Shown: piece after piece, positions 1 to 64,000 of the stretch | How the letters are laid out: each line of letters starts with the position of its first letter | Position numbering within the stretch: the stretch's first letter is position 1 | From: an uncultured delta proteobacterium | Lineage (GTDB): Bacteria; Desulfobacterota; Binatia; Binatales; Binataceae | NCBI GenBank assembly: GCA_963842085.1 | Contig: CAWJET010000001.1 | Location: 2,880,001-2,944,000, forward strand | Reading direction: 5' to 3' | DNA length: 64,000 nucleotides | The notes under the pieces: model-generated | What the model saw: the letters and a program-made list of their open reading frames with translations, nothing else | Database searches by the model: none | Told to the model about the DNA's origin: nothing | Translations under genes and position numbers: made by a program

Positions 1-1026
1 GTCGATTCCGTCGCGAAGACGCGCCGCTGCCGCCGCGGCCCATCCGGCCTGCGTGCGGCGTCCAACCCGCGCGAGATAGTACGCGATATCCTCGAGCCGT
101 CGCCGGATTCGCCGGCCGTTGTCGCCCGACAACAGCTCGGCGGTCGCGCGATCGATTACGGCGTTCACGCGCTCCTGCTTGTGGAGCGGACTCATGACGA
201 TCACGCTTTCACCGGCGCGTGCAATCTCGTCGACGTAGGGTTTGAGGAGCATGTCGGGGATGCGCCATTCGAGCAATTCCGGCTCCTTGAGCAGCTCGAC
301 CGACGGCTCGCCGGCGGTCTCGGCGGCAAGCTCGTCATAGATGGGATGGAGCAGCTCGGTCGGCGGTGGCGATGCGATCAACTCGGAGCGCAACGTGAGA
401 AAGTTTCCGACCTGGCCGCGGCGCGAGTCGGGGGTGTTGCGCCAGGCCTCGCACGCGATGAAGTCCGCGACCCGCCAATCGGCATCGACCAGCTTGACCT
501 GCGCGCGGCGCTCGAGTTCGTCGCGTTCGGATTTCAGTTCGCGGCGCGACAGCCCGGTGTTCTGCGCGCCGACGAGGCCGTCGCGCTCGGAGATGAGCGC
601 CCACATCCGGATTACGCCGCCCTGCACGCGCGGCTTGACGAGCCAGACGATGCGCGCGCCTTCGCCGTCGATCGGCGACAGCATCGCAGTTATTTCACTT
701 TTTTCAGTGGCGTTGTCGTGCGGGGTATGTGCCACTTGAGCACTGGATTCGGGCGCTTCGATGCCGTGATGCTTCAGCTTGTAGAGCGCGCGGCGGACTT
801 CACGACGAAGTGCGCCGGCCGCGCCAGCTTCCATTTGAGCGAGCATCGCAGCGGCGCGCGCATCCGCAATGTTGCCGAGGGCGCGCGCGATTGCGAGATC
901 AGTGATGCCGGGCTTTCCCTTGAGCTCGCGCAGTTTCGCAATCGCGTCGCCGGGCGCGAGTGAAGGATCGAAGCCTGCCTCGAGCAGCTTCGTGTCGTCC
1001 GGATTCGTGTCGGGTGAACTGCTCAA
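1..1026 (-). CDS. Hypothetical alpha-helical protein, 3' end runs off the window
   Basis: Not in the ORF track. Hand translation of the minus strand from TTG 1026 is open to position 1 (SSSPDTNPDDTKLLEAGF...RREVRRALYKLKHHG...MLSPIDGEGARIVWL...RRRLEDIAYYL) with GC-rich third positions; divergent from the CYTH gene. Confidence 0.75.
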   Translation of the reverse strand, partial: MSSSPDTNPDDTKLLEAGFDPSLAPGDAIAKLRELKGKPGITDLAIARALGNIADARAAAMLAQMEAGAAGALRREVRRALYKLKHHGIEAPESSAQVAHTPHDNATEKSEITAMLSPIDGEGARIVWLVKPRVQGGVIRMWALISERDGLVGAQNTGLSRRELKSERDELERRAQVKLVDADWRVADFIACEAWRNTPDSRRGQVGNFLTLRSELIASPPPTELLHPIYDELAAETAGEPSVELLKEPELLEWRIPDMLLKPYVDEIARAGESVIVMSPLHKQERVNAVIDRATAELLSGDNGRRIRRRLEDIAYYLARVGRRTQAGWAAAAAARLRDGID

Positions 1027-1116
1027 ATTCGATGCCGTGCGAAATCGTGGGAGCCTATGCGCGCGCTTAGCGAAGTGTCAAGTTTTTCACGGTAAGGCCG
1101 TCGCGATCAACGAAAC

Positions 1117-1623
1117 ATGAAGAACCTCGAAGCGAAGTTCCGGCTCGCCAATCATGCCGACGCCCAGGCGCGGGCGACCGCGCTCGGATACTCGCGGCGC
1201 GCGCTACTAAATCAGCGTGACACATTTTTTCGCGTCGCCAACGGCAAGCTGAAGCTTCGCGAGGAAAATGGCAGCGCCGTTCTAATCTACTATCGGCGGG
1301 TCGAAAGCGGGTCGCTGATGCTGAGCAACTACGAGATTCTGCCGGTCGCAGACCCGGTGCGCACACTGCGAATGCTCGAACATGCGCTCGGCACGCTCGC
1401 CGTGGTCGAGAAAGTGCGGACCCTGATGACGCGCGACAACGTGCGGCTGCATCTCGATCGCGTCGCGAGGCTCGGAGACTTCGGCGAGATCGAGGCGGTG
1501 ATAGCCGACGGCGACGACCCCGAGCGAAGCCGCGATGCGGTGGACGAAATCCTCGCGGTGCTCGGAGTGACGCAACCCGATCTGATCGACGTGTCGTACT
1601 TCGAGATGCTGGCAAAGCGTTAG
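1117..1623 (+). CDS. CYTH-domain protein / class IV adenylate cyclase (CyaB-like)
   Basis: N-terminal ExK-type motif (NLEAKF), QRDTFF, KLKLR, VEKVR, HLDRV..LGDFGEIE and terminal SYFEML, typical of CYTH triphosphate tunnel enzymes. Confidence 0.9.
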   Translation: MKNLEAKFRLANHADAQARATALGYSRRALLNQRDTFFRVANGKLKLREENGSAVLIYYRRVESGSLMLSNYEILPVADPVRTLRMLEHALGTLAVVEKVRTLMTRDNVRLHLDRVARLGDFGEIEAVIADGDDPERSRDAVDEILAVLGVTQPDLIDVSYFEMLAKR

Positions 1624-1677
1624 GCGCGTATCCAAGGCGCGACGGCTTCGCTCGCCGCGAACGAATAGAGCGGCGGG

Positions 1678-2094
1678 CTAGCTGGTGCGGTAGCTGGGCG
1701 ACGAATGGTTGTGCCGGTTCAACATCGACTTGATCCGCTGCCAGGTCATGCTGCTGCGCGTGCGAGCATCCGGTGAATCCGATTCGATCAGGTTCGCCAG
1801 GGCCGTGCGGCGCAGAATATCGACGCTCTCGCCGATGTCCGGGTTGCCTGCTTGCCGCTCCTTGGGTTTCGTGGCTTCGCGAATCTGGCGCAAGAGGAAC
1901 AGCACGTCCTCCTTGCAAGTCAAAGTTCCAAGCAGAGATCCGCGGGCCAATTCGAGGAGCTCACGTGCCGTCACGCCGAGGGCCTCGACAGTCTTGCGGT
2001 CGGCACAAAACTCTTCGAAAACTTTACCCTGAGTCGAGCGACGGGTGTGAAGTCTCCTGGTCCCTGATTTCCTGGCGAATTCAAGTACTGGCAT
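1678..2094 (-). CDS. Hypothetical protein (138 aa)
   Basis: ATG-initiated ORF behind an AT-rich promoter-like region; plausible helical sequence; no family recognised. Confidence 0.55.
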   Translation of the reverse strand: MPVLEFARKSGTRRLHTRRSTQGKVFEEFCADRKTVEALGVTARELLELARGSLLGTLTCKEDVLFLLRQIREATKPKERQAGNPDIGESVDILRRTALANLIESDSPDARTRSSMTWQRIKSMLNRHNHSSPSYRTS

Positions 2095-2379
2095 CTGCTT
2101 CCGATCCTATTAACTCAAATTGTGAATTTTTAACTACTTCTAGTTATATAGCATCTACACATGTTGAACATCTGTCAAGCATAACACGCCATCTTCATTT
2201 AATCTTAGCTATCACTATTAGGCATTTGACGCGGAAATCAAAGCGATGGTCTGTAGGCGCTTAAAGAAGCGCAAAAGCAGCTATAGCGACACCCCGGTAA
2301 GCGGCAACCTGCTCGCATGCCAAGTGAACGGGTCGCAGGCTGACCCTTCGCCGGCTGAACGCAAGCAGCAAACTGGGAA

Positions 2380-2496
2380 ACCTCGGCGACTCGGGTCCGG
2401 TGATATCGCGACGACCTGAGTCAGCGTGGCGCGGTGGACGAAATCCTGGTGGCGCTCCTGATCAACGTTTCGTACTTCGAGATGCTGGCGAAGTAG
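2380..2496 (+). pseudogene. Degenerate copy of the 3' end of the CYTH gene
   Basis: 2431-2496 gcggtggacgaaatcctggtggcgctc-ctgatcaacgtttcgtacttcgagatgctggcgaagtag aligns to 1537-1623 (AVDEILVAL------LINVSYFEMLAK vs AVDEILAVLGVTQPDLIDVSYFEMLAKR); weaker similarity extends left to about 2380. Confidence 0.75.
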
Positions 2497-2512
2497 ACGC
2501 TCCCCGACACAC

Positions 2513-3061
2513 CTAGAACATTGAGCCCGGCTGGACCCAGATCATGTTGTTGATTTGTTTGTTGGGATAAACCGACGAAGCGACGTTGGCAGCGCGATCC
2601 TTGTCGGCTTGGCCGGTGACCTGGCCCGAGAGATAAACGTAAGGACCGACCACTTTCACCTGCACGTCGTTGAAGCCGTTACTCTGAAGCTGCAGCTCGA
2701 TACGCTCCTCTTCTTGGTACCACTTGCCGGTCTTGGTGCGCAGGTTGTCGACCACTGAACTGACGCCGGGCACTCCGTTTGCAACCTGCTCCGCCAGCGC
2801 ACGATCCCTATCGTCGAAGACCGCGCCGTAAAGCACGACCACACCTTCCGCCGCCGTGTATGCCTTTGCGCCGGTGAGCCGGTCATTGCTTCGCAGGACG
2901 GCGTTCACCCGGTTCATCAGCGCCGCCTCGCCCTCAGCCCGCGCCATCGATGCGACGCCGGTTATGGTCACAATCAAAACGGCAATTGCCAGGAATGTTC
3001 TTGATTCGAGGCGCGGCTGCCTCATCCACTTGGCTCCCATCATCGGGAATTTCCAAAGCAC
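2513..3061 (-). CDS. Exported BON-domain protein (OsmY-like, two BON domains)
   Basis: Signal peptide (..SMARA), two BON repeats (GVVVLYGAV...AEQVANGVPGVSSVVDNL; YVYLSGQV...AANVA...INNMI); the real start may be a downstream ATG. Confidence 0.85.
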   Translation of the reverse strand: MLWKFPMMGAKWMRQPRLESRTFLAIAVLIVTITGVASMARAEGEAALMNRVNAVLRSNDRLTGAKAYTAAEGVVVLYGAVFDDRDRALAEQVANGVPGVSSVVDNLRTKTGKWYQEEERIELQLQSNGFNDVQVKVVGPYVYLSGQVTGQADKDRAANVASSVYPNKQINNMIWVQPGSMF

Positions 3062-3180
3062 GGGCGTATCAGCTACCCAGTCGCGCAGGTTGGATCAAGA
3101 TCGATGAAGCGCTCACAATCTCGCGGCTCACTTGTCGCCGCCCACCTTTTGCACGACAGGGGCGGCAGGGCTCTCGGACG

Positions 3181-6100
3181 CTACTTGCTCAGCTCGTCGA
3201 GCAGGGCCTTGGCGTCTTTCAGGTCGGGGGTGTCGAAGCCCTCGGTAAACCAGTTGTAGATGTCGGCGAGCATCGCGCGCGCCTCGTCGCGCTTGCCTTG
3301 CTGGTCGAGTAATCGCACGAGGCTGGCAGTCGCGCGGAGTTCCCACGATTTCGCTTTCTGTCGGCGCGCAATTTCGATCGCGGTGCGGAAGGATTGCTCG
3401 GCTTGCGCGGCATTCGATGCGTCCTGCGCCAGAATCAGTTCGCCATTGAGCCGATGCACTTCGGCTTCATAATACCGTTGGCCGGTTCGCTCGATTAGTC
3501 GCACTGACTCGTCGATTGTGCGAAGACCCTCATCGAATCGCCCTATTCGGCCCAAGGCGGTCGCAATGAGGGCGAGATAATGGTCGCAAAAGATCTCGTA
3601 GCCGGCGGCCAGCGCTTTCGATGTATGGTCTCTGATCCGGGCGACGCCGCTCTCAAGGTTGCCGGCCATTGCATCTGCCCAACCAAGGTAAATTGTGGAG
3701 TGGGGATCGTACTCCCTCGACTCGGTCGATAGTTTCAACGCTGCTTCTGCCTGCTCTCTCATTTGCTCAAAGTCACGGCGAAATTCAAAAAACGTGGCGG
3801 CAAAGTTGTGTCCCACTTTCACGATCGTCTTGAACCCGGATTCGCGCGCGATCTCAGTCGCAATGCTTACTTGCTCCAGTGCCCGGTCCGGGTAGCCCAG
3901 GAACCACTGGTCCCATGCCGTTATGATTCCGGTGGTCACTTGATCATAGAGCAGCATCCAACTCTTGGCTTGAGGCAGCTTCGCGACGGAGTCCAGCAGC
4001 GCCATCGCCCGGCCCTGGTCTGGGGCGGCGAGCTCGAAATCGCCCGAGAGGATCCTCGCAAAGCCCGATGAGCCGATCGCATCCGCAATAAGCAGTGGAT
4101 TGCCGGATTCCTCGGCCACTGCAATCATCTCGGGTGCTATCTCGCACGCCTTGCGCACGTCTCCACGGACAATCCGCACTTGGTAGAATCCAGTGAGCGC
4201 CCCCCATCTCTTTTCCGAGTTGATTCCGGGCCGTCGGCAAAGCTCAACCGCGCGCATATACGACTGTTCCATTTCGAGTGAGGCCGCGCCCTCTATGGCA
4301 AACAATGCCTCGAAGGCTGCGTTCCTGAGGTCCAACTCCAGTTCGGCGCGTTGGTCGTCATCGGGGAGCTTCTGCAACTGTTCTAGTCCGGTCTCGAACT
4401 GCGCGAGCGCTTCGGCCCTGGCCCCGCGGACGGCGCACTGCTGAACCGTGCGCAGGCAGTAATGAACAGCCTTGCGGGGATTGCCGCTGCGCGCGTAGTG
4501 ATGCGCCAGCTCGGCGACGTGGTCGTCGAGGCTCTCGGCATAGATCGACTCCATCGCGGTGCCGATACGCTCGTGCAACTGCTTGCGCCGCTCCGTCAGC
4601 ACCGAGTTGTAGGCGACGTCATGGGTCAGCGCGTGCTTGAAGGTGTACTCGATGTCGCCGACTGCTGGTTGCTCGTAGATAAACTCGCCGAGCTGGAGTT
4701 GGGAGAGCATCGGCTCCAACTCCGGTCCGGGCTTCGCCGCCACTTTACGCACCAGCTCGAGTTTGAACTCTGTGCCGATGATAGCCAGCGTCTGGAGCAG
4801 GTCTTTGTGGTCGGACGCGAGCCGGTCGATGCGCGCGGCGAGAATCGCCTGCACCGTAGGCGGGATCTTGAGTTCGTTGAGAGCCTTGGTAAGCCTTACC
4901 GTTCCGTTGCGCTTAAGCGCCCCGTCGTCGAACAGCACCAGGACCGTCTCTTCCATGAAGAATGGATTGCCCTCCGTGCGCTCGATGATCAGGCGCTTGA
5001 GTGGCGCCAGATCCTTGCCGTCACCGAGCAGCGCGGTCAGCATCTCGCCAGCGCTCTCCTTGCCGAGCGGGTCGAGCCGCAACTGCGTGTAGTAAGTCTT
5101 GCTATTCCACTGATGCGAGTATTCGGGCCGATAGTTAACCAGCAGCAGAATCTTCGCGGTGCCGATTGAGTCGGCGAGCAGATTGAGCAATGCCTGGGTG
5201 CCCTCGTCGATCCAGTGGAGGTCCTCAAAGATAATCATCAGCGGCTGGTTAAGGCTCTCCCGCAAAATGATGCGTTTGATCGCGTCGAGCGTGCCGCGCC
5301 TGCGGGTTTGTGGGTCCATTTGCGCGAGCGGGTCCGGCGCGTCTGCGATTCCGAGCAGGCTATAGAGGTAGGGAATCGTGCCCTCGAGCTCGCGATCGAG
5401 AATCGCGATTCGGCCAGCAATTTTCTCGCGGCGGGTGCGCTGGTCATCCTGCGACGCAATCTTGAAGTAGCTGTGCAGCAGGTCAATCACCGGAAAGTAG
5501 GACGACGCCTTGCCGTGGGAGACCGAGAAGGCCTCGAGCACCATCCAGCCCGCAGCGCCGGTGGCCTTGAATTCGAACATCAGGCGCGACTTGCCGACCC
5601 CGGCCTCGGCCATTGCGGCCACGATCTGCCCGCGCCCGGCCTTGGCTTGCTCCGCCGCGGCCTTCATCGCAGGGTCAAGGGCGTCAGCGAGCCGGTCAAC
5701 GTTTATGAAGTGACGGGACTTGGTCCGCTGCGCACGCGCCTGCAAAGATCGGCGGGACGCGGGCTGACTAAGTTCGTCGGCCGCCAACGCGAGATGGACG
5801 CGGTCGGCGCGAGCGCCTGCATCCGCGAGGCCAGATTGGTGGTGTGCCCGATCGGCGTGTATTCAGTGTGTCCCTCGCCGGTTGCGATCGATCGAACGAC
5901 CACCTCGCCGGTGTTCACGCCGACCCGCACTTCGAGCGGCAAGTTGCCAGTCTCGCGCAATCGCGCCGAGTAGCGCTTCAGTTCATCTTGCATGCGCAGC
6001 GCCGCGTACAGTGCGCGCTGCGGATGGTCCTCGTGCGCGACCGGGGCGCCGAACAGGGCGAAGATGCCGTCGCCGGTCGATTGCACGATGTATCCGTCGT

Positions 6101-6488
6101 ACCGGCGAACCGCGTCGATCATCAGCTTCAATGCCGGATCGACAATCGCGCCCGCTTCTTCGGGGTCGAGGTCCTGCTCCAGCTCGGTCGAGCCCTTGAT
6201 GTCCGCGAACAGCGCCGTGACCGTCTTGCGCTCGCCCTCGAGCGCGGCGGAGTCGGCTATGGCTTGTTCCGGCGCGACACGAACGCGATCGGGCGAGATG
6301 GGTGATGTCGAAGCATTGGAGGCGGCCGCGCCGCGCGCACCGAGTGCAGTGGCACATTGCGCGCAGAATTTCGCATCAGGCGCGTTAAGATGAGCGCACT
6401 TCGGACAGGCCAGACTCAGTGGCGTCGCGCACTGATTGCAGAAACGCGAGCCCGCGGCGTTGTCCGTACCGCACTTCGTGCAACGCAT
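3181..6488 (-). pseudogene. Double zinc ribbon - class III nucleotide cyclase - AAA/STAND ATPase - TPR protein, disrupted by an internal inversion plus deletion at about 5671-5801
   Basis: Start MRCTKCG at 6488; four CxxC; cyclase motifs LFADIKGST, TGDG, TNLASRMQ; Walker A AEAGVGKS, Walker B IIFEDLHW; C-terminal WELRA...WFTEGFDTPDLKDAKALL. The linker RVKGVSEPVNVYEV...FVGRQREMD is encoded on the opposite strand, so the gene is split across two frames. Confidence 0.85.
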
Positions 6489-6579
6489 CGTTTTGCCTCT
6501 CTTTGATGGAGCGCGACCACTCTCTCCTTTATCATCGGGGTTCGCCAGCGACCAACAAGAGCCAGGCGAGGAGGCGCAC

Positions 6580-7614
6580 TCAGATGGAAGCGCGGAAGAT
6601 AGCGTCGGCGCCGGTGGATTTGAGCGCCGAGTCCACGAATTCACGATCGGCGGAGCTTAGAGCCTCGCGATCTTCGCGCAGCCATTGCAGACATTTGCCC
6701 TGGTAGGGGAAAGGCTGCTGCACCCACCCGCGGCCGTCGATCTCGCATCGCACTTCGCTTGCATGGCTCGCGAGCGCATGGGCGTTGGCGAGCAGAAAGG
6801 GAGCATAGACGCGGCCTACCTCGATCAGGAACGGGCGCAGCGTGACGACGGCATCCTCGCGCCGGAGCCATCCGGCGTCTTCGACTTCGAGCGACGAGAG
6901 GTCGTCGAGATGCGAGACCCAGGAGACGACGCGCGGATGCTCGGCGGCGGCAATTGCGGCGGGCGTGGGATCGAAATGGGCAAGCTGGCTCAACTGCCCG
7001 AAGAAGCCGAAGTCGCTCGCGCCCGGCCGCGCGCCCATGAGGAATCGATGCCCGGCGACCAGATGCGAATCAAGCAGGCCGAGGATGCGGCGGTAGCTGG
7101 CCTCGATGACGGGCGTCGTCACCTCGTTCGAGCCGACCACGCGCAGTCGTTCGATTTGACGATCGGCAATGTAGCTGGACATCTTCGCCAGCGTCTCGCG
7201 ACTCATGAGCGGATTGCGGTCGAGCGCGAGCACGTGCGAGGCCTTGTGGATGTCGGCCGCGTATTTCCATCGGTAGTGGAACATCGGCTTGGTGAGCCAT
7301 TCGTCAGCGTAGTCCTCGAGCAGTGCGTCGAGAAACGCGAGCGCGGGATCAGGCGGGACGATGGAACGCGCGGCGAACATCTTTTCGAGCCGCCTGATTT
7401 GAAACGTCGAGTCGATCATCGCGTCGTCGGTGCGCCCACCCTCGCCGGGGAAGACGAGCACGGGGATTAACGCGACAGGAACGTCAGGAATGCCGAGGTC
7501 CTCCGGCGAGCCGCGCATTATCCACGTGAATGTGATCCGCCGAAAGCGCAACACGGCGCGCATCTTGCGCGAGTAGGGCGAGCCGAATCCGCCGACCAGC
7601 TTCAATGGGGTCAT
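6580..7614 (-). CDS. Glutathione S-transferase family protein
   Basis: Start MTPLKLVGGFGSPYSRKMRAVL, IPVL, DST, DYADEWL, FLMGARPGASDFG; the upstream part of the 658-aa track ORF is a shadow of the sulfatase gene. Confidence 0.85.
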   Translation of the reverse strand: MTPLKLVGGFGSPYSRKMRAVLRFRRITFTWIMRGSPEDLGIPDVPVALIPVLVFPGEGGRTDDAMIDSTFQIRRLEKMFAARSIVPPDPALAFLDALLEDYADEWLTKPMFHYRWKYAADIHKASHVLALDRNPLMSRETLAKMSSYIADRQIERLRVVGSNEVTTPVIEASYRRILGLLDSHLVAGHRFLMGARPGASDFGFFGQLSQLAHFDPTPAAIAAAEHPRVVSWVSHLDDLSSLEVEDAGWLRREDAVVTLRPFLIEVGRVYAPFLLANAHALASHASEVRCEIDGRGWVQQPFPYQGKCLQWLREDREALSSADREFVDSALKSTGADAIFRASI

Positions 7615-7643
7615 CGTTTGCGTCAAGTAGTCACCCGTGCGCG

Positions 7644-9221
7644 TCAGGCGGGGGCGTCCACTGGGAGTTTTGGATTTCGCTCCGGCGGAAGGTTGTCGTA
7701 GAGGTCGGCGCGCAAGTCGGATTTCAGCTTTGCGTAGGCGGGATCGTTCCATAGATTGCGCCATTGCATCGGGTCCTCGCGCAGATTGTAGAGCTCGCCC
7801 TCGGTACCGTCGTAGCGGATATCGGCAATCGGACCGCGCGGCGCCAGCATCGGGGGAATCTTGGCCAGGTCGAAGCCGTAGTCGCGGGTCGATTTCTCGT
7901 AAACCGTGAGCGTGTAACCGTCGCGATAGATACTGCGCAGATGCATCCCGATGGCCGCGAACTGGCTGTCCCATTCGGTGATGACGCGCTCGCGGCCGGA
8001 GCCGGGCGCGGTCGGCAGCGGCTTGCCCTGCATCCAGTCGGGAACCGGGACGCCGGCGATTTGGCAGAACGTCGGCGCGAGATCGAGTTGCCCGACCGGA
8101 TCCGCGATTTCGCTGTGCGCCACATTCGCAGACGGCGCCGGGCGCCAGATCATGGGCAGGCGCATCAGCGCGTCGACGTGATACGGGCCCTTGTAGAGCA
8201 GGCCGAAGTCGCCTTGCAGCTCGCCATGGTCGGTGGTGAAGAATACGTCGGTGCGCGGTTCCCATCCGCGCTCGGCGATGCGCGCCAGCACGCGGCCGCA
8301 TGCCTGGTCGATCAATTCGTTCTCGACGTGGGTCATCGCGTTGACTTCGCGAATCTGATCCTCGGTGAGCTGGCACGGGACGAAGCTGGCGGGGCCGCCC
8401 TCGAAGTTGCCGAAGCGCCCCTGGTACCAATCGAGCCAATGGCGCGGTTTGCCGGCGAGTATTTTTTCGATTTTGTCGCGCGAGCCGGGATAGCCGGCGG
8501 GCAGATCGAGATCGCGCCAGTTGATTCGGCGCGCCTCGTCCTGCGGCGGATCCCACGGATGATGCGGATCGGGGAAGCTCATCCAGACGAACCAGTTGTC
8601 GTCGGGAGCGAGCGAGTCGAGGTATGCGATCGTACGCGCGGCGACCCAGTCGGTGTGGTAATGCTCGCGCGGAACCGGATTGTACTTCACTTCGGGCGCG
8701 CCGGTATCGCCGCCGGGGAGAGCGCTAAGAATCGGCGCGAAGCCGGCGATCTCGTCGGGATGGTTTTTCTGCAGCCACAGCGAATAATGCCATCCGCCGA
8801 TCGGAGAGTGCATCGCTAGTTCCATCCGGTCGAAGCCGCGATACGGGCCGGTCGAGTCTTTGCGCGCCATCTGGTTCTCGAACCATCGCCCCTGCAAATC
8901 GAAGGCGGGCTCGAAATGCGCCTTGCCCAAAAGCGCGGTGCGGTAACCGGCCTTCTCGTGGAGATAAGCGGCGACGCTCGGCGAATCGGGCGGCAGCGCA
9001 ACACCGTTGGCGACGACGCCGTGGGTGCGCACGTACTGGCCGGTAATCATGGTCGAGCGCGCCGGCATGCAGACGACATTTTGATTGTGCGCGCGGCGAT
9101 AGTTGATTCCGCTGCTGGCGAGCCGGTCGGCGACCGGAGTCTTCGCGATCTTGCCGCCGTTGCATCCGAGCGAGTCGTAGCGTTGCTGATCGGTGGTGAT
9201 GAAAAGAATGTTGCGTCCCAT
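7644..9221 (-). CDS. Cys-type sulfatase (arylsulfatase A-like)
   Basis: NILFITTDQQR, CxPxR signature CMPARSTMITG, GKAH, PHHP, TDHG, KG. Confidence 0.92.
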   Translation of the reverse strand: MGRNILFITTDQQRYDSLGCNGGKIAKTPVADRLASSGINYRRAHNQNVVCMPARSTMITGQYVRTHGVVANGVALPPDSPSVAAYLHEKAGYRTALLGKAHFEPAFDLQGRWFENQMARKDSTGPYRGFDRMELAMHSPIGGWHYSLWLQKNHPDEIAGFAPILSALPGGDTGAPEVKYNPVPREHYHTDWVAARTIAYLDSLAPDDNWFVWMSFPDPHHPWDPPQDEARRINWRDLDLPAGYPGSRDKIEKILAGKPRHWLDWYQGRFGNFEGGPASFVPCQLTEDQIREVNAMTHVENELIDQACGRVLARIAERGWEPRTDVFFTTDHGELQGDFGLLYKGPYHVDALMRLPMIWRPAPSANVAHSEIADPVGQLDLAPTFCQIAGVPVPDWMQGKPLPTAPGSGRERVITEWDSQFAAIGMHLRSIYRDGYTLTVYEKSTRDYGFDLAKIPPMLAPRGPIADIRYDGTEGELYNLREDPMQWRNLWNDPAYAKLKSDLRADLYDNLPPERNPKLPVDAPA

Positions 9222-9318
9222 CTTCGGCTCCCGTTTGGAAATTCTACCTTGTCAGTTTGTGAGCAGCGCGCGCACCGTCGTCGCCATCACGGCGCGCGCC
9301 TCGGTTTCGGAAGGTCCT

Positions 9319-9924
9319 TCAGGTCCTGGGATCGATCAGATCGAGCAGGTTCAGCGTGATGCGCAGCGTGAGGCCCCAGATCACCTGGCCGCCGTAGAGA
9401 ATTGCCGGAAACTTCGCGGAGCGGCTGGCAGGGCCATCGCTCTGCCATTCGTAGTCGCCGCGATACTTGGGGTCGCGGAGCGCCGTCAGAGGCACGTCAA
9501 AAATTTGCGCGACCTCGGAGAGTTGCGGCCTCAGCGGCGCGTCGGACGGGATGACGCCGACGAATGGCGCGACGACAATTCCGCTGGTCGTCGTTTGCAT
9601 CGTGGGGAAGGCGCCGATCACCTCCACGGTGGAAGGATGGATGCCGACCTCTTCGTGCGCCTCGCGCAGAGCGGCGTCCAGCAGGGTCGCGTCGATGGCG
9701 TCGACGCGTCCGCCGGGAAACGCGACCTGCCCGCGATGGCTCGCGACGTGGTCAGAGCGGCGGATGTAGACGACGTGAAGGTCGCCGCCGCGCTCGAACA
9801 GCGGCATCAGCACTGCGGCGGCGTTCGATTTGTTGGCCAGCGCCTCGCGCGGCGGGGGAGTGACGGTGGAGAGCTTGCGCCGAATGCGCTCGACGTGGCG
9901 GGTAAAGCTAGCGGCGTCGCTCAT
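9319..9924 (-). CDS. CoA pyrophosphatase (Nudix, NudL/YeaB family)
   Basis: AAVLMPL, R..H.GQVAFPGG, ALREAHEEVG, IWGLT. Confidence 0.9.
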   Translation of the reverse strand: MSDAASFTRHVERIRRKLSTVTPPPREALANKSNAAAVLMPLFERGGDLHVVYIRRSDHVASHRGQVAFPGGRVDAIDATLLDAALREAHEEVGIHPSTVEVIGAFPTMQTTTSGIVVAPFVGVIPSDAPLRPQLSEVAQIFDVPLTALRDPKYRGDYEWQSDGPASRSAKFPAILYGGQVIWGLTLRITLNLLDLIDPRT

Positions 9925-10037
9925 GACTACAGATAATCGCGCGCAACGCCCATCTTGCAAGCGCGGCGCCCGTATTCAATGCAAGCGGCGCATGGGTTAA
10001 CCTCAGTCCGGCGGCTGCACGCGAGCGACTTCATCAC

Positions 10038-11246
10038 ATGCGATATTTGATTGGCAGGTACCACGAGATCGCGCTCAAGGGGCGCAATCAGTGGCGATTT
10101 GTCGATCAAGTGAAGCAGAATCTGCGCGATATATTCGGCGACTACCGGCTGGGCAATATGCGCAGCGTCGGGCCGCGCCTGCTGGTGCAATTACCCGAGG
10201 AGCTTAGCGACGAAACCGCAGCTGAGCGCGCGGCCCTGATTTTCGGGCTGCAGAACTTTTCGATCAGCTATTCGACGCCGCGCGATATCGAATCGATCGC
10301 GCGCGAAGCGATCAAACGCGCGACCGGAAGCAAGGCGCGCACTTTTGCGGTGCGGACCAAGCGCGAGGACAAGCGGTTCGCGATGAACTCGGTGGAAATA
10401 GATCGCGCGGTTGGCGGTGAAGTGCAGGAGGCGCTCGGCTTCGACGTCGATTTGAGCGCGCCTGAGCTCACGATATCGATCGAGATAATGAACGACGCCG
10501 CGTACGTGTCGGCCGGCAAGATGCCGGGTGCGGGCGGGTTGCCGGTGGGCGTCACGGGCCGCGGGATGGCGCTGCTTTCGGGAGGGATCGACTCGCCGGT
10601 TGCAGCATATCGAATGATGAGGCGCGGGCTCAGGCTGGACTTCGTACATTTCCACGCGCATCCGATTGTTTCTGCGGCGAGCAAAGAGAAGGCGGCCGAG
10701 CTGGCGGCTCATCTGACGCGATGGCAGGCGCGCTCGACGTTGATGCTGGTGCCGTTCGGGAATTTGCAGCGCGAGATCGTGGCGAACACTCTGCGCCCGC
10801 TGCGCGTGGTGCTGTACCGGCGCTTCATGCTGCGGATCGCGAGTGCGCTTGCGGAGCGGTCGCAGGCCACCGTGCTGGTGACGGGCGAGAGCCTGGGGCA
10901 GGTGGCGTCGCAGACGTTGGAAAACATGGCAGTGATCGAGAAAGCGGCGGCGTTCCCGGTAATGCGGCCGCTGGTCGGGATGGACAAAAACGAGATCATC
11001 GAGCAGGCGCGCCGGCTGGGCACGTTCGAGACGTCGATAATCCCCGACCAGGACTGCTGCACGCTCTTTGTGCCGGCGCATCCCGAGACGCGGGCGCGAA
11101 TCGAGGAAGTCGAGGCGGCGGAATCGCGCTTCGATATTGCGCGGATGATCGAAGAAGCGGTGGCCGCCACCGAAGTCGAGCGGTTCCGGTTTCCGCCGCG
11201 AGCCCCGCAGGCGGCTAGCGCCAGAGCGCGAGAATCGCAGTATTGA
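10038..11246 (+). CDS. thiI: tRNA 4-thiouridine(8) synthase ThiI, no rhodanese domain
   Basis: EIALKGRN, THUMP domain, GGLPVG, PP-loop LLSGGIDSPVA, GESLGQVASQT, RPL, DCC. Confidence 0.95.
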   Translation: MRYLIGRYHEIALKGRNQWRFVDQVKQNLRDIFGDYRLGNMRSVGPRLLVQLPEELSDETAAERAALIFGLQNFSISYSTPRDIESIAREAIKRATGSKARTFAVRTKREDKRFAMNSVEIDRAVGGEVQEALGFDVDLSAPELTISIEIMNDAAYVSAGKMPGAGGLPVGVTGRGMALLSGGIDSPVAAYRMMRRGLRLDFVHFHAHPIVSAASKEKAAELAAHLTRWQARSTLMLVPFGNLQREIVANTLRPLRVVLYRRFMLRIASALAERSQATVLVTGESLGQVASQTLENMAVIEKAAAFPVMRPLVGMDKNEIIEQARRLGTFETSIIPDQDCCTLFVPAHPETRARIEEVEAAESRFDIARMIEEAVAATEVERFRFPPRAPQAASARARESQY

Positions 11247-12447
11247 TCGTCAGTGTGAGCAGCGTGATTGGCACGCCGACACGCAGGTAATCAGCGAAGG
11301 TCAGGTTAATCTTCCGAAGCCGAGCATTCTCGACCACGATCAGATTGGCGAGCGAGCCGACCACCGTAAGATTTCCCGCGTAGGTACTCGCGCTCGCGAT
11401 CAACAGCGCCACCGCGCGGCCGCCACCCAGCATCGGGTAGAGCGGACGGAACAGCAGGACGGCGGGCACGTTGCTCACCAGGTTGGAGAGTATCGCGACG
11501 ACGATCGTCAGCGTGACCGGATGCGTCAACCGCCGAACGCCGATCAGGCGAACCACGTCGGTTTGGAAGCCGGTAGTTTCGAAGCCGGCCACGACGATGA
11601 AGAGTCCGGTGAACATCGCGAGCATGGTCCAGTCGATCAACCGGTACACGCGCTGCGGCTTCACTCGCCGCGTGAACAGCAGGACGACCCCGCCACCCAT
11701 CGCGACCAGGTGCGTGGGATAACCCGCGACGAACATCGCCAACACGCCGAGTGCGGCGAACGACGATTTGATCATCAGCGGGCGGGCGACGCGAATCGTG
11801 CGCGGAGCGGGCATGTTGCTCGCCGGAAGCGGCGCGCCGAGCGATCTTCGGTAAACCGCCGCAATCACAAAAAAATCAATCGCGAGACCAATGATCGCGG
11901 CGGGCGCCAGGTGGAGTGCGAAGCTGGAGTACCCGAGATGGGCGAAACCGGCGACGATCATGTTCTGCGGGTTGCCGGTGATGGTCGCGGCGCTGCCGAT
12001 GTTGCTGGCCGTCGCCAGACCCAGCAGGAGCGGGATCGGATCGACGCCCGCAATTTCGGCCGCGTCGATTATCAGAGGCGTGAGCGCAAGACATACGACA
12101 TCGTTTATGAAAAACGCGGCGAGCAGGCCCGACGCCGCAACGGTCATCGCAAGCATCCCGAAGCCGGACCGCGCGCGGCTGAGCAACGCGCGCGCGAAAA
12201 ACCCAAACGCTCCCGACAGGCGCAGGTTCGCCACGACAATCATCATCCCGAGCAGCAGCGCAATCGTATGGAAGTCGATTGCGTGCTCGGCCGCCGCTTC
12301 GCTGAGCGCGCCAGTCACGACCATCGCGACCGCGCCCGCCAACGCCGCGCCGGTGCGATCGATGCGCAGCCACGGAATTTCGCCGAGCGCTATCACCGCG
12401 TAGGTCAGCGCGAATATGAGGAGGGTCAGGAGGTGGCCAGGAAGCAT
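11215..12447 (-). CDS. ArsB/NhaD (SLC13-like) anion permease
   Basis: Many TM segments; DRTGAAL, FINDVVCL, ASNIGSAATITGNPQN, SNLVSNVPA, GNLTVVGSLAN. Confidence 0.9.
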   Translation of the reverse strand: MLPGHLLTLLIFALTYAVIALGEIPWLRIDRTGAALAGAVAMVVTGALSEAAAEHAIDFHTIALLLGMMIVVANLRLSGAFGFFARALLSRARSGFGMLAMTVAASGLLAAFFINDVVCLALTPLIIDAAEIAGVDPIPLLLGLATASNIGSAATITGNPQNMIVAGFAHLGYSSFALHLAPAAIIGLAIDFFVIAAVYRRSLGAPLPASNMPAPRTIRVARPLMIKSSFAALGVLAMFVAGYPTHLVAMGGGVVLLFTRRVKPQRVYRLIDWTMLAMFTGLFIVVAGFETTGFQTDVVRLIGVRRLTHPVTLTIVVAILSNLVSNVPAVLLFRPLYPMLGGGRAVALLIASASTYAGNLTVVGSLANLIVVENARLRKINLTFADYLRVGVPITLLTLTINTAILALWR

Positions 12448-12515
12448 GGCAGATTAGTCGGGCCGCCAGGGTGTTGGCAGTGTCGGGCTCAAAGGTATAG
12501 TCCCAGAGCATCGAT

Positions 12516-12914
12516 ATGGAAATTCCACTCAAGGTCGTGGAACTCGATCACGTCGTGCTGCGATGCCGCGATCAGGATAAAGCTTACGACTTCTACACGC
12601 GCATCCTGGGGCTTAGCGAAGAGCGGCGCATTGCACAGATTGGATTGATCCAGCTGCGCGCTGGTCGCAGCATGATCGATTTGGTTCCGGCTGGCGGTCC
12701 ACGCGTCGAGACGGGACTCAACGTCGATCACGTATGCATTGCAGTCGAGGCTCGCGACCTGAACGAGGTCGCGCGCTACCTACGCGAACAATCGGTCGAG
12801 GTGATGGGCGAGCCGGCAATGCGTTATGGGGCGCATGGCGCGGGTCTTTCGATCTATGTGAAGGATCCCGAGGGCAACGTCATCGAGCTCAAGCAGATGC
12901 CAACAACGCCGTGA
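12516..12914 (+). CDS. VOC/glyoxalase family protein
   Basis: LDHVVLR, FY..ILG, NVDHVCI, SIYVKDPEGNVIELK. Confidence 0.9.
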   Translation: MEIPLKVVELDHVVLRCRDQDKAYDFYTRILGLSEERRIAQIGLIQLRAGRSMIDLVPAGGPRVETGLNVDHVCIAVEARDLNEVARYLREQSVEVMGEPAMRYGAHGAGLSIYVKDPEGNVIELKQMPTTP

Positions 12915-13085
12915 GCGGCGGATGGGTGGCGGGTCGCCTAGCGCGGCTTTTTTCTGATAAGCAGGACTGTCGGCTACCACGACGGCGGCCAACGGGTGGA
13001 AACTGCCCCTTGGCCGAGCTTGTTTTTGGTGGAAGCGACATTAGAATCGAACCGCTTGCGGTTTGCGCGAAGAGGGATTTCGACG

Positions 13086-14249
13086 ATGACGACAATCAGG
13101 ATTCAGGCCAAGGGCGCGATGCTCGCGGCCGTGACGATTTGCGCGTTGCTGGTGGCTGGATGCCAGGGTCATACGCCGCAGCGCGCGGCTGAGAACTATC
13201 TGGATAACCTGAAACTTTACAATTATCCGGCGGTCTACGAGGCGCTGTCACATCAGGACCAGGTCGATCGCACAATGGATCAGTTCCTGACCGAGATCCC
13301 GATGGCGCCCGATGTAAGCAAGGACTGGTTCAAGGGCATCCTGCGCACTTACGATTACAAGGTCGGCGACACGAAGATGGACGGCGACAAGGCAATAGTC
13401 ACCGTCACGGTGACGCGCCCCGATCTCGCGCTGTGGGAGCGGACGGTCGATGCTTCACTTAGCGGAGACGAGACGCCCGACTCGATCGCGCAAAAGGACT
13501 TGACCAACAACAGCTACCCGAAGGTCACCTACGACGATGACATCGTGATGGTTAATCAGGGCGGTGAATGGCGGCTGTTCGTCGACTTCCCGTTCAAGGA
13601 AAACATCCTCAAGGAACACGCGGCCGCGGTCGATCTCTACCACAAGCACGACTACGACAAGGCGATCGGCGCCTATCAGAAAATTCTCGAGGAACTGGAC
13701 AAGGAGCAGGCGACCGGCACTGCGGGCCTCAAGTTCCAGTATGGGCGCGAGTTGGCGGAAATCCAAAACGCGCAGAAGCAGATCCCCGACGCGCAGGCCT
13801 ACGTCCCTAAGATCGTGCTGACCGATGTGGACATGAAGATGTCAGCGTCGCGAGTGCCGGGAATTTTCGGCAAGATGACCAACAGCGGCGACAAAGCGAT
13901 TGACGAAGTCCAGTTTACGGTCACGTATTACGAGGGCAAAGGGAAAAACAAGAAGGCAGTTTTCTCCGAGGTTCACGAGCCGATCGCGACGCCGCTCGAG
14001 TTCACCAACTTCGGGCGTCCGGTGCTGCCGTTCGTGCCGGGCGAGACGCGCAACTTCGGTTTCCGTCTCACGGCGCCGCCCGAAATCCAGCAAAAGGCGA
14101 CGCCCGACCTGAACGTCACCTCGCTGGTGTTTACGCAATCGGGCGCGCCGCTGCCCAAGCCCCCGACGCCAACGCCGTCGCCGGGAGCTTCGCCCGCCGC
14201 GGCTGCTTCAGCAGCCGCGCCTGCTGCGGCGCCGGCGCCCAAGAACTGA
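13086..14249 (+). CDS. Hypothetical lipoprotein (NTF2-like N-domain, TPR-like helix, FxLYD-like C-domain, Pro/Ala tail)
   Basis: Lipobox LVAGC; GDKAIVTV...GEWRL; GKMTNSGDKAIDEVQFTVTYYE...PGETRNF resembles FxLYD-type Ig domains; domain calls are by eye. Confidence 0.7.
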   Translation: MTTIRIQAKGAMLAAVTICALLVAGCQGHTPQRAAENYLDNLKLYNYPAVYEALSHQDQVDRTMDQFLTEIPMAPDVSKDWFKGILRTYDYKVGDTKMDGDKAIVTVTVTRPDLALWERTVDASLSGDETPDSIAQKDLTNNSYPKVTYDDDIVMVNQGGEWRLFVDFPFKENILKEHAAAVDLYHKHDYDKAIGAYQKILEELDKEQATGTAGLKFQYGRELAEIQNAQKQIPDAQAYVPKIVLTDVDMKMSASRVPGIFGKMTNSGDKAIDEVQFTVTYYEGKGKNKKAVFSEVHEPIATPLEFTNFGRPVLPFVPGETRNFGFRLTAPPEIQQKATPDLNVTSLVFTQSGAPLPKPPTPTPSPGASPAAAASAAAPAAAPAPKN

Positions 14250-14321
14250 CGCGGCGTATCGCCGCGCAAGCCGAACTGCTCCTCGCACCGGTCATCCGGT
14301 GCGAGGCGCAGTTCGGCTATT

Positions 14322-15275
14322 ATGCATATGCGGCGCGGTGAGCGAATTCTCCCGCCGCCGCCCATGACAGCAGTGGCAGTCAAACTCACAATCGCGATCC
14401 CCACGCACAACCGCGCCGCCCTGGTGCGCGACACTCTGGCGAGTGTCGCGTCGCTCGCGATACCGGCGAATGTCGAGGCAGACTGCCTCGTCGTTGACAA
14501 TGGATCGACTGACGATACCGCCGCGACCGTCGATGACTTCGAGCGCGGCGGCGCGCTCCCGATGCGGCGCGTGTTCGAGCCGCGCCTGGGCTCGAGCTTT
14601 GCGCGAAATCGCGCGGTGGACGAAGCTGCGTCGGACTTCATCTTCTTTATCGACGACGACGCAGTGGCCGAGCGCGATTGGGCCGCCGAACTGCTGGAGG
14701 ACATGCGGCGGCGCAATTTGGATGCCGCGTGCGGGATGGTTCTACCGCGCTGGTCGTCGCCGCCGCCCAAGTGGCTCGGGCCGAGCCTGTGGGTCAAGCT
14801 CGCGGTTCACGACCGTCGCACGATCGAGTCGGCGCCAACCTCATCCGCCGAGCGGCTGGATAACTATTTCAGCGCCAATGTCGGATTCAAACGTTCCGCG
14901 TTCGCGCGCTTCGGGAAATTTCGCGAGGACCTCGGCGTGGTCGGCGGCAATCCGATCTCAGGCGAGGACACCGAACTGTTCGCGCGGATATTGGCGCGTG
15001 GCGGGACTATGGGCTTTGCACCGCGCGCGATCGTGCATCACATGATCCCGCCTGAGCGGATGACGCTCGCCTATTTGCGGCGCAAGAGCTTCGCGTTCGG
15101 GATGGGCACCGCGTTTGCCGGACTGCAAAACCACAATCGGCTCGACAAGCTGGTCCGCAACGGCGTGAGAATGGCAGCCGCGGCGATGCGCGGGGATCCG
15201 GAGCGGGCGATCTATCACGAGCTCGAATGCGCCAATTTCCTCGGCTACTGGCGCGGCCGTTTGATCGCGAGATAG
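14322..15275 (+). CDS. Glycosyltransferase family 2
   Basis: IAIPTHNR, VVDNGSTD, ARN, FIDDD, GEDTEL; start may be a downstream ATG. Confidence 0.92.
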   Translation: MHMRRGERILPPPPMTAVAVKLTIAIPTHNRAALVRDTLASVASLAIPANVEADCLVVDNGSTDDTAATVDDFERGGALPMRRVFEPRLGSSFARNRAVDEAASDFIFFIDDDAVAERDWAAELLEDMRRRNLDAACGMVLPRWSSPPPKWLGPSLWVKLAVHDRRTIESAPTSSAERLDNYFSANVGFKRSAFARFGKFREDLGVVGGNPISGEDTELFARILARGGTMGFAPRAIVHHMIPPERMTLAYLRRKSFAFGMGTAFAGLQNHNRLDKLVRNGVRMAAAAMRGDPERAIYHELECANFLGYWRGRLIAR

Positions 15276-15291
15276 CGCCGCAACTGGCCGA

Positions 15292-15702
15292 TCACTTCAC
15301 GTAACTCAACATACGGCGCTTCAAAATCGCCGCGAGATAGGGAATCAGCTCGAGGCTCGCAAGCTCAGCCGGCGTGACCCATCGATGCTCGACGTGCTCG
15401 TCGGGCCGCAACCGCACGTTCTGAAAGACTGTCAGCCGGCACGCGTAGAGCGCCTGCAGATAGGGCTCTGAAACCATGCTGTGCAATCCGAGCAAGCGGT
15501 CGATTGCAACATCGAGCGCGGTTTCCTCCTTCACCTCGCGCAACAGGCAATCCTCAAAACTCTCGCCGAGCGCAAGATGGCCGCCGGGAAGGTCCGAGCT
15601 TCCAGGGCGATACGCCATCACGGGCGCGCGCTTCAGCACGAGCATCCGCCCGCGGCTGGCGACGACGCCGTGGATGCCAACGTAGAATTGCTGCTCGGCC
15701 AT
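15292..15702 (-). CDS. Nudix hydrolase (MutT-like)
   Basis: Nudix box LPGGHLALGESFEDCLLREVKEETAL; start MAEQQFYVG. Confidence 0.85.
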   Translation of the reverse strand: MAEQQFYVGIHGVVASRGRMLVLKRAPVMAYRPGSSDLPGGHLALGESFEDCLLREVKEETALDVAIDRLLGLHSMVSEPYLQALYACRLTVFQNVRLRPDEHVEHRWVTPAELASLELIPYLAAILKRRMLSYVK

Positions 15703-15801
15703 CGTGCTCAAGCTAGCGGTCCGTTCGCCGACGCGCCACTTCCGTGTTTGTCGCAAGCGACTCGCTCGAAGTACGATGCCTACGCCTGGGAGGAAGAGCG
15801 C

Positions 15802-17034
15802 ATGGAAAAATCTGAGTTCTATCGCGACGCGCGGCGCGATTTGACTGGTCCGCTCGACGGCGTCCGCGTGATCGACGCCACCACGAGTTGGGCGGGGCCG
15901 ATGTGCGCGTGCCTCCTGGCCGATCTCGGGGCCGACGTCATCAAGGTCGAGGCACGCGAGGGTGAAGTCGCGCGGCGCATACCGCCGGCGCTGCCCGGCC
16001 ACGAGCAGCAAATCGGCTTCGCGCAGGCAACGGTGAATCGAAACAAGCGCAGTCTGACGCTCGATCTTCGCCGCGACGAAGGCCGCGAGATTTTTCTGAA
16101 ACTTGCGAAGCGCTCCGACGTCATCGTGCAGAATTTTCGTCCCGGGACTTTCGACAAATGGGGCGTCGGTTACGATCACGTTCGCGCCGTGAAGCCCGAA
16201 ATCATCTACGTGTCGATCAGCGGCTACGGGCAATTTGGTCCGATTCACGATCGCGTCGCGTACGATCCACTCGCGCAGGCGATGAGCGGTTTCATTTCAC
16301 TTAACGGCACTCCCGACGGACCCCCGACCAAGGCGCCGACCTGGCTGTGCGACGACCTTGGCGGATTGCACGGTGCGATCGGAGCGCTCGCGGCGCTGCG
16401 GCATCGCGATCGCACGGGCGAAGGGCAGCATATCGACGTCGCGATGCTCGACGCGATGCTGTTTCAGTCCGATGGATACCTGACGCTTGGCGCGATGGAC
16501 CTGGAACTCAAGCGATGGGGCAACGAATTTCCGTTCTCGGTTCCAACCAACACTTACAAGTGTCGCGACGGCGGGCTCGTGATGGCCGGTGTGCTGCTCG
16601 ATACACACTGGAAAGTGATGGCGCGGATGGCGGGGCGCCACGATCTCGCCGACGATGCCGGCTGCTCGACGATTCCAGGCAGGATGAACCATCGGATAGA
16701 GTGCGACGCGATGCTTGCCAAGTGGTGCGAGGCGCGCACCGTTGACCAAGCCGTCAATGAGTGCGCCAAAGAAGGCATCCCGTGCGCGAAGGTGAGAACT
16801 TACGCGGAGGCGGCGCGCGATCCCCACACTCTCGAGCGCGACATGCTCCAGCAGGTGCCGCAGGAAGACGGCAAGCTCGCACCGATCACTGGTCCGGCGG
16901 CGAAGTTCTCGCGCACGCCGACTCGGATACGAAGCGGCGCGCCGGCTCTGGGAGCGCATACGGAAGAAATCCTGGCGGAACTCGGAATCGACGCCGAGGC
17001 GCGCAAGCGCTTGCGCGAGAGCGGCGTCTTCTAG
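15802..17034 (+). CDS. CaiB/BaiF family III CoA-transferase
   Basis: GPLDGVRV, AGP..LLADLGADVIKVE, NRNKRS, NFRPG, catalytic Asp region LCDDLGG, APALGAHT; GGAGG upstream of the ATG. Confidence 0.93.
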   Translation: MEKSEFYRDARRDLTGPLDGVRVIDATTSWAGPMCACLLADLGADVIKVEAREGEVARRIPPALPGHEQQIGFAQATVNRNKRSLTLDLRRDEGREIFLKLAKRSDVIVQNFRPGTFDKWGVGYDHVRAVKPEIIYVSISGYGQFGPIHDRVAYDPLAQAMSGFISLNGTPDGPPTKAPTWLCDDLGGLHGAIGALAALRHRDRTGEGQHIDVAMLDAMLFQSDGYLTLGAMDLELKRWGNEFPFSVPTNTYKCRDGGLVMAGVLLDTHWKVMARMAGRHDLADDAGCSTIPGRMNHRIECDAMLAKWCEARTVDQAVNECAKEGIPCAKVRTYAEAARDPHTLERDMLQQVPQEDGKLAPITGPAAKFSRTPTRIRSGAPALGAHTEEILAELGIDAEARKRLRESGVF

Positions 17035-18596
17035 CGACGGCCCCAGCCGCCGCCGCCGGGCGTCTCGATTCGAATGCGCTCGCCGGCTTTGAGATCGATA
17101 TTCGTTTTGCCGGGGAGCCTGCTTCGTCGCGTGCCGCGAACGAGAATGTTTTTGCCCGTCGCGCCCGGTCCTCCACCGGCAAGGCCGTATGGCGCGATCG
17201 TCCGCCGCTCGGTCAGCAGGCTCACGTTTGAATCGACTAGACACTCGAGTTCGCGAACCAGTCCGTCGCCGCCACGCGCACGCCCGCGGCCGCCCGAGCC
17301 GCGCCGGATTCTATATTCGGTGATCCGCATCGGGTAGTAAGCCTCGAGCGCCTCGATCGGCGTGTTGAGCGTGTTGGTCATGTGAGTGTGGATGCCCGAC
17401 GCTCCGGGCCGGCCGCTCGCGGCGCCCGCGCCGCCGGCGATGGTTTCGTAGTAAGAAAAATACCGGTCGCGAAATCGATCGAAGCCGCCCACCGTAAGAT
17501 TCGACATCGAGCCCGAACTCGCCGCTGGGATGCGATTCGGCGCCGCCTTGGCGAGCGTGCGAAAGAGCACATCGACAATCCGTTGCGAGGTCTCGACGTT
17601 TCCGCCCGCGACCGCTGCCGGAGCCAACGCGTTGACGATCGAACCCGGCGGCGCGATGAGCCTGATTGGCCGCATCAGGCCTTCGTTGGCGGGCACTGCC
17701 TCCGCCGCGAGGCATTTCATGACGTAGAAAGTCGCCGACAGCGTGATCGCGAAATTTGCGTTGACTGAGCCGCGCACCTGCGGCGCGGAGCCGGTGAAAT
17801 CGACGAGCGCCAGACCGCCGCCGATTTTGATCGCGGCGCGAATTGGAATCGGACCCGTGCCGAATCCGTCGTCGTCAAGGAAATCCACCGCTCGGTAGGT
17901 GCCGGGCCGAAGGTCGCCGAGCGCCGCGCTCATCAGGCGCTCCGCGTAATCCTTGAGCCCGTCCATCGCAGCCTCGACCGTTTTGCGCCCCGACGTTTTT
18001 ACGATCGCCCGCAACCGCTCCGCCCCGACCGACAGCGCGGCAATCTGCGCGCGCAGGTCGCCCTCACGCTCCTCGCGAACTCGCGTGTTGGCGAGGAACA
18101 GCGTCATCACGTCGCGAGCGATCTCGCCACCCGTGACAATTTTGACCGGCGGCAATCGGAAACCTTCCTGGTAAATCTCGGTCGCCAGCGCCATCGAGCC
18201 CGGCGCGATTCCGCCGATGTCCGCGTGATGCGCGCGGTTGGCGGCGTAGGCGAACGGGCGGCGTTCGACCCCGATGAACACGGGCGCGACCAGCGTCAAG
18301 TCGGGCAGATGGGTGCCGCCGGCGAACGGATCGTTCAGCGCGGCGACGTCGCCGCGTTCGAGATCGAGGTTCGCGATCGCCGCGCGCACCGAGAGCGGCG
18401 TCGAGCCGAGATGCACCGGAATATGAGCCGCCTGCGCAACCAGCTCGCCGCGTGCGTCGAAAATCGCGCACGAAAAATCGTGCCGCTCCTTGATGTTGGG
18501 CGAAAACGCCGTCTGCCCGAGCACCACGCCCATCTCGTCGGCAATCGCCGCAAGGCGATTGTTCATCACGGCCAGCGTGATTGAATCGAGTTTCAT
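17031..18596 (-). CDS. Hydantoinase B / 5-oxoprolinase beta subunit
   Basis: AFSPNIKERHDFSCA, HIPVHLG, NDPFAGGTHLPD, HHADIGG, YYETIAGG, TPGGGGWG. Confidence 0.93.
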   Translation of the reverse strand: MKLDSITLAVMNNRLAAIADEMGVVLGQTAFSPNIKERHDFSCAIFDARGELVAQAAHIPVHLGSTPLSVRAAIANLDLERGDVAALNDPFAGGTHLPDLTLVAPVFIGVERRPFAYAANRAHHADIGGIAPGSMALATEIYQEGFRLPPVKIVTGGEIARDVMTLFLANTRVREEREGDLRAQIAALSVGAERLRAIVKTSGRKTVEAAMDGLKDYAERLMSAALGDLRPGTYRAVDFLDDDGFGTGPIPIRAAIKIGGGLALVDFTGSAPQVRGSVNANFAITLSATFYVMKCLAAEAVPANEGLMRPIRLIAPPGSIVNALAPAAVAGGNVETSQRIVDVLFRTLAKAAPNRIPAASSGSMSNLTVGGFDRFRDRYFSYYETIAGGAGAASGRPGASGIHTHMTNTLNTPIEALEAYYPMRITEYRIRRGSGGRGRARGGDGLVRELECLVDSNVSLLTERRTIAPYGLAGGGPGATGKNILVRGTRRSRLPGKTNIDLKAGERIRIETPGGGGWGRR

Positions 18597-20575
18597 CGCG
18601 TTGCCTCCAGCTGGAGATTGCCGAAGTCGTCCACGCGCAACGTGAATTCCGGTGCGACGTACGCGGTGGAACTAAGCTCGACAACGACAATCGGCCCGCG
18701 CACGCGCGCACCCGCGCCAAGCGAGTCTCGATCGTAAATCGGGACCGTACGTTCGCGGCCGCCGACCAGCACTCGTCCGTTCGAGACCGGCGCCGGCTTC
18801 CCGGCCTGGCGTGCGATTCGTTTTGGCGGCGCCGCCAATTCCTCGCCCGTTGCGCGGATGCGAAGGTTGACGACTTCGACGGCGGCGCTCGCGGAGGAAT
18901 GGCCGAAAGTTTTGTGATGGGTCGAATGAAAGTCGGCGATGAATCGCGGTGTCAATGCGATTTCGAGTTCGTACGACTGTCCGCGATAGCGCATGTCGGC
19001 CCACAGTTCGTGACGAATCGCGCGCACTCCTTCAGCGGCGAGTTCGGCGCGCGCGCGGCGCACCAGCCCCGAGGCTCGCGCGAGCAGGCCTCGATAGTTC
19101 GGGTCCGTCTCGCGCACCGTGAGCGAATACTCGCGGCCCAGAGGAGCGCTCGACGCTCCCCACGCACACAGCAGTCCTGGATTTCGCGGCATCACGATTC
19201 GCCGGATACCCAAATCCAGCGCCAGCTCGCACGCGTGCATCGGGCCGGCGCCGCCGAACGCGAGCAGCGCGAAGTCGCGCGGATCGTAGCCGCGCTCGAC
19301 TGTGATCACGCGAATCGCACGCTCCATATTCGCGTTGACGACGCGGATGATGCCGCGCGCCGCCGCCGGCAAATTGGTTCTCATCTCGCGCGCGAGCCGT
19401 GACACCGCGCGCTCCGCACGTTCCGGGTAGAGCTTCATCTGGCCGCCGAGGAAGTTCCCCGCGACCAGTCGGCCCGCGACCAGGTCGGCGTCGGTAACGG
19501 TGCACGACTCGCCGCGTCCGTAGCATGCGGGTCCGGGAGCGGCGCCCGCGCTGTCCGGCCCGACCCGGAGCGAACCGCCGGCGTCAAGCCGCGCGATCGA
19601 GCCGCCGCCGGCGCCGACGGTGTGAATGTCGATCACGGGCGTGCGCACCGCGTAGCCGTCGGGATGGCTCAGCGTGCGGATTCGCGCGTGGCGATCGAAC
19701 AGCGACACGTCGGTCGAGGTCCCGCCCATGTCGAACGTGATGAACCGATCGGTGCCGAATGCACGCGCCAGGCTTGCCGCTCCAATCACGCCGGCCGCTG
19801 GACCGGAGAGAATCGTTCGCACCGGTTCTGCGCGCGCGAGCGCGGTGCCGATCGCGCTGCCATTGGATTGCATGACGCGCAGGCGCGCCCCTTCGAGCCG
19901 GCGCTCCAGGGTTTCCAGATGCGACGACATCCGCGGCGCGACGTACGCATTCACCACCGCGGTCGAGAAGCGCTCGTATTCGCGATACTCGGCGAGAATC
20001 CGATGCGAGACCGAGAGCGGCCGGCCCAGGGGCTTGAGCGCGCGCGCGATCGACTCCTCGCCCTTAGGGTTGGCGTACGAATGAAGCAGGCAGACGGCAA
20101 ATGCGTCGGCGCCGCTGCGTGCCGCGAGCCGCCGGATTCGCGCGAGCTCGCCGCGGCTGAGCGACTTGATGACGCTGCCGTTGAACAGCGTGCGCTCGGC
20201 CACTCCAAAGCGCATCGCGCGGGCGACGAGCGGCTCGGGCCGCGACGGCGCCAGCGCGTACAGGTCGTCGCGGTTCTGGCGGCCGATCTCGATCAGGTCC
20301 TCGAACCCGGCGTTGGTAAACAACGCGACGCGCGCGCCTTTCTTCTCGAGCAGCGCGTTGGTCGCAACGGTGGAGCTGTAGGTGACGGACTCCGGCCCCG
20401 CGTCGTTGCCCGCCAGCATCTCGCGCAGGCCGCGGATGACGGCGTCGGCCGGGTCGGCCGGCGTCGAGAGCACTTTGTGCACGCGGATTTCGCTGCCGAT
20501 GATCGCGACGAGGTCGGTGAACGTGCCGCCCGTGTCGATTCCAACCAGTGTTGGGCCGCCGCGCCGCCGGTTCAC
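18593..20575 (-). CDS. Hydantoinase A / 5-oxoprolinase alpha subunit (ATP-binding)
   Basis: GIDTGGTFTD, ATNALLE, EYREYER, SGPAAG, DMGGTSTD, GAGGGS, FGGAGPMH; GTG start overlaps the upstream TGA. Confidence 0.93.
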   Translation of the reverse strand: MNRRRGGPTLVGIDTGGTFTDLVAIIGSEIRVHKVLSTPADPADAVIRGLREMLAGNDAGPESVTYSSTVATNALLEKKGARVALFTNAGFEDLIEIGRQNRDDLYALAPSRPEPLVARAMRFGVAERTLFNGSVIKSLSRGELARIRRLAARSGADAFAVCLLHSYANPKGEESIARALKPLGRPLSVSHRILAEYREYERFSTAVVNAYVAPRMSSHLETLERRLEGARLRVMQSNGSAIGTALARAEPVRTILSGPAAGVIGAASLARAFGTDRFITFDMGGTSTDVSLFDRHARIRTLSHPDGYAVRTPVIDIHTVGAGGGSIARLDAGGSLRVGPDSAGAAPGPACYGRGESCTVTDADLVAGRLVAGNFLGGQMKLYPERAERAVSRLAREMRTNLPAAARGIIRVVNANMERAIRVITVERGYDPRDFALLAFGGAGPMHACELALDLGIRRIVMPRNPGLLCAWGASSAPLGREYSLTVRETDPNYRGLLARASGLVRRARAELAAEGVRAIRHELWADMRYRGQSYELEIALTPRFIADFHSTHHKTFGHSSASAAVEVVNLRIRATGEELAAPPKRIARQAGKPAPVSNGRVLVGGRERTVPIYDRDSLGAGARVRGPIVVVELSSTAYVAPEFTLRVDDFGNLQLEATR

Positions 20576-21522
20576 TGCGCTCTCAGCAATATTTTGAAAT
20601 TGAGAGGATTTTTCGCGGCTTCGAAACCGGCGACGCCGTCGTCGAGCGTGAAGGTGCCATCGATCAGCGGGCGCGGATCGATTTTGCCTGCTGCGAGTGC
20701 ATCGAGCACGGGCTGAAAGCGGCCGCATCGCGAGCCGATCACGCTGATTTCATTCACCACGATTGGCGCCAGGTTGATTTCGGCCGCCGCCGCCGCGGTG
20801 CTCTTCAATATGATCTTTCCGCGCGGCCGGACCAGTTCGACTGCGCGCCGAAAGCCCGATCCACTTCCGCTGCATTCGATCACGACGTCGAATTTGTCGC
20901 TCAGCGAGGATTCCTCGGCGGTCTCGAGTCCGAGGCCGGCCAGCCGCGCCAGTTTCTCCCGATGATGGCCCGCGACAATCGGCAGATACTTCTCGCCCTT
21001 AAGCGCCAGCGCGACGAGTGCGCCGAGCCTGCCGTCGCCGAGCACTACTATCGTCCGATTCCGCGCCGGATGGACCTGCTCGAAGATTTCGTAAGCCGCG
21101 GCGAGCGGCTCGACGAATACCGCGACATCGTCGGGAATCGAATCGGGAAGCGGAATCAGGTTGATGTCGGGCAGGCGAAGGAATTCCGCAAAAGCGCCGT
21201 CGCGGCCGAGGATTCCGAGCACTGTGCGATTTGGACAGTGGCGCGCGAGACCGGAATCGCACATCGCGCACCGGCCGCATCCCGCGTTGATCTCGCCAAC
21301 GACGCGTTTGCCGCGCAGCGCGGCGCTTTGCGATTCGACCACGCGGCCAGCGAATTCATGACCCGGCACTCCGCGATATTGCATGTAACCGCGCGCGATC
21401 TCGAGGTCGGTCCCGCACACGCCGGCGACCGAAACGCCGATGATGCTCTCACCCGGCGCAGCGACGGGATCGGGATAGTCGCGGCGAAACTCAAGCTTGC
21501 GATCGAAAACCAACGCGCGCAT
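20572..21522 (-). CDS. Zn-dependent alcohol dehydrogenase (MDR superfamily)
   Basis: GVCGTD, PGHEF.G, CGRCAMC..C structural Zn site, EPLA, GDGRLG. Confidence 0.92.
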   Translation of the reverse strand: MRALVFDRKLEFRRDYPDPVAAPGESIIGVSVAGVCGTDLEIARGYMQYRGVPGHEFAGRVVESQSAALRGKRVVGEINAGCGRCAMCDSGLARHCPNRTVLGILGRDGAFAEFLRLPDINLIPLPDSIPDDVAVFVEPLAAAYEIFEQVHPARNRTIVVLGDGRLGALVALALKGEKYLPIVAGHHREKLARLAGLGLETAEESSLSDKFDVVIECSGSGSGFRRAVELVRPRGKIILKSTAAAAAEINLAPIVVNEISVIGSRCGRFQPVLDALAAGKIDPRPLIDGTFTLDDGVAGFEAAKNPLNFKILLRAQ

Positions 21523-21540
21523 AAGGTGCGACCGATTTTA

Positions 21541-21603
21541 GTGAAACCCACCGGGGGTTTCACGCTTCCCTGGGCAGGGGGTGACCCCTGCACCCAATAT
21601 TAG
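21541..21603. repeat. Tandem hairpins, including a palindromic element repeated at 55966
   Basis: gtgaaaccc-accgg-gggtttcac (21541-21563) and tgggcagggggtgacccctgcaccca (21571-21596). Confidence 0.6.
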
Positions 21604-21624
21604 TGGGATGAAGGGAACGGGTCG

Positions 21625-22023
21625 CTAAGGAAGATTAATCGGCGGCTTTGCTGACGCTGATTTTTCGGACGACGATTTGGAGCGCGAGGACGTTTTGGAT
21701 TCAGATGATGACGACTTGGATTCCGTGGCCGGCTTTGATTCGGTTGCGGGCTTCGACGATGAGTCGCTCGACGACGCTGTGGCGCCGTTGGTCGCGGGCG
21801 TTGCCGGCGTCGATGCTGAATCCGACTCGGTGCTGCTCGGGGTGCTCTTTTTGGCGTAGTCGGTCGCGTACCATCCGCTCCCTTTCAGGATGAAGGAGCC
21901 GCGCGAAATCTGGCGCTCAACCTTGCCTTTGCAGGTGGGGCACTTCCTGAGAGGCGCTTCCTTGATGCCCTGCATCGCCTCGAAGACGCCGCACCTGTTG
22001 CACTTGTATTCGTAGATTGGCAT
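21625..22023 (-). CDS. FmdB-family zinc-ribbon protein with Ser/Lys-rich tail
   Basis: [12 protein letters not shown]...[17 protein letters not shown]. Confidence 0.92.
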
Positions 22024-22150
22024 CGCAAAACCGAGACTGCTAATCCAAAGACCCGCGCCTCGCTACACTCTAGGTAACCACCAAACGCAAAGCAGTCAAC
22101 CGAAGCCCCGATTTTTCGCCTTCGATTCGCCCTTCACACATTGGCGGTCG

Positions 22151-22444
22151 CTACTTTGGTCTGCTGATTTGCCTTAACCGGGATGCAACCTTGACGGGTT
22201 CGTGGGTTACGATGCGGATCGTCTTGCGGCGCGCGGTTTCGCCGCGAACTATCATCAGCGCCGAGCGCGGTACGCGCATTTCGCCGGCGAGATACTCGAT
22301 CAGTTCTTCATTTGCTTTACCCTTTTGTGGCCCCGAGTGGACGCCGATGACGAGACGTTCTCCAGTCACGCCGATGACGCCGCGGCGCGACGCGCCTGGC
22401 CGGGCGGTGATCTCGATTACCACCTCGTCGATGAACACTCGCAT
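22151..22444 (-). CDS. DUF167 (YggU/UPF0235) family protein
   Basis: ARPGASR, P..GKANEELIEYLA, IVRGETARRKTI; follows yggT. Confidence 0.85.
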   Translation of the reverse strand: MRVFIDEVVIEITARPGASRRGVIGVTGERLVIGVHSGPQKGKANEELIEYLAGEMRVPRSALMIVRGETARRKTIRIVTHEPVKVASRLRQISRPK

Positions 22445-22482
22445 CCATGGGAGCGAATCAGGCGGCTGATTGCCGGCCGGAC

Positions 22483-22785
22483 TCACGCGTAGGAGGGGAT
22501 CAGCGCGTGCACGGCGCTCGGAATGAGGACGCGCTGGATGAGCTGAATGACGATAATCACGAGGATTGGCGAAAAATCGAGCCCGCCCAAGACCACCGGG
22601 ACGTGCTCGCGGAACCATTCAAAGACCGGTTCAGTGATCGAATAAATGAAGCGGACGATCGGATTGTACGGATTCGGCTCGATCCATGTCATTACTGCCG
22701 AAATGATCACGACATACAAATAGAGCGTCAGCAGACTGTCGAGGGTCTGCGCGATGAAGATGATCAGGTTGGTCCAGGCGTACAC
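22483..22785 (-). CDS. yggT: YggT family membrane protein
   Basis: WIEPNPYNPIVRFIYSITEP, GGLDFSPI. Confidence 0.92.
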   Translation of the reverse strand: MYAWTNLIIFIAQTLDSLLTLYLYVVIISAVMTWIEPNPYNPIVRFIYSITEPVFEWFREHVPVVLGGLDFSPILVIIVIQLIQRVLIPSAVHALIPSYA

Positions 22786-22800
22786 GCGATAGCGCTCTCG

Positions 22801-23655
22801 CTAGTTGAGTCCGCGGCCAAGTTCGCGTGAGCGATCGCTGGCGGCGTGCAATGCGGCGGCCACCATATCAGAAAAACCATCCTCGGCGAACCGGCGCAGC
22901 GCGGCCTCGGTGGTGCCGCCGGGCGAAGCGACCGCGCGGATCAAATCGGTGACGTCGCGCTTTGACTCGCGCATCAGGTGCTCAGCGCCGCGAATCGTCT
23001 TCAGCGCCATGCGGAGTGCCAGCTCGTGCGGGATGCCCTCGCTCACTGCGGCATCCGCCATCGCCTTGGCGAACAGGTAAACGTAGGCGGGACCGCTGCC
23101 CGAGAGGGCAGTGACCACATCGAGAAGTTTCTCGTCCTTGAGCGCGACGGCGTCGCCGACCGCCCGGAAAATTCTAAGCGCGAACGCCTCGTCGGCGGGC
23201 GAGGCGCCTCGCGCACGCACCATCGCCGCCATGCCATGACCCACCATCGCGGGCGCATTCGGCATCACGCGGATCACGCGCGCGCGCTTGCCAAGGCCGC
23301 GAGTCAGCCGCGCGAGCGTTACGCCGGCGGCGATCGAAATGAACAGCTTGCCTTTGGCTGCAGCTTTTCGGCTCGGGCCGGCGAGTTCGGCCGCGACCTC
23401 CGCCATCACGGCGTCGATCGTCTGCGGCTTGACGGCGAGCAGGACGGCGCCGGCCTCGCGCACGACCTCGGCATTGTCGTCGGTCGTTGCGACTTTGAGT
23501 GTGCGCGCGAGCTTACGCCGGCGCTCCGGCGCGACGTCGGACACGATAATTTGAGCGGGCTTGAAAACCTTGTGCAGGATAAGGCCGTGGGCGAGCGCCT
23601 CGGCCATGTTGCCGCCGCCGATGAATCCGAGTTTTTTCACTTTTTCACTGGTCAC
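22801..23655 (-). CDS. proC: Pyrroline-5-carboxylate reductase
   Basis: GFIGGGNMA, LAVKPQ, RVMPN, TALSGSGPAY, VASPGGTT. Confidence 0.95.
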   Translation of the reverse strand: MTSEKVKKLGFIGGGNMAEALAHGLILHKVFKPAQIIVSDVAPERRRKLARTLKVATTDDNAEVVREAGAVLLAVKPQTIDAVMAEVAAELAGPSRKAAAKGKLFISIAAGVTLARLTRGLGKRARVIRVMPNAPAMVGHGMAAMVRARGASPADEAFALRIFRAVGDAVALKDEKLLDVVTALSGSGPAYVYLFAKAMADAAVSEGIPHELALRMALKTIRGAEHLMRESKRDVTDLIRAVASPGGTTEAALRRFAEDGFSDMVAAALHAASDRSRELGRGLN

Positions 23656-23658
23656 GGT

Positions 23659-24348
23659 TCACGTGATGCGTTCGCCGAAGACCGCGCGCCCGATCCTCAC
23701 GATCGTCGCGCCTTCCTCGATAGCGACTTCGAAGTCGTCGGTCATACCCATCGAGAGTTCGCTTAGCGCATAGCCGGATTGTGTCGCAAGGCGATCGCGC
23801 ATCTGGCGCAGCCGCGCGAACCAGGGCCGCGCGGCGTCGGCGCTCGGGGCCGGCGGCGGGATCGTCATAAGGCCTTCGATTTCGATTTTTTCACGGGCAG
23901 CATCTAAAATGGGGGGGACATCGTCGGGCGCGGCGCCGCTCTTGCTCGCCTCTCCGCCGAGATTTACTTCAATGAGCGCGTGGACGCGCCGGGCAGGTTT
24001 CGCGCGCGCCAGGGCTCCGGCGAGGCGGATGGAATCGACAGTGTGAATCAGCGCGAATGCGCCGGCGGCAGTCTTGGCCTTGTTGGTTTGCAGGTGACCG
24101 ATCAGATGCCATCGAATTTCGGTCAGGTCCGCCAGCTCGGCGCGCTTCGCAATTGCCTCCTGGACGTAGTTTTCGCCGAAATCGCGCGCGCCAGCCCGGG
24201 CTGCGGCCCGAATCGCGTCACTCGGCTGCGTCTTGCTCGCGAGCACGAGCCGAATTGAGGCGGGATCGCGTCCGGCGCGATGGGCGGCCGCGCCGATCCG
24301 CGCTCGCACGAGCTCCAGCCGTTCTTCGATTTCATATCGAGTCGACAT
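23659..24348 (-). CDS. yggS: PLP homeostasis protein YggS
   Basis: ASKT, FGENYVQE, WHLIGHLQTNK, GLMT, LSMGM.DF..AI.EGAT.VRIG. Confidence 0.95.
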   Translation of the reverse strand: MSTRYEIEERLELVRARIGAAAHRAGRDPASIRLVLASKTQPSDAIRAAARAGARDFGENYVQEAIAKRAELADLTEIRWHLIGHLQTNKAKTAAGAFALIHTVDSIRLAGALARAKPARRVHALIEVNLGGEASKSGAAPDDVPPILDAAREKIEIEGLMTIPPPAPSADAARPWFARLRQMRDRLATQSGYALSELSMGMTDDFEVAIEEGATIVRIGRAVFGERIT

Positions 24349-24353
24349 TTGCG

Positions 24354-24935
24354 CTAAACCCGCTGCACGCCCCAGCGCGCGAGGGCCGCGACCACGCGCT
24401 CTGTTGGGAGGCCCATCACGTTGTCGCGCGAGCCTTCGACGTGCGAGATGAATCCACCGCCGACGCCCTGGATTCCGTAGGCGCCGGCCTTGTCGAACGG
24501 CTCTTCGGTGGCGACGTAGTCGTCGATTTCAGCCGCGGCCAGTTTGCGAAACGTGACGCGGCTCTCGACCGGCGAACTCTCGAGGATCTTTCCGCCGCGC
24601 GCCAATGCAAAGGCGGTCACGACGGTGTGGGTTCGCCCGGAGAGCGTCGCGAGCATCCGGCGCGCGTCGTCAGCGTCGGTGGGCTTTTCGAGAATTTGGT
24701 TCTCGCACACGACGATAGTGTCGGCGGCGAGCACAATCGCGTCTGGGAACCGCGACGAAACCGTGGCGGCCTTGTCGCGCGCCATCCTGAGGGCGTAGTC
24801 GCGCGGCGGCTCGCCCGCGATGTGCTGCTCGTGAACCAGGCTTTCGATCGCCTCGAACTCAATTCCTTTTGCACCCAACAGTTGATGGCGGCGCGGCGAC
24901 GCCGAGGCAAGAATCACTTTGATTGGATCGCTCAT
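24354..24935 (-). CDS. maf: Maf/YhdE nucleoside triphosphate pyrophosphatase
   Basis: ILASASPRR, ADT.V, LEKP, DKAGAYGIQG, NVMGLP. Confidence 0.94.
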   Translation of the reverse strand: MSDPIKVILASASPRRHQLLGAKGIEFEAIESLVHEQHIAGEPPRDYALRMARDKAATVSSRFPDAIVLAADTIVVCENQILEKPTDADDARRMLATLSGRTHTVVTAFALARGGKILESSPVESRVTFRKLAAAEIDDYVATEEPFDKAGAYGIQGVGGGFISHVEGSRDNVMGLPTERVVAALARWGVQRV

Positions 24936-25035
24936 CGCGTTCCCGACTGTTGCCAGACGCCGGACGGTCCCGCAAGTCTCGCCAGAGACGGCCCCCCAAT
25001 TGAAGCCGCGTCGAGCATGCGCTAACCAAGATCAG

Positions 25036-27177
25036 ATGACAGCGAGATGGTGGCGCGAGGGCGCGCTGATGATTGTATGCGCGACGCTGCTCGCGGGGTG
25101 CGCGTCGGCGTCCGCGCGGGCGGATTCAGCGGCCGCGTCGGCACAAGCTGAACAGCCGGCGCAAACCCCTGCGCCGCTGCCGGCCGCTCCCACAGCCGCT
25201 CCCATAGCGCCGTCCTCCGACGCGCAGACGGCGTTCGTCGACGGCTACCGCGCGTATCAGAACCACGACAACGCGCGCGCGATCGAGCGTCTCAAGTTCG
25301 CTGCGGACAATTTCCCGGCGCTCGGCGATTACGCGCTCTACTACCTGGCACTCGCGCAGCACGACCAGGGCGATCTCACCGCCTCGGCAGACACGCTCGA
25401 GCGCCTGGTCCGGTCGTATCCGGATAGCGTGATGATCGATCAAGGCGAGGCGAAGCTCGCGGACAATCTGCTGAAGCTTGGCCGCAACGCCGAGGCCTCC
25501 GAGGTCGCGTCGCGCCTGATCGCGCGGGGGCCGGCAGCGTCGATAGAGCAGGGCGCACGCATAACAGAGGCCCGGGCGCTCATCGCGCTCGGCAATCCAA
25601 AGGCAGCGTATGCACAGTTGATGGAGCTGCGGGACAAGTATCCGCGCTCCGATCCGGATGCAGAAGCGCGCGCGCTGGTTCGTTCGATTCTCGCGTCGAA
25701 TCCCGAGGTGGCCGACACCAGTTCGCTCGCGTACCATCGCGACGAATCCGAGTTGCTGCTGCGCGAGGGCGATTTGTCGGGGGCCAACGAGCAGGCCAGC
25801 GCGGGACTCGCGCTGGAGCCCGAGCCATCGGTTCGCGCGGAACTGGTTTGGGTTACGGCGCGAGCGCTCAAGCCGGAACCCGAGCGCGCCAGGCGCGCCC
25901 TCCTCGAGTATCTGCGAATCGCGCCGCGCGGGCCGGACGCGGCGGCGGCGCTTGAGGCGCTGGCGCTGATCTACTGGCACGACGATCAATATGATCTCGC
26001 CCGCGCGACGTTGAACAGGCTGGTCGCGAATTTTCCCGCCAGCGAGCTTGCGCCAGGCGCGATGCTTCGCGTCGGTAGAATCTTCGAAGAACAGCGTCAG
26101 CTCGATTCCGCTCGCGCGCAATATCGACGCCTGGCCGCGCGCTATCCCGCCAGCGACGCCGCCGAGGATGCGCGCTTTCGGATCCCGTGGACGCTGTATA
26201 CGGCGCGCGATTACCGCGTTGCGGCGGCAGGATTTCAGAGCGCAGGCGCGCGCGCGAAGGATGCAACCAATCGTGATATGTGCGAGTACTGGCGTGCGCG
26301 CGCGTTGGAAAACGCGGGCGATTCGAACGATGCTCGCGCGATTTTCGAAAAGCTCGCGGAGAGCACCGACACCAACTACTATCCCGAGCTGGCCAGCCGC
26401 CGCGTCGCGGCCGCCCGACCGGATCTTCCCGCCGCGTCGGCGCCGGATCCGGAATACGGCGCGGCGCCCGCGGTCGCAGGAGTCGCCGAGTATCACATGG
26501 CGCGGCTGCAAACGATCCGCGCGCTCGGCCTCAAGGAGCTCGAGCCGGGAGAGTTGAAGGCGCTGGAGGAATACGCCGGCGGCACAATCGAGATGCGGCG
26601 GTTCGTGCTGGCCGGATTCGCCAGCGCCGGCGCGTGGTACGACGCGATCGTGGCCGCGACGCACATGGAGAAAAATGGCCAGATGAGCGCTGCGGTGGCC
26701 GAGCGAGTGCGCTATCCGCGCGCGTACTGGGATCTTTTTCAGCCGGCGTCCACCCGGCTCGCGCTCGACCCTTACCTGGTGCTCGCGTTGGCTCGGCAGG
26801 AGAGCCTGTTCAACCCGAATGCCACGTCGAGTTCCAACGCGCGCGGCCTGATGCAGTTGATTCCGTCGACGGCGAAGAAGATGGCGTCCGAGCATGGAAT
26901 CGATCCCGAGGCGGTTCGTCTTTACGATCCGTCGGTTAACGTCGAGCTGGGGACGGCGTATTTGAAAAATTTGATGGAGATGTTCAACGGCGACGCGTTC
27001 AGGGCGGTCGCGGCGTACAACGCGGGCGAGAACGCGGTGTCGAAGTGGGTGGCGGAATTTTCCGGCCCGGATGACGAGTGGGTCGAGAATATCGAGTACA
27101 AAGAAACGCGCGACTACGTGAAGAAAGTGATCGGAGGGCGGCGCGAGTATCTGCTGCTGTATCAGCCGAATTCCTAG
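25036..27177 (+). CDS. TPR-repeat lipoprotein soluble lytic transglycosylase (Slt-like)
   Basis: Lipobox LLAGC, TPR array, SLT motifs RQES.F, ARGLMQL, AAYNAG, IEY.ETR.YV. Confidence 0.92.
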   Translation: MTARWWREGALMIVCATLLAGCASASARADSAAASAQAEQPAQTPAPLPAAPTAAPIAPSSDAQTAFVDGYRAYQNHDNARAIERLKFAADNFPALGDYALYYLALAQHDQGDLTASADTLERLVRSYPDSVMIDQGEAKLADNLLKLGRNAEASEVASRLIARGPAASIEQGARITEARALIALGNPKAAYAQLMELRDKYPRSDPDAEARALVRSILASNPEVADTSSLAYHRDESELLLREGDLSGANEQASAGLALEPEPSVRAELVWVTARALKPEPERARRALLEYLRIAPRGPDAAAALEALALIYWHDDQYDLARATLNRLVANFPASELAPGAMLRVGRIFEEQRQLDSARAQYRRLAARYPASDAAEDARFRIPWTLYTARDYRVAAAGFQSAGARAKDATNRDMCEYWRARALENAGDSNDARAIFEKLAESTDTNYYPELASRRVAAARPDLPAASAPDPEYGAAPAVAGVAEYHMARLQTIRALGLKELEPGELKALEEYAGGTIEMRRFVLAGFASAGAWYDAIVAATHMEKNGQMSAAVAERVRYPRAYWDLFQPASTRLALDPYLVLALARQESLFNPNATSSSNARGLMQLIPSTAKKMASEHGIDPEAVRLYDPSVNVELGTAYLKNLMEMFNGDAFRAVAAYNAGENAVSKWVAEFSGPDDEWVENIEYKETRDYVKKVIGGRREYLLLYQPNS

Positions 27178-27220
27178 CAGCCGCGCTTGACAGCCCGTTC
27201 GGCATCTCTACACACTCCGG

Positions 27221-27937
27221 TTGGGAAGCACGAGGAATTTTTCGTTGGCATCGCGCGAATTCAAGGCGGTCTTTTTCGATCTCGACGGCACGCTGGTCGA
27301 TATCCACGGGCCGTTGTACATCGCCGCGAAGAACGCGCTCGACGAGCTCGGCCATGATCCGCCACTCACCCACGAGCGGTTTCGCGAAGCGCTTTCCGCC
27401 GACGACGTGTGGCTCGGAGTGCCGGAGCATCTGCGGCCTGAGTACGCGAAGCTCGCGTACGCATACTTCCTGGCCGAGATCGACAAAACCGAGCGGCTCG
27501 AGGTGCTGCCGCACGTGCAGGATACGCTGGCCGAACTGAAGCGGCGCGGCTATGCGACCGGCGTCATCACGAGCCGCCCGGGTGATTCGCAGCGGCTGGT
27601 CGAGAAGCTCGCGATGGTCGGGCTTGCGTCGTATCTGGACCAGGTCGTCACGCAAACGACGACCTCGCTGCGCGCGCTCGACAAGACGGAGAGCCTCAAG
27701 CAGACGGCGCTCAAGGCAGCGGTACTTCCGCACGCGTGTATGTACGTTGGCGACGAGCCGCGCGACGTCATGGCGGCGCTCGCGGCGGGCTACGGCGCGT
27801 CGGTCGCAGTGGCCACCGGCGCGGCGTCGTTCAAATATTTGCAGACGCATCCGCAATTCAAACCCGACTACGTAATCCGCTCGATGGCGGAGTTGATCGA
27901 CCTGATCGACAACATGAAGACGGAACGGATCGAGTAG
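27221..27937 (+). CDS. HAD-family hydrolase (phosphoglycolate phosphatase-like)
   Basis: FDLDGTLVD, VITS, YVGD..RD; start uncertain (TTG 27221 or 27245). Confidence 0.88.
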   Translation: MGSTRNFSLASREFKAVFFDLDGTLVDIHGPLYIAAKNALDELGHDPPLTHERFREALSADDVWLGVPEHLRPEYAKLAYAYFLAEIDKTERLEVLPHVQDTLAELKRRGYATGVITSRPGDSQRLVEKLAMVGLASYLDQVVTQTTTSLRALDKTESLKQTALKAAVLPHACMYVGDEPRDVMAALAAGYGASVAVATGAASFKYLQTHPQFKPDYVIRSMAELIDLIDNMKTERIE

Positions 27938-27939
27938 CG

Positions 27940-30411
27940 ATGGCGCGCTTCGAGGATTGCCAGCAACCGCCGCGCGCGCTCGAAGGCTTGAAGGTTGTCG
28001 AGTTGCCGTGTCTCGACACGATGCCGTTCATGGCGGCGACGATGGTGGCGAAGTCGTTCGCGGATTTCGGCGCCGAGGTGGTCAAGGTCGAGCCGCCGCG
28101 AACGGGAGCGCAGGAGCGCGCGCTCGGCCCGTTTCGCGACGAGCTGCCCGACCCCGAAACCGGCGGGCTGCATCTTTTTCTCAACACCAACAAGCTCGGG
28201 GTTACGATCGACCTGGAGAATCCGCGCGAGCGCGAGCTCGTGTTCAATTTGCTGGCATCCGCCGACATTGTGTTCAATCCGAATCGTCCGGAAGTGAACG
28301 AAAAGCTTGGGCTCGACTGGCGCACGCTGACGGCGCGATTTCCGAAGCTGATCGTCGTGTCGATAACTTTTTTTGGCGCCGAGACGGAATACCGGAACCT
28401 GCGCGGCGGAGACCTGGTCGCCACGCACATGAGCGGCGTCGGCTACGAAACGCCGTGGCATCAGGTGACCGATCCCGAGAATCAGCCGCCGCTGAAGCTC
28501 GGCGGCAGGCAGTCTGACTATTTGACTGGCTATACAGCGGCGGCCGCCGCGATGTGTGCACTGTATAGTCGAAAGAGTAATGGCGCGGGGCAGCATGTCG
28601 ATGTCGGACAGTGGCCCTCGATGATCAGCATGATTCGCCCCAACCTCGGCTTTTACTCGCACGAGGCGCCCGATTCCGCCTCGTTCCAGCGGCTCTTCAC
28701 CCGCCTCAAAAAGGCCGCGCAGTGGGTTTATCCGTGCAAGGACGGATGGGTGAGCTTCAGCGCCGGCACCGATCGCTTCTGGCGCGGCGCGAAGAACGCG
28801 ATGGGGCATCCGGAGTGGATGGACAGCGAGCTGTTCGACACGATTTTTGGACGCGCTGCGAATATCGACGCGATCGAGGCCGGAGTAATCGACTGGCTAT
28901 CTACCCAGACGCGAACCGAGGCGTTCGAGAAGGCGCAGGCGCAGCACGTGCCGTGCTTCCCGGTGCATTCGCCGGCCGAAGTCGCGGGCAACGAGCAATA
29001 CAAGGCGCGCAAGTTTTTTGTCGACCTGGACCATCCCGCGGCCCGCGACGTTCGGATGCCTGGCGCGCCGTGCAAGTTCACGCGGACGCCGTGGCGAATC
29101 GTGCGCGGAGCGCCGCGGCTCGGTGAGCACAATCAAAAGGTACTTCAGAAGCGGACGGTCGCAGGCGAAACTCGCAGCGAACGCCGCGGCGGAGATCGTG
29201 CGAGGGGAACCCGTCCGCTGCAAGGAATTCGAGTCGCGGATTTCGGATGGATCTACGCGGTTCCGCACGCGACCGCATGGCTGGGCGCTCTGGGAGCCGA
29301 CGTAATCAGGATCGAGAGCTCGGGCGCGCCCGACCTGGTGCGGTTTCTGACCGGCACCGACGGGTCGATCGGCGCCAACCGCAGCGGAGTTTTCCATGCG
29401 ATCAATTCGTCGCGCCGCAGTCTCGCGCTGAACCTGGCGATGCCCGAGGCGCAGGAAATCGCGCGCAAGATTATCCGACAGAGTGATTTTGTCACCGAGA
29501 ATTTCACGGTCGGCAACATGGCGAAGTACGGTCTCGGCTATGACGATCTCATCAAGATCAAACCCGACATCATCATGTTAAGCGGTACGCCGCTGGGACA
29601 GGACGGTCCGCTCGCGCGAACCGTGGGCTTCGGACCGACGACGCAGGCCTTTGCCGGACTGTGCCATATCACCGGCTATCCCGATTCGTTTCCGTGCGGG
29701 ATCGGCGGCACCTGGCCGGACTTCGCGGTCGGCACCGGCATGGTGTTCTTTCTGCTCGCGGCGCTGCACTATCGCGACCGGACAGGACAGGGGCAGTATC
29801 TCGACCTGTCGATGTCCGAGATGGTTACGACGATGATGCCCGAAGCGATGATGGATTTCCTGATGAACGGGCGCGACCTGGCGGGAATCGGGAATCGTGA
29901 CGAGTCGATGGCGCCGCATGGCGTGTTCCCGGCGGCGGGCGACGACCAGTGGATCGCGATTGCGATTGCCACCGACGACGAATTCGCAAAGCTGTGCGAG
30001 GCGCTCGGCCTGACTTCGATGGCGTCCGACCCGAAGTTCGCGCGATTGTACGGCCGCCTGGCGAATGTCGAGGAGCTCGAGCGCGAAGTCGCGGCGCGCA
30101 CGCGGGTCTATCCGCGCGACGAACTGGTTACGAAGCTTCGCGCGCGCGGTCTCGCCGCGGGTCCGGTCTACAACACTCCCGAATTGATGAAGGACCCCGT
30201 CTTCTCCGAGTCGAGCATGCTGGTGAAGTTGAAGCATGGCGAAGTCGGCGAGCGTGTCGTGCCGGGGCTTCCAGTGCAGTTCGGAGCGATCGCTCTCGAA
30301 TATCGCGGCGCGCCGATGATAGGCGAGCATACCGATGAAGTGATGAGCGAGTTGCTCGGGTACAGCGCGGAAGAAATCGCGCGGCTGAAACAAGCAAACG
30401 TTTTGAGTTAG
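27940..30411 (+). CDS. Tandem (two-domain) CaiB/BaiF CoA-transferase
   Basis: Two full family III repeats: ALEGLKV..ADFGAEVVKVE..NTNK..QSDYLTG..APRLGEH and PLQGIRV..LGADVIRIE..ENF..WPDFAVG..APMIGEHT. Confidence 0.92.
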   Translation: MARFEDCQQPPRALEGLKVVELPCLDTMPFMAATMVAKSFADFGAEVVKVEPPRTGAQERALGPFRDELPDPETGGLHLFLNTNKLGVTIDLENPRERELVFNLLASADIVFNPNRPEVNEKLGLDWRTLTARFPKLIVVSITFFGAETEYRNLRGGDLVATHMSGVGYETPWHQVTDPENQPPLKLGGRQSDYLTGYTAAAAAMCALYSRKSNGAGQHVDVGQWPSMISMIRPNLGFYSHEAPDSASFQRLFTRLKKAAQWVYPCKDGWVSFSAGTDRFWRGAKNAMGHPEWMDSELFDTIFGRAANIDAIEAGVIDWLSTQTRTEAFEKAQAQHVPCFPVHSPAEVAGNEQYKARKFFVDLDHPAARDVRMPGAPCKFTRTPWRIVRGAPRLGEHNQKVLQKRTVAGETRSERRGGDRARGTRPLQGIRVADFGWIYAVPHATAWLGALGADVIRIESSGAPDLVRFLTGTDGSIGANRSGVFHAINSSRRSLALNLAMPEAQEIARKIIRQSDFVTENFTVGNMAKYGLGYDDLIKIKPDIIMLSGTPLGQDGPLARTVGFGPTTQAFAGLCHITGYPDSFPCGIGGTWPDFAVGTGMVFFLLAALHYRDRTGQGQYLDLSMSEMVTTMMPEAMMDFLMNGRDLAGIGNRDESMAPHGVFPAAGDDQWIAIAIATDDEFAKLCEALGLTSMASDPKFARLYGRLANVEELEREVAARTRVYPRDELVTKLRARGLAAGPVYNTPELMKDPVFSESSMLVKLKHGEVGERVVPGLPVQFGAIALEYRGAPMIGEHTDEVMSELLGYSAEEIARLKQANVLS

Positions 30412-30440
30412 GCAGGAGGCGGCAAGACAGGGGATATTGG

Positions 30441-30470
30441 ACCCCCGGCCCCTTCCGCGAGGGAAGGCGA
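30441..30470. terminator. GC hairpin between convergent genes, possible terminator or REP-like element
   Basis: ccttcc-gcgag-ggaagg at 30451-30467 preceded by a C-rich tract; no clear U tract. Confidence 0.35.
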
Positions 30471-30490
30471 ACAATCGCGCCCGCCGGCGA

Positions 30491-33169
30491 TTACGGCGAG
30501 ATGGCCGGGGTGACGCCGGTCCTTGAAGCGCCGAGCGCGCTCGACGAGTCCGCCAATCCGCTGCCGCCCGTTGCAGGTCCCGCCGAGACTTTGCCGGCGC
30601 CGGGATCGAGCGGCGTTACGGCGCCGCTGCCCGCCGCAGGCCCGGGCGTGACGAAGTGACCTGATGACGCCGAGTATGAGGGAGCGCTGGCCGCAGTCGT
30701 GGACGGCGCCGTCGAGTTCATCGAGGTTGGCCCGATCTCGGTGGTATTGAACGGCGTCTCGCCGCTGCTGGACGGTATGGACTCGGTCGCGCCCGGATTT
30801 TCGGGTCCCGGAGGCGCGGCCGGGCCGCCGTAGGGTGCGTTCAGGTCGGCCGCGGGCGAGACAGGAATCGAGAAGCTCGGCTTGTAGATCTCGCGAATTT
30901 GCGAGACCGGCATATCGTGGATTTCCTTGCGCCCGAGCGAATTGACGAACTTCTGGCGTTCGTCCAGGGCAAGGTCGCGCAGCTCGCTCTTGTTGCGAAC
31001 GATATGCGGCGTCAGGAAGACGATCAGGTTGTCCTTCTGCTTGTCGCTCGACTTGCTGCTGAACAGGTTGCCGATTACCGGGATGTCGGAGACGAACGGT
31101 ACGCCCTGATTCGAGATCTGATCCTGGCTGGCGAGCAGGCCGCCGATTACCGCGGTGCGATGGTTCTGGATCAGCACGCTGGTCGAGGCGGACCGGATCG
31201 TCGTCGTAGGGCCGAGCGTCGCGTTCTGGGTGCCGTTGACCACGTTGGAAACTTCCTCATAGAGGTCGAGTTTCACGTAGTCGCCCTCGGAGACCTGGGG
31301 CACGATATCGAGCGTGATGCCGACGTTCTGGCGCTCGACCGAGTTGAAGATTTGCCCGGGCAAGCCGGCGTTGGCCGCAGCGGAGCCGACGAAGGGCAGG
31401 TTCTGGCCGACGACGATCATCGCTTCTTCATTGTCGGCGGTGAGCAGGGTCGGTGCTGAGAGCACGTTGGCGTGAGTGTCGGTTTCAAGCGCCATGATGA
31501 GCGCGACATCGCAGGGCACGCTCAAGTTGGTGCTGGTGCTGGTGGTCGTGCCAGTGGCGGCGCCAGCCGCAGCCAGGGCCGCAGAAGAGATGGTACACGT
31601 GCTTTTCGAGGCGAGACCGAGGCCCAGGCCGGTCAATCCGAGCGGGTCGCTGAGCGTACTTTCAAGCTGTCCGAAGTTAAGCGAGCCGACGCCGAGCGTG
31701 CTGCCGCTGATACTCGTGGAGGCATTGAAATTGACGCCCAACTCGCGCTGGCGCTCGGCGGAGACCTCGACGATGACGGCCTGGACGAAGATCTGGACCC
31801 GCGGAGTATCGAGGTCGTCGATAATCTGCTTGAGGGTCTGCCAATCCTGCGGTGACGCGCTGATAACCATCGCGTTGGTCGCGGGATCGGCGGTGATATT
31901 TACCGGGTAGGAGAAATCGATGTTCTTGCCGGCCGAGCTGGCTGACGCCGGACCGGTGTTGGACGAGCTGCGACTGATCATCCCGCTGCCGCCGCCGAAG
32001 CCGCCGGAGCCGTTGGTACCGCCGCCGAGACCGCCGCCGCCCATCGAACCGCCGAAACTGGCGCTACTGGCCATTCCGCCGTAACCACCGCCGCCGCCGA
32101 AGCCGTTCATCCCGCCGAAGCCCGAGGTACCGCCATTGGCGGCCTCGTTGAAGCTCGAGCGGCCGAGCGATCCCTTGCCGGTGGTGGGCGACAGGGTGGT
32201 TGGGCCGCTGCCGCCGTTGAGCAGGTTGTTGAGCACTTGCACCATCTCGAGCGCCTGCGCGTTCTTGAGACGATAGACGTGGATGCGCGAGGTCGTGAGC
32301 GGCGGATTGACGTCGAGCTTTTGGACGATCTCCTGGATCTCGCGCATCTGGAGCGGCGGCGCCATCACGATAAGGCAATTGGTGCGCTCGTCAGGGATAA
32401 CCTTGTAACCCGTGCCGGGGCCGGTCGCCGAAGGCGCGACGCCCATCTGGGGCCGGATCATCATCTCCGGCCTGCCGGGGGTGCCGGGCGCGGCCTTGGC
32501 GGCCATGAGCTGATCGATTTCGGGTGCGAGTTCAGTGGCAAAGGCAAGCTTGAGCGGAATGACCACAATCGACTGCTGCTCGCCGCGCACATCCAGGGCG
32601 CCGATTATCTGGAGCAAGCGCTCGACGTTGTAGGCGTCGTCGGTGACGATGACGGTGTTGTCATTCGGGAATGCTGCCACCAGGCCGTCGTGCGAGACCA
32701 TCGGCTGGATGACGCCGATGACGGAAGCGGCGTCGATATTCCTAAGCCGGATCATCCGGGTGACGTACTCGTCGCCCTTTGACTCGGCCGGAACCTGCGA
32801 CTCGGTAAGCGCGGCGGAGGAACGCACGTTGCGCGCGGGGACTATCTTGATAACCTTGCCGGCCTGGACGGTGGTGAAACCTTTCACCTGCAGAACGGAT
32901 TGAAAGATCGAGTAGGCTTGCTCGGGAGTGACCTTGCTCGGCGAGATGATGGTGACCTTGCCGCGCACGGATTCGTCGATGATGAAGTTACGGCCGGTGA
33001 TCTCGCTGATGAACTTGGCCAGCACGGGAATATCCACGTTCTGGAAATTCATCGTGATGGTATTCTGGGGAGGCAGCCCTGCGGATTCGGCGGCGAAGGC
33101 GGCGGATGGGAGGTTGGAAGAGACGAACAACAGAGCGGCGGTAAGCGCCCCAAGCAAAAAACGGCTCAT
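30491..33169 (-). CDS. gspD: Type II secretion secretin GspD
   Basis: Signal peptide MSRFLLGAL..AFA; N0 (NFQNVDI..GRNFIIDESVRGKVTI), N1-N3, secretin domain (QAVIVEV, NVLSAPTLLTADNEEA.I.VGQ, VGITL.I.PQ, GVP..SDIP.IG.LF, LIVFLTP.I). The first ~520 aa of the track ORF are a shadow of lolC/E. Confidence 0.93.
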   Translation of the reverse strand: MSRFLLGALTAALLFVSSNLPSAAFAAESAGLPPQNTITMNFQNVDIPVLAKFISEITGRNFIIDESVRGKVTIISPSKVTPEQAYSIFQSVLQVKGFTTVQAGKVIKIVPARNVRSSAALTESQVPAESKGDEYVTRMIRLRNIDAASVIGVIQPMVSHDGLVAAFPNDNTVIVTDDAYNVERLLQIIGALDVRGEQQSIVVIPLKLAFATELAPEIDQLMAAKAAPGTPGRPEMMIRPQMGVAPSATGPGTGYKVIPDERTNCLIVMAPPLQMREIQEIVQKLDVNPPLTTSRIHVYRLKNAQALEMVQVLNNLLNGGSGPTTLSPTTGKGSLGRSSFNEAANGGTSGFGGMNGFGGGGGYGGMASSASFGGSMGGGGLGGGTNGSGGFGGGSGMISRSSSNTGPASASSAGKNIDFSYPVNITADPATNAMVISASPQDWQTLKQIIDDLDTPRVQIFVQAVIVEVSAERQRELGVNFNASTSISGSTLGVGSLNFGQLESTLSDPLGLTGLGLGLASKSTCTISSAALAAAGAATGTTTSTSTNLSVPCDVALIMALETDTHANVLSAPTLLTADNEEAMIVVGQNLPFVGSAAANAGLPGQIFNSVERQNVGITLDIVPQVSEGDYVKLDLYEEVSNVVNGTQNATLGPTTTIRSASTSVLIQNHRTAVIGGLLASQDQISNQGVPFVSDIPVIGNLFSSKSSDKQKDNLIVFLTPHIVRNKSELRDLALDERQKFVNSLGRKEIHDMPVSQIREIYKPSFSIPVSPAADLNAPYGGPAAPPGPENPGATESIPSSSGETPFNTTEIGPTSMNSTAPSTTAASAPSYSASSGHFVTPGPAAGSGAVTPLDPGAGKVSAGPATGGSGLADSSSALGASRTGVTPAISP

Positions 33170-33382
33170 GCGAGCATCCTCCGCATTTCGAGTCGAAACG
33201 CCGTGAGCATATTTCACCGACGCTGCACAGCGCAACCCGGAATTGTTGCAAATCTCCCAATGCTCGGCGACTATGACGATTACCGACCCGATTTGATTCA
33301 ATCCAGGACCAGAAAAAGGGCAGATTCGGGCGCATCGACGGAATGTGCGCGGGCAGTCCGGGCCGGGATATAAGGTGAAGAT

Positions 33383-34663
33383 TTGCGCTACGAATTCCTG
33401 ATTGGACTCAGATATCTGCGGGCGCGGCGGCGCGAGCGTTTCGTGTCGCTGATCGCGATTATCTCGCTGGCCGGAATCGCAATAGGGACGTTCACGCTGT
33501 CGGTCGCGCTGTCGGTGATGAGCGGATTCGAGAAAGATCTTCGCGCGCGGCTGCTCGCGTTTACGCCGCAGGTAACCATCGAGCGCAGCGACGGCGGGGT
33601 CTGGAACCCGGCCGCGCTCGAGCAGAAGATCGCTGCGATGCCGGAGGTGGCGGCGTCGGCGCCATTTATCACGTCGCAGGTGATGGCGGTGTCGAGCACG
33701 GACTCGGGTGCGCCGGGGCTGGTGGCGGGCGGAATCCTCCGCGGGGTCGAGCCGCATGACAATCCGGTGCTCAAGGAATTGAAAGAGACGCTGGAGAACG
33801 GCTCGCTCGCTGACCTCGAGACCGTGCATCCCGTGACGATCGCGGACAAGGGCAAAAAGCGAGTGGTCGAGCTGCCCGGCGCGATCATCGGCAAGTCGCT
33901 GGCCTTCGACCTGGGGGTGAGGCCGGGCGACGCAGTGATCCTGATTTCGCCGGCGAGCATGGGGGCGGGAATCGGGCCTCCGCGCCTCAAGCGATTCGTG
34001 GTGACGGGATTCTTTCACTCGGGCATGTACGACTTCGACTCGACGCTGTTGTTTGTCGCGCTGAAGGATGGGCGCGCGCTGCTGGCCGACGATCCGCAGC
34101 TCGAGAGCGGGCTCGAACTGCGCCTTCACAACATGTTCGATGCGCCGGCGGTACGTGACCGGATCGCGGCGATGGCGGGGCCTGAGTTCGAGGTGCAGGA
34201 CTGGACCACGGCCAACGCGCCGCTGTTCGTCGCGCTCAAGCTGGAGAAATTCACCTACTTCATGGTGCTGCTGCTGATCGTGCTGGTGGCGGCGTTCAAC
34301 ATAATTGCGACGCTGGTGATGGTGGTGATGGAGCGGCGCAAGGAGATTGCGATCGTGCGCACGATGGGCGCGCGGGCGGCGTCGGTGGCGTCGATCTTTC
34401 TGAGCGAAGGCGCGGCGCTCGGCGTGATCGGCACGGTGCTGGGCGTGGGCGCAGGCTTCGTGACCTCGTACCTGATCGGCAAATATCACTTGATTCATCT
34501 GCCGGCCGACATGTTCATGGTGAGCGCGGTACCGGTGATGATCAATCCATGGAACTTCGTCGTGGTCGCGGCGGCGACGATCGTGCTGTGCCTCGCAGCG
34601 GCAATCTACCCGGCATTGCAAGCGGCAAGGCTCTCGCCAGTCGAGGTGATCCGCTATGAGTGA
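33383..34663 (+). CDS. lolC: Lipoprotein-releasing ABC transporter permease LolC/E
   Basis: IGLRYLRA, LSVMSGF, SGMYDFD, VAAFNI, ERRKEIA, IYPA..AA.L.P.E..RYE. Confidence 0.93.
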   Translation: MRYEFLIGLRYLRARRRERFVSLIAIISLAGIAIGTFTLSVALSVMSGFEKDLRARLLAFTPQVTIERSDGGVWNPAALEQKIAAMPEVAASAPFITSQVMAVSSTDSGAPGLVAGGILRGVEPHDNPVLKELKETLENGSLADLETVHPVTIADKGKKRVVELPGAIIGKSLAFDLGVRPGDAVILISPASMGAGIGPPRLKRFVVTGFFHSGMYDFDSTLLFVALKDGRALLADDPQLESGLELRLHNMFDAPAVRDRIAAMAGPEFEVQDWTTANAPLFVALKLEKFTYFMVLLLIVLVAAFNIIATLVMVVMERRKEIAIVRTMGARAASVASIFLSEGAALGVIGTVLGVGAGFVTSYLIGKYHLIHLPADMFMVSAVPVMINPWNFVVVAAATIVLCLAAAIYPALQAARLSPVEVIRYE

Positions 34664-35387
34664 GGCGCGCGCGGCGGCGACCAAAGCGAAACCGAAAACT
34701 GCGACCGGGCGTCTTATCGAGTTGCGCAGCCTCGACAAGACATTCTACGACGCCGATCGCGAAATCCGCGTGCTGCGCAACCTTGACTTGAACGTTGAGA
34801 CGGGCGAGGAAGTCGCGGTGGTCGGGCAATCGGGTACCGGCAAGTCCACCCTGTTGCACATTATCGGGAGTCTCGAGGAGCCGACCGCCGGCAAGGTCTA
34901 TTTCGAGGGCGAGGATTTGTTCGCGCTCGACGAGAAGTCGCTGGCGGAGTTTCGCAACTCGAAGCTGGGGTTCGTGTTCCAGTTCCATTATCTGCTGGCG
35001 GACTTCACGGCGCTGGAAAACGTCATGATGCCGGCGCTGATCGGCCGCATCGACGACGGCGAAGCGAGCCGGCGTGCGACCGAGATGCTGGAAATCGTCG
35101 GCTTGGGCGACAAGCTCGGCCGCCGGCCGGCGGAGCTGTCGGGCGGTGAGCAGCAACGCGTCGCCGTGGCGCGCGCGGTGGTGCTGCGGCCCAAGCTGCT
35201 GCTGGCGGACGAGCCCACGGGCAATCTCGATCCACATACGGCGGGTGGAGTGCACGAGCTGTTTCACAAGCTCAATCGCGAGCTGGGAATCACGATGGTG
35301 ATCGCGACGCATAACGAGCAGTTAACGCGCAGCATGGGGCGTGCGCTGCGGCTGAGCGAGGGCAAGCTGATCGACGAGCGTCGCTGA
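34656..35387 (+). CDS. lolD: Lipoprotein-releasing ABC transporter ATPase LolD
   Basis: GQSGTGKSTLL, LolD motif GFVFQFHYLL, LSGGEQQR, ADEPTGNLD. Confidence 0.95.
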   Translation: MSEARAAATKAKPKTATGRLIELRSLDKTFYDADREIRVLRNLDLNVETGEEVAVVGQSGTGKSTLLHIIGSLEEPTAGKVYFEGEDLFALDEKSLAEFRNSKLGFVFQFHYLLADFTALENVMMPALIGRIDDGEASRRATEMLEIVGLGDKLGRRPAELSGGEQQRVAVARAVVLRPKLLLADEPTGNLDPHTAGGVHELFHKLNRELGITMVIATHNEQLTRSMGRALRLSEGKLIDERR

Positions 35388-35532
35388 ACTCCCAGCGCGG
35401 GTTCAACGAGAACGCCGCCCAGAACCCTCAGCCAACCGCTCCCGTCAGATAACGGCCGAGGGATCAAGCGGGTGTTTGGTTTACACGGCGGAGGCGATTG
35501 GCTAGTTTGGTCGCCGTTTTTGGTGTGTTTGA

Positions 35533-37965
35533 GTGACATCGGGAAAGTTCAACGCGCGCAAGCCGCGCGTGTCGTCATTGTGCGGGCCGCGCCGTCCGCA
35601 TCGCGAGCTATGGCCGGCGAACATTGCGCTGTTGCTGGTGACGATTGCGGTGCTGCTCGCGGCCGCGGTCGCGCGCGCGCAAGGCCCGGCAGCGATAATC
35701 TCCAGGATTCAGATCGCCGGTAACCAACGCGTCGAGGAAGACGCGATCAGAATCCACATCACGCAGCAGGTCGGCCAACCGCTCGATCAGACGGCAGTGG
35801 ATAATGACATCAAGTCGATCTACCGCATGGGGTTTTTCGACTCGGTGACCGCGCGCGTCGAGCAGCAGGGCGGCAGCAACGTGCTGGTGTACCGGGTGAA
35901 GGAGCGCCCGCAGATAACCGACGTCAAGTTTTACGGGATGAAGGCGATCCGGTCGAACGACGACAAGATAGTGGCGGCGGTGAAGGTGCATCCGGGCACG
36001 ATACTCGATCCGATCGCGGTCAAGGAGACCATCAACGGCGTTGAGCAGGTGTACGCGGACAAGGGCTACACCGACGCCAAGGTGACCTTCAAGCCGATCC
36101 CGCAACCCGACAACACCGCGTTCGGCGAATTCGACGTGGTTGAGGGGCCGAAGGTCGAGATTACGGAGATCAAATTCGTAGGCAACCACGCGTTTTCATC
36201 GTCGGTTCTGAGCGCCAACATGGAAACCCATACCTACAGCAGATTGCTGAGCTGGTTCACGGGATGGGGCGCGCTCGATCAGAAGAAACTGCAGGAAGAC
36301 GTCGATCGGCTGACGGCGTTCTACTACGACAACGGCTACCTGAACGTGTCGATTGCGCCACCGCAGGTAGTCCGCAGTGGCGGGAAGATTACGATCATCG
36401 TAACCATCGATGAGGGCACCCCGTACCGCGTCGGCCGCATCAACATCCAAGGCAACCTGAAATTTCCGCGCCACGAGCTGCGCCGGCTGCTGACGATGAA
36501 GAGCGGGCAACTGTTCCGCGGCTCGGCCCTGCAGCGCCAAGTGCTGGCGCTGTCCGATTTCTATTCGAACCGCGGCTACGCTTACGTCAACGTCGATCCG
36601 CGCACGCAGTTGGTCCACACCACCAAGCGGGTCAACGTGGTGTTCCTGATCAATCCGGGTCATGAAGTGCTTATCGACCGCATCAACATCAGCGGCAACA
36701 CCAAGACCTCGGACAAGGTAATTCGCCGCGAGATCCAGGTGCAGGAGCAGGAGCCGTACAGCGCCGAGGAGATCCGCGATTCCAAGGTGCGGCTGGACCG
36801 GCTGGGATTCTTCTCCGACACGCGTATCACGACCGCGCCCGCGGCGCAGCCCGACAAGATCAACCTCGACGTGAACGTGACCGAGGCCAATACCGCGTCG
36901 TTCCAGGTGGCGGGCGGGTTCGACAGCTATCAATCGCTGTTCGGCAACTTTACGCTGGGCAACACCAACCTCTTCGGCGGCGGCGAATCGCTGATCCTCA
37001 ACGCGCAGGTGGGTTTCCTGTTCCAGAACTACAGCATCAGTTATACCGAGCCGTGGTTTTTGGACATCCCGCTAAGCGTGGGGATGCAGCTGTTCGACAA
37101 CAAAACCTACCTGCTGAGCTTCAACCAGTCATCGGCGGGCTTCACCTTGACGACGACCTATCCGCTGACCGAACTCGGCTTCAAGAAGCTGGGGCCGTTC
37201 TCGCTCAAAGACATCACGGCGGGACTCGGCTACTCGTTTCAGAGCATCGGCATAACAGGGCTGAATCAGTTCACGACTTACCAAATCGCGCGCTACAAGG
37301 GCTACACGCAAACCTCGGAATTTACCCCGACGATTCGGCGCTTCACGGTGGACAATCCAATCGACCCGCGCACCGGCACCGTCGAGAGTCTCAGCATGCA
37401 GTTCGGCGGACTCGGCGGCACCAATTCATTCATCAAGGGCGTCGCGCATTTTCGCTATTTCTACCCGTTCCTGAAGAGCCAGTCGCTGGGGACGTTCGTA
37501 GTGTCGCAGGGAATCACGTTCGGCATCGGGACCAACCTGGAAAGCGGGACGGGCGGCGAGTTGCCGCTGTATGAGCGCTTCTTCCCGGGCGGAGTCGGCG
37601 GACCGGGCGACGTGCGCGGCTATCAGCTCTATTCGTTGGGGCCGCAGGTGACGATCTACAACCAGGGCGGGGCGCCGCTGAGCGTGCAGGACGTCGGCGG
37701 CAGCAAGGAATTGCTGTTGAGCAACGAGATCACCTTCCCGATCCTGTCGGGCTTGGGAATCCGCGGGGTGGTATTCAGCGACGCGGGGCAATCGTTCCTG
37801 CTCAAGGACTCGCTTTCCATCGACCAGCTTCAGGCCTCGTTCGGAATCGGCGTGCGCTGGAAGTCGCCGTTCGGGCCGCTGGCGGTGGATATCGCGTTTC
37901 CGATCAACCCGCGGCCGGCCGACCAGAGCACGGTATTCGAGGTCGGCGCCGGCTCGCCGCTGTAA
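35533..37965 (+). CDS. bamA: Outer membrane protein assembly factor BamA
   Basis: Five POTRA-like repeats (I.I.GN), NLFGGG, YTEPW, VRGY, W.SPFGPL. Confidence 0.95.
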   Translation: MTSGKFNARKPRVSSLCGPRRPHRELWPANIALLLVTIAVLLAAAVARAQGPAAIISRIQIAGNQRVEEDAIRIHITQQVGQPLDQTAVDNDIKSIYRMGFFDSVTARVEQQGGSNVLVYRVKERPQITDVKFYGMKAIRSNDDKIVAAVKVHPGTILDPIAVKETINGVEQVYADKGYTDAKVTFKPIPQPDNTAFGEFDVVEGPKVEITEIKFVGNHAFSSSVLSANMETHTYSRLLSWFTGWGALDQKKLQEDVDRLTAFYYDNGYLNVSIAPPQVVRSGGKITIIVTIDEGTPYRVGRINIQGNLKFPRHELRRLLTMKSGQLFRGSALQRQVLALSDFYSNRGYAYVNVDPRTQLVHTTKRVNVVFLINPGHEVLIDRINISGNTKTSDKVIRREIQVQEQEPYSAEEIRDSKVRLDRLGFFSDTRITTAPAAQPDKINLDVNVTEANTASFQVAGGFDSYQSLFGNFTLGNTNLFGGGESLILNAQVGFLFQNYSISYTEPWFLDIPLSVGMQLFDNKTYLLSFNQSSAGFTLTTTYPLTELGFKKLGPFSLKDITAGLGYSFQSIGITGLNQFTTYQIARYKGYTQTSEFTPTIRRFTVDNPIDPRTGTVESLSMQFGGLGGTNSFIKGVAHFRYFYPFLKSQSLGTFVVSQGITFGIGTNLESGTGGELPLYERFFPGGVGGPGDVRGYQLYSLGPQVTIYNQGGAPLSVQDVGGSKELLLSNEITFPILSGLGIRGVVFSDAGQSFLLKDSLSIDQLQASFGIGVRWKSPFGPLAVDIAFPINPRPADQSTVFEVGAGSPL

Positions 37966-38106
37966 CGTCAGAGACCCCCGTGGGCAACTGGATTTGATGC
38001 TCGACGAAGTACTATTGTGTATATTTCTTCGTGCGGGAAGAGGCGCGCCGTGGGGACGTGGTTCGCTGTTTCAGATAGGTAGTCAACAGGAGGCTTTCCA
38101 GACTGT

Positions 38107-38757
38107 ATGAGGCAACGGTTGTTCATCGGTGCGATGTTCGGTGCGTTACTTGCGGTGACGTCCGCGGCAGCTCCCGCGCACGCCGAACTCAAGTTCGCCT
38201 ATGTTGACGTGCAGCGGGCGCTCAATGAGTGCGACGCCGGCAAGCGGGCCAAGGCCGATTTCCAGGGCAAGGTCACCTCGCTCGAAGCGCGCCTGCAGCG
38301 GCAGCAAAACGAGGTCCAGGCGCTCAAGGACGAGATGGAAAAAAAGGGCATGCTGATGAACACCGATCAGCGCCAGGCCCTGCAGGACCAGTACATGGAG
38401 AAGCTCAAGAACTTCGAGCGCGACTACAAGGACTCGAAGGACGAGCTGCAGGCGAAGGACCAGGAGATCACCGCGAAAATCGTGCACGACCTCGCGCAAG
38501 TCATCCGCACGCTCGGCGAGCGTGACAACTACACGATGGTGTTCGAGAAGGGATCGATCCTGTGGGGCACCCCGGGCATCGACATCACCGACCAGGTTAT
38601 CCGCAATTACAATGCGATGCATGTGGCGATCGGCACCGTCGGCGAAGGGCCCGGCGGCGGCGTGAGGCCGGCGAGCATTCAGAGCGAGCAGGCGGGCGCG
38701 CCCGAGCCGTCGGAATTCGGCACGCAGGCGGCCAAAAAGTCGACCATCTCGAAGTAG
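38107..38757 (+). CDS. skp: OmpH/Skp periplasmic chaperone
   Basis: Signal peptide AHA, K.AYVD.QR, coiled coil, DIT.QVI; follows bamA. Confidence 0.92.
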   Translation: MRQRLFIGAMFGALLAVTSAAAPAHAELKFAYVDVQRALNECDAGKRAKADFQGKVTSLEARLQRQQNEVQALKDEMEKKGMLMNTDQRQALQDQYMEKLKNFERDYKDSKDELQAKDQEITAKIVHDLAQVIRTLGERDNYTMVFEKGSILWGTPGIDITDQVIRNYNAMHVAIGTVGEGPGGGVRPASIQSEQAGAPEPSEFGTQAAKKSTISK

Positions 38758-38789
38758 GCCGCCCGGCAACGTGCGCGAAGTAATTCCCG

Positions 38790-39251
38790 GTGCCTGACGA
38801 CCACGAAACGAAAGTCTCGGAACTCGAGCGGGTGCTGGGGCTGCTGCCCCATCGCTATCCCTTTCTGCTGGTCGATCGGATCGTCGAACTTGGCAAGGGA
38901 CGCGTCGTAACGATCAAGAACGTCAGCTTCAACGAACCCTACTTCGCCGGCCATTTTCCGGGGCATCCGGTGATGCCGGGGGTGTTGATCGTCGAGGCGC
39001 TCGCGCAGTCGGGCGCGATCCTCGCGCTCAATGAAGTGGGCGGCGACCCGACGCGCCTCTTCGTGCTGACGGGACTGGACAAAGTGCGCTTTCGGCGCCG
39101 TGTGATCCCGGGCGATCAGCTGCGGATGGAAGTGAAAATCGTAAAATTCCATCGTCCGTTGTGGCGGATGCAGGCGGCGGCGCGCGTCGGCGACGAGTTG
39201 GCGGCCGAGGCGGAATTGTCCGCGATGGAAGTCGAGGAGCAAGTTCGATAG
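38790..39251 (+). CDS. fabZ: 3-hydroxyacyl-ACP dehydratase FabZ
   Basis: LPHRYPFLLVDR, GHFPG.PVMPGVLI.EALAQ, VIPGDQL. Confidence 0.96.
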   Translation: MPDDHETKVSELERVLGLLPHRYPFLLVDRIVELGKGRVVTIKNVSFNEPYFAGHFPGHPVMPGVLIVEALAQSGAILALNEVGGDPTRLFVLTGLDKVRFRRRVIPGDQLRMEVKIVKFHRPLWRMQAAARVGDELAAEAELSAMEVEEQVR

Positions 39252-40042
39252 CGGGCCGAATCCATTCCTCCGCGGTCATCGACCGGCGGGCCGAACTCGA
39301 CCCGAGCGTTGAAGTCGGCCCGGGCGCGGTGATCGGACCGGGGGTGAAGATTGGCGCGGGCACGGTGATCGGCCCGTGCGCGATGATCGAGCGCAACACC
39401 ACGATCGGCAAGCGCAATCGCATCTGGCAGTTCGCCGCCATCGGCGCGGAACCGCAGGACCTGAAATTCAAGGGCGAACCGTCGGTAGTCGAAATCGGCG
39501 ACGACAACATGATTCGCGAGTTCGCGACCATTCACCGCGGCACCGAAGGCGGCGGCATGCTCACGAAAATCGGCAGTCACGCGCTGGTGATGACCTACGC
39601 GCACGTCGCGCACGACTGCCTCATCGGCGACCATGTGATCCTGGCGGCGTCCACCGGGCTGGCGGGCCACTGCGTGATCGAAGAGTACGCGATTTGCGAG
39701 GGCCAGGTCGGGGTGCATCAGTTCACCCGCATCGGCACTCACGCGATCGTGGCGGCGGGCGCGAAGGTGGCGCAGGACGTGCCGCCGTACTCGATGGTGG
39801 CGGGGACCGAGCGCGCGCGGCTGGCTGGCGTCAACGAGATTGGCCTGCAGCGGCGCGGCTTCAAGCCGGAAACGATTGCGGCGCTGAAGTCGGCGATTCG
39901 TACGCTGTTTTTCTCGAAGCTGCTGCGCGAGGAAGCGATTGCCAAGACCCTCGAGGAATACGGCGAGCTGGCCGAGGTGCGCCGGCTGGTTGATTTCATA
40001 AACAACTCGAAGCGCGGAGTCGTTGGCCGCGAGCGTGAATAA
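39248..40042 (+). CDS. lpxA: Acyl-ACP--UDP-GlcNAc (or GlcNAc3N) acyltransferase LpxA, probable ATA start
   Basis: IH.SAVI hexapeptide repeats, PQDLKFKG, IREF.TIHRGT, HVAHDC, GVHQF.RIG, DVPPY; start placed at the ATA 8 nt after GAGGAG. Confidence 0.93.
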   Translation: MAGRIHSSAVIDRRAELDPSVEVGPGAVIGPGVKIGAGTVIGPCAMIERNTTIGKRNRIWQFAAIGAEPQDLKFKGEPSVVEIGDDNMIREFATIHRGTEGGGMLTKIGSHALVMTYAHVAHDCLIGDHVILAASTGLAGHCVIEEYAICEGQVGVHQFTRIGTHAIVAAGAKVAQDVPPYSMVAGTERARLAGVNEIGLQRRGFKPETIAALKSAIRTLFFSKLLREEAIAKTLEEYGELAEVRRLVDFINNSKRGVVGRERE

Positions 40043-40850
40043 GCTCGGGCTCATCGCGGGCAACGGCGTCTTTCCGCTCGAAGTAGCGCGCGCCGCGCGC
40101 GAGCGCGGAATAAAAATCGTCGCGGTCGCGCACCTGGATGAAAGCGAGCGCGCGCTCGACTCGGTGGCCGGCGAAGTCACGTGGATCAAAGTCGGCGAGT
40201 TGCAAAAAATAATCGACGTGTTCAAAACCGCCGGTGTGTCGGAAGCCGCGATGGCCGGCGGCATCGCGCGCGCGCGGCTGAAAGATTCCTTCGCACCCGA
40301 CGCGCGCGCGCTCAAGATGCTCGCGGGAATCGGGCGCTTCAGCGATGACGCCGTTCTGCGCGGCGTCGCGCGTGAAGTCGAGGCTGAAGGAATCAAAATG
40401 ATCGACCCGGTGCCGATGATCGAGCATTGGCTCGCGCGCCCCGGCGTCGGCGCGGGTCCCGAGCCGGCTCCCGCGCAAATGCGCGATCTCGATCTCGCAT
40501 TCGCGGTCGCGCGCCGGCTTGGCAGCTACGATATAGGCCAGACGGTCGCGGTCCGCGACGGAATGGTCGCCGCCGTGGAAGCGCTGGAAGGTACCGACGC
40601 CGCCGTGCGTCGCGCAGCCGCGCTGGTGGGCGCGGGCCTGGTGGTGGCCAAGGCGGCGAAGCCCGGGCAAGACATGCGGTTCGACCGCCCCGCAATTGGC
40701 CCGGCTACTGTGGAATTGCTGGCCGAGATTGGCGCGGCGATGATCGGCGTCGAAGCGGGAGTTGCGCTGATTCTCGAACGCGATCGCACGCTCGCGCTCG
40801 CGCGCGCGAAAAACGTGACGTTGTACGGTTATGCGCAAGCCGGCGTTTGA
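40035..40850 (+). CDS. lpxI: UDP-2,3-diacylglucosamine hydrolase LpxI
   Basis: LGLIAGNG.FP, DDA.L, DIGQTV, AVEA.EGTD, KP.QD.RFD.P.IG. Confidence 0.93.
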   Translation: MNKLGLIAGNGVFPLEVARAARERGIKIVAVAHLDESERALDSVAGEVTWIKVGELQKIIDVFKTAGVSEAAMAGGIARARLKDSFAPDARALKMLAGIGRFSDDAVLRGVAREVEAEGIKMIDPVPMIEHWLARPGVGAGPEPAPAQMRDLDLAFAVARRLGSYDIGQTVAVRDGMVAAVEALEGTDAAVRRAAALVGAGLVVAKAAKPGQDMRFDRPAIGPATVELLAEIGAAMIGVEAGVALILERDRTLALARAKNVTLYGYAQAGV

Positions 40851-41793
40851 GCTGCGCGCCGCGGTGATCGGCGCGGGGCGGCTGGGCACTCTGCACGCGC
40901 GCAAGTACGCCGCGATTGCGGGAATCAAGCTCGCGCACGTCGTCGATCTCGACGCCGCGCGGGCGCAGGCCCTGGCGGCGGAAGTTGGCGCGGCGCCGCT
41001 GGCCGATTACCGGATGCTCGCGGGAAAGGTGGACCTGGTGACGGTCGCGTCGCCCGGTGTGACGCATCATGAGATCGCGTCGGCGATGCTGAAAGCGGGC
41101 ATCGACGTGCTGCTGGAAAAGCCGATGGCCGAGACGCTGGCGCAGGCACGTGAGCTGGCCGGGCTGGCGTCGGAATCCGGGCGCATTCTTCAGATCGGTC
41201 ACCTCGAGCGGTTCAATCCGGCGGTCGTTCATCTGCATTCAATCGTAAAAAATCCGCGGTTCGTGGAATGCCATCGGCTCGCGCCGTTCACCGAGCGCGG
41301 CACCGATGTGGACGTGGTGCTCGATCTGATGGTGCATGACCTGGACGTGATCCTGTCGGTGGCGCCGTCGGAAGTGGCGTCGCTGGAGGCGGTGGGCGTC
41401 GCGATCCTGACCGATCGAATCGATCTGGCCAACGCGCGCATCCGCTTCCAGAGCGGTCTCATCGCAAATCTCGTCTCCAGCCGCGTGTCGGCGCGGCGCG
41501 AGCGCAAGATTCGCTTCTTCCAGCCCGATGCGTACATTTCAGTCGATTACGAAGCGCGCAGCATCCAGATATTTCGCCGGACACCGCCGGTGCGAGGCGC
41601 GCAGTTTCCCACAATTTCGGCCGAGCAGATCGATTTCGGCGAAGGCGATCCTCTCGCCGACGAAGTCAATGCGTTCGTCGGCGCCGTTCGCAACCGGTCC
41701 ACGCCGGCGGTCAGCGCCGACGACGGACTTCGGGTGATGGAACTGACCGAGAGAATCAAGGACGTGATGCTGACGGACTCGGTCGCGTCTTGA
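40831..41793 (+). CDS. Gfo/Idh/MocA oxidoreductase, probable GnnA (UDP-GlcNAc 3-dehydrogenase)
   Basis: GAGRLG..HA, EKP, GHLERFNPA, DVDVVLDLM.HD; the position after lpxA-lpxI matches gnnA. Confidence 0.85.
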   Translation: MRKPAFELRAAVIGAGRLGTLHARKYAAIAGIKLAHVVDLDAARAQALAAEVGAAPLADYRMLAGKVDLVTVASPGVTHHEIASAMLKAGIDVLLEKPMAETLAQARELAGLASESGRILQIGHLERFNPAVVHLHSIVKNPRFVECHRLAPFTERGTDVDVVLDLMVHDLDVILSVAPSEVASLEAVGVAILTDRIDLANARIRFQSGLIANLVSSRVSARRERKIRFFQPDAYISVDYEARSIQIFRRTPPVRGAQFPTISAEQIDFGEGDPLADEVNAFVGAVRNRSTPAVSADDGLRVMELTERIKDVMLTDSVAS

Positions 41794-41826
41794 CGCCTGT
41801 AGTCCGCTGCGACAGAATCGAACGCA

Positions 41827-42282
41827 ATGAGTCCGGGCAGGATCAGAATGCTCAAAATTCTCGGCGGACTCGTGCTGGGCGCGGGCGCCGCGTTTCTCAT
41901 CTTCACCGCTGCCGCGGACTGCACGCCGGTGACCGGCAGCGACGCCGTGGCCGTCAACGTGTCCGCGCTGCGCCCCGGCGGCGCGCGGCTTTTCTGTTAC
42001 AGAGATGACGCCGGCAGGCGGCTCCGCTTCGTGCTCGCGCGCGGCCACGATGGCAAAGTGCGCTCGGTGTTCGACGCATGCCGCCAGTGCTTCGCGTACC
42101 ATCGCGGCTACCGGATAGCTGGCGGCGAACTGATTTGCCGGGTGTGCGGAAATCACTACCCGATCGATCGAATGACTGAAGGCAAAGCGTCGTGCGTGCC
42201 CGTCAGCCTTGCGCACGAGGAAGATTCAGGGATCGTGCATATCAAAACGGCGGATCTCAAAGCGGGCCGCGCGTTGTTCTGA
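41827..42282 (+). CDS. DUF2318 / FtrD-like membrane-anchored Cys-rich (Fe-S or metal-binding) protein
   Basis: N-terminal TM; FDACRQC..RGY..G.ELICRVCG..Y...SCVP. Confidence 0.75.
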   Translation: MSPGRIRMLKILGGLVLGAGAAFLIFTAAADCTPVTGSDAVAVNVSALRPGGARLFCYRDDAGRRLRFVLARGHDGKVRSVFDACRQCFAYHRGYRIAGGELICRVCGNHYPIDRMTEGKASCVPVSLAHEEDSGIVHIKTADLKAGRALF

Positions 42283-42305
42283 CTATCCGGAGTAGCCGTA
42301 GCAAG

Positions 42306-42923
42306 ATGACGGTTGATATTCGCACCATCAGACACTACCGCCGCGTGCTGGTGATATTCAGTCTCGCAGCGCTTCTTACTCTATCGGCCTGCGGCAATCG
42401 CGAAGCGAGAGGTGACTATCCGGCGGCTAACGGGAACAATTGCCTGCCGGACGTGAGCCTGATCGATCAGCACGGGAGCACGGTCTCGCTCGAGTCGTTA
42501 AAGGGCAAGCCGGTGCTGATCGATTTCATTTACACCTCGTGCGCTTCGACCTGCCCGCTGCTCACGGCAAAGATGGCGGCGATCGCACACGTGCTTGGTC
42601 CCGCGCTGGGAGCCGACGTCAGGATCGTCTCGATCACGCTCGATCCCGAGCACGACAGCCCCGCGGCGCTGGCAACGTACGCTCAGAGCCACGACGCAAA
42701 TGCGAGCGGCTGGCTCTTTTTGACCGGGCCGCCCGCCAAAATCGACCAGGTCCTGGCGTTGTTCAAGCTGCGCCGGACGCGTGAGAGCGATGGATCGATC
42801 ATGCATTCCATATCCGCCTTCCTGCTCGGTCCCGACGGCCATCAGATTCGGCAGTACAACGCGCTCGATGTGAGCCCCGACGCGGTAGTCGCGGACGTTG
42901 ATCGCGCGCGCAGCAAAGGCTAA
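42306..42923 (+). CDS. SCO/SenC family copper-binding lipoprotein 1
   Basis: Lipobox LSAC; L.DQ.G, FIYTSCASTCP (CxxxC), SITLDPEHD, WLFLTG, conserved His in SIMHS. Confidence 0.9.
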   Translation: MTVDIRTIRHYRRVLVIFSLAALLTLSACGNREARGDYPAANGNNCLPDVSLIDQHGSTVSLESLKGKPVLIDFIYTSCASTCPLLTAKMAAIAHVLGPALGADVRIVSITLDPEHDSPAALATYAQSHDANASGWLFLTGPPAKIDQVLALFKLRRTRESDGSIMHSISAFLLGPDGHQIRQYNALDVSPDAVVADVDRARSKG

Positions 42924-42948
42924 GAGCGAAGTGTCGGAATAAACCGCG

Positions 42949-43269
42949 ATGGCAACCTCACTGACGATCGATCGCGCTTCGATGCGGCAGTTCGCCGCTG
43001 CGATGGCGTTGGTCATGATAATGGCGAGCCTGCCGTCGATCGGCGTGATCGTCATTTCCGATCGTTCCGGGCCGAACATCTCGCTCGACATCTGCCATCC
43101 GCTGCAGTCGCTGGACAGCTCGCCCGGCATCGCGCAGATCGCACGTCCGGCGCAGCCTGAAATTGGAGCGAAGATTGTTTCGCACGAATTGGTTGCTCAA
43201 TTCGTTCCGATTCTGAAGCATAGATTCGCCGAAGCACCCGATCCGCCTCCGCCCAAGCTGTTCTGCTAA
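42949..43269 (+). CDS. Putative leader/arrest peptide (CutF/CruR/DUF2946-like architecture)
   Basis: 106 aa; hydrophobic N-terminal segment, central DICHP, C-terminal APDPPPPKLFC; sits directly upstream of the beta-barrel gene. Confidence 0.6.
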   Translation: MATSLTIDRASMRQFAAAMALVMIMASLPSIGVIVISDRSGPNISLDICHPLQSLDSSPGIAQIARPAQPEIGAKIVSHELVAQFVPILKHRFAEAPDPPPPKLFC

Positions 43270-43392
43270 ACAGGGCGGTTTCAGCTTTTCGCTTATCGTT
43301 AATGGACGATTGCTCGTGGGCCTTGATGGTTCGCGCGCCGAAGGTGCGGCTCCGGTGGGCCGGGATGGATGCTTATGCGGAGGAATCTTATG
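43240..43392 (+). promoter_or_regulatory. Putative anti-SD/SD pairing controlling translation of the beta-barrel gene
   Basis: gat-ccg-cctccgc-cc-aagc (43240-43258) is complementary to gctt-at-gcggagg-a-atc (43371-43387), which contains the GGAGG SD of ATG 43390. Confidence 0.55.
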
Positions 43393-44370
43393 TCACGGCG
43401 TCAGGCTTTCTCTAAGACAGCCAGACGCGTGTTGGTAGCGGCGATTTTCGCGATCGGGCTAACGCCGAGCCTCGTCTGGGCCTGCGCCTGCGGGTGTGGT
43501 GTTTTCGAGGTAGGAACCGCATCACTGTTTCCTCAGGGGTCCGGAGGCCAGGTGTGGCTGCAATATGAGTACATGGATCAGTCCATAAACTTCCACGCGA
43601 CCCAGCCAGCTTCCGCCTTCTACAACAACGACAAGTACATCCGGACAGACTTCATCGAAGCGGGCGTACAGTACATGTTCAATCGGGACTGGGGCGTGAT
43701 GCTCGAGGTGCCCTATTGGGTGCGCGATTACAAGGGTGCTTATGACGGCAACAACAGCGACATCCATTGGTACCAGAACAACTCCATCGGCGATGTCCGG
43801 ATCCAGGCGATGTACACGGGTCTGTCGGAGGACATGTCGACCGGGCTCCTGATGGGGGTCAAGCCCCCGAGCGGCCAGTGGACCTATCCACCTTACGATC
43901 GGGACACGCAGATTGGCACGGGAAGCACCGACCTTCTGATGGGGGCTTACCACCTCGGAACATTCCCGACCAAGTTGGGAACGTTGCCGTTGACCCTCAT
44001 GGAGCGGCCCTTCAACTACTTCGTGCAGGTCAACTACGACTTGCCGCTCTGGGAACAGGACCAGTACACGCCCGGCAGGGAAGTCGATGGTGCGGTGGGA
44101 GCCTACTACGACTTCGGCAAAGTCGGTCTTCTCAGCGAGCTCGCTCCGATGCTCACCTTTCTCGCCTCTGACCGCACGCGGGATACAGGAAATAACGCAA
44201 ATCCCGCGAACAGCGGCTACACCCGTCTTATCGTTGCTCCGGGAGGCGAGATCAAACTCGGGATCATCCGGGCTTACGCAGACATAGAGGTCCCAATTTT
44301 TCAAAACATGAGGGGCTATCAGATCACCGCGCCCTTCGCGACCAAGCTGATTTTGAGTTACAGCTTCTGA
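43390..44370 (+). CDS. Putative outer-membrane beta-barrel with N-terminal CACGC metal-binding motif
   Basis: Signal peptide ending VWA, mature N-terminus CACGCG; alternating aromatic strands; IGDVRI, IGTGSTD similar to MetA-pathway/transporter barrels; C-terminal LSYSF beta-signal. Confidence 0.7.
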   Translation: MSRRQAFSKTARRVLVAAIFAIGLTPSLVWACACGCGVFEVGTASLFPQGSGGQVWLQYEYMDQSINFHATQPASAFYNNDKYIRTDFIEAGVQYMFNRDWGVMLEVPYWVRDYKGAYDGNNSDIHWYQNNSIGDVRIQAMYTGLSEDMSTGLLMGVKPPSGQWTYPPYDRDTQIGTGSTDLLMGAYHLGTFPTKLGTLPLTLMERPFNYFVQVNYDLPLWEQDQYTPGREVDGAVGAYYDFGKVGLLSELAPMLTFLASDRTRDTGNNANPANSGYTRLIVAPGGEIKLGIIRAYADIEVPIFQNMRGYQITAPFATKLILSYSF

Positions 44371-44387
44371 AGCGAGGAAAAGCAACC

Positions 44388-44948
44388 GTGAGGCGAACGA
44401 CATGGTGGTCTGCCGGAGCGGGAGTTGCCGCGCTCATCTGTGCGGCTACGTTAGCGTTCGCCTACGCGACTGTCGGTCAAACAGCACCGGCGCTGATCGT
44501 GCCGGAACTGGCTGGTGGCACGTTCGATCTTGCCGCCGAGCGTGGCAAGGTTGTGATCGTGAATTTTTGGGCCACCTGGTGTCCGCCCTGTCGCGAGGAG
44601 ATGCCGGCTCTCGACGCTTTCTACCGGCGCTATCATGGCCAGGGGCTCGAGATGATCGGCGTGAGCGCTGATCGCCCGCACGATCGATCCGATGTGATCA
44701 AGGTCATGCAATCGTTCAGTTATCCGGCGGCGATACTTGGAGATGCCCAAACCAATGGATTCGGCGATCCCGCCGAGTTGCCCGAGACCTTTGTTGTGGA
44801 CCGCTCAGGAGTTGTGCGCGATTGGTTTACGCCCGATAAAACAGCGGTCACGGAGAAGAGTCTTTCGGACGCGGTGCTCCCGCTGCTTTCACCAAGTTCC
44901 GCGGCGCAGGCATCAGCGAATCCCCGCGGACCTAACGCCAAGCCTTGA
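44388..44948 (+). CDS. TlpA-family thiol:disulfide oxidoreductase
   Basis: GKVVIVNFWATWCPPCREEMP, LPETFVVDRSG; signal peptide. Confidence 0.93.
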   Translation: MRRTTWWSAGAGVAALICAATLAFAYATVGQTAPALIVPELAGGTFDLAAERGKVVIVNFWATWCPPCREEMPALDAFYRRYHGQGLEMIGVSADRPHDRSDVIKVMQSFSYPAAILGDAQTNGFGDPAELPETFVVDRSGVVRDWFTPDKTAVTEKSLSDAVLPLLSPSSAAQASANPRGPNAKP

Positions 44949-44969
44949 CCCCATCAGGAGCAATCCTCG

Positions 44970-45374
44970 TTGCAATCGCGTCAAACGAACAAGCTCGCGT
45001 TAGTCGCAATCATCCTGCTGGCTGGATGCGCTTCTACGAACCCCCGGACGGGCGATCCGAATCCGAGGCTCGCGCAGTTGGAAAAAAAGAGACAGGCTCT
45101 CAACGAGAGCGAGAAACAGTGCGTCGACGAAACACTGAACCGGTGCCGCGATGAAACGGAGCGCATACTTGCAACTCCAGACGCTTCCGTTGAATCGCGA
45201 ATACAGCAGGAAGCCGACGAGCGCGATCGGGAACTCTCGGAATGCCGTGCCACAGCGGACGAGGAAAACGCGGAAATCGCTGAGCGAGAGCGCAACGAAT
45301 ATGAACTCGAGGCGCAGCAAGAGCGTGATCGCGCCTCGCTGATGGCGATTCTAACAGCCTCCCGGATGCACTGA
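44970..45374 (+). CDS. Hypothetical helical lipoprotein
   Basis: AGGAG upstream of TTG; lipobox LLAGC; charged coiled coil with three further Cys. Confidence 0.65.
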   Translation: MQSRQTNKLALVAIILLAGCASTNPRTGDPNPRLAQLEKKRQALNESEKQCVDETLNRCRDETERILATPDASVESRIQQEADERDRELSECRATADEENAEIAERERNEYELEAQQERDRASLMAILTASRMH

Positions 45375-45379
45375 AGTTT

Positions 45380-46057
45380 ATGCATGGAAGCACGATGCAT
45401 TCTGCGCGAACCATTTCCTCGATCACGAAGAGTTTATTTCTGACGATGGTGGTGGTCTTCACGGGAGTGCTGTCGCTGACTGGTTGCCGCCGGCCGGCTG
45501 CAAATGTCGGCGAGCGCGGAGGATCCGCGGTGCGCGACGCCTCCGACTGCTTGCCCGATATCACCTTGGTCGATCAGTACGGCCGGAAAGTTTCCCTGGC
45601 CTCGCTGAAGGGCAAACCGGTGCTGTTCGATTTCATCTACACCACCTGTCCAGGACCGTGTCTGCTCCTCACGGCGCGGATGAAAAAGATCGCCGATCGA
45701 CTCGGGCCCAAGCTCGGAACGGACGCCCGCATCGTCTCGATCACGGTCGATCCCGAACACGATCACCCCGAGCAGCTTCGCGCATATGCCAGTGCGCAGG
45801 GCGCCGACCTTAACGGCTGGCTGTTTTTAACTGGGACGCCCAAACAAATCGACGCTGTGATGGCGCGATTCAAGTTGTTCCGCCATCGCGAAGCCGATGG
45901 AGGAGTCGATCATTTTCTCCTGTTCTGTCTGGTTGACGCGAACGGCCGTGCATTGGTCCAGTACCTGGGCGAAGATGCCCAACCGGAGCGCGTCGCGAGC
46001 GACATCGAGCGGGCCGCAGCGCACAAGCCGATGGCGGCTGGCGACGGCGCGACCTAG
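45380..46057 (+). CDS. SCO/SenC family copper-binding lipoprotein 2
   Basis: Lipobox LTGC; FIYTTCPGPCL, SITVDPEHD, WLFLTG, His in GVDHF. Confidence 0.9.
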   Translation: MHGSTMHSARTISSITKSLFLTMVVVFTGVLSLTGCRRPAANVGERGGSAVRDASDCLPDITLVDQYGRKVSLASLKGKPVLFDFIYTTCPGPCLLLTARMKKIADRLGPKLGTDARIVSITVDPEHDHPEQLRAYASAQGADLNGWLFLTGTPKQIDAVMARFKLFRHREADGGVDHFLLFCLVDANGRALVQYLGEDAQPERVASDIERAAAHKPMAAGDGAT

Positions 46058-46118
46058 CCTTTTTGGAAGTGAGCAGGTGAAATCGCTAACGGACAAACAA
46101 TTGGTAAGAGATAGATAT

Positions 46119-46715
46119 ATGAGTACTCATCGAAATCTCAGATCGCTCGTCATCGTGGTAGCGATGACGTCGAGCCTGTTCGCGGCTGCTGGATGCAATC
46201 GCAACACCGAGGGCAGCGTGGGCGCCACCAACGTTCTCACCGATACCAAGCTCGTCGATCAGTATGGCGACACCGTCTCGCTGACGTCGCTAAAGGGCAA
46301 GCCGCTGGTGGTGGATTTTATCTACACGTCGTGTCCGGGGTCGTGCCTGATGGAGACGGCGAAGTTGGCGAATGTCGCGCTGCGGCTGGGCAACGATCTT
46401 GGCTCGAAAGTGACGATCGTTTCGATCAGCGTCGATCCCGAGCATGACGGTCCCAAACAGTTGCTCGACTACTCGCGCCAGCAGGGGGCGGACGAAAAGG
46501 GGTGGTATTTTCTGACCGGCGGTCCCGCGGACGTCGATCGAGCGCTGGCGGGCTTCAAGCTCAGCCGGCAAATCATGCCCGATGGTTCGGTCGGCCACCT
46601 GGTCGATATGATGCTGGTAGGACCGGATGGCCGGTTGGTGCGCGAATACAACGGCGAAATTGTCAAGGCGCAGGACATCGTCGACGACGTCAAAAAAACC
46701 CTGAGCAAGGGTTGA
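46119..46715 (+). CDS. SCO/SenC family copper-binding lipoprotein 3
   Basis: Start MSTHRNL; lipobox AAGC; FIYTSCPGSCL, SISVDPEHD, WYFLTG, His in SVGHL. Confidence 0.9.
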   Translation: MSTHRNLRSLVIVVAMTSSLFAAAGCNRNTEGSVGATNVLTDTKLVDQYGDTVSLTSLKGKPLVVDFIYTSCPGSCLMETAKLANVALRLGNDLGSKVTIVSISVDPEHDGPKQLLDYSRQQGADEKGWYFLTGGPADVDRALAGFKLSRQIMPDGSVGHLVDMMLVGPDGRLVREYNGEIVKAQDIVDDVKKTLSKG

Positions 46716-46723
46716 GGTGCCGC

Positions 46724-47188
46724 ATGAGACGAGCAATTGTTTTCGGCTCCTCGTTTGCGGCGATTCTGGCGCTGGCCTATCTGTGGCCAACGTTCGGCGC
46801 CTCATCATCGGAGAACGGCGGTGCGCGCGGAGCAATGTGCATAGCCGGTCATTGCTGCTGCACGAGACTGGCGGAGGCAGAGACCGTCGCCGCCAACGGG
46901 GCGCAGGGGCGTTTGACGCTCGATCCGAACCAGTTCGTTGGTCCGGCCAAGCAAGCCTATCAAGTTGCGGAGAAAGATCCGGCGCTGCTGGCGCGGCTGC
47001 ATTGCTATTGCGGATGTGACAGGCTGTACGGCCATCAGAATCTGCTCGATTGTTATCGAGGCGAGCACGGCTCGAAATGCGAAATCTGCATCGGCGAGGC
47101 GTTGTTGGCGGAGCGGATGTCGGAGCAGGGCTCGCCGGTCGATCAGATACGCGACGCTATCCGCAGGAATTTCGCGCCTGACAATTGA
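46724..47188 (+). CDS. PCYCGC-motif family protein
   Basis: Start MRRAIVF; HCYCGC...GH.NLLDCY...HG..CEIC..EA; extra CIAGHCCC near the N-terminus. Confidence 0.8.
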   Translation: MRRAIVFGSSFAAILALAYLWPTFGASSSENGGARGAMCIAGHCCCTRLAEAETVAANGAQGRLTLDPNQFVGPAKQAYQVAEKDPALLARLHCYCGCDRLYGHQNLLDCYRGEHGSKCEICIGEALLAERMSEQGSPVDQIRDAIRRNFAPDN

Positions 47189-47325
47189 ACGCGCCGCGAA
47201 GGTCCCTGGACTCAAAACCGGGCTCGAACCTCGCGTTTGCAGACCGCGTGGCCTTGGCGCTACTCTGAATCCGGCTTCAAAACGGAATTTCCCGCCTAAT
47301 TTCGTGCCATTGCGGACCTAGCTAT

Positions 47326-48216
47326 ATGGCGTCAGACCGCCTCATGAGGTTGCCCGAGTTCATCGGGCTCGGCCCTCCCCGCACGGGTACAACCTGGCTG
47401 CATCGCATGCTCGAGGGCCACGTCGATCTGCCCTACGGAGTCAAGGAAACGCAGTTTTTCACCACCTTCTACTCGAAGGGAATCGATTGGTACGCTCACC
47501 ATTTCCGCTACGCGACCGGTGACCGCAAGGTGGCGGAGATTTGTCCGTACTTCGACGCGAAGAAGGCACCTGCGCGCATTCATCGCCATCTTCCGGACTG
47601 CAAATTCCTCGTGACGCTCCGCAATCCCGTCGATCATGCTTACTCGACTTACAAAATGCTGCTTCGCGGCGCGTTCGTGCGTGGAACGTTCGACGAGGTG
47701 CTCAACACGCGCCCCCACATCGACGACAGCAACCGTTACGCGAAGCATCTGACGACATGGTTTGACTATTTCGGCCGCGAGCGTTTTCTGGTCATGCGTT
47801 ATGAAGAGCTGCGCGACGATCCCCAAGGCTATCTGGACCGGGTGTGCGACTTTATTGGGACGGCGCGAATCCAGATTCCCGATCACGTCCGCGGGCAACG
47901 GCGGGTTAATTTGATCGAGCGCGCCCCGAAGAGCCGCAAGCTCGCCCAGAATGCGCGGCATCTCCGCTATTGGCTCAAAAGGCGTCATGCCTACGGCGTG
48001 ATGAGAGCGCTCGGAAGCACCGGCATCTGGGAATTCTGCAACGGCCGCGGCGAAATATTCCCGACCCTTTCGCCCGAGCAAAACGCGATCTTGACCGAGC
48101 GCTATCTACCCGAGGTCGAGGCGCTCGAGGAGCTGCTCAAGATCGATTTTTCGGAATGGAAAAAGTCCGACGCTGTGCCGCGCCAAGCGGCGGCGATCGG
48201 TGCCAGGCAGGGCTGA
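47326..48216 (+). CDS. PAPS-dependent sulfotransferase
   Basis: 5'-PSB loop FIGLGPPRTGTTWL, KETQFF, 3'-PB LRNPVD.AYS, RYEEL..DP...L..VCDF.G. Confidence 0.9.
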   Translation: MASDRLMRLPEFIGLGPPRTGTTWLHRMLEGHVDLPYGVKETQFFTTFYSKGIDWYAHHFRYATGDRKVAEICPYFDAKKAPARIHRHLPDCKFLVTLRNPVDHAYSTYKMLLRGAFVRGTFDEVLNTRPHIDDSNRYAKHLTTWFDYFGRERFLVMRYEELRDDPQGYLDRVCDFIGTARIQIPDHVRGQRRVNLIERAPKSRKLAQNARHLRYWLKRRHAYGVMRALGSTGIWEFCNGRGEIFPTLSPEQNAILTERYLPEVEALEELLKIDFSEWKKSDAVPRQAAAIGARQG

Positions 48217-48217
48217 C

Positions 48218-48286
48218 ATGGATGCGACGGCACTAAAGTTGGTGGATTTCAGGACCGGTACCACTTGGCTGACCAATCGTCGCTGA
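48218..48286 (+). pseudogene. 22-codon remnant of a second sulfotransferase N-terminus
   Basis: MDATALKLVDF------RTGTTWLTNRR* vs neighbour MASDRLMRLPEFIGLGPPRTGTTWLHR. Confidence 0.6.
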
Positions 48287-48352
48287 TATACCGGTTGAAT
48301 CGGGCCAGCGAGGCCATTTGCGGCGCCATGTTTTTCAATCACAATCCCTTCA

Positions 48353-49555
48353 ATGCCGTTGAATGCCGAAGCGCCGCCGCCGCTCGATGAACGCCTGAAA
48401 GAGACCGCGCACAAGTGCCGCGTCATGATCGTTGCCGGCGAGGCGTCGGGCGATCTTCATGGCGGCGATCTGGCGCGGGAGATTCTCGCGCGCGACCCGT
48501 CGTGCGAACTGTTCGGAATCGCGGGCGAGAAAATGCGCGCGGCCGGGGTGCGCGCGATCGTCAGGACCGAGGACATTCACGGGCTCGGACTTTCGGAGCT
48601 GGCCTCGACGATCGGGCGCACGATTGGCGCGTTTCGCGCGCTGCGCCGAATCATCCGGCGCGAGCAGCCGGACCTCGTGCTCCTGATCGACTACGCGGAG
48701 TTCAATCTGATACTTTCCGGCACGGCCCGGCGCAACGGAGTGCCGGTGCTCTACTACATCACGCCGCAAGTGTGGGCGTGGCGGCGCGGCCGAATCGACA
48801 AGCTGGTCGAGCGCGCGGATCGGCTGGCGGTGGTGCTGCCGTTCGAGGCCGAACTGTTCCATCGCGCAGGCGAGCGCGTTTCGTTCGTGGGGCATCCGCT
48901 GCTCGATCGGATCGCCACGATCCAGAACCGGGACGAGACGCTGAAGCGTCATGGCTTCCCGCCCCGCGCGCGAATCATCTCGATCCTGCCAGGCAGCCGG
49001 CGCGCCGAAGTTCGCTACCTGCTGGATCCGATGGTCAAGGCGGCGCGGATTATCGCGCGCGATCATGGCCTTGAAATAGCGCTCGCGCTGGCGCCGACGC
49101 TGACACCGGCTGAACTTGTCGAGGTGGGACGCGCGGACCTGGCGGGAATCAGGATTGTCGAGAACGACACATACAACATAGTCGCGTCGAGCGAGCTCGC
49201 GCTGGTCGCGTCGGGCACTGCCACGCTGGAGACGGCGCTGCTCGGATGCCCCGAAGTCATCGCCTACAAAGTGTCGCCGCTTACCTATATTCTAGGGCGG
49301 ATGCTCGTGACGGGGGTGGATTTTATAGGGATGCCGAACATTCTTGCGGGCCGGCAAATTGCGCCGGAACTGATCCAGGGCGACGTGACCGTCGAGAAGT
49401 TGGTGCGAGCTGCCGAGCCGCTGTTAAGCGAGACAATCCACACCGACACGGTCGCCGCGCTGAAGGCATTGCGCGAGAAGCTCGGCTCACCGGGCGCGGC
49501 GGGACGAGTCGCGACGCTCGCGCTCGAGATGATCGCGTCCAGGTCGAAGGCATGA
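48353..49555 (+). CDS. lpxB: Lipid-A-disaccharide synthase
   Basis: AGEASGDLHG, IDY.EFN, YI.PQVWAWR, LPFE, FVGHPL, LPGSR, SGTATLE. Confidence 0.96.
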   Translation: MPLNAEAPPPLDERLKETAHKCRVMIVAGEASGDLHGGDLAREILARDPSCELFGIAGEKMRAAGVRAIVRTEDIHGLGLSELASTIGRTIGAFRALRRIIRREQPDLVLLIDYAEFNLILSGTARRNGVPVLYYITPQVWAWRRGRIDKLVERADRLAVVLPFEAELFHRAGERVSFVGHPLLDRIATIQNRDETLKRHGFPPRARIISILPGSRRAEVRYLLDPMVKAARIIARDHGLEIALALAPTLTPAELVEVGRADLAGIRIVENDTYNIVASSELALVASGTATLETALLGCPEVIAYKVSPLTYILGRMLVTGVDFIGMPNILAGRQIAPELIQGDVTVEKLVRAAEPLLSETIHTDTVAALKALREKLGSPGAAGRVATLALEMIASRSKA

Positions 49556-51345
49556 AGCTGCTTACCCCAATGGAATGGCGGCTGTACGGCTACCTCCGCC
49601 GATACATGTTCCCGTTCGTGTTGTTGCTGGGTGTGGCAATGGCCCTGCTGTCGGCGGCCAGCGCTGGAATCCCGCTCATCATCAAGATGGTGGTCGATAT
49701 GGTCACCAATCTCAAAATCGCTCATCAGCTCGACGCGCACGGCGCCCTGGAGCTGCGTAAATACTCGCTGATGCTCGCCGGATTATTTTTGCTCCGCGCG
49801 CTCGCCAATTTTTCCGACGACTATTTGAGCGCGTACATATCGCAGAAGCTGGTGATGGACATCCGCGGCGATCTCAACGAGAGCCTGCAACGCCAATCGT
49901 TGAGTTTCTTCAACCGCACGCCGACCGGCGTGATGGTTTCGCGAATCATCAGCGACGTCGGCATGGTGGTCTCCAGCCTGACCGGCGGCGTGTTTTCGAT
50001 TTTCGGCGACGGCATGTCGCTGATCGCGTTGCTGGTGACGGCCTTCTACCTCGATTGGCAGCTCGCCATCATCGCCTTCATCGGTTTTCCGATCGTCGTT
50101 CTGCCGATCGCAGGTCTTTCGAAGAAAGTCCGTCGCGAGACCAAGAACCAGCAAAAGCAGTTGAGCGGCTTGCAGTCGCTGCTGGTCGAAACCTTCCAGG
50201 GCAACCGCGTCGTGAAGGCGTTCGGGATGGAAGATTACGAGCGCGCCCGCTTCAATCGCGAGCTCAAGCGGCTGTTTAGGATTTTCATGCGGGTGGCGCG
50301 GATCAAGGCGTTTACCGGGCCGCTGATCGAGGCGCTGGGCGCGATTGCGGTCGTCGTGGTGGTCTGGTGGGCGGTGGGCTCGCTGCAAGCGGGCACGCGC
50401 ACACTGGGTCAATTCGCCGGATTCTTTACCACCATGATTCTCGTTTACCGTCCATTCAAGGCGCTCGGCAAAACCAACAACACAATCCAGCAAGGGCTTG
50501 CCGCGGCCGAACGGGTCTTCGAGATGATGGATCAGCCGAGCGAGGTTCCCGACGACCCCGACGGAATCGAGCTGCATCCCGGCCCGCACAGCGTCGCCTT
50601 CGAGCACGTCAGTTTCCGCTACGGCGACGAGTGGGTGCTGCACGACATCAACCTGGAGATTGGCGCGGGCAAGGTCGTGGCGCTGGTCGGGATGAGCGGC
50701 GGCGGCAAGTCCACGATGGCAGATTTGATTCCGCGTTTTTATGACGTGCAGCAAGGACGCGTCACGGTCGATGGAATCGACGTGCGCCGGCTGCGGCTCA
50801 AGTCGCTGCGCGCGGAAATCGGCCTGGTCACTCAGACTACCTTTCTGTTCGACGACACGATTCGCGCCAATATCGCGTACGGCAGCAGCGACAAACATCT
50901 CGAGCGCGTAGTCGCGGCCGCCAAGCTCGCCAACGCTCACGACTTTATCTCGCGGCTGCCCAACGGCTACGACACGATGGTGGGCGAACTCGGCGTGCGC
51001 ATCTCGGGCGGCGAGCGCCAGCGAATCGCGATCGCGCGGGCGCTGCTCAAGGACGCGCCGATTCTGATCCTGGACGAGGCCACCTCGTCACTGGACTCCG
51101 CCGCCGAGCGCTCGGTGCAGGAAGCGCTTGATCACCTGATGGCCAACCGCACCACGCTGGTGATAGCGCATCGGCTGTCCACCGTGCGCCGCGCCGACCG
51201 GATCGTGGTAGTCGTTCACGGCCGTATCGTCGAGGATGGTACGCACGACGAATTGTTTGCGCGCGGGCAGGAGTACCGAAAGCTCTACGACCTGCAATTC
51301 ATGTCGCCCGAAGATCTGGCCGGCAACGGCGGTCTCATCAACTGA
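49552..51345 (+). CDS. msbA: Lipid A flippase ABC transporter MsbA
   Basis: ATGA overlap with lpxB; TM domain followed by NBD ([33 protein letters not shown]). Confidence 0.9.
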
Positions 51346-51398
51346 GAATCGCCGGTCGTAAGTTCGACTCGTCAGGTGTGCCGATCGGCGAGGCTTCG

Positions 51399-52667
51399 AT
51401 GCTAAGCGCGCTGTACAATTTGCTGTGGTATCCGGCCCTGCCGTTTGCGCTGCTGGCCACGCATCCGGCGAATATGCGCGACTATCGCGAGCGCATGGGC
51501 CACTGTGATTTTCCGGATACCGCGGGCGCGCCGCGAATCTGGGTGCATGCGGCGTCGGTCGGCGAGATCGAGGCGATTCGGCCGGTCGCCAACGGTCTGC
51601 TCGAACTTCATCCGGGCGCGTTCATGGCAATCACCACGATGACGGCGGCGGGACGCGAGGCGGCCGAGCGCCGAATCCCGGGCGCCGCGGCGTGGATGCT
51701 GGCGCCGCTGGACAATCGGCGCGCGGTGCGCTCGTTCCTGGAGCGCATCCGGCCGAGGCTTGTGCTGATCACCGAAACTGAAATCTGGCCCAACTACTTC
51801 ATCGAATCCGCGCGGGCGGGCGCAACGGTTGCTGTTGTCAACGGCCGGATGTCCGAGCGCTCGTTGCGCCGTTACTTGCGCGCGCGCGGCCTGTTCGAAT
51901 ACGCGCTTGGCCAGGCGACCCTGATTCTGACGCAGAGCCATGAAGACGCGCAGCGTTACGCGAGGTTCGAGCTCGCGCCAAAGGTGATCGTCACCGGCAA
52001 TACCAAGATCGAAGCGGCGTACGCGGATCCGGCAAACGAAGAACCGATTCGTCCCGCGCTGCTGGCGTTTGCCCCCGGGCGGAAAATTTTTATCGCGGGC
52101 TCAACGGCGGCAGGCGAAGACGCCGTCATTGCAGACGCCTACCGCGAATTGCGCAAGGACTTCCCGCAGCTCGCGCTGTCGATAGCGCCGCGTCATCTCG
52201 ATCGCACGCCGCAGGTCGAAAACGCGCTGCGTGCGGCATCGCTCGAATATGTTAAAGCGTCGGAACTCAATTTATCGACCGCCGCGCGCGACGCGGACGT
52301 GCTGATTCTCGACACGATGGGCGAGCTGCGCAGCTTCTATCGCCGCGGCTCGATCGCGTTCGTCGGCGGCAGCCTCGCGCAGGGGCGTGGTGGGCAAAAT
52401 CCGGCCGAGCCGGCGTTGGCCGAAGTGCCGGTCCTGATCGGCCCGTATCACGAGAACCAGCAGCAGACAGTGGCGTCGCTGGTTGGTTCGGGCGGCGCGC
52501 GAATTGTCAAGGACGCGCGCGACATAGTCCGCGAAACTTCGAGCTGGCTCGGCGACGACGCCGCGCGGCAGGATGCAGGCCGGCGCGCACGCGCGTCCGT
52601 GAGCGCAGGGGCGGGCGGCGCGCAGCTCGCCTTGAAGCAGCTCGAAGCGCTCATTAGTCTCGGCTGA
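51399..52667 (+). CDS. waaA: Kdo transferase WaaA/KdtA
   Basis: IWVHAASVGE, ETEIWPN, NGRMS, GN.K, APRH, DTMGEL, FVGGSL, GGQNP.EP. Confidence 0.95.
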   Translation: MLSALYNLLWYPALPFALLATHPANMRDYRERMGHCDFPDTAGAPRIWVHAASVGEIEAIRPVANGLLELHPGAFMAITTMTAAGREAAERRIPGAAAWMLAPLDNRRAVRSFLERIRPRLVLITETEIWPNYFIESARAGATVAVVNGRMSERSLRRYLRARGLFEYALGQATLILTQSHEDAQRYARFELAPKVIVTGNTKIEAAYADPANEEPIRPALLAFAPGRKIFIAGSTAAGEDAVIADAYRELRKDFPQLALSIAPRHLDRTPQVENALRAASLEYVKASELNLSTAARDADVLILDTMGELRSFYRRGSIAFVGGSLAQGRGGQNPAEPALAEVPVLIGPYHENQQQTVASLVGSGGARIVKDARDIVRETSSWLGDDAARQDAGRRARASVSAGAGGAQLALKQLEALISLG

Positions 52668-52670
52668 CCG

Positions 52671-53792
52671 ATGCCCCCGAGCCAGCCGAGTCCGAATCGC
52701 CCGCGAATCGAGCGATTGTGGCAGCGCGATCTCCCCGTTCGCATGCTTCCGGCGTGGGCCGGGCTCGCGGCTGCGGCGGGATTGTACCGAGTCGGCGTCG
52801 GCGCACGTCATCTCTACTGGCGCATGATGAAGCGGCGGTCACCGGTGCTGACCGTGAGCGTGGGCAATCTGAGCGTCGGCGGAACCGGCAAGACCCCTTT
52901 CACGTTGTTTCTCGCCAGGCGCTTGCAGAGCCACGGCCTGCGCGTCGCAATCGTGAGCCGGGGCTACCATCGCGCGCGATCCAGGGCGCGCGCCGAGCTG
53001 GTGGCTGACGGCGGCAGTCTGAAAGTCTCGCCGGAAGATGCAGGCGACGAACCGGCGATGATGGCAAAGTCGTTCACCGGTCCGATTGCGGTTGCGCGCC
53101 GGCGGCTCGACGGGATCGAGCTGCTGCGCAAGCTCGGCCCGCTCGACGCGGTGATCCTTGACGATGCCTTTCAGCACGTGCGTCTGAGTCGCGACGTGGA
53201 TCTCGTCCTGGTGAGCAACGAACTTGGCTTTGGCAATGGCTGGATGCTCCCGGCCGGGCCGATGCGCGAATCGCTCCGCGCGGCCGCTCGCGCGGACGCG
53301 ATCATCGTAATGCGCTCAGGTTCCGGCGCGTCGGCAATTCGGCCGTCGCAAATGAAGAAACTGACCGCGCGCAAGTTGCTGCATGCGTCAGTGCGGCCGC
53401 GCGCGTTCATTGTCACCGAAAACGGTGTGTGGCGCGAAACCCCGCTGGGACTGGGCGGACGGCGCGTACTGGCGGTCAGCGGCCTGGCGGATTCAAGCGC
53501 GTTCTACGCGATGCTGCGCGAACTCGACGCGGAGCTGGTCGGCGTTTTCGACTATCCGGACCATCACGCCTACACCAACGCCGACTGGCAGGCTATCGTG
53601 AATGCGATGCGCGACACCGGCCTGGTCATTACGACTGAGAAGGACCTGGTCAAGCTGGAGCGGTTTCCGTTCCCGCGCGATTCGCTATACGCTCTCAGGC
53701 TCGAAGTGACGATGGATGCCGCTGATGCGCGCGCGCTCGACGAGTTGATACTGGGGCGCATGACCGCGGCGGCGACGGCGGCTGATGCATAG
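52671..53792 (+). CDS. lpxK: Tetraacyldisaccharide 4'-kinase
   Basis: SVGNLSVGGTGKTP, SRGY, GDEP, LDDAFQH, LPAGP.RE, PDHH, TTEKD.VK. Confidence 0.96.
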   Translation: MPPSQPSPNRPRIERLWQRDLPVRMLPAWAGLAAAAGLYRVGVGARHLYWRMMKRRSPVLTVSVGNLSVGGTGKTPFTLFLARRLQSHGLRVAIVSRGYHRARSRARAELVADGGSLKVSPEDAGDEPAMMAKSFTGPIAVARRRLDGIELLRKLGPLDAVILDDAFQHVRLSRDVDLVLVSNELGFGNGWMLPAGPMRESLRAAARADAIIVMRSGSGASAIRPSQMKKLTARKLLHASVRPRAFIVTENGVWRETPLGLGGRRVLAVSGLADSSAFYAMLRELDAELVGVFDYPDHHAYTNADWQAIVNAMRDTGLVITTEKDLVKLERFPFPRDSLYALRLEVTMDAADARALDELILGRMTAAATAADA

Positions 53793-53825
53793 CAGGGAAA
53801 ATAAAGTGCTTGGAGGATTTCGGCG

Positions 53826-53996
53826 ATGGCGCTGAGTCAGGAATTGCTCGACATCCTGGCGTGCCCGAAATGCAAGGGCGAGCTGCATCTCAACGACAAG
53901 CAGGACGGCCTGGTCTGCGGCGCTTGCAGACTCGAGTATCCGGTGCGCGATGACATTCCAATCATGCTGATCGAGGAAGCCAAACCGATCGCGTAA
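53826..53996 (+). CDS. ycaR: Trm112/YcaR family protein (56 aa)
   Basis: Not in the track; GGAGG upstream; MALSQELLDILACPKCKGEL...LVC..C.LEYPVRDDIPIML..EA; usual position after lpxK. Confidence 0.92.
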   Translation: MALSQELLDILACPKCKGELHLNDKQDGLVCGACRLEYPVRDDIPIMLIEEAKPIA

Positions 53997-54039
53997 CCTC
54001 GCCGCGGCGCGCGGCCAGCCTGCCTTCCGCAACGAAAAA

Positions 54040-55236
54040 ATGAAAAAGCTCGACGTGACGCGCGCCCGCCAGCTCGCATGGCTCGCGCTCGGCGCGTACC
54101 TCGTCGGGCTCGGCGTCTCGGCAACGCTTCGGTCGCAGGGCGACTTCAACGTCTACTATCGCGCCGGACATCGCGTCCTTCACGGCCGCGCGATCTATCC
54201 GCCCGGCGATTCCGATCGATTCCTCTACGCGCCGGTCTTCGCGATCGGGTTCGCACCGCTCGCGGCGCTGCCACACCATCTTGCGCAACTTGTCTTCTTC
54301 GCGGTCAACGCATTTTCGCTGATTGAATTTATTTCAGGCTCGGGCGTGATTCTGTTCGGCCGTGAACGGCAACTGCCGGCCGCGCTGCTCGTCGTCCCCG
54401 TGCTGCTGTCATTCCGATTCATCGACAACAACATCGAGCACGGCCAGATAAATCTCCCGACGCTGGCGCTGCTCGTGTGGGCGATCATTTACGCCGACGA
54501 GTCTCGCGATGCGTGGGCGGGCCTGATGCTGGCGGCGGCGATCCTCATCAAGCCGTTCGGATTGCTGGCCGCGCTTCATCTCGCGCTTCGCCGGCGCTTT
54601 GCTGCGCTGGGATGGGCTGTGGCGTCGGGAGTCGCCCTGATGGTCGTGCCAATCGTGATCTTCGGGCCGCGCGGATGGCTCGATCAGACCGGCGCATACG
54701 CGGCCGCAATCGCTTCGATGACGAATCGATATCGCACGATGCTCACGAATCAATCGGCCGTATCTGCGGTCGCGCGGCTGATGAGTCTTCGCGTCGGGAT
54801 TGACGCGGAAACGTCGGCAACCGCCGTGATTGTCGGCATGGGATTCGAGATAGTGCTCGTCGCCGCGGTGTCGCTGTGGGATTGGATGAGCAATGAGCAC
54901 AGGCGCGGAAACTTCGCAAGCCGCCTCGCGCTCTGCGGCTTGTTCTGCCTGATGCCCTCGTTCATGCCGATTTCGTGGAAAAGCTACTACGCGGCGATGC
55001 TCGTCCCGTACATGGCTCTGACCGCGGCGCTGTGGACCGATCGTGCGGCCGGCGAGAGCCCGTTGATTTCGGTGTGGACGCTATTCGCGCTTTCCGTTCT
55101 GCTCAATCTCGCGACCGGCAACTACTTGAACCGCGTCGCCCTCTTTTACTCGGCGCATTTCCTTTCGTCGTTGCTCGCCCTCGCTGCTCTTTTCGTTTTG
55201 TGGCTTCGAACTGTTGACGAGGCAGTCCAGGCGTGA
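54040..55236 (+). CDS. GT87/DUF2029 family polytopic (GT-C) glycosyltransferase
   Basis: DFNVYYRAG, FLYAP, GQINL, IKP, NQS; many TM segments. Confidence 0.82.
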   Translation: MKKLDVTRARQLAWLALGAYLVGLGVSATLRSQGDFNVYYRAGHRVLHGRAIYPPGDSDRFLYAPVFAIGFAPLAALPHHLAQLVFFAVNAFSLIEFISGSGVILFGRERQLPAALLVVPVLLSFRFIDNNIEHGQINLPTLALLVWAIIYADESRDAWAGLMLAAAILIKPFGLLAALHLALRRRFAALGWAVASGVALMVVPIVIFGPRGWLDQTGAYAAAIASMTNRYRTMLTNQSAVSAVARLMSLRVGIDAETSATAVIVGMGFEIVLVAAVSLWDWMSNEHRRGNFASRLALCGLFCLMPSFMPISWKSYYAAMLVPYMALTAALWTDRAAGESPLISVWTLFALSVLLNLATGNYLNRVALFYSAHFLSSLLALAALFVLWLRTVDEAVQA

Positions 55237-55976
55237 GACCGCCTTCGCAAATGAAGTGGCGCGTTGCTCCGGACTTCGCGGCGTTCAGGATTGGACGCCG
55301 CGAACTCGTGATTCATCGCGACCTTGCACCTCATGCCGCGCAAATCGTCCAGCAGCTCGGCGCGCTCACGTCCGCTGTGGAAGCGGGTGCGGGAAATCGA
55401 GGAAGCGCATTTCGGCTGGACCTCGGCGGCGGGCTCGAGCTGTTCGTGCGCCACGGCCGGCGCGGCGGAATGATCGCATCGATCCTTAGCGACATTTACG
55501 TGGGCACGACGCCGCGCCCCCTGACCGAAATTGCCGTGACGATCGAAGCGATGCGCCGGGGAGTTCCCGTCGCTGAGCCGATGGGCGCGATGGTCGAATG
55601 GATCGGCCCCGCTCTCTATCGTGGATTTTTTCTGACTCGTGCGGTGCGCGGAATGACGCTATGGGAATTCGTGAAGACCGACGACGATCCAACGGTTCGC
55701 GGTCACGTTCTCGCGCAGGCGCGCGCGGCGATCGATACGATGCACCAAAAGGGGCTCTTTCACGCCGATCTCAACCTGCACAACTTGCTGGTGACGCAAG
55801 CGCGCGAGAGTTTTACCGTGATTATCATCGACCTCGACAAGGCTCGCCTCTTCGACGCGCCGTTGTCGCCTGCGATGCGCCGCGCGAACTTGGCGCGCTT
55901 GATACGGTCTGCGCGCAAGCTCGATCCGTCCGGGCAATTTCTCGACGCATCCGCGCTGTCGATTCTGCAGGGGTGA
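55233..55976 (+). CDS. Kdo kinase / LPS kinase (KdkA-like)
   Basis: RH.RRGG, H..G..HADLNLHNLL, IDLDK, NLARL.RS..K. Confidence 0.85.
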   Translation: MRPPSQMKWRVAPDFAAFRIGRRELVIHRDLAPHAAQIVQQLGALTSAVEAGAGNRGSAFRLDLGGGLELFVRHGRRGGMIASILSDIYVGTTPRPLTEIAVTIEAMRRGVPVAEPMGAMVEWIGPALYRGFFLTRAVRGMTLWEFVKTDDDPTVRGHVLAQARAAIDTMHQKGLFHADLNLHNLLVTQARESFTVIIIDLDKARLFDAPLSPAMRRANLARLIRSARKLDPSGQFLDASALSILQG

Positions 55977-55996
55977 CCCCTGCACCCAGTGTTAAG
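55966..55996. repeat. Palindromic element, second copy (first at 21571)
   Basis: tgcagggg-tga-cccctgca-cccagtgttaag vs ggcagggggtgacccctgcacccaatattag. Confidence 0.6.
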
Positions 55997-56130
55997 ACAA
56001 AGAGATGCAGGACTTCGTCCCTGTTAGACGGGGTTGATCAAGAAAGCGCCAGCAGTGGTGCAGGAGGTCATGGCAGATTCTGGAAAAGGCTGACGGAGGC
56101 TTTGTTCTAAGGATTTTGCAGGCGGCCTGC

Positions 56131-56167
56131 TTGACCGCGGCGTTTAAACATTGTAGATACGTATCTA
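56131..56167 (+). promoter_or_regulatory. mazEF promoter with palindromic autorepression operator
   Basis: TTGACC at 56131; perfect palindrome TAGATACGTATCTA at 56154-56167 ending at the A of the mazE ATG; no SD. Confidence 0.6.
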
Positions 56168-56406
56168 TGCAAACGATTTCGAAGTGGGGCAATAGCCTTG
56201 CGGTGCGCATCCCTGCCGTGTTTGCGGAAACGGCCGGGCTTGAGGAGGGTACCGTGGTCGATCTGAAGGTTCGACGCGGCCGGCTGCTGGTAATTCCTGC
56301 TGAATCGCCCGCATACGATCTGCATCAACTCGTCAAGCGGCTTACGCCAAAGAACCGCCACCGATTGGTCGATTGGGGCAAGCCGATCGGCAAGGAAGCC
56401 TGGTAA
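56167..56406 (+). CDS. mazE: MazE/AbrB-type antitoxin
   Basis: ISKWGNSLAVRIP, YDL..LV...P.N.H...DWGKP.GKE.W. Confidence 0.93.
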   Translation: MQTISKWGNSLAVRIPAVFAETAGLEEGTVVDLKVRRGRLLVIPAESPAYDLHQLVKRLTPKNRHRLVDWGKPIGKEAW

Positions 56407-56412
56407 TCAGCC

Positions 56413-56751
56413 ACGGCGAGATACGTTCCAGAACGCGGCGATTTTGTCGATTTGGATTTCGATCCCGCACTGGGACGAGAGCAGGCCGGCGCGCGTCCCG
56501 CCCTTGTACTGACTGAGGCTGCGTTCAACGCGAAAACAGATCTGGCGGTGGTGTGCCCGATCACGAGCAAAATAAAAGGTTATCCCTTTGAGGTCGTGAT
56601 TCCGGTCGGATTGCCGGTCAATGGCGCGATCCTGGTCGATCAATTGAAAACCGTCGATTGGAAAAGCCGCACGGCAAGACATCTCGGAAAATGTCCGAAG
56701 AACGCTGTTGCCGAAGTGGCGGCCAAACTTCGGGCGCTGCTCGGCCTGTAA
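56413..56751 (+). CDS. mazF: MazF/PemK endoribonuclease toxin, no canonical start (ACG at the expected position)
   Basis: ARYVPERGD..FDP..GREQAGARPALVL, CPITS, YPFEV, DQLKTVDW. Confidence 0.85.
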   Translation, partial: TARYVPERGDFVDLDFDPALGREQAGARPALVLTEAAFNAKTDLAVVCPITSKIKGYPFEVVIPVGLPVNGAILVDQLKTVDWKSRTARHLGKCPKNAVAEVAAKLRALLGL

Positions 56752-56829
56752 TGCAATGGCGCGGTTCAAAAGACCCTGGCCATTCCGAATCTGGAATGAT
56801 CCCGCTTCCCGCGAGCACGAATTCAGTTT

Positions 56830-57213
56830 TCAGTCACGCTTCAGCGCGAGCGCGTCTATCTCGATTCGCGCGCCGCGCGGCAGCGCCGCCACCTGCACCG
56901 TCGAGCGCGCCGGATACGGCGGGTCGAAGTGCTCGCCGTACACGCGGTTCACGATTTCAAATTCGGCGAGATCGACCATGAAGATTGTCGTCTTGACGAC
57001 ATCGACGAAATCCAGCCCGGCGGCGGCGAGCACCTCGCCAAGGTTCTGCAGCACGCGCCGGGTCTCGAATTCGATTCCGCCTTCGACGATCTTCCCCGAC
57101 GCCGGGTCGAGCGCGATTTGTCCCGAGCAGAAGACGATGCCGTTTTGCTCGACCGCCTGCGAATACGGACCAATCGCGGCCGGCGCATTCCTGGTGTGAA
57201 TCGAATTTTTCAT
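56830..57213 (-). CDS. ridA: RidA/YjgF enamine-imine deaminase
   Basis: APAAIGPYSQAV, SGQIALDP, VVKTT.F, PARSTVQVAALP, IEID. Confidence 0.94.
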   Translation of the reverse strand: MKNSIHTRNAPAAIGPYSQAVEQNGIVFCSGQIALDPASGKIVEGGIEFETRRVLQNLGEVLAAAGLDFVDVVKTTIFMVDLAEFEIVNRVYGEHFDPPYPARSTVQVAALPRGARIEIDALALKRD

Positions 57214-59429
57214 CAATAGCGATTGCCGTTTTGCTGGCCGAGACGCGAGACGCGCATGACGCCGTCGATCGCGCCGATCGAGTTCATCAGGTTGTTCAAT
57301 TGGCGGGCGCTGGTCACGCTGACCTCGAAGACCGCGAGCGCACGCCCGTCGGCGCCGTGAGTCTTCACTTCGGCGGTCGATATATTCACGCCCGCCGAGG
57401 CGATCGCCTTGGTCATCGCGGCGAGTAGGCCCGGCTGATCGGCGCATAGCACTTCGAGCCGAATCGGCCGCGGCGCTTCCTCGCCGTCCTTCCACACCAC
57501 CGGCACGCGCCGCTGCGGATCGGTGTTGAGCGCATGCGGGCATCCAGCGACGTGCACCGTAACGCCGCGTCCGCGCGTGATGAAGCCGGTGATCGCCTCG
57601 CCCGGGAGCGGATTGCAGCATCGCGCGAATCGCACCAGCATGTCGCCGACGCCCGAGACCACCACCGCGCCGCTGGCGGACTTGCGCGCTTCCTTGGCGG
57701 CGCGTTCTCGCTGCGCCGGTCCCAGGGGAGTGGGCGGTTTCTCGGGACGATAGAGTTTCAGCTCGTCGGGGGTGAGAAGTTTCCCGAGCAACTGCGCAGG
57801 CGTGATTATTCCATAGCCGACTGCGGCCAGCAGGCCGTCGACGTCGCGCTGCGAGAACTCCCCCAGGACGCCGTCGAGCCGCTTGTTCGATCGAAGCTGC
57901 GTGACGCTGAGCTTGACCGGTTCGAGCTCGCGATCGATGAGCGATATTCCGAGGTCGCGCGAGCGTTCCGCCTGTTGATTGCGCAGCCATTGCCGGATGC
58001 GCGATTTCGCGCGCGCAGTGGCCGCGTAGTTCGTCCAGTCCTTGCCCGGCACCTGCTTTTCGGATGTCAGCACCTCGACCGTATCGCCCGAGCGCAGCCG
58101 GTAGCGCAGCGGCACCATCCGCCCGTTGACGCGCGCGCCCGCCAGATGGTTGCCGACCTGCGAATGGATCCGGTACGCGAAGTCGATCACCGTCGAGCCG
58201 AGCGGAAAATCGAACACGTCGCCCTTGGGCGTGAAGACGAAAACTTCCTCGGGAAACAGGTCGTCCTTGACCGTGGACAGAAATTCCTGCGGGTCCTTGA
58301 GATTCTGCTGCCATTCGATCAGCCGCCGCAGCCATGCAAACCGTCCCGTGTCCTTGAGCTCCTTGGGGTTGCCGTCCTTGTAACTCCAGTGCGCCGCGAT
58401 TCCTTCCTCGGCCACCTTGTGCATCTCGCGCGTGCGAATCTGCACTTCCATCCGCTGGCCGCGCGGGCCGATCACGGTGGTGTGCAGCGACTGGTACATG
58501 TTGGCCTTGGGCAGCGCGATGTAATCCTTGAAGCGGCCGGGAACCGGCTTCCAGTTGGCGTGCACTACCCCAAGCGCCTCGTAACATTCGCGCACCGTGT
58601 CCACGATGATGCGGAACGCGACCAGGTCATAGATCTCCTCGAAGCTCAGCCCCAGCTCCTGCATCTTGGAGTGAATCGAATAGAAATGTTTGGGCCGGCC
58701 CGTGACCTCGGCCGTCACCCCGCCGTCGGACAGGCGGCGCGAGAGAATCTCGATGACGTTGGCGATGTACTCTTCGCGCTCTTTGCGCTTGGCCGCGACA
58801 AACGCCTTGAGCGTCTGGTACGCGGTCGGATTCAGGTAGCGAAACGACAGGTCCTCGAGCTCCGACTTGAGCCAGTAGATTCCGAGGCGATGCGCGATCG
58901 GCGCGTAAATCTCCATCGTCTCGCGCGCGATTTCCTGCTGCCGCTCGGCGGCGAGATGATCGAGCGTGCGCATGTTGTGCAGCCGGTCGGCGAGCTTGAT
59001 CAGCACGACCCGGATGTCGTTCGCCATCGCGATGATCATCTTGCGGAAATTCTCGGCCTGCTTTTCCTCGCGGCTCTGGAACGTGATCTTCGAGACCTTG
59101 GTCACGCCGTCAACCAGTTGCGCGACCTCGGGACCGAATGCCATCTGCACCTCCGCCAGCGACGCCTGCGTATCCTCGACGACGTCATGCAGCAGGCCCG
59201 TGACGATCGACGGCACGTCGAGCTTGAGCTGCGCGATGATCATCGCGACGTTGAGCGGATGGGTGACGTAGGGCTCGCCCGATTCGCGCTTCTGATGGAG
59301 ATGCATCCGCGCCGAGTAATCGTACGCGCGCCGGATAAGGCCAATGTCGGCCTGCGGGTTATAGGTTTGCACCCGCCCGACCAGGCCGGCCAGTTGGTCG
59401 GGAGTACTGCTTTGCGCTAGCTCTTCCAC
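57213..59429 (-). CDS. spoT: Bifunctional (p)ppGpp synthetase/hydrolase Rel/SpoT
   Basis: Intact HD hydrolase (LLHDVVED), ADRLHNMRTL, GRPKH.YSI, KDYIA.PK.N.YQSLHT, TGS, CC and ACT domains. Confidence 0.95.
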   Translation of the reverse strand: MEELAQSSTPDQLAGLVGRVQTYNPQADIGLIRRAYDYSARMHLHQKRESGEPYVTHPLNVAMIIAQLKLDVPSIVTGLLHDVVEDTQASLAEVQMAFGPEVAQLVDGVTKVSKITFQSREEKQAENFRKMIIAMANDIRVVLIKLADRLHNMRTLDHLAAERQQEIARETMEIYAPIAHRLGIYWLKSELEDLSFRYLNPTAYQTLKAFVAAKRKEREEYIANVIEILSRRLSDGGVTAEVTGRPKHFYSIHSKMQELGLSFEEIYDLVAFRIIVDTVRECYEALGVVHANWKPVPGRFKDYIALPKANMYQSLHTTVIGPRGQRMEVQIRTREMHKVAEEGIAAHWSYKDGNPKELKDTGRFAWLRRLIEWQQNLKDPQEFLSTVKDDLFPEEVFVFTPKGDVFDFPLGSTVIDFAYRIHSQVGNHLAGARVNGRMVPLRYRLRSGDTVEVLTSEKQVPGKDWTNYAATARAKSRIRQWLRNQQAERSRDLGISLIDRELEPVKLSVTQLRSNKRLDGVLGEFSQRDVDGLLAAVGYGIITPAQLLGKLLTPDELKLYRPEKPPTPLGPAQRERAAKEARKSASGAVVVSGVGDMLVRFARCCNPLPGEAITGFITRGRGVTVHVAGCPHALNTDPQRRVPVVWKDGEEAPRPIRLEVLCADQPGLLAAMTKAIASAGVNISTAEVKTHGADGRALAVFEVSVTSARQLNNLMNSIGAIDGVMRVSRLGQQNGNRY

Positions 59430-60061
59430 GGCGCGAATTCGCCGCGCAGGCGGCCGACCCTCAGCCGCTCCGCGTTTACGATCGTTTCGAGCCGCGCGAC
59501 CGATTTGGAAATCTCGGCGTTGACTATCAGGTAGTCGTATTCGGGATAGGCCCGGGCTTCGACGCGGGCCTGGTCAAGACGGTGCTGGATCTTCGATTCT
59601 TCCTCGGTGGCGCGCCCGCGCAGACGCCCTTCGAGTTCGGCGAGCGTGGGGGGCAGCACAAATATGCCGACCGCGTCGCGCGGATAGTTTGCCCGAATCT
59701 GCCGTGCGCCCTGAATGTCGATATCGAGCAGGATGTCGCGCCCCGCTCCGATCGCGGCGTCGAGCGGTGCCCGCGGCGTGCCGTACGAGGACTCGAACAC
59801 ACGCGCCCATTCGGCAAGTTCGCCGGATGATTGCCTGCGTTTGAACTCTTCTTCGCTCACGAACCTGTAGTCGACTCCGTCCGCCTCGCCTTCTCGCGGC
59901 GCGCGCGTGGTCAACGACACCGAAAACTCCAGCCCCGCGATCGCGTTGAGCGCCGCGCGATAAATCGTGGTCTTGCCCGCGCCCGAAGGCGCCGAGAGGA
60001 TGAAGATTATACCGCGCCTCGGCGGCAAAGAATCATCTGATTGCAAGGGTATCGAAGCCAT
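59417..60061 (-). CDS. gmk: Guanylate kinase
   Basis: SAPSGAGKTT, TTR.PR.GE..G.DY.F, YGT, DID.QGA. Confidence 0.96.
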   Translation of the reverse strand: MASIPLQSDDSLPPRRGIIFILSAPSGAGKTTIYRAALNAIAGLEFSVSLTTRAPREGEADGVDYRFVSEEEFKRRQSSGELAEWARVFESSYGTPRAPLDAAIGAGRDILLDIDIQGARQIRANYPRDAVGIFVLPPTLAELEGRLRGRATEEESKIQHRLDQARVEARAYPEYDYLIVNAEISKSVARLETIVNAERLRVGRLRGEFAPWKS

Positions 60062-60092
60062 TAGCCGGGTGCAAAGGCCCTTCTACTATACC

Positions 60093-60968
60093 TTATTCGA
60101 CGTTCTGGACCTGCTCGCGCATCTTTTCCGCCTCCGCCTTAACTTCAACCGTTACTTGAGATAACGCCGCGTTCTGCGACTTCGACCCCATCGTATTTAC
60201 TTCGCGGTTGATTTCCTGCAGCAGAAATTCAATCGATTTCCCCACCTGCCCCTTGCGCTTGAGCAGCGTCTTGAGGCCGTCGAGATGCGTCCGCAGACGC
60301 GTGATTTCTTCACTGATATCGCCGTGCTGCGACGCCGCCGACGCCTCCTCGTAGAGGCGCTTCTCGTTGACCGGCAAGTCTTCCAGGAGTTCGCGGATGC
60401 GCTTGTGAAAATTTTCCATGATTTCCGCGCGCGTCTGCTCGGCCAGCCGTTCTATCTTCGGTACCGCCGCTTCGATCTTGCGAACCCGCGCCGCGAAATC
60501 GTTGTGCAGGCTGCGGCCTTCGCGCACGCGCTCGGCCTCCAGCGCTTTCAACGCGCCAACCAGCGCCTTGTGGCCGAGGGCGAACGCCGCTCGCGAGTCG
60601 TGTTCTTCCTCGACGACGTGAAAGATTTCAGGCCGATTCAAGATCGATCCAATTTCCGGATCGCCCCCCAGACGAAGCTGCTTGCCCAGGCGGCGCAGTT
60701 CGGCAACGTACAAATTCGCCAGCCGGTCGTTCACCTCGAGCCGCACCGGCGGAGGCTTCAGCGCGACCGACTTGATAAAAATTTCGACTCGCCCGCGCGC
60801 CACGACGTTCTGCACCGTCTTGCGAATCTCCGCCTCATGCTCGCCCCATCCGCGCGGCACTGCCAGCTTCAGTTCGAAAAATCGCTGGTTGAGTGCGCGC
60901 ACTTCGGCAATCACGCGAGTGCCGTCATGCTCGGCGATCGCCCGGCCGAACCCGGTCATGCTTTTCAT
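60093..60968 (-). CDS. yicC: YicC/YloC family endoribonuclease
   Basis: MKSMTGFGR, RG.VE, DI.EEI.RL..H, QE.NRE.NT.GSK, EK.REQVQN.E. Confidence 0.94.
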   Translation of the reverse strand: MKSMTGFGRAIAEHDGTRVIAEVRALNQRFFELKLAVPRGWGEHEAEIRKTVQNVVARGRVEIFIKSVALKPPPVRLEVNDRLANLYVAELRRLGKQLRLGGDPEIGSILNRPEIFHVVEEEHDSRAAFALGHKALVGALKALEAERVREGRSLHNDFAARVRKIEAAVPKIERLAEQTRAEIMENFHKRIRELLEDLPVNEKRLYEEASAASQHGDISEEITRLRTHLDGLKTLLKRKGQVGKSIEFLLQEINREVNTMGSKSQNAALSQVTVEVKAEAEKMREQVQNVE

Positions 60969-62176
60969 GTAACCTCGCCTTTCTCTCCCCGCGTTTTTCT
61001 CACACACGCGCGATAGAGCGCGAGCGTCCGCGCCGTCATCTTCTGCATCGAGTAATTATCCACGACGCGCGCCCGCGCCGCCGCGCCCATCTGTGATCTG
61101 AACTGCGCCGATTCCGTCATCCTGCCAATCGCCGACGCAATTTCTTGAGGGCGCGCCGGCGGCACGATGATTCCGGTGCGCTCGTTTAGCACCACTTCAC
61201 GCAGCCCGCCAACGTCGCTCGCGATCACGGGAAGCGCGCTCGCCATGGCTTCCAGGGCGGCCACCCCGAGTCCCTCCTTCAGCGACGGCATCGCGAAGAC
61301 GTCGGACGCCCACAGCAGTTCGCACGCGTCGTCGATTCTGCCGAGCAGCGTGACGCGTTCGGCGCACCCAGCTTTCGCGATTTCGCGTTCGAGCTCTCCG
61401 CGAATCGATCCGTGGCCGGCAATGAAACATTTCAGCTTGATCGACGACCCCGTTGCCGCAAGCTGCGCAATCGCTTCGATGAGATAACGGTGGCCCTTGC
61501 GCGGCTCGAGCGCGCCAACGGCCGATATCACGAACTCGCCAGACGAAATTCCGAGCGCTATCCGCGCATGGACGCGTTCCTCCGCCGTTGGCGGGCGGTA
61601 GCGGTTGCAGTCCACGCCGCTTTGAACCACGGTAACGCGCCCGCGATCTACGCCCGCGGCCGCAAGCGAATCGGCAACGCCGCCCGAGATCGCGATCACA
61701 CCGTCGACCACGCGATTGAACAGGTACGGCGCGAACACGCGATTGGGCCGGTAGTCCATCCGCCGCGTGACGACCAGCGCGCTGCCGAAGCCGCGCGCAA
61801 ACGGCGCCATCGAATGCGCGCGCGAGGTGTGGAAATGAACGACGTCGTAGCGTTCACGTTTTAGAATCGCGCGCAGGCGGATGCCGGCTGCCAGATCGAC
61901 CGCGTTGCGGATGCGGATCGGATGACACCTGATTCCCGCGGCGTTCGCTTGCTCCCAGAGCCGCCCCGCGGGATCGCAAATCAGCTCCGCGCGATGACCG
62001 CCTGAGGCCAGCGCCCGCGTCAATCCCAACACCTGCGTCTCGCCCCCGGCGAAGCCGAGCTCGGGATCGACGCCCACCACGCTCAGCTTCAGGGCGTCAA
62101 CCGTGTTTCTATCGGTAGGCACTTGGATGGTGTCGTCGTGTTGAACTACCTGCGTCATATTACAGTTTGATCGCAT
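60965..62176 (-). CDS. Glycosyltransferase family 4
   Basis: GGE.QV, VH.H, GVD, KGH..LIEA, EGLG...LEAMA..LPV.AS.VGG..E; start 62176 or 62158. Confidence 0.9.
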   Translation of the reverse strand: MRSNCNMTQVVQHDDTIQVPTDRNTVDALKLSVVGVDPELGFAGGETQVLGLTRALASGGHRAELICDPAGRLWEQANAAGIRCHPIRIRNAVDLAAGIRLRAILKRERYDVVHFHTSRAHSMAPFARGFGSALVVTRRMDYRPNRVFAPYLFNRVVDGVIAISGGVADSLAAAGVDRGRVTVVQSGVDCNRYRPPTAEERVHARIALGISSGEFVISAVGALEPRKGHRYLIEAIAQLAATGSSIKLKCFIAGHGSIRGELEREIAKAGCAERVTLLGRIDDACELLWASDVFAMPSLKEGLGVAALEAMASALPVIASDVGGLREVVLNERTGIIVPPARPQEIASAIGRMTESAQFRSQMGAAARARVVDNYSMQKMTARTLALYRACVRKTRGEKGEVT

Positions 62177-62868
62177 CAATCGAAAAATCTGTAATACAAG
62201 ATTGCGCACACCGCGGTCAGCGCGTCGCGAATGCCGATCTTCTTGCCCTCTTCGTAAGTTCGCCCCGAGTACGACACCGGCACTTCGTAGATTCGCCATC
62301 GCGCGCGCGCCGCCTTGGCGGTGATCTCGGGCTCGAAGGTGAAGCGGTTGGCGCTGAGCTTGAGCGTCATCAACTTCTCGCGCACGAAACCCTTCATCCC
62401 CGTTTCCATGTCGGTTAGGTTGAGATCGCTCACCATGTCGGACAGCAGCGTCACCGCGCGATTGGCCACGTAATGCCAGAAGAACATCACGCGATGCGGT
62501 CCGGAGAGAAAGCGCGAGCCGTAAACCATGTCGGCGCGCCCGTCGAGCAGCGGCCCGATCATCGCGGAATAGTCCCGCGGATCGTATTCGAGGTCGGCGT
62601 CCTGCACGAACACGTAAGGATTTTTCGCCGCCGCAAAGCCGAGCCGCAGCGCGGCGCCTTTGCCGCGATTGACGGCGTGAAAAAAACATTGCACGCGTGG
62701 ATGGCTGAACTCGCGCAGAAACCTGGTGGTGCCGTCCGTCGAAGCGTCGTCGACCACGATGATCTCGGGGTCCAGGCCGCAATCCAGCACTCGCTCGATG
62801 ACCCGCCCGATCGTCCCGACTTCGTTGTATACCGGAATCACCACGGAAATTTTCGTCCGCTCCGCCAT
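62176..62868 (-). CDS. GT2, polyprenol-phosphate glycosyltransferase (DPM synthase-like)
   Basis: VIPVYNE, VDDASTDGT, NRGKGAA, QDADLEYDP, GSRF, TDMETG, FEPEIT, GR...EGKKI. Confidence 0.92.
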   Translation of the reverse strand: MAERTKISVVIPVYNEVGTIGRVIERVLDCGLDPEIIVVDDASTDGTTRFLREFSHPRVQCFFHAVNRGKGAALRLGFAAAKNPYVFVQDADLEYDPRDYSAMIGPLLDGRADMVYGSRFLSGPHRVMFFWHYVANRAVTLLSDMVSDLNLTDMETGMKGFVREKLMTLKLSANRFTFEPEITAKAARARWRIYEVPVSYSGRTYEEGKKIGIRDALTAVCAILYYRFFD

Positions 62869-63737
62869 CAGCCTCCGCTCGCCTCCCGATGCTGCCCGAG
62901 CGACGACGCGGCGCCGGCCGCCTTTGCGGCGTCCTTGCGTGCGAGCGCCATTCTGGCCGCCAGCATCGCGGCGACGCGGCGGCGTTCAGCCCGCCGGCCT
63001 TGCGCGGACAACTGCGCGGAGTAGCCGCACCACACGCGCATCCGATCCGTATTCGTGACGCCGCCGACCTCGAGATGCCCCAGTTGAACGAGATTGCGCA
63101 TCCGCGGCCGCTCGAAGCGGCTAAGGATGGTGCGGCGGGTGCGTTCATGATCGATGAAAACGAATTGGGGCGGCTCCAGTCCGGTGACGAAGATATTGTA
63201 CGGCGTCAGGTCGCCGTGGATGTAGCCCGCGCGATGCAGGCGCGCGACCTCGGCGCCGAGCGCGCGCAACACGGCGCGCCTGGCTGCGAGCTTCGCCCGC
63301 TTCAGATGGCGCACAACGTTAAAACCCTCGACCCGCGCGGTCACTATGATCTCGCGGCCGCCGCGACGTTCGGCGCCGAGCAGCAGAATCTCCGCTACTC
63401 CCAGTCCGTCGGCCCGCAAATGCTCCGAGATTGACGCTACATGCGCGGCGCGCCTGCGCTTGAATATCCACCGGATTCGATTCAGCCCGCGGATCGGGTC
63501 GAGCACCTTGAAGTAGGCGTCCGGACCCCCGGCATCTGCGAAATGCTCGAACCACGTCTCGGCGTGACGCGAACGCCGTACGCGAGTCGCCAACGTGCCG
63601 TCGATTGCGCCAAACGCGGAATCGATCAGCTTCTCGCGCTGCTCCTCTGAAAATCGCGCGTCGTAGCCCGGGATGAAGAAGCTCCATCCGCCGCGCGTCA
63701 ACGGCACTCCGTCCAGGCCCGCCGTCCACCAGCTCAT
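62868..63737 (-). CDS. LPS kinase (InaA/WaaP-like)
   Basis: YFK, LH..G.IHGDL...NI, FIDHE; directly downstream of a GT9 gene. Confidence 0.8.
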   Translation of the reverse strand: MSWWTAGLDGVPLTRGGWSFFIPGYDARFSEEQREKLIDSAFGAIDGTLATRVRRSRHAETWFEHFADAGGPDAYFKVLDPIRGLNRIRWIFKRRRAAHVASISEHLRADGLGVAEILLLGAERRGGREIIVTARVEGFNVVRHLKRAKLAARRAVLRALGAEVARLHRAGYIHGDLTPYNIFVTGLEPPQFVFIDHERTRRTILSRFERPRMRNLVQLGHLEVGGVTNTDRMRVWCGYSAQLSAQGRRAERRRVAAMLAARMALARKDAAKAAGAASSLGQHREASGG

Positions 63738-64000
63738 CGCGGCGCCTCACGCATCGCGAGCGCCCGCCTCACGGTCACGCTCACTTCCTCGGGTGATATT
63801 CGCCGCATGCATTCGCGCCCGATCGGGCATTGACGAAGATAGCAGGGATGGCACGGGATCGCGCCGCTGATTGCGAGCTCGGCGAAGCCCCACGGCGCGG
63901 AGCGCTCTGCCGCGGTGGCGCCCCACAGCGACACCACCGGGCATCCCACGGCGGCCGCGATATGCATCGGGCCGGAGTCCGGTCCGAACGCGACCGCGCA
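63734..64000 (-). CDS. GT9 LPS heptosyltransferase, C-terminal part
   Basis: PDSGPMHIAAAVG.PVV.LWG.T, CHPCY...CP....CM..I.PEEV; 5' part lies outside the window. Confidence 0.9.
   Translation of the reverse strand, partial: CAVAFGPDSGPMHIAAAVGCPVVSLWGATAAERSAPWGFAELAISGAIPCHPCYLRQCPIGRECMRRISPEEVSVTVRRALAMREAPR

Follow-up and report, generated by a model that had tools for sequence, protein, structure and literature searches.

A group of nine genes in the window, the whole 64,000-nucleotide stretch that was analysed, is in our judgement somewhat better than evenly likely to be a reduced copy of a modular copper-handling envelope cassette of the family Binataceae, with an outer-membrane channel set by a leader peptide and with SCO proteins in parallel lines. 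We infer this best explanation from gene neighbourhood and motifs. The first-pass annotation had described a probable copper cassette in which three SCO paralogues and a PCYCGC carrier would belong to a single pathway. A conserved envelope cassette, tied to copper by association, stands; the single SCO chain and the PCYCGC carrier are not supported.

Composition and recurrence of the cassette

Positions 41827-47188 carry nine co-oriented, close-set ORFs on the plus strand, all at coordinates given in the ORF list, and the gene set and order proposed earlier are borne out:

41827..42282, plus strand: DUF2318/FtrD-like protein, 151 aa (PF10080, E 1.3e-18, 67.4 bits against a cut-off of 26.3)
42306..42923, plus strand: SCO-1, SCO1/SenC lipoprotein with CASTC and a distal His (PF02630, E 4.4e-28)
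42949..43269, plus strand: leader-like ORF, 106 codons, without Pfam or NCBIfam family
43270..43389, plus strand: leader-barrel spacer, with GGAGGA 6 nt 5' of the ATG at 43390
43369..44370, plus strand: beta-barrel, 333 aa from the first ATG, without Pfam or NCBIfam family
44388..44948, plus strand: TlpA/ResA-like membrane-anchored thioredoxin with WCPPC (AhpC-TSA, E 3.4e-22; Redoxin, E 8e-19)
44970..45374, plus strand: Cys lipoprotein, 134 aa, without Pfam or NCBIfam family
45380..46057, plus strand: SCO-2, SCO1/SenC lipoprotein with CPGPC and a distal His (PF02630, E 3.4e-28)
46119..46715, plus strand: SCO-3, SCO1/SenC lipoprotein with CPGSC and a distal His (PF02630, E 1.7e-23)
46727..47188, plus strand: PCYCGC/CYCXC protein (PF13798, E 2.3e-10)

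Families were called by Pfam and NCBIfam searches, and export signals, lipoboxes and membrane anchors were read by eye from the translations. Intergenic distances across the cassette are 5-61 nt, except for about 100-120 nt upstream of the barrel gene. The 5' flank is a GFO/IDH/MocA gene whose top NCBIfam match, UDP-GlcNAc 3-dehydrogenase, lies under its cut-off, and the 3' flank is a sulfotransferase gene followed by lpxB; the nine genes do sit between a gnnA-like gene and lpxB, as first placed. The host cluster is read as bamA-skp-fabZ-lpxA-lpxI...lpxB-msbA-lpxK. The carrier is an uncultured soil bacterium, and the host cluster is one that builds the outer membrane. No oxidase or P-type ATPase was found among the 47 window ORFs scanned with Pfam, and none of the COX2 or multicopper-oxidase matches of the genome falls inside the window, in agreement with the absence of oxidase, multicopper oxidase and Cu-ATPase genes reported earlier.

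The barrel has 1926 homologues, and its family comprises 626 representatives at 50% identity. Relatives are encoded on 538 genome stretches, and neighbourhood counts were made on the best 80 of these 538 related loci; most of the 80 come from one family, and the counts are therefore not independent. The neighbourhood survey that had been proposed as a check finds the cassette genes together in related loci, and the arrangement is non-random because the same genes recur together in the 80. SCO genes occur in 58 of these best 80 loci, lipoprotein genes in 44, DUF2318 genes in 42 and CYCXC genes in 34, along with rhodanese (46), MauE (45), COX2-like (21), CopC (19) and CopD (16) genes. In 73 of the 80 a TlpA-like gene is found no more than 7 kb from the barrel gene and in 54 it lies immediately 3' of it, and the lipoprotein gene follows in 42 of 74 TlpA-type matches in related loci. 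Judged from these neighbourhoods, the cassette is modular and typical of the uncultured family Binataceae, with a core that runs from small ORF to barrel to TlpA-like gene. One genome has three copies. About 20 of the 80 loci have the cassette at the gnnA-like/lpxB site; elsewhere its neighbours are ZIP, MsrA and class II RNR genes.

The leader-like ORF and the outer-membrane barrel

The 106-codon ORF encodes a hydrophobic N-terminal stretch, a DICHPLQ motif and a C-terminal APDPPPPKLFC. Counting the window, a small ORF whose final 15 residues include PP lies immediately 5' of the barrel gene in 66 of 81 loci. The leaders feature an export signal, a single conserved Cys (C-H/Q-P) and a PD(T/P)PPPK end. 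Among the 61 that have both motifs, PPP comes 49-51 residues after the Cys in 60, and in 55 the ORF ends exactly 4 residues beyond PPP; the Cys-to-PPP spacing is fixed despite an identity of only ~30% between leader types. The window ORF also falls within the filters that define CutF-like proteins (bioRxiv 10.1101/2022.11.11.516240). The small ORF looks like a metal-sensing arrest leader of the CutF/CruR type, and a ribosome-stalling leader peptide is probably the switch of the barrel channel. The earlier guess of a leader peptide fits this assignment.

The CruR (Bp2923, DUF2946) operon of Bordetella pertussis, bp2923-bfrG(crtA)-bp2921, serves copper acquisition (PMC9426467; PMC12914433). Like the cassette, it begins with a small exported ORF, followed by a long spacer and an outer-membrane gene, there encoding an importer. 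In CruR, too, a fixed distance (45 residues; PMC9426467) separates a Cys motif from a proline arrest motif that lies 3-4 residues short of the C-terminus, and CruR-type operons also contain PCuAC, ScoI and AhpC/TSA-type genes (PMC9426467; PMC12914433). ORFs of the CPLC...RAPP type or resembling DUF2946 precede distant barrel relatives: the small ORF 5' of the barrel in locus L094 has CPLC and ends in RAPPRFA, and one of 16 upstream small ORFs matches DUF2946 (E 2.8e-4). Unlike CruR, the cassette leader has one conserved Cys rather than CXXC, a PD(T/P)PPPK end rather than RAPP, a spacing of 50 rather than 45 and, in the window, no PF11162 match; its partner is a small COG4313-type barrel rather than a TonB-dependent transporter.

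CutF, from the cutFOG operon of Rhodobacter capsulatus, is similarly a protein of <150 aa with an export signal and a Cys motif (bioRxiv 10.1101/2022.11.11.516240). It lies in cis before a copper gene and has a C-terminal PPP-type proline stretch, which is its stall site (bioRxiv 10.1101/2025.02.05.636593). Unlike the cassette leader, CutF has CxxxC and targets a detoxifying multicopper oxidase (bioRxiv 10.1101/2025.02.05.636593). CutF control is described as acting via a stem-loop that hides the ribosome-binding site, whereas in the cassette a channel gene lies downstream and no conserved RNA structure or stem-loop was found in the spacer by folding z, consensus fold or covariation. Spacer folding was not significant (z -0.29), the consensus fold was weak (-8.2 kcal/mol, covariation term 0.18), and 7 nt at the PPP codons are complementary to the Shine-Dalgarno sequence, without covariation support.

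CutF-like leaders are found equally often at the head of detoxification and of uptake operons (bioRxiv 10.1101/2022.11.11.516240), and the leader therefore does not fix the direction of transport. Copper detoxification or export is an unlikely reading that still carries some weight. The barrel would release or hold periplasmic copper, as proposed for PcoB/CopB, the leader would turn the unit on at high copper, as CutF does for CutO, and the SCO, TlpA-like and Cys proteins would form a periplasmic Cu(I) buffer. The genes behind CutF-like leaders are most often efflux and detoxification genes (bioRxiv 10.1101/2022.11.11.516240), the PPP tail is closer to CutF than to the RAPP of CruR (bioRxiv 10.1101/2025.02.05.636593), and the CopC-CopD genes of fuller cassettes were originally described as resistance genes (PMC7558416). 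However, import is now associated with CopD and YcnJ, and SCO, TlpA and PCuAC are enzyme-assembly factors (PMC7558416). Moreover, uptake receptors are found together with CruR-type leaders and PCuAC (PMC9426467, PMC12914433), and the scanned cassettes showed no gene for an efflux pump, multicopper oxidase or P-type ATPase.

The barrel has a signal peptide and a predicted mature N-terminus that reads CACGCG, and it ends in Phe; a further ATG, at 43390, is preceded by GGAGGA. The top Foldseek matches of its AlphaFold2 model (pLDDT 87.3) are 4rl8 (E 3.2e-9, TM 0.75 by target and 0.61 by query) and FapF 5o67. PF13557 is matched by 7 of 34 family members (best E 1.3e-8), with the window barrel itself below Pfam detection. 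According to the model, the barrel is a COG4313/FapF-type outer-membrane channel of the 12-stranded type. It resembles the COG4313 channel Pput2725 (PDB 4RL8; PMC4493636) and FapF (PDB 5O67) in predicted fold and size, and its conserved K-x-P-[TS]-G motif resembles the conserved Pro-Thr-Gly of COG4313 loops (PMC4493636). An N-terminal Cys triad and a copper/thiol-redox gene context set it apart from Pput2725 and FapF. C39 and C41 are almost invariant in the barrel family; the barrel has no Cys outside the triad and no conserved Met or His, and the triad is poorly modelled (pLDDT <50 for residues 30-45). In the solved COG4313 channel the N-terminus fills the lumen, and hydrophobic molecules rather than ions are proposed as cargo (PMC4493636). 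Known COG4313/FapF members are associated with hydrophobic substrates or amyloid export.

OprC, NosA, CrtA and PcoB/CopB are, like the barrel, outer-membrane proteins linked in operons to copper chaperones and oxidase assembly (PMC7558416; PMC12914433), and OprC also has a Cys-containing site (PMC7558416). Unlike the TonB-dependent OprC, NosA and CrtA, and unlike PcoB/CopB, the barrel is smaller and of unrelated fold. It lacks a plug domain and a TonB box and therefore has no evident energy coupling.

SCO clades and their partner proteins

All three SCOs keep CxxxC and the distal His in their translations, as first described. SCO-1 groups with 16 other rows in a clade of 17 (SH-aLRT 99), and each of those 16 lies behind a DUF2318 gene; in related loci a DUF2318 gene precedes 16 of 19 SCO-1-type matches. 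SCO-2 belongs to a 35-row clade (SH-aLRT 99) with a small COX2-like gene 3' in 19 rows, a gene absent from the window. SCO-3 lies in a 42-row clade (SH-aLRT 97) with a CYCXC gene 3' in 35 rows; SCO-3-type and CYCXC genes are adjacent in 38 of 47 SCO-3-type matches in related loci, and all of 19 sequences of the group keep C72, C76 and H160. By this grouping the three SCOs represent three distinct, old clades that usually have different neighbours, and the proposal that the trio forms one pathway is not upheld.

In Bradyrhizobium japonicum, it is established that TlpA reduces CoxB and ScoI ahead of copper insertion (PMC7558416). The cassette shares with this TlpA-ScoI-PcuC (PCuAC) CuA pathway a membrane-anchored CxxC thioredoxin and SCO1/SenC proteins with CxxxC and His, all exported. 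Unlike that pathway, it has three SCO orthogroups with different partners, in a genome without PCuAC, and its thioredoxin is tied chiefly to the barrel rather than to an oxidase and is under the NCBIfam TlpA cut-off (69.5 against 230 bits; the ResA match is also below its cut-off). The Cys lipoprotein has two further conserved Cys (EKQC, SxC), with the lipobox and Cys conservation read from relatives.

The DUF2318 protein has an N-terminal anchor and an exported domain with CRQC and CRVCGN, a Cys pattern kept in relatives. Its PF10080 match would fit an accessory system for Ftr-type iron uptake, which we regard as very improbable. In the iron-regulated fetMP-fetABCDEF system of C. jejuni, FetA has DUF2318 and thioredoxins lie alongside (PMC10783030), and in a Parageobacillus genome a PCYCGC lipoprotein adjoins an Fe3+-binding protein (PMC13068155). 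Against iron, a copper-responsive CsoR regulon of gut Firmicutes includes DUF2318 proteins (PMC4938975), and neither the window nor the scanned cassettes showed an FTR1, P19 or ABC permease gene. The only FTR1 match of the genome (C1:362843) is about 2.56 Mb away, and its only PF10080 gene is the cassette member; the iron alternative raised earlier is thus not supported.

The PCYCGC protein scores 111 bits against a cut-off of 90 with NF041379, 'CYCXC family (seleno)protein'. It has an N-terminal anchor, CIAGHCCC and a helical core, CYCGC...H...C...H...CxIC, and C93, C95, C97, H103, C109, H114, C118 and C121 are invariant. Although residues 61-153 of the core are modelled with pLDDT >90, fold searches returned weak matches only (CcmH at Foldseek E 0.46, VIA at Z 3.9), and no solved chain matched the sequence at E up to 1. 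A neighbourhood survey placed PCYCGC beside SCO in none of 25 loci outside the cassette, which does not support the copper-carrier role first suggested. In these loci a TPR gene with a weak TPR_CcmH_CycH match lies 3' (8 loci), followed by a ResA/TlpA-like thioredoxin gene (4 loci). CcmH-CcmI-CcmG is the thiol-reduction branch of cytochrome c maturation, and the layout elsewhere is like it; therefore thiol redox is favoured over copper carriage for this protein. The weak fold match is to the CcmH N-terminal domain, with scores within noise (Z 3.9) and with seven conserved Cys/His in the CYCXC core against one CxxC in CcmH.

These observations bear on a distinctly doubtful alternative, namely that the cassette is an envelope thiol-redox or sulfur unit, not specific to copper, that maintains or repairs cysteines of exported proteins. 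TlpA-like, SCO (thioredoxin fold), CYCXC (CcmH-like) and DUF2318 (two CXXC) proteins would be its members, rhodanese with MauE/DoxX would join in relatives, and a small sulfur or hydrophobic compound would enter through the barrel. It is consistent with the Cys-based nature of all cassette proteins, the rhodanese-MauE pairs in 45-46 of the best 80 loci, the PCYCGC layout and CcmH match above, the hydrophobic substrates tied to COG4313 channels (PMC4493636) and the MsrA gene that adjoins one cassette type. However, it overlaps the copper reading, since CuA assembly itself includes thiol reduction. The copper-binding His and CxxxC of all three SCOs, and the repeated independent copper neighbours (CopC-CopD, PCuAC, cupredoxin, COX2-like and the CPLC...RAPP leader), also argue against it.

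Metal identity and proposed working

Copper is most likely the metal, by association with CopC-CopD, PCuAC, cupredoxin, COX2-like genes and CruR-like leaders. Among distant loci, PCuAC lies immediately 5' of the barrel in three labelled Alphaproteobacteria, and one labelled Gammaproteobacteria has a plastocyanin/azurin-type gene 5' and a thioredoxin gene 3' of it. In the phylogenetic profiling that had been proposed as a check, the cassette does not track copper membrane monooxygenases: PmoA occurs in 3 of the 9 genomes that match the barrel strongly, and it is found in all 14 genomes of a sister family, none of which has the barrel. The genome itself has six COX2-domain matches and one pmoCAB operon, all outside the window, in line with the earlier view that the clients are encoded elsewhere.

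We infer copper binding and regulation of the cassette, as well as the uptake direction, TlpA action on the barrel and putative carrier roles of the DUF2318 and PCYCGC proteins. In the copper-handling model the core unit would consist of the small exported leader ORF, the outer-membrane channel and the TlpA-like reductase with its helical lipoprotein. The nascent leader would sense envelope copper or thiol state via its single conserved Cys while the ribosome is at PPP, 50 residues downstream, and would thereby control the channel gene and those that follow it, in the manner of CutF and CruR. Copper would cross the outer membrane through the barrel, whose Cys-x-Cys-x-Cys N-terminus may sit in the lumen, as in the solved COG4313 channel, as a putative copper site. 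The TlpA-like protein would keep this site and the CxxxC sites of the SCOs reduced. Four SCO genes are present in the genome, three of them in the cassette. Neither PCuAC nor CopC was found in this genome, rated 100% complete, and therefore the SCO lines may replace them. The lines would be parallel rather than serial (SCO-1 with DUF2318; SCO-2; SCO-3 with CYCXC) and would supply periplasm-facing copper enzymes, encoded elsewhere, with copper or reducing power.

A recurrent gene cassette in the lipid A cluster

The region 41827-47188 consists of nine ORFs that all lie on the + strand with short gaps between them. The cassette genes that matched a family, and the neighboring genes, are as follows.

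Family matches in the cassette (gene order) and its flanks (window positions)
Upstream, 35533-37965: Omp85/POTRA protein (Pfam)
Upstream flank: GFO/IDH/MocA gene
Cassette, +: DUF2318/FtrD-like protein; PF10080, E 1.3e-18, 67.4 bits vs cut-off 26.3 (Pfam)
Cassette, +: SCO-1; PF02630, E 4.4e-28, 98.3 bits vs gathering cut-off 22.8
Cassette, +: TlpA-like thioredoxin; PF00578 (AhpC-TSA) 79.1 bits, PF08534 (Redoxin) 68.3 bits; active site WCPPC
Cassette, +: SCO-2; PF02630, E 3.4e-28, 98.7 bits vs 22.8
Cassette, +: SCO-3; PF02630, E 1.7e-23, 83.5 bits vs 22.8
Cassette, +: PCYCGC/CYCXC protein; PF13798, 41 bits vs 25; NF041379 'CYCXC family (seleno)protein', 111.2 bits vs 90
Downstream flank, 47326-48216, +: sulfotransferase gene; PF13469, E 8.4e-23; PF00685, E 1.1e-19
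Downstream flank: lpxB
Downstream, 52671-53792: LpxK (Pfam)
Farther out in the window: Kdo-kinase-family gene (Pfam)

The ORFs of 106, 333, and 134 aa matched no family in Pfam or NCBIfam. The thioredoxin scored under the curated NCBIfam cut-offs for TlpA (NF047696, 69.5 vs 230 bits) and ResA (NF002854, 85.8 vs 170 bits) and is therefore classed only as TlpA/ResA-like. The intervening genes, named from their translations by eye, are putative skp, fabZ, lpxA, lpxI, and msbA. Public names of close homologues assign the organism to Candidatus Binataceae. Scans of 37500-49000 were uninformative for promoters (1 promoter-like site vs 2.9 expected) and for terminators (14 terminator-like sites vs 9.5 +/- 4.1). 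Soil or wetland metagenomes supplied 9 DNA runs that contain the interval 41800-47200, and no RNA run was listed as containing it.

The barrel gene anchors the comparison with other genomes. A search at E up to 0.001 gives 1926 homologues, the family has 626 cluster representatives at 50% identity, and none of the 120 homologues among the matches listed carries a Pfam domain. In a class sample of 121 genomes (counts that include one unpublished genome, G079), 14 had a barrel match; the match was strong in 9, all of them from the window's own family, and one of these 9 carries three copies. A pattern scan built on a close alignment of 11 barrel sequences, with one genome per species, found barrel relatives encoded in 538 stretches, and the best 80 of the 538 were kept. 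These 80 loci were queried with the window proteins and seven more from the first related loci, and matches were counted up to 7 kb from the barrel.

The cassette recurs, and it is modular. A TlpA-like gene lay within 7 kb of the barrel in 73 of the 80 loci and directly downstream in 54. The other frequent neighbors were SCO (58), rhodanese (46), MauE/DoxX (45), the lipoprotein (44), DUF2318 (42), and CYCXC (34), followed by a small COX2-like protein (21), CopC (19), CopD (16), and ZIP (6). The gnnA-like gene was found in 19 loci and lpxB in 20; therefore, a position in the lipid A cluster is common to about a quarter of them. Elsewhere the cassette stands beside ZIP, MsrA, a radical SAM gene, and a class II ribonucleotide reductase. 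In the lpx setting, a fuller cassette runs DUF2318, SCO-1, leader, barrel, SCO-3, CYCXC, TlpA-like, and lipoprotein, and continues with rhodanese, MauE, an unknown 304-aa gene, CopC, CopD, SCO-3, and CYCXC. The window cassette is a reduced form of it, with SCO-2 added.

The ~300-aa gene of the fuller cassettes has no Pfam family and always precedes CopC-CopD there (15 of 15 adjacencies with CopC). Two examples are:
L018:13386-14300 (+), ~300-aa gene of a related locus
L023:13052-13960 (+), ~300-aa gene of a related locus

In the window's genome, rhodanese-MauE and ZIP-MsrA genes are found at ~1.87 Mb, with no barrel there. The rhodanese-MauE/DoxX pair (L106:4459-7113, equal to ~1.868-1.871 Mb of contig C1 of the genome, G000) adjoins PqqD-like and radical SAM/SPASM genes, which resemble a peptide-maturase pair. 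The sulfotransferase gene is another local feature. It separates the CYCXC gene from lpxB and was absent from all 80 related loci in tblastn searches; CYCXC there usually abuts lpxB. It may be a genome-specific insertion in the lipid A cluster, possibly sulfating an envelope glycolipid.

The outer-membrane barrel and the small ORF upstream of it

Structure prediction places the barrel in the class of 12-stranded COG4313/PF13557 channels. An AlphaFold2 model based on 34 relatives reaches a mean pLDDT of 87.3, and its top Foldseek matches, at E 3e-9 to 1e-7, are the COG4313 channel Pput2725 (4rl8, E 3.2e-9) and FapF, with autotransporter and FadL barrels ranking next. DSSP of the model gave 14 strand pieces, of which two pairs can be read as broken strands. 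The window barrel itself matched no Pfam family even at E up to 1, and PF13557 was matched by 7 of the 34 relatives (best E 1.3e-8).

The mature barrel is predicted to begin with CACGCG, as read from the Ala-x-Ala rule for cleavage after the signal peptide. C39 and C41 are nearly invariant, Phe is the C-terminal residue, and the family alignment has no conserved Met or His. Residues 30-45, which include the Cys triad, are modeled with pLDDT below 50. In a solved COG4313 channel, the 14 N-terminal residues are described as filling the lumen from the periplasmic side (PMC4493636). Three in-frame ATGs lie at 43369-43392, the third of them, at 43390, just after GGAGGA. In the public gene call (P0017), this protein is only 272 aa long; the start chosen there is probably wrong, since it would remove both the signal peptide and the Cys triad.

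The small ORF upstream of the barrel is probably a leader. Of 81 loci (the window and the 80 related ones), 66 carry a small ORF that terminates immediately upstream of the barrel and has PP among its final 15 residues. The consensus begins with a hydrophobic N-terminal stretch, continues with [DN][ILV]C[HQ]P[LI]Q, and ends APD[TP]PPPKxxx. Its geometry is fixed even though the leader types are only ~30% identical to each other. Both motifs occur in 61 ORFs; counted from the Cys, the final PPP run lies 49-51 residues away in 60 of these (exactly 50 in 51), and 55 of the 61 have exactly four residues after PPP. The window ORF has 106 aa, ends PDPPPPKLFC, and lies ~100-120 nt upstream of the barrel. 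An export signal is predicted for it from its hydrophobic stretch (15 residues from offset 21 with a mean Kyte-Doolittle value of 2.43). With that prediction, it passes the filters of the CutF paper (bioRxiv 10.1101/2022.11.11.516240), namely a length of <150 aa, PP among the final 15 residues, an N-terminal export signal, and a same-strand next gene within 1000 nt. The family may already stand in published lists of CutF-like clusters.

CutF and CruR are published small exported arrest leaders that precede copper genes. Bordetella CruR is reported to have an export signal, CXXC, RAPP three residues from the end, and a fixed 45-residue spacing; a long spacer separates it from the gene for an outer-membrane importer of copper, and operons that begin with CruR homologues contain PCuAC and AhpC/TSA genes (PMC9426467). 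For Rhodobacter CutF, the reported features are a signal peptide, CxxxC, and a PPP stretch at the C-terminus (bioRxiv 10.1101/2022.11.11.516240; 10.1101/2025.02.05.636593). The window ORF shares with them the fixed spacing between Cys and a putative arrest motif and the position of that motif near the C-terminus. Unlike them, it has neither the CXXC of CruR nor the CxxxC of CutF but a single conserved Cys. It did not match PF11162 (DUF2946), or any family at E up to 10. Among upstream ORFs from related loci, 1 of 16 matched DUF2946 (E 2.8e-4), and the ORF at the distant locus L094 has a CPLC motif and ends RAPPRFA. These distant loci provide a direct link to the published leaders. By analogy, the leader may act as a switch, with metal-dependent ribosome arrest controlling the barrel gene.

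Two candidate RNA elements were rejected. The leader-barrel spacer folded no better than shuffles as a single sequence (z -0.29) and gave a weak consensus fold (RNAalifold, 14 loci, -8.2 kcal/mol, covariation 0.18). The PPP codons and the Shine-Dalgarno sequence share a 7-nt complement (CCUCCGC against GCGGAGG); pairing was unsupported, at 85.7% of cells vs 86.1% in shuffles with no compensatory change.

Three SCO lines and their neighbors

All three SCOs keep CxxxC plus a distal His, as the first-pass annotation had it (CASTC, CPGPC, and CPGSC, with a His farther on in every case), and C72, C76, and H160 of the SCO-3 type are invariant in 19 sequences. Three supported clades emerge when 104 SCO sequences are placed in a quick maximum-likelihood tree, with SH-aLRT as the only support measure. 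The SCO-1 clade (17 rows, support 99) holds 16 that come after a DUF2318 gene, and the 17th is the window's SCO-1. In the SCO-2 clade (35 rows, support 99), the next gene is COX2-like in 19, and in the SCO-3 clade (42 rows, support 97), it is CYCXC in 35. Adjacency counts agree with the tree: SCO-3 then CYCXC in 38 of 47, SCO-2 then COX2-like in 20 of 37, and DUF2318 then SCO-1 in 16 of 19. Therefore, the trio looks like three parallel lines, each with its own neighbor, rather than a single relay.

The COX2-domain protein that comes after SCO-2 in related cassettes is small and membrane-anchored. Examples are:
L017:6746-7348 (-), small COX2-domain protein
L021:11162-11764 (+), small COX2-domain protein
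L022:7366-7839 (-), small COX2-domain protein
L023:12106-12708 (+), small COX2-domain protein

Against what we take to be the CuA loop pattern, the first His, two Cys, and Met are kept. Thr presumably stands at the place of the second CuA His, together with two extra Cys (C-D-S-G-C-G-C-A-T-V-C-M). The protein may have a variant copper site and be a dedicated client of SCO-2.

In the CYCXC protein, C93, C95, and C97 are invariant and the CYCGC motif is present. Its core is modeled as a confident small helical domain. It had no sequence match in the PDB and no Foldseek match at E up to 0.001, and the best VIA wide score (Z 5.8) was to a designed protein; no fold is assigned. PF13798 was found in 24 of 201 genomes of a phylum sample, several matches with an in-frame TGA, which may be a selenocysteine codon. 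Outside the cassette, a general link between PCYCGC and SCO did not hold, since a SCO gene lay within 1.5 kb in 0 of 25 PF13798 loci. In 8 of the 25 (L112, L115, L119, L120, L127, L128, L130, L131), the gene after PCYCGC encodes a TPR protein that matches TPR_CcmH_CycH weakly, and four (L115, L120, L124, L131) have a ResA/TlpA-like thioredoxin. An HtrA-type protease or RnfB-like Fe-S protein is found upstream in those phylum-sample loci. The genome's second PCYCGC gene (L108:5649-6071 (+), at ~615.6 kb of contig C2) is without the CIAGHCCC stretch and adjoins a VTT/DedA-domain membrane protein, a HAMP histidine kinase, and a sigma-54 activator.

For the DUF2318 protein, the PDB gave spurious matches to designed TIM barrels only, with no stretch passing. 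DUF2318 is reported both in an iron system (PMC10783030) and in a copper regulon (PMC4938975). An Ftr/FetMP-type iron system, as marked by FTR1 together with P19, was not found in the window by Pfam scans, and the genome's only FTR1 match, at C1:362843, is far from the cassette's DUF2318 gene.

Copper as the candidate substrate

Does the cassette handle copper? CopC-CopD and the COX2-like protein occur in related cassettes. Among 11 distant loci with non-Binatia labels, PCuAC is directly upstream of the barrel in 3 (L099, L101, L104), and L097 has a plastocyanin/azurin-type gene upstream of the barrel and a thioredoxin downstream. By Pfam, the gene immediately after the barrel encodes a thioredoxin in L096, L097, and L098, and tblastn gives TlpA-like matches in L090, L094, and L100 as well. 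CcoA-type MxxxM/HxxxM motifs were absent from the MFS genes beside two distant barrels. The window's genome has 6 COX2-domain matches and one multicopper-oxidase-like match, and neither PCuAC nor CopC was found in it. These associations make copper the candidate substrate, and the cassette may serve its uptake rather than its export. The TlpA-like protein would act on the barrel and the SCOs, and DUF2318, the lipoprotein, or CYCXC may serve as carriers.

A link between the cassette and a copper membrane monooxygenase was rejected. The genome does have a pmoCAB operon, which includes a very distant SCO of its own; PmoA is found in only 3 of the 9 strong-barrel genomes and in 24 of the 121 sampled genomes, and it is present in 14 of 14 genomes of one sister family that has no barrel. 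The operon lies ~127 kb downstream of the cassette (L107, C1:3064000-3078000) in the order pmoC/amoC, pmoA/amoA, pmoB, an unknown 241-aa gene, the very divergent SCO, and a zinc alcohol dehydrogenase, and a molybdenum hydroxylase set comes after it.

A broader joint reading, which we hold to be rather unlikely, is that the barrel family makes up a new class of copper channels in the outer membrane that are small and independent of TonB. The N-terminal Cys-x-Cys-x-Cys, inserted in the lumen, would be both a copper site and a redox gate worked by the dedicated TlpA-like partner. Expression would be set by a PPP-type arrest peptide with one cysteine, which senses the envelope during its export. 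In genomes that have neither PCuAC nor CopC, the role of the known copper donors would pass to three parallel SCO lines, partnered by DUF2318, a COX2-like cupredoxin, and CYCXC. Outer-membrane crossing of copper is described in few bacteria, mostly by TonB-dependent receptors or general porins (PMC7558416). Our literature searches found no paper tying a COG4313-type barrel to copper and none giving PCYCGC a function. If the copper reading holds, the barrel family, with its 626 representatives at 50% identity and without a Pfam name, would be recognized as a copper channel, and DUF2318 and PCYCGC could be tested as the partners of individual SCO paralogues. Metal sensing by arrest peptides would then also cover a PPP-type leader with a single Cys from a soil lineage that is uncultured, and the assembly of oxidases in genomes without PCuAC would have a possible explanation.

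Follow-up and report, generated by a model that had tools for sequence, protein, structure and literature searches.

A reading frame of 106 residues, lying between a SCO1/SenC gene and the gene of a putative outer-membrane barrel, is a real gene, and its sequence indicates that it likely founds a new family of leader peptides of the CutF/CruR type. The reading that we consider probable is that the ORF acts in cis as an exported upstream ORF that senses metal or thiol and arrests the ribosome in the manner of CutF/CruR, and by this means sets the expression of the barrel. The features under discussion are collected in Table 1, in which all positions are those of the window, that is, the whole stretch of 64,000 nucleotides that was analysed.

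Table 1. Features of the leader locus in order of position.
Feature	Position	Strand	Remarks
FtrD-like gene	41827-42282	+	Pfam; upstream in operon
SCO1/SenC gene	42306-42923	+	Pfam; upstream in operon
Leader gene	42949-43269	+	106 aa and stop codon; founds, in this work, a family spread across the Binataceae that has no Pfam match
Putative hydrophobic signal-anchor or TM segment	42994-43059	+	Residues 16-37, preceded by R9 and R13
DICHP, candidate sensor motif	43087-43101	+	Residues 47-51
Hypervariable linker ("ruler")	43102-43236	+	Rich in Ala, Pro, Leu and Ser; length conserved
PDPPPPK, candidate EF-P-dependent stall site	43237-43257	+	Residues 97-103
5' arm of the helix first proposed	43240-43258	+	Pairing verified
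Intergenic region (IGR)	43270-43374	+	105 nt, conserved
Hairpin 1 of the intergenic element	43312-43338	+	Per-sequence folds; model R1 and pair counts
Hairpin 2	43347-43362	+	Ends directly 5' of the SD-like GGGAUGGA (43362-43369); per-sequence folds, model R1
3' arm of the helix first proposed	43371-43387	+	Spans start codon 43375, codons 2-4 and GGAGG 43379-43383
Putative outer-membrane barrel, type A	43375-44370	+	Start conserved in both leader subfamilies
TlpA-like thioredoxin gene	44388-44948	+	Downstream operon gene
Lipoprotein gene	44970-45374	+	Downstream operon gene
Two SCO genes	45380-46057 and 46113-46715	+	Downstream operon genes
PCYCGC/CYCXC gene	46727-47188	+	Downstream operon gene; this part of the operon spans 44388-47188

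The putative leader family and its genomic context

The preliminary description of this DNA had pointed out the ORF, a hydrophobic N-terminus, the DICHP motif and a C-terminal PDPPPPK, and all of these were borne out, the ORF by the ORF listing and the translation, and the peptide features at the residues given in Table 1. The homology search yielded 283 homologues, forming 155 clusters at 50% identity, and the family was found in 148 of 165 Binataceae genomes; the matches of the leader profile (150 listed of 155) are all of 158 aa or less, without long fused forms. Conservation was read from alignment A3, composed of 110 diverse members with 17–78% identity; the sequences share kinship, so that counts across them are not independent. 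Searches of Pfam, NCBIfam and PDB sequences gave no match to the leader, and the region 42800–43600 gave none in Rfam. Literature searches returned no paper on the Binataceae leader family, relatives of which are possibly contained in File S1 of PMC9973294 and Table S1 of PMC9426467. The host is an uncultured soil bacterium.

The only residues invariant in A3 are Cys49 (110/110) and Pro100–102. The surroundings of the cysteine are conserved as T-L-D-I-C-H-P-L-Q, P51 being present in 90% and H50 in 69% of the members, and where position 50 is not His it is occupied by Q, E, R, S, T or W. The expectation that both C-H and PPP would be conserved in homologous loci was therefore borne out for the cysteine and the prolines but not for the histidine. 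A second conserved Cys, CXXC or CxxxC is absent from the family in the A3 alignment. The uncharged N-terminal run has a median length of 23 residues in A3, with Arg before it, and the AlphaFold model places a helix at residues 9–27 with pLDDT of 86–96. The linker, with a top-residue frequency of 0.28 in A3, is modelled as coil (pLDDT 63–73), and its length is held within narrow bounds, the distance from Cys to PPP being 48–52 residues in 110/110 and 49–50 in 96/110 members of A3.

The C terminus of the leader reads A-P-D-P-P-P-P-K-L-F-C, with PPPP at residues 99–102; P97 is kept in 95% of A3, and PPPx followed by exactly three residues to the C terminus was found in 109 of 132 members. Stalling that depends on EF-P is well established for PPP and DPP, and the genome encodes EF-P. 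Synonymous variation is low in the last 13 leader codons (rank 1 of 94 windows of codons); a special synonymous constraint at the leader 3' end was rejected, the windows over the TM segment and the sensor motif being nearly as low.

The leader always stands directly upstream of a gene on the same strand, and this gene belongs to four unrelated types: behind 70 leader copies there were 44 barrels of type A, 20 of type B, three YHS-like genes, two SCO genes and one unclear case. The pair of FtrD-like and SCO1/SenC genes lies upstream in relatives as well, and the copper genes around the leader across loci comprise FtrD-like, SCO, CopC, CopD, TlpA-like and PCYCGC genes. In its distribution the leader resembles a portable cassette: the copper context stays the same, and the gene behind it changes. 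The spacing to the next gene is 91–122 nt in 44 of the 46 loci measured and 91–188 nt over all 46. The barrel gave no Pfam match at E≤0.1, PF13557 (Phenol_MetA_deg) included, and no NCBIfam or PDB match; its nearest Atlas clusters (scores 0.97–0.99) carry PF13557 in 15–56% of their members, which is a lead only. The predicted mature N-terminus of barrel A is CACGCG, and those of the two barrel families are Cys-rich or start with His.

Part of these data would also suit a stand-alone small membrane-anchored periplasmic protein, possibly working with SCO, TlpA or the barrels in a copper or thiol relay, in which the polyproline is an interaction or spacer motif and no arrest occurs. The whole sequence is well conserved within the genus (71–100% identity over the entire protein among the 120 homologues listed), as are the surroundings of the cysteine, the gene is situated among copper chaperones, and the conserved length and a model pLDDT that is moderate (63–83) and not very low are compatible with a small extended functional protein. 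Against this, AlphaFold with 110 sequences predicted no globular fold for the leader (pTM 0.37), only one helix and two short strands, with residues 45–106 devoid of secondary structure; family-wide nothing but Cys and PPP is invariant, on either side of a linker that is hypervariable and yet fixed in length, and the C-terminal tail is fixed at three residues. The constant position just upstream of a same-strand gene of four unrelated types, and the predicted sequestration of the ribosome binding site (RBS) of that gene, described below, likewise speak against a stand-alone protein, which we regard as unlikely. The comparison that follows treats the ORF as an arrest leader.

Comparison with known arrest leaders

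The proposal that the ORF is a divergent analogue of CutF and CruR is in agreement with an N-terminus of putative export type, the invariant Cys, the gap of ~50 residues, the Pro motif three residues from the end and the copper context, but its C-H element did not hold throughout, the His not being universal. A relationship to DUF2946 (PF11162), for which an HMM search had been suggested, was not recovered: 0/110 leader members matched at E≤1 and 0/19 at E≤10, and no DUF2946 match was found in the leader's own genome. In 251 genomes of the phylum there were only three marginal DUF2946 matches, of 25–27 bits and inside longer frames. The neighbours that the Atlas language model gives under the name "DUF2946 domain-containing" (score 0.91–0.92) share few features with the leader and are a lead only.

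CruR (Bp2923 of Bordetella pertussis; DUF2946) resembles the leader, as we read it, in being a small exported upstream ORF that heads a copper operon and is followed by the gene of an outer-membrane transporter. PMC9426467 reports an export signal in more than 95% of DUF2946 members and, for CruR, a CXXC–RAPP spacing of 45 residues that is conserved within 1–2 residues, impairment of copper control by five added residues, and a RAPP motif three residues from the end; the leader family holds its own spacing within the same 1–2 residues, at 49–50, and its PPPx at the same distance from the end. The recurrence in CruR of this ruler, of about 50 residues with three to the stop, points to a physical constraint, set by the ribosome tunnel and the translocon, that is common to independent families. 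The two differ in their motifs, the leader family having PDxPPPK and one Cys, mostly within C-H-P, where CruR has CXXC and RAPP, and in the intergenic region, which measures 162 nt with Rho termination in CruR and about 100 nt with two hairpins here. Furthermore, the regulation by CruR is EF-P-independent, whereas the PPP tract of the leader is expected to be EF-P-dependent, and a TonB-dependent transporter takes the place of the small barrel downstream.

CutF (Rhodobacter capsulatus; DUF2946) ends in PEGPPPRL and stalls at PPP, and a near-terminal PPP is present in the leader as well. Both precede a copper gene from which they are separated by a structured intergenic region, and for both a link of the PPP stall to RBS access has been proposed. 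In CutF, however, a single intergenic stem-loop contains the anti-SD and shields the SD, whereas in the present locus the hairpins stop immediately ahead of the SD, and the RBS is predicted to pair with the 3' coding part of the leader. CutF has CxxxC and two further Cys in contrast to one invariant Cys, a spacing of 41–45 residues (by our own arithmetic from the published numbering) in contrast to 48–52, and a multicopper oxidase as the downstream gene in place of the barrel; rapid degradation or non-detection of its mature peptide has been reported. The filter for CutF-like proteins, as laid down in PMC9973294, comprises fewer than 150 aa, PP in the last 15 residues, an N-terminal signal, a same-strand downstream gene at less than 1000 nt and a metal context; the leader, with its putative signal-anchor, falls within it, having 106 aa, PPPP at 99–102, an IGR of 105 nt and SCO, CopC, CopD and TlpA-like neighbours.

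In many phyla the genes of RAPP/RGPP arrest peptides (EMBO J 2025, PMC12992588) precede those for TonB receptors, YcnI, PCuAC and thioredoxin-like proteins. These peptides resemble the leader, whose own TM segment and arrest motif are putative, in small size, N-terminal TM segment, conserved Cys or His and a C-terminal Pro arrest motif. The element R-A/G-P-P itself is absent from the leader C terminus, and the family consensus has no Arg before the prolines; the A-R-P at residues 65–67 is internal, unlike the C-terminal RAPP/RGPP motif, and is conserved in only part of the family. SecM, VemP and MifM, as outlined in the Introduction of the CutF preprint, correspond to our reading of the leader in that C-terminal arrest of an exported chain exposes the next RBS. 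They differ from it in monitoring the export machinery and in their long specific arrest sequences, the leader having a plain polyproline and a copper context.

Start codon of the barrel and structure of the RNA

GGAGG had been taken as the SD of ATG 43390, an assignment that is now doubtful. The start at ATG 43375, after which the protein reads M-R-R, is kept in all aligned relatives, while an in-frame equivalent of ATG 43390, which together with 43369 is an alternative in-frame ATG of the barrel gene, was seen in just 7 of the 28 loci that were aligned. Because ATG 43375 is the conserved start, GGAGG coincides with codons 2–3 of the barrel. In the window itself ATG 43390 is a possible second start. 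An interpretation of the barrel N-terminus in the window as a chimera with the ancestral start at 43390 was dropped, alignment A6 placing ATG 43375 on the start of subfamily 2.

In the scheme first proposed, the Pro codons (43246–43252) are the anti-SD of GGAGG for ATG 43390, and a ribosome paused on PPPP switches the barrel on. The interrupted helix of 14 bp does exist and pairs as 3+7+4 bp; GGAGG sits 6 nt before ATG 43390, the 16S rRNA 3' end being CACCUCCU; among the local partners of the RBS in subfamily 1 the Pro tract pairs best (about −12 vs about −7 kcal/mol background; minimum in 16/29 loci), and masking of the PPP footprint takes the opening energy of the window's RBS from 16.2 to 12.5 kcal/mol. 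The pairing, however, is not beyond chance. The last 48 nt of the leader ORF form a duplex with the RBS of −31.2 kcal/mol, a value equalled by 4.8% of the 5307 other 48-mers taken from the window and, where C content was matched, by 12.9% of 1478. For the Pro tract, 12.2% of 196 further SD-bearing RBSs in this genome are partners at least as good, and any Pro codon (CCN) is inherently complementary to Arg codons and to SD-like runs of G. Nor did the expected covariation appear, 78.8% of the cells being paired as compared with 78.2% in column shuffles (91/500 shuffles reached the value), with double changes in only three cells. No more than 13/28 relatives retain the central U-A pair, and the codon of Pro100 (CCT 17, CCC 6, CCG 6, CCA 1; n=30), the third base of which is the freest synonymous site of the Pro tract, varies without compensating change. 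GGAGG is absent from leader subfamily 2. The fold of 43200–43420 lent no support either, with z = −0.76 and 44/200 shuffles folding as well, and in the MFE structure the RBS pairs with 43218–43240 and not with the Pro codons. Covariation above column shuffles was found in none of the long-range helices considered, namely the one first proposed, the MFE helix 43218–43240/RBS and AUCCGCC with the true SD. In this exact form, with a footprint effect of only 1.3 kcal/mol on average (see below), the scheme is very unlikely.

The barrel RBS is predicted to be unusually sequestered, mostly by the 3' part of the leader. Its calculated opening energy of 16.2 kcal/mol compares with 9.5 ± 3.1 in 110 control RBSs of the same genome, one of which reaches this value, and is lowered to 10.0 when 120 nt of the leader are masked. 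Masking of the PPP-stalled footprint had an inconsistent effect over 58 related loci, with a mean decrease in the energy of only 1.3 kcal/mol; the set of related loci (59) was built from alignment A1 by a single peptide pattern and is biased to close relatives. The two intergenic hairpins, outside which the SD is located, are conserved in position, with pairing of 85.3% vs 82.7% in shuffles (0/500 reached it) and 16 cells with double changes, as counted in alignment A5, which was fitted to the structure. Model R1 has a single match in the genome, at 43303–43377. The IGR of the window folds no better than shuffles (z = +0.72), the A2 alignment of ORF tail, IGR and start has a mean column identity of 66%, and RNAalifold, run on MAFFT alignments, found hardly any consensus structure in subfamily 1 (−0.79 kcal/mol).

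The small predicted effect of the stalled footprint on the RBS would be in keeping with a transcriptional output of the same sensor and stall, the paused ribosome blocking Rho loading or another termination or decay process in the IGR. CruR works in this manner, according to PMC9426467, and just after the leader stop there is a conserved segment, rich in pyrimidines, that most folds leave largely unpaired. The IGR is nevertheless short (about 100 nt vs 162 nt in CruR) and made up mostly of GC-rich hairpins, and the terminator scan detected no intrinsic terminator in it; we allow this output a minor chance.

Proposed mechanism and significance

For the arrest leader acting on translation of the barrel, the following sequence of events may be envisaged. 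The N-terminal signal-anchor would bring the nascent chain to SecYEG, and the ribosome would slow at D-P-P-P-P-K. At this pause Cys49, with His50, would be some 50 residues away from the peptidyl-transferase centre and, as the invariant ruler suggests, just out on the periplasmic side, where Cu(I) binding or the thiol state of the Cys motif could, by analogy, lengthen or shorten the pause. In the last and weakest step, paused and queued ribosomes would hold the 3' part of the leader single-stranded and initiation at ATG 43375 would rise, because that part is the main partner sequestering the barrel RBS in silico. As to the sign of the response, we lean slightly towards a CruR-like logic, with the system on at scarce copper, over the opposite one, because the downstream genes resemble those of copper acquisition and delivery (the barrel with CopC/CopD, or SCO and TlpA). 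It is decidedly unlikely that the stall-site codons and the C-rich 3' end of the leader constitute the anti-RBS strand of the next gene, so that sensor, brake and RNA switch would be one overlapping element moved before at least four unrelated copper genes.

If the proposed reading is true, the leader would represent a new family without detectable sequence relationship to DUF2946, built on one Cys and not a pair and on a plain EF-P-dependent polyproline brake. Two uncharacterised families of outer-membrane barrels would be marked as copper-regulated, and both would become candidate copper channels. Metal sensing by exported nascent chains would then extend beyond DUF2946 and into an uncultured soil phylum.

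Layout and distribution of the leader family

The ORF, its hydrophobic N-terminus and the DICHP and PDPPPPK motifs are all present in the window as the preliminary description had reported, and the ORF is a gene. At E<=0.01 a word-indexed search matched 283 proteins, 58-186 aa long; among the 120 leader homologues listed, identity was 71-100% and the length 106 aa in nearly all. The full HMMER search with a 19-sequence leader profile gave 155 clusters (50% identity) at E<=0.001, the lengths being 65-158 aa in all 150 listed. When whole genomes were searched with the family profile, 148 of 165 Binataceae genomes were found to carry the family (91/96 high-quality genomes, 28/30 genera), with 1-5 copies per genome. 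When the phylum was sampled evenly, the profile matched three genomes, all of Binataceae, and none of the 248 others searched. The titles of the leader-bearing records name Candidatus Binatus, Binataceae or 'delta proteobacterium' MAGs. These tallies take in genomes flagged as unpublished (G023, G018, G416, G423, G422, G421, G360); locus L002 (G023) and locus L018 (G018) are rows of alignments A1 and A2, the latter of junctions, and L002 is also a row of A4 and of A5, which was fitted to the covariance model R1.

Features of the leader and of the leader-barrel intergenic region in the window
Feature	Position	Strand	Remarks
Leader ORF	42949-43269	+	106 codons + stop
Hydrophobic stretch	leader residues 16-37
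DICHP motif	leader residues 47-51
PDPPPPK motif	leader residues 97-103		followed by L-F-C and stop
Intergenic hairpin 1	43312-43338
Intergenic hairpin 2	43347-43362		ends at SD-like GGGAUGGA

Across 110 diverse aligned members, whose identity to the window protein is 17-78%, only four columns are invariant, C49, P100, P101 and P102, while P51 and P97 reach 90%. Of the Cys-His motif proposed earlier, the Cys is universal in the alignment, whereas His follows it in 69% of members and is replaced elsewhere by Q, E, R, S, T or W. The top-residue frequency is 0.53 around the Cys and 0.83 in PDPPPPK, against 0.28 in the linker between them, which is hypervariable (Ala 15%, Pro 12%, Leu 10%, Ser 9%) and has a length of 48-52 residues in all 110 members and of 49-50 in 96. 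Both motifs occur in 132 of the 150 representatives listed, the remaining 18 being mostly truncated or frame-broken entries, and in 109 of the 132 exactly three residues follow PPPx. The AlphaFold2 model built on the 110-sequence alignment (mean pLDDT 75.9, pTM 0.37) predicted a helix at residues 9-27 and short strands at 34-37 and 41-44, and no secondary structure for residues 45-106. Alignment and model together depict an anchor followed by a motif with one Cys, then a ruler and, three residues before the end, a polyproline tract, and not a globular domain. A stand-alone small membrane protein is considered unlikely.

The leader ATG lies 25 nt past the stop of the SCO gene, without an SD-like sequence in the window (gtcggaataaaccgcgATG, 42924-42951); in many relatives this gap is shorter and contains AGAGG-like motifs. 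Translation of the leader may depend on the upstream SCO gene. A few leader copies split across frames or containing an internal TGA (G058:C11:268546-268864, G060:C1:256736-257030 and the second copy of locus L036) may be decayed copies or assembly errors.

The barrel start and its proposed pairing with the proline codons

Every aligned junction has an M-R-R start, ATG-CG(G/A)-(A/C/G)GG, at the equivalent of window position 43375, with SD-like GGUGGA, GAUGGA or GGGAGA 5-8 nt upstream, and this position aligns with the start of the barrel A genes of subfamily 2, the second group of leaders (alignment A6); the window leader belongs to subfamily 1. The GGAGG at 43379-43383, previously taken as the SD of ATG 43390, does have a 6-nt spacing to that codon; owing to the conserved start at 43375, however, it represents codons 2-3 (CGG AGG). 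An in-frame ATG at the 43390 equivalent was found in 7 of 28 aligned subfamily-1 junctions, and AAA, ATT or ATA in four type A junctions. In the window, ATG 43390, 6 nt after GGAGG, is a possible second start. The 16S rRNA end, ...GGAUCACCUCCUUUCU, makes canonical SD pairing available.

It had been proposed that the proline codons act as the anti-SD of the barrel gene. The pairing of 43240-43258 with 43371-43387 as 3+7+4 bp can form; the covariation sought in this helix did not emerge. Over 28 junctions 78.8% of cells were paired, compared with 78.2 +/- 0.5% when the 3' letters were exchanged among sequences (91 of 500 shuffles reached 78.8%), and double changes were confined to 3 cells. The central U-A pair is kept in 13/28 junctions. 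Its U occupies the third position of the Pro100 codon, where synonymous change is freer than anywhere else in the tract (CCT 17, CCC 6, CCG 6 and CCA 1 of 30), the codons of Pro99, Pro101 and Pro102 being almost fixed. Neither the MFE pairing of 43218-43240 with the RBS (68.5% vs 67.5% shuffled) nor that of AUCCGCC with the true SD (79.4% vs 78.7%) performed better, and the fold of 43200-43420 gave only z = -0.76. A duplex as stable as that of tail and RBS (-31.2 kcal/mol) is formed by 4.8% of 5307 48-mers of the window and by 12.9% of the 1478 matched for C content, and 12.2% of 196 other RBSs in the genome are as good a partner for the Pro tract. Because Arg codons and G-rich SDs are reverse complements of CCN codons, a polyproline tract can be expected to show some complementarity to an M-R-R start region. 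The exact anti-SD model is accordingly regarded as very unlikely, for all that its base pairs can form.

The barrel RBS (-14 to +6) has a predicted opening energy of 16.2 kcal/mol in the window, a value reached by one of 110 SD-bearing starts of the same genome in an equal 265-nt folding context (9.5 +/- 3.1 kcal/mol); the 58 related loci average 12.9 kcal/mol. Masking of the PPP-stalled footprint changed the opening energy by about -8 to +7 kcal/mol at individual loci. Among local partners of the RBS, the Pro tract ranks first in 16/29 subfamily-1 loci vs 6/29 in the rest. The in-silico picture is one of a barrel start region diffusely sequestered by the C-rich 3' third of the leader, which fits control by ribosomes on the leader and does not single out the Pro codons.

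Predicted opening energy of the barrel RBS after masking of the leader (kcal/mol)
Masked	Window	Family mean
None	16.2	12.9
PPP-stalled footprint	12.5	11.6
Last 75 nt of leader	13.4	11.6
Last 120 nt of leader	10.0	10.2

The intergenic element and its gene context

The intergenic region (IGR, 43270-43374) is conserved in length, with 91-122 nt in all but two of the 46 loci measured. Its sequence is also conserved within subfamily 1, and each IGR folds into two hairpins at matching places, even in divergent members with different hairpin sequences. The covariance model R1, built from 22 junctions, matched 27 subfamily-1 junctions at E<1e-5 (5 outside the seed, one ahead of an SCO gene) and none of subfamily 2 or other genera at this threshold; 3 further matches, at E 0.13-0.43, lie in L017, L091 and L103, and the window organism's own genome is matched at exactly one place. 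In the R1-fitted alignment, which leans toward structure and consists of related sequences, 85.3% of cells were paired vs 82.7 +/- 0.8% in shuffles (0/500 reach it), and 16 double-change cells were reached by 1/500. Fold z-scores of 20 IGRs ranged from -3.3 to +1.0, that of the window being +0.72. A CruR-like transcriptional output seems improbable.

In subfamily 1 the first 20-25 nt past the leader stop (43270-43300; A2 columns 61-85) show strong conservation (consensus CAGGGCACUUUCACAUUUUCG); they are rich in pyrimidines and for the most part unpaired, pairing with the SD in some IGR-only folds. An R1 element (28.3 bits) is also present between leader and SCO gene at L005:1400-1469 (-), and the subfamily-1 hairpin element is thus not confined to sites before barrels.

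In the window the leader is preceded by FtrD-like and SCO genes and followed by genes for a 331-aa protein, a TlpA-like thioredoxin, a lipoprotein, two SCO proteins and a PCYCGC/CYCXC protein. From barrel through TlpA-like and lipoprotein to SCO, neighbouring genes are 5-21 nt apart. The same-strand next gene of 70 leader copies (L013 assigned from a separate comparison) was barrel type A in 44 (signal peptide ending ...WA|CACGCGVFEV), the unrelated barrel type B in 20 (...A|HGVVGDYxFLEPL), a small YHS-like protein in 3, SCO in 2 and unclear in 1. Among 96 plus-strand ORFs of 19 loci, barrel A is followed by TlpA-like, SCO and PCYCGC genes and barrel B by CopC, CopD and SCO. Neither barrel has a sequence match in Pfam, NCBIfam or PDB; the Atlas neighbours of barrel A carry PF13557 Phenol_MetA_deg, an outer-membrane barrel family. 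The predicted mature N-termini of both barrels resemble metal sites, type A (window 43375-44370) starting with CACGCG and type B (L006:1917-2822) with His (HGVVGDY).

Barrel type is not tracked by leader similarity: the L002 leader is 78% identical to that of the window, yet precedes barrel B, and the L020 leader is 39% identical, yet stands before a type A barrel that shares 86% identity with that of the window. Since the leader moves with its intergenic region before different genes, the two together look like a cis-regulatory cassette. In several genomes a few kb contain two or three leader modules (L041:2514-2831 and 5228-5539; L051:2548-2865 and 6528-6839; L048; L036); in the usual arrangement a subfamily-1 leader goes with barrel B and a subfamily-2 leader with barrel A. 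The single module of the window genome combines a subfamily-1 leader with barrel A, and these combinations suggest cassette shuffling.

In relatives the copper island, from FtrD-like to PCYCGC or CopCD, forms an insert between lipid A genes, with LpxI and a GFO/IDH/MocA oxidoreductase upstream and LpxB downstream; window ORFs 40023-41793 and 48353-49555 match these flanks by position. The PCYCGC protein (46727-47188) matches the NCBIfam 'CYCXC family (seleno)protein' (1.8e-32) and has Cys, an in-frame TGA being absent.

Relation to CutF and CruR

The hallmarks described for DUF2946 are a CXXC-RAPP separation of 45 residues, an export signal in >95% of members and, for CruR, impaired copper control on addition of 5 spacer residues (PMC9426467). 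[quoted passage not shown] RAPP/RGPP small proteins are described upstream of genes for TonB receptors, YcnI, PCuAC and thioredoxin (EMBO J 2025, PMC12992588). EF-P is encoded in the window organism's own genome.

What the Binataceae leaders have in common with CutF and CruR is the ruler, a tail of three residues, a putative export-type N-terminus and a copper context; they differ in having one Cys, in contrast to the Cys pair of DUF2946, and no RAPP. Pfam DUF2946 matched none of the 110 members at E<=1 and was absent from the window organism's own genome, and by these sequence tests the family fails to qualify as DUF2946. The nearest named ESM Atlas neighbours of the leader are 'DUF2946 domain-containing' clusters (Pfam DUF6769, CzcI; 0.91-0.92, few shared features), a lead only.

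The sensor-ruler-brake part of the reading rests on strong comparative evidence; the export step, the ligand, the direction of the response and the RNA output step are inferred. The leaders most likely represent a new family of exported sensor-arrest leaders of the CutF/CruR type, a reading that we hold to be probable.
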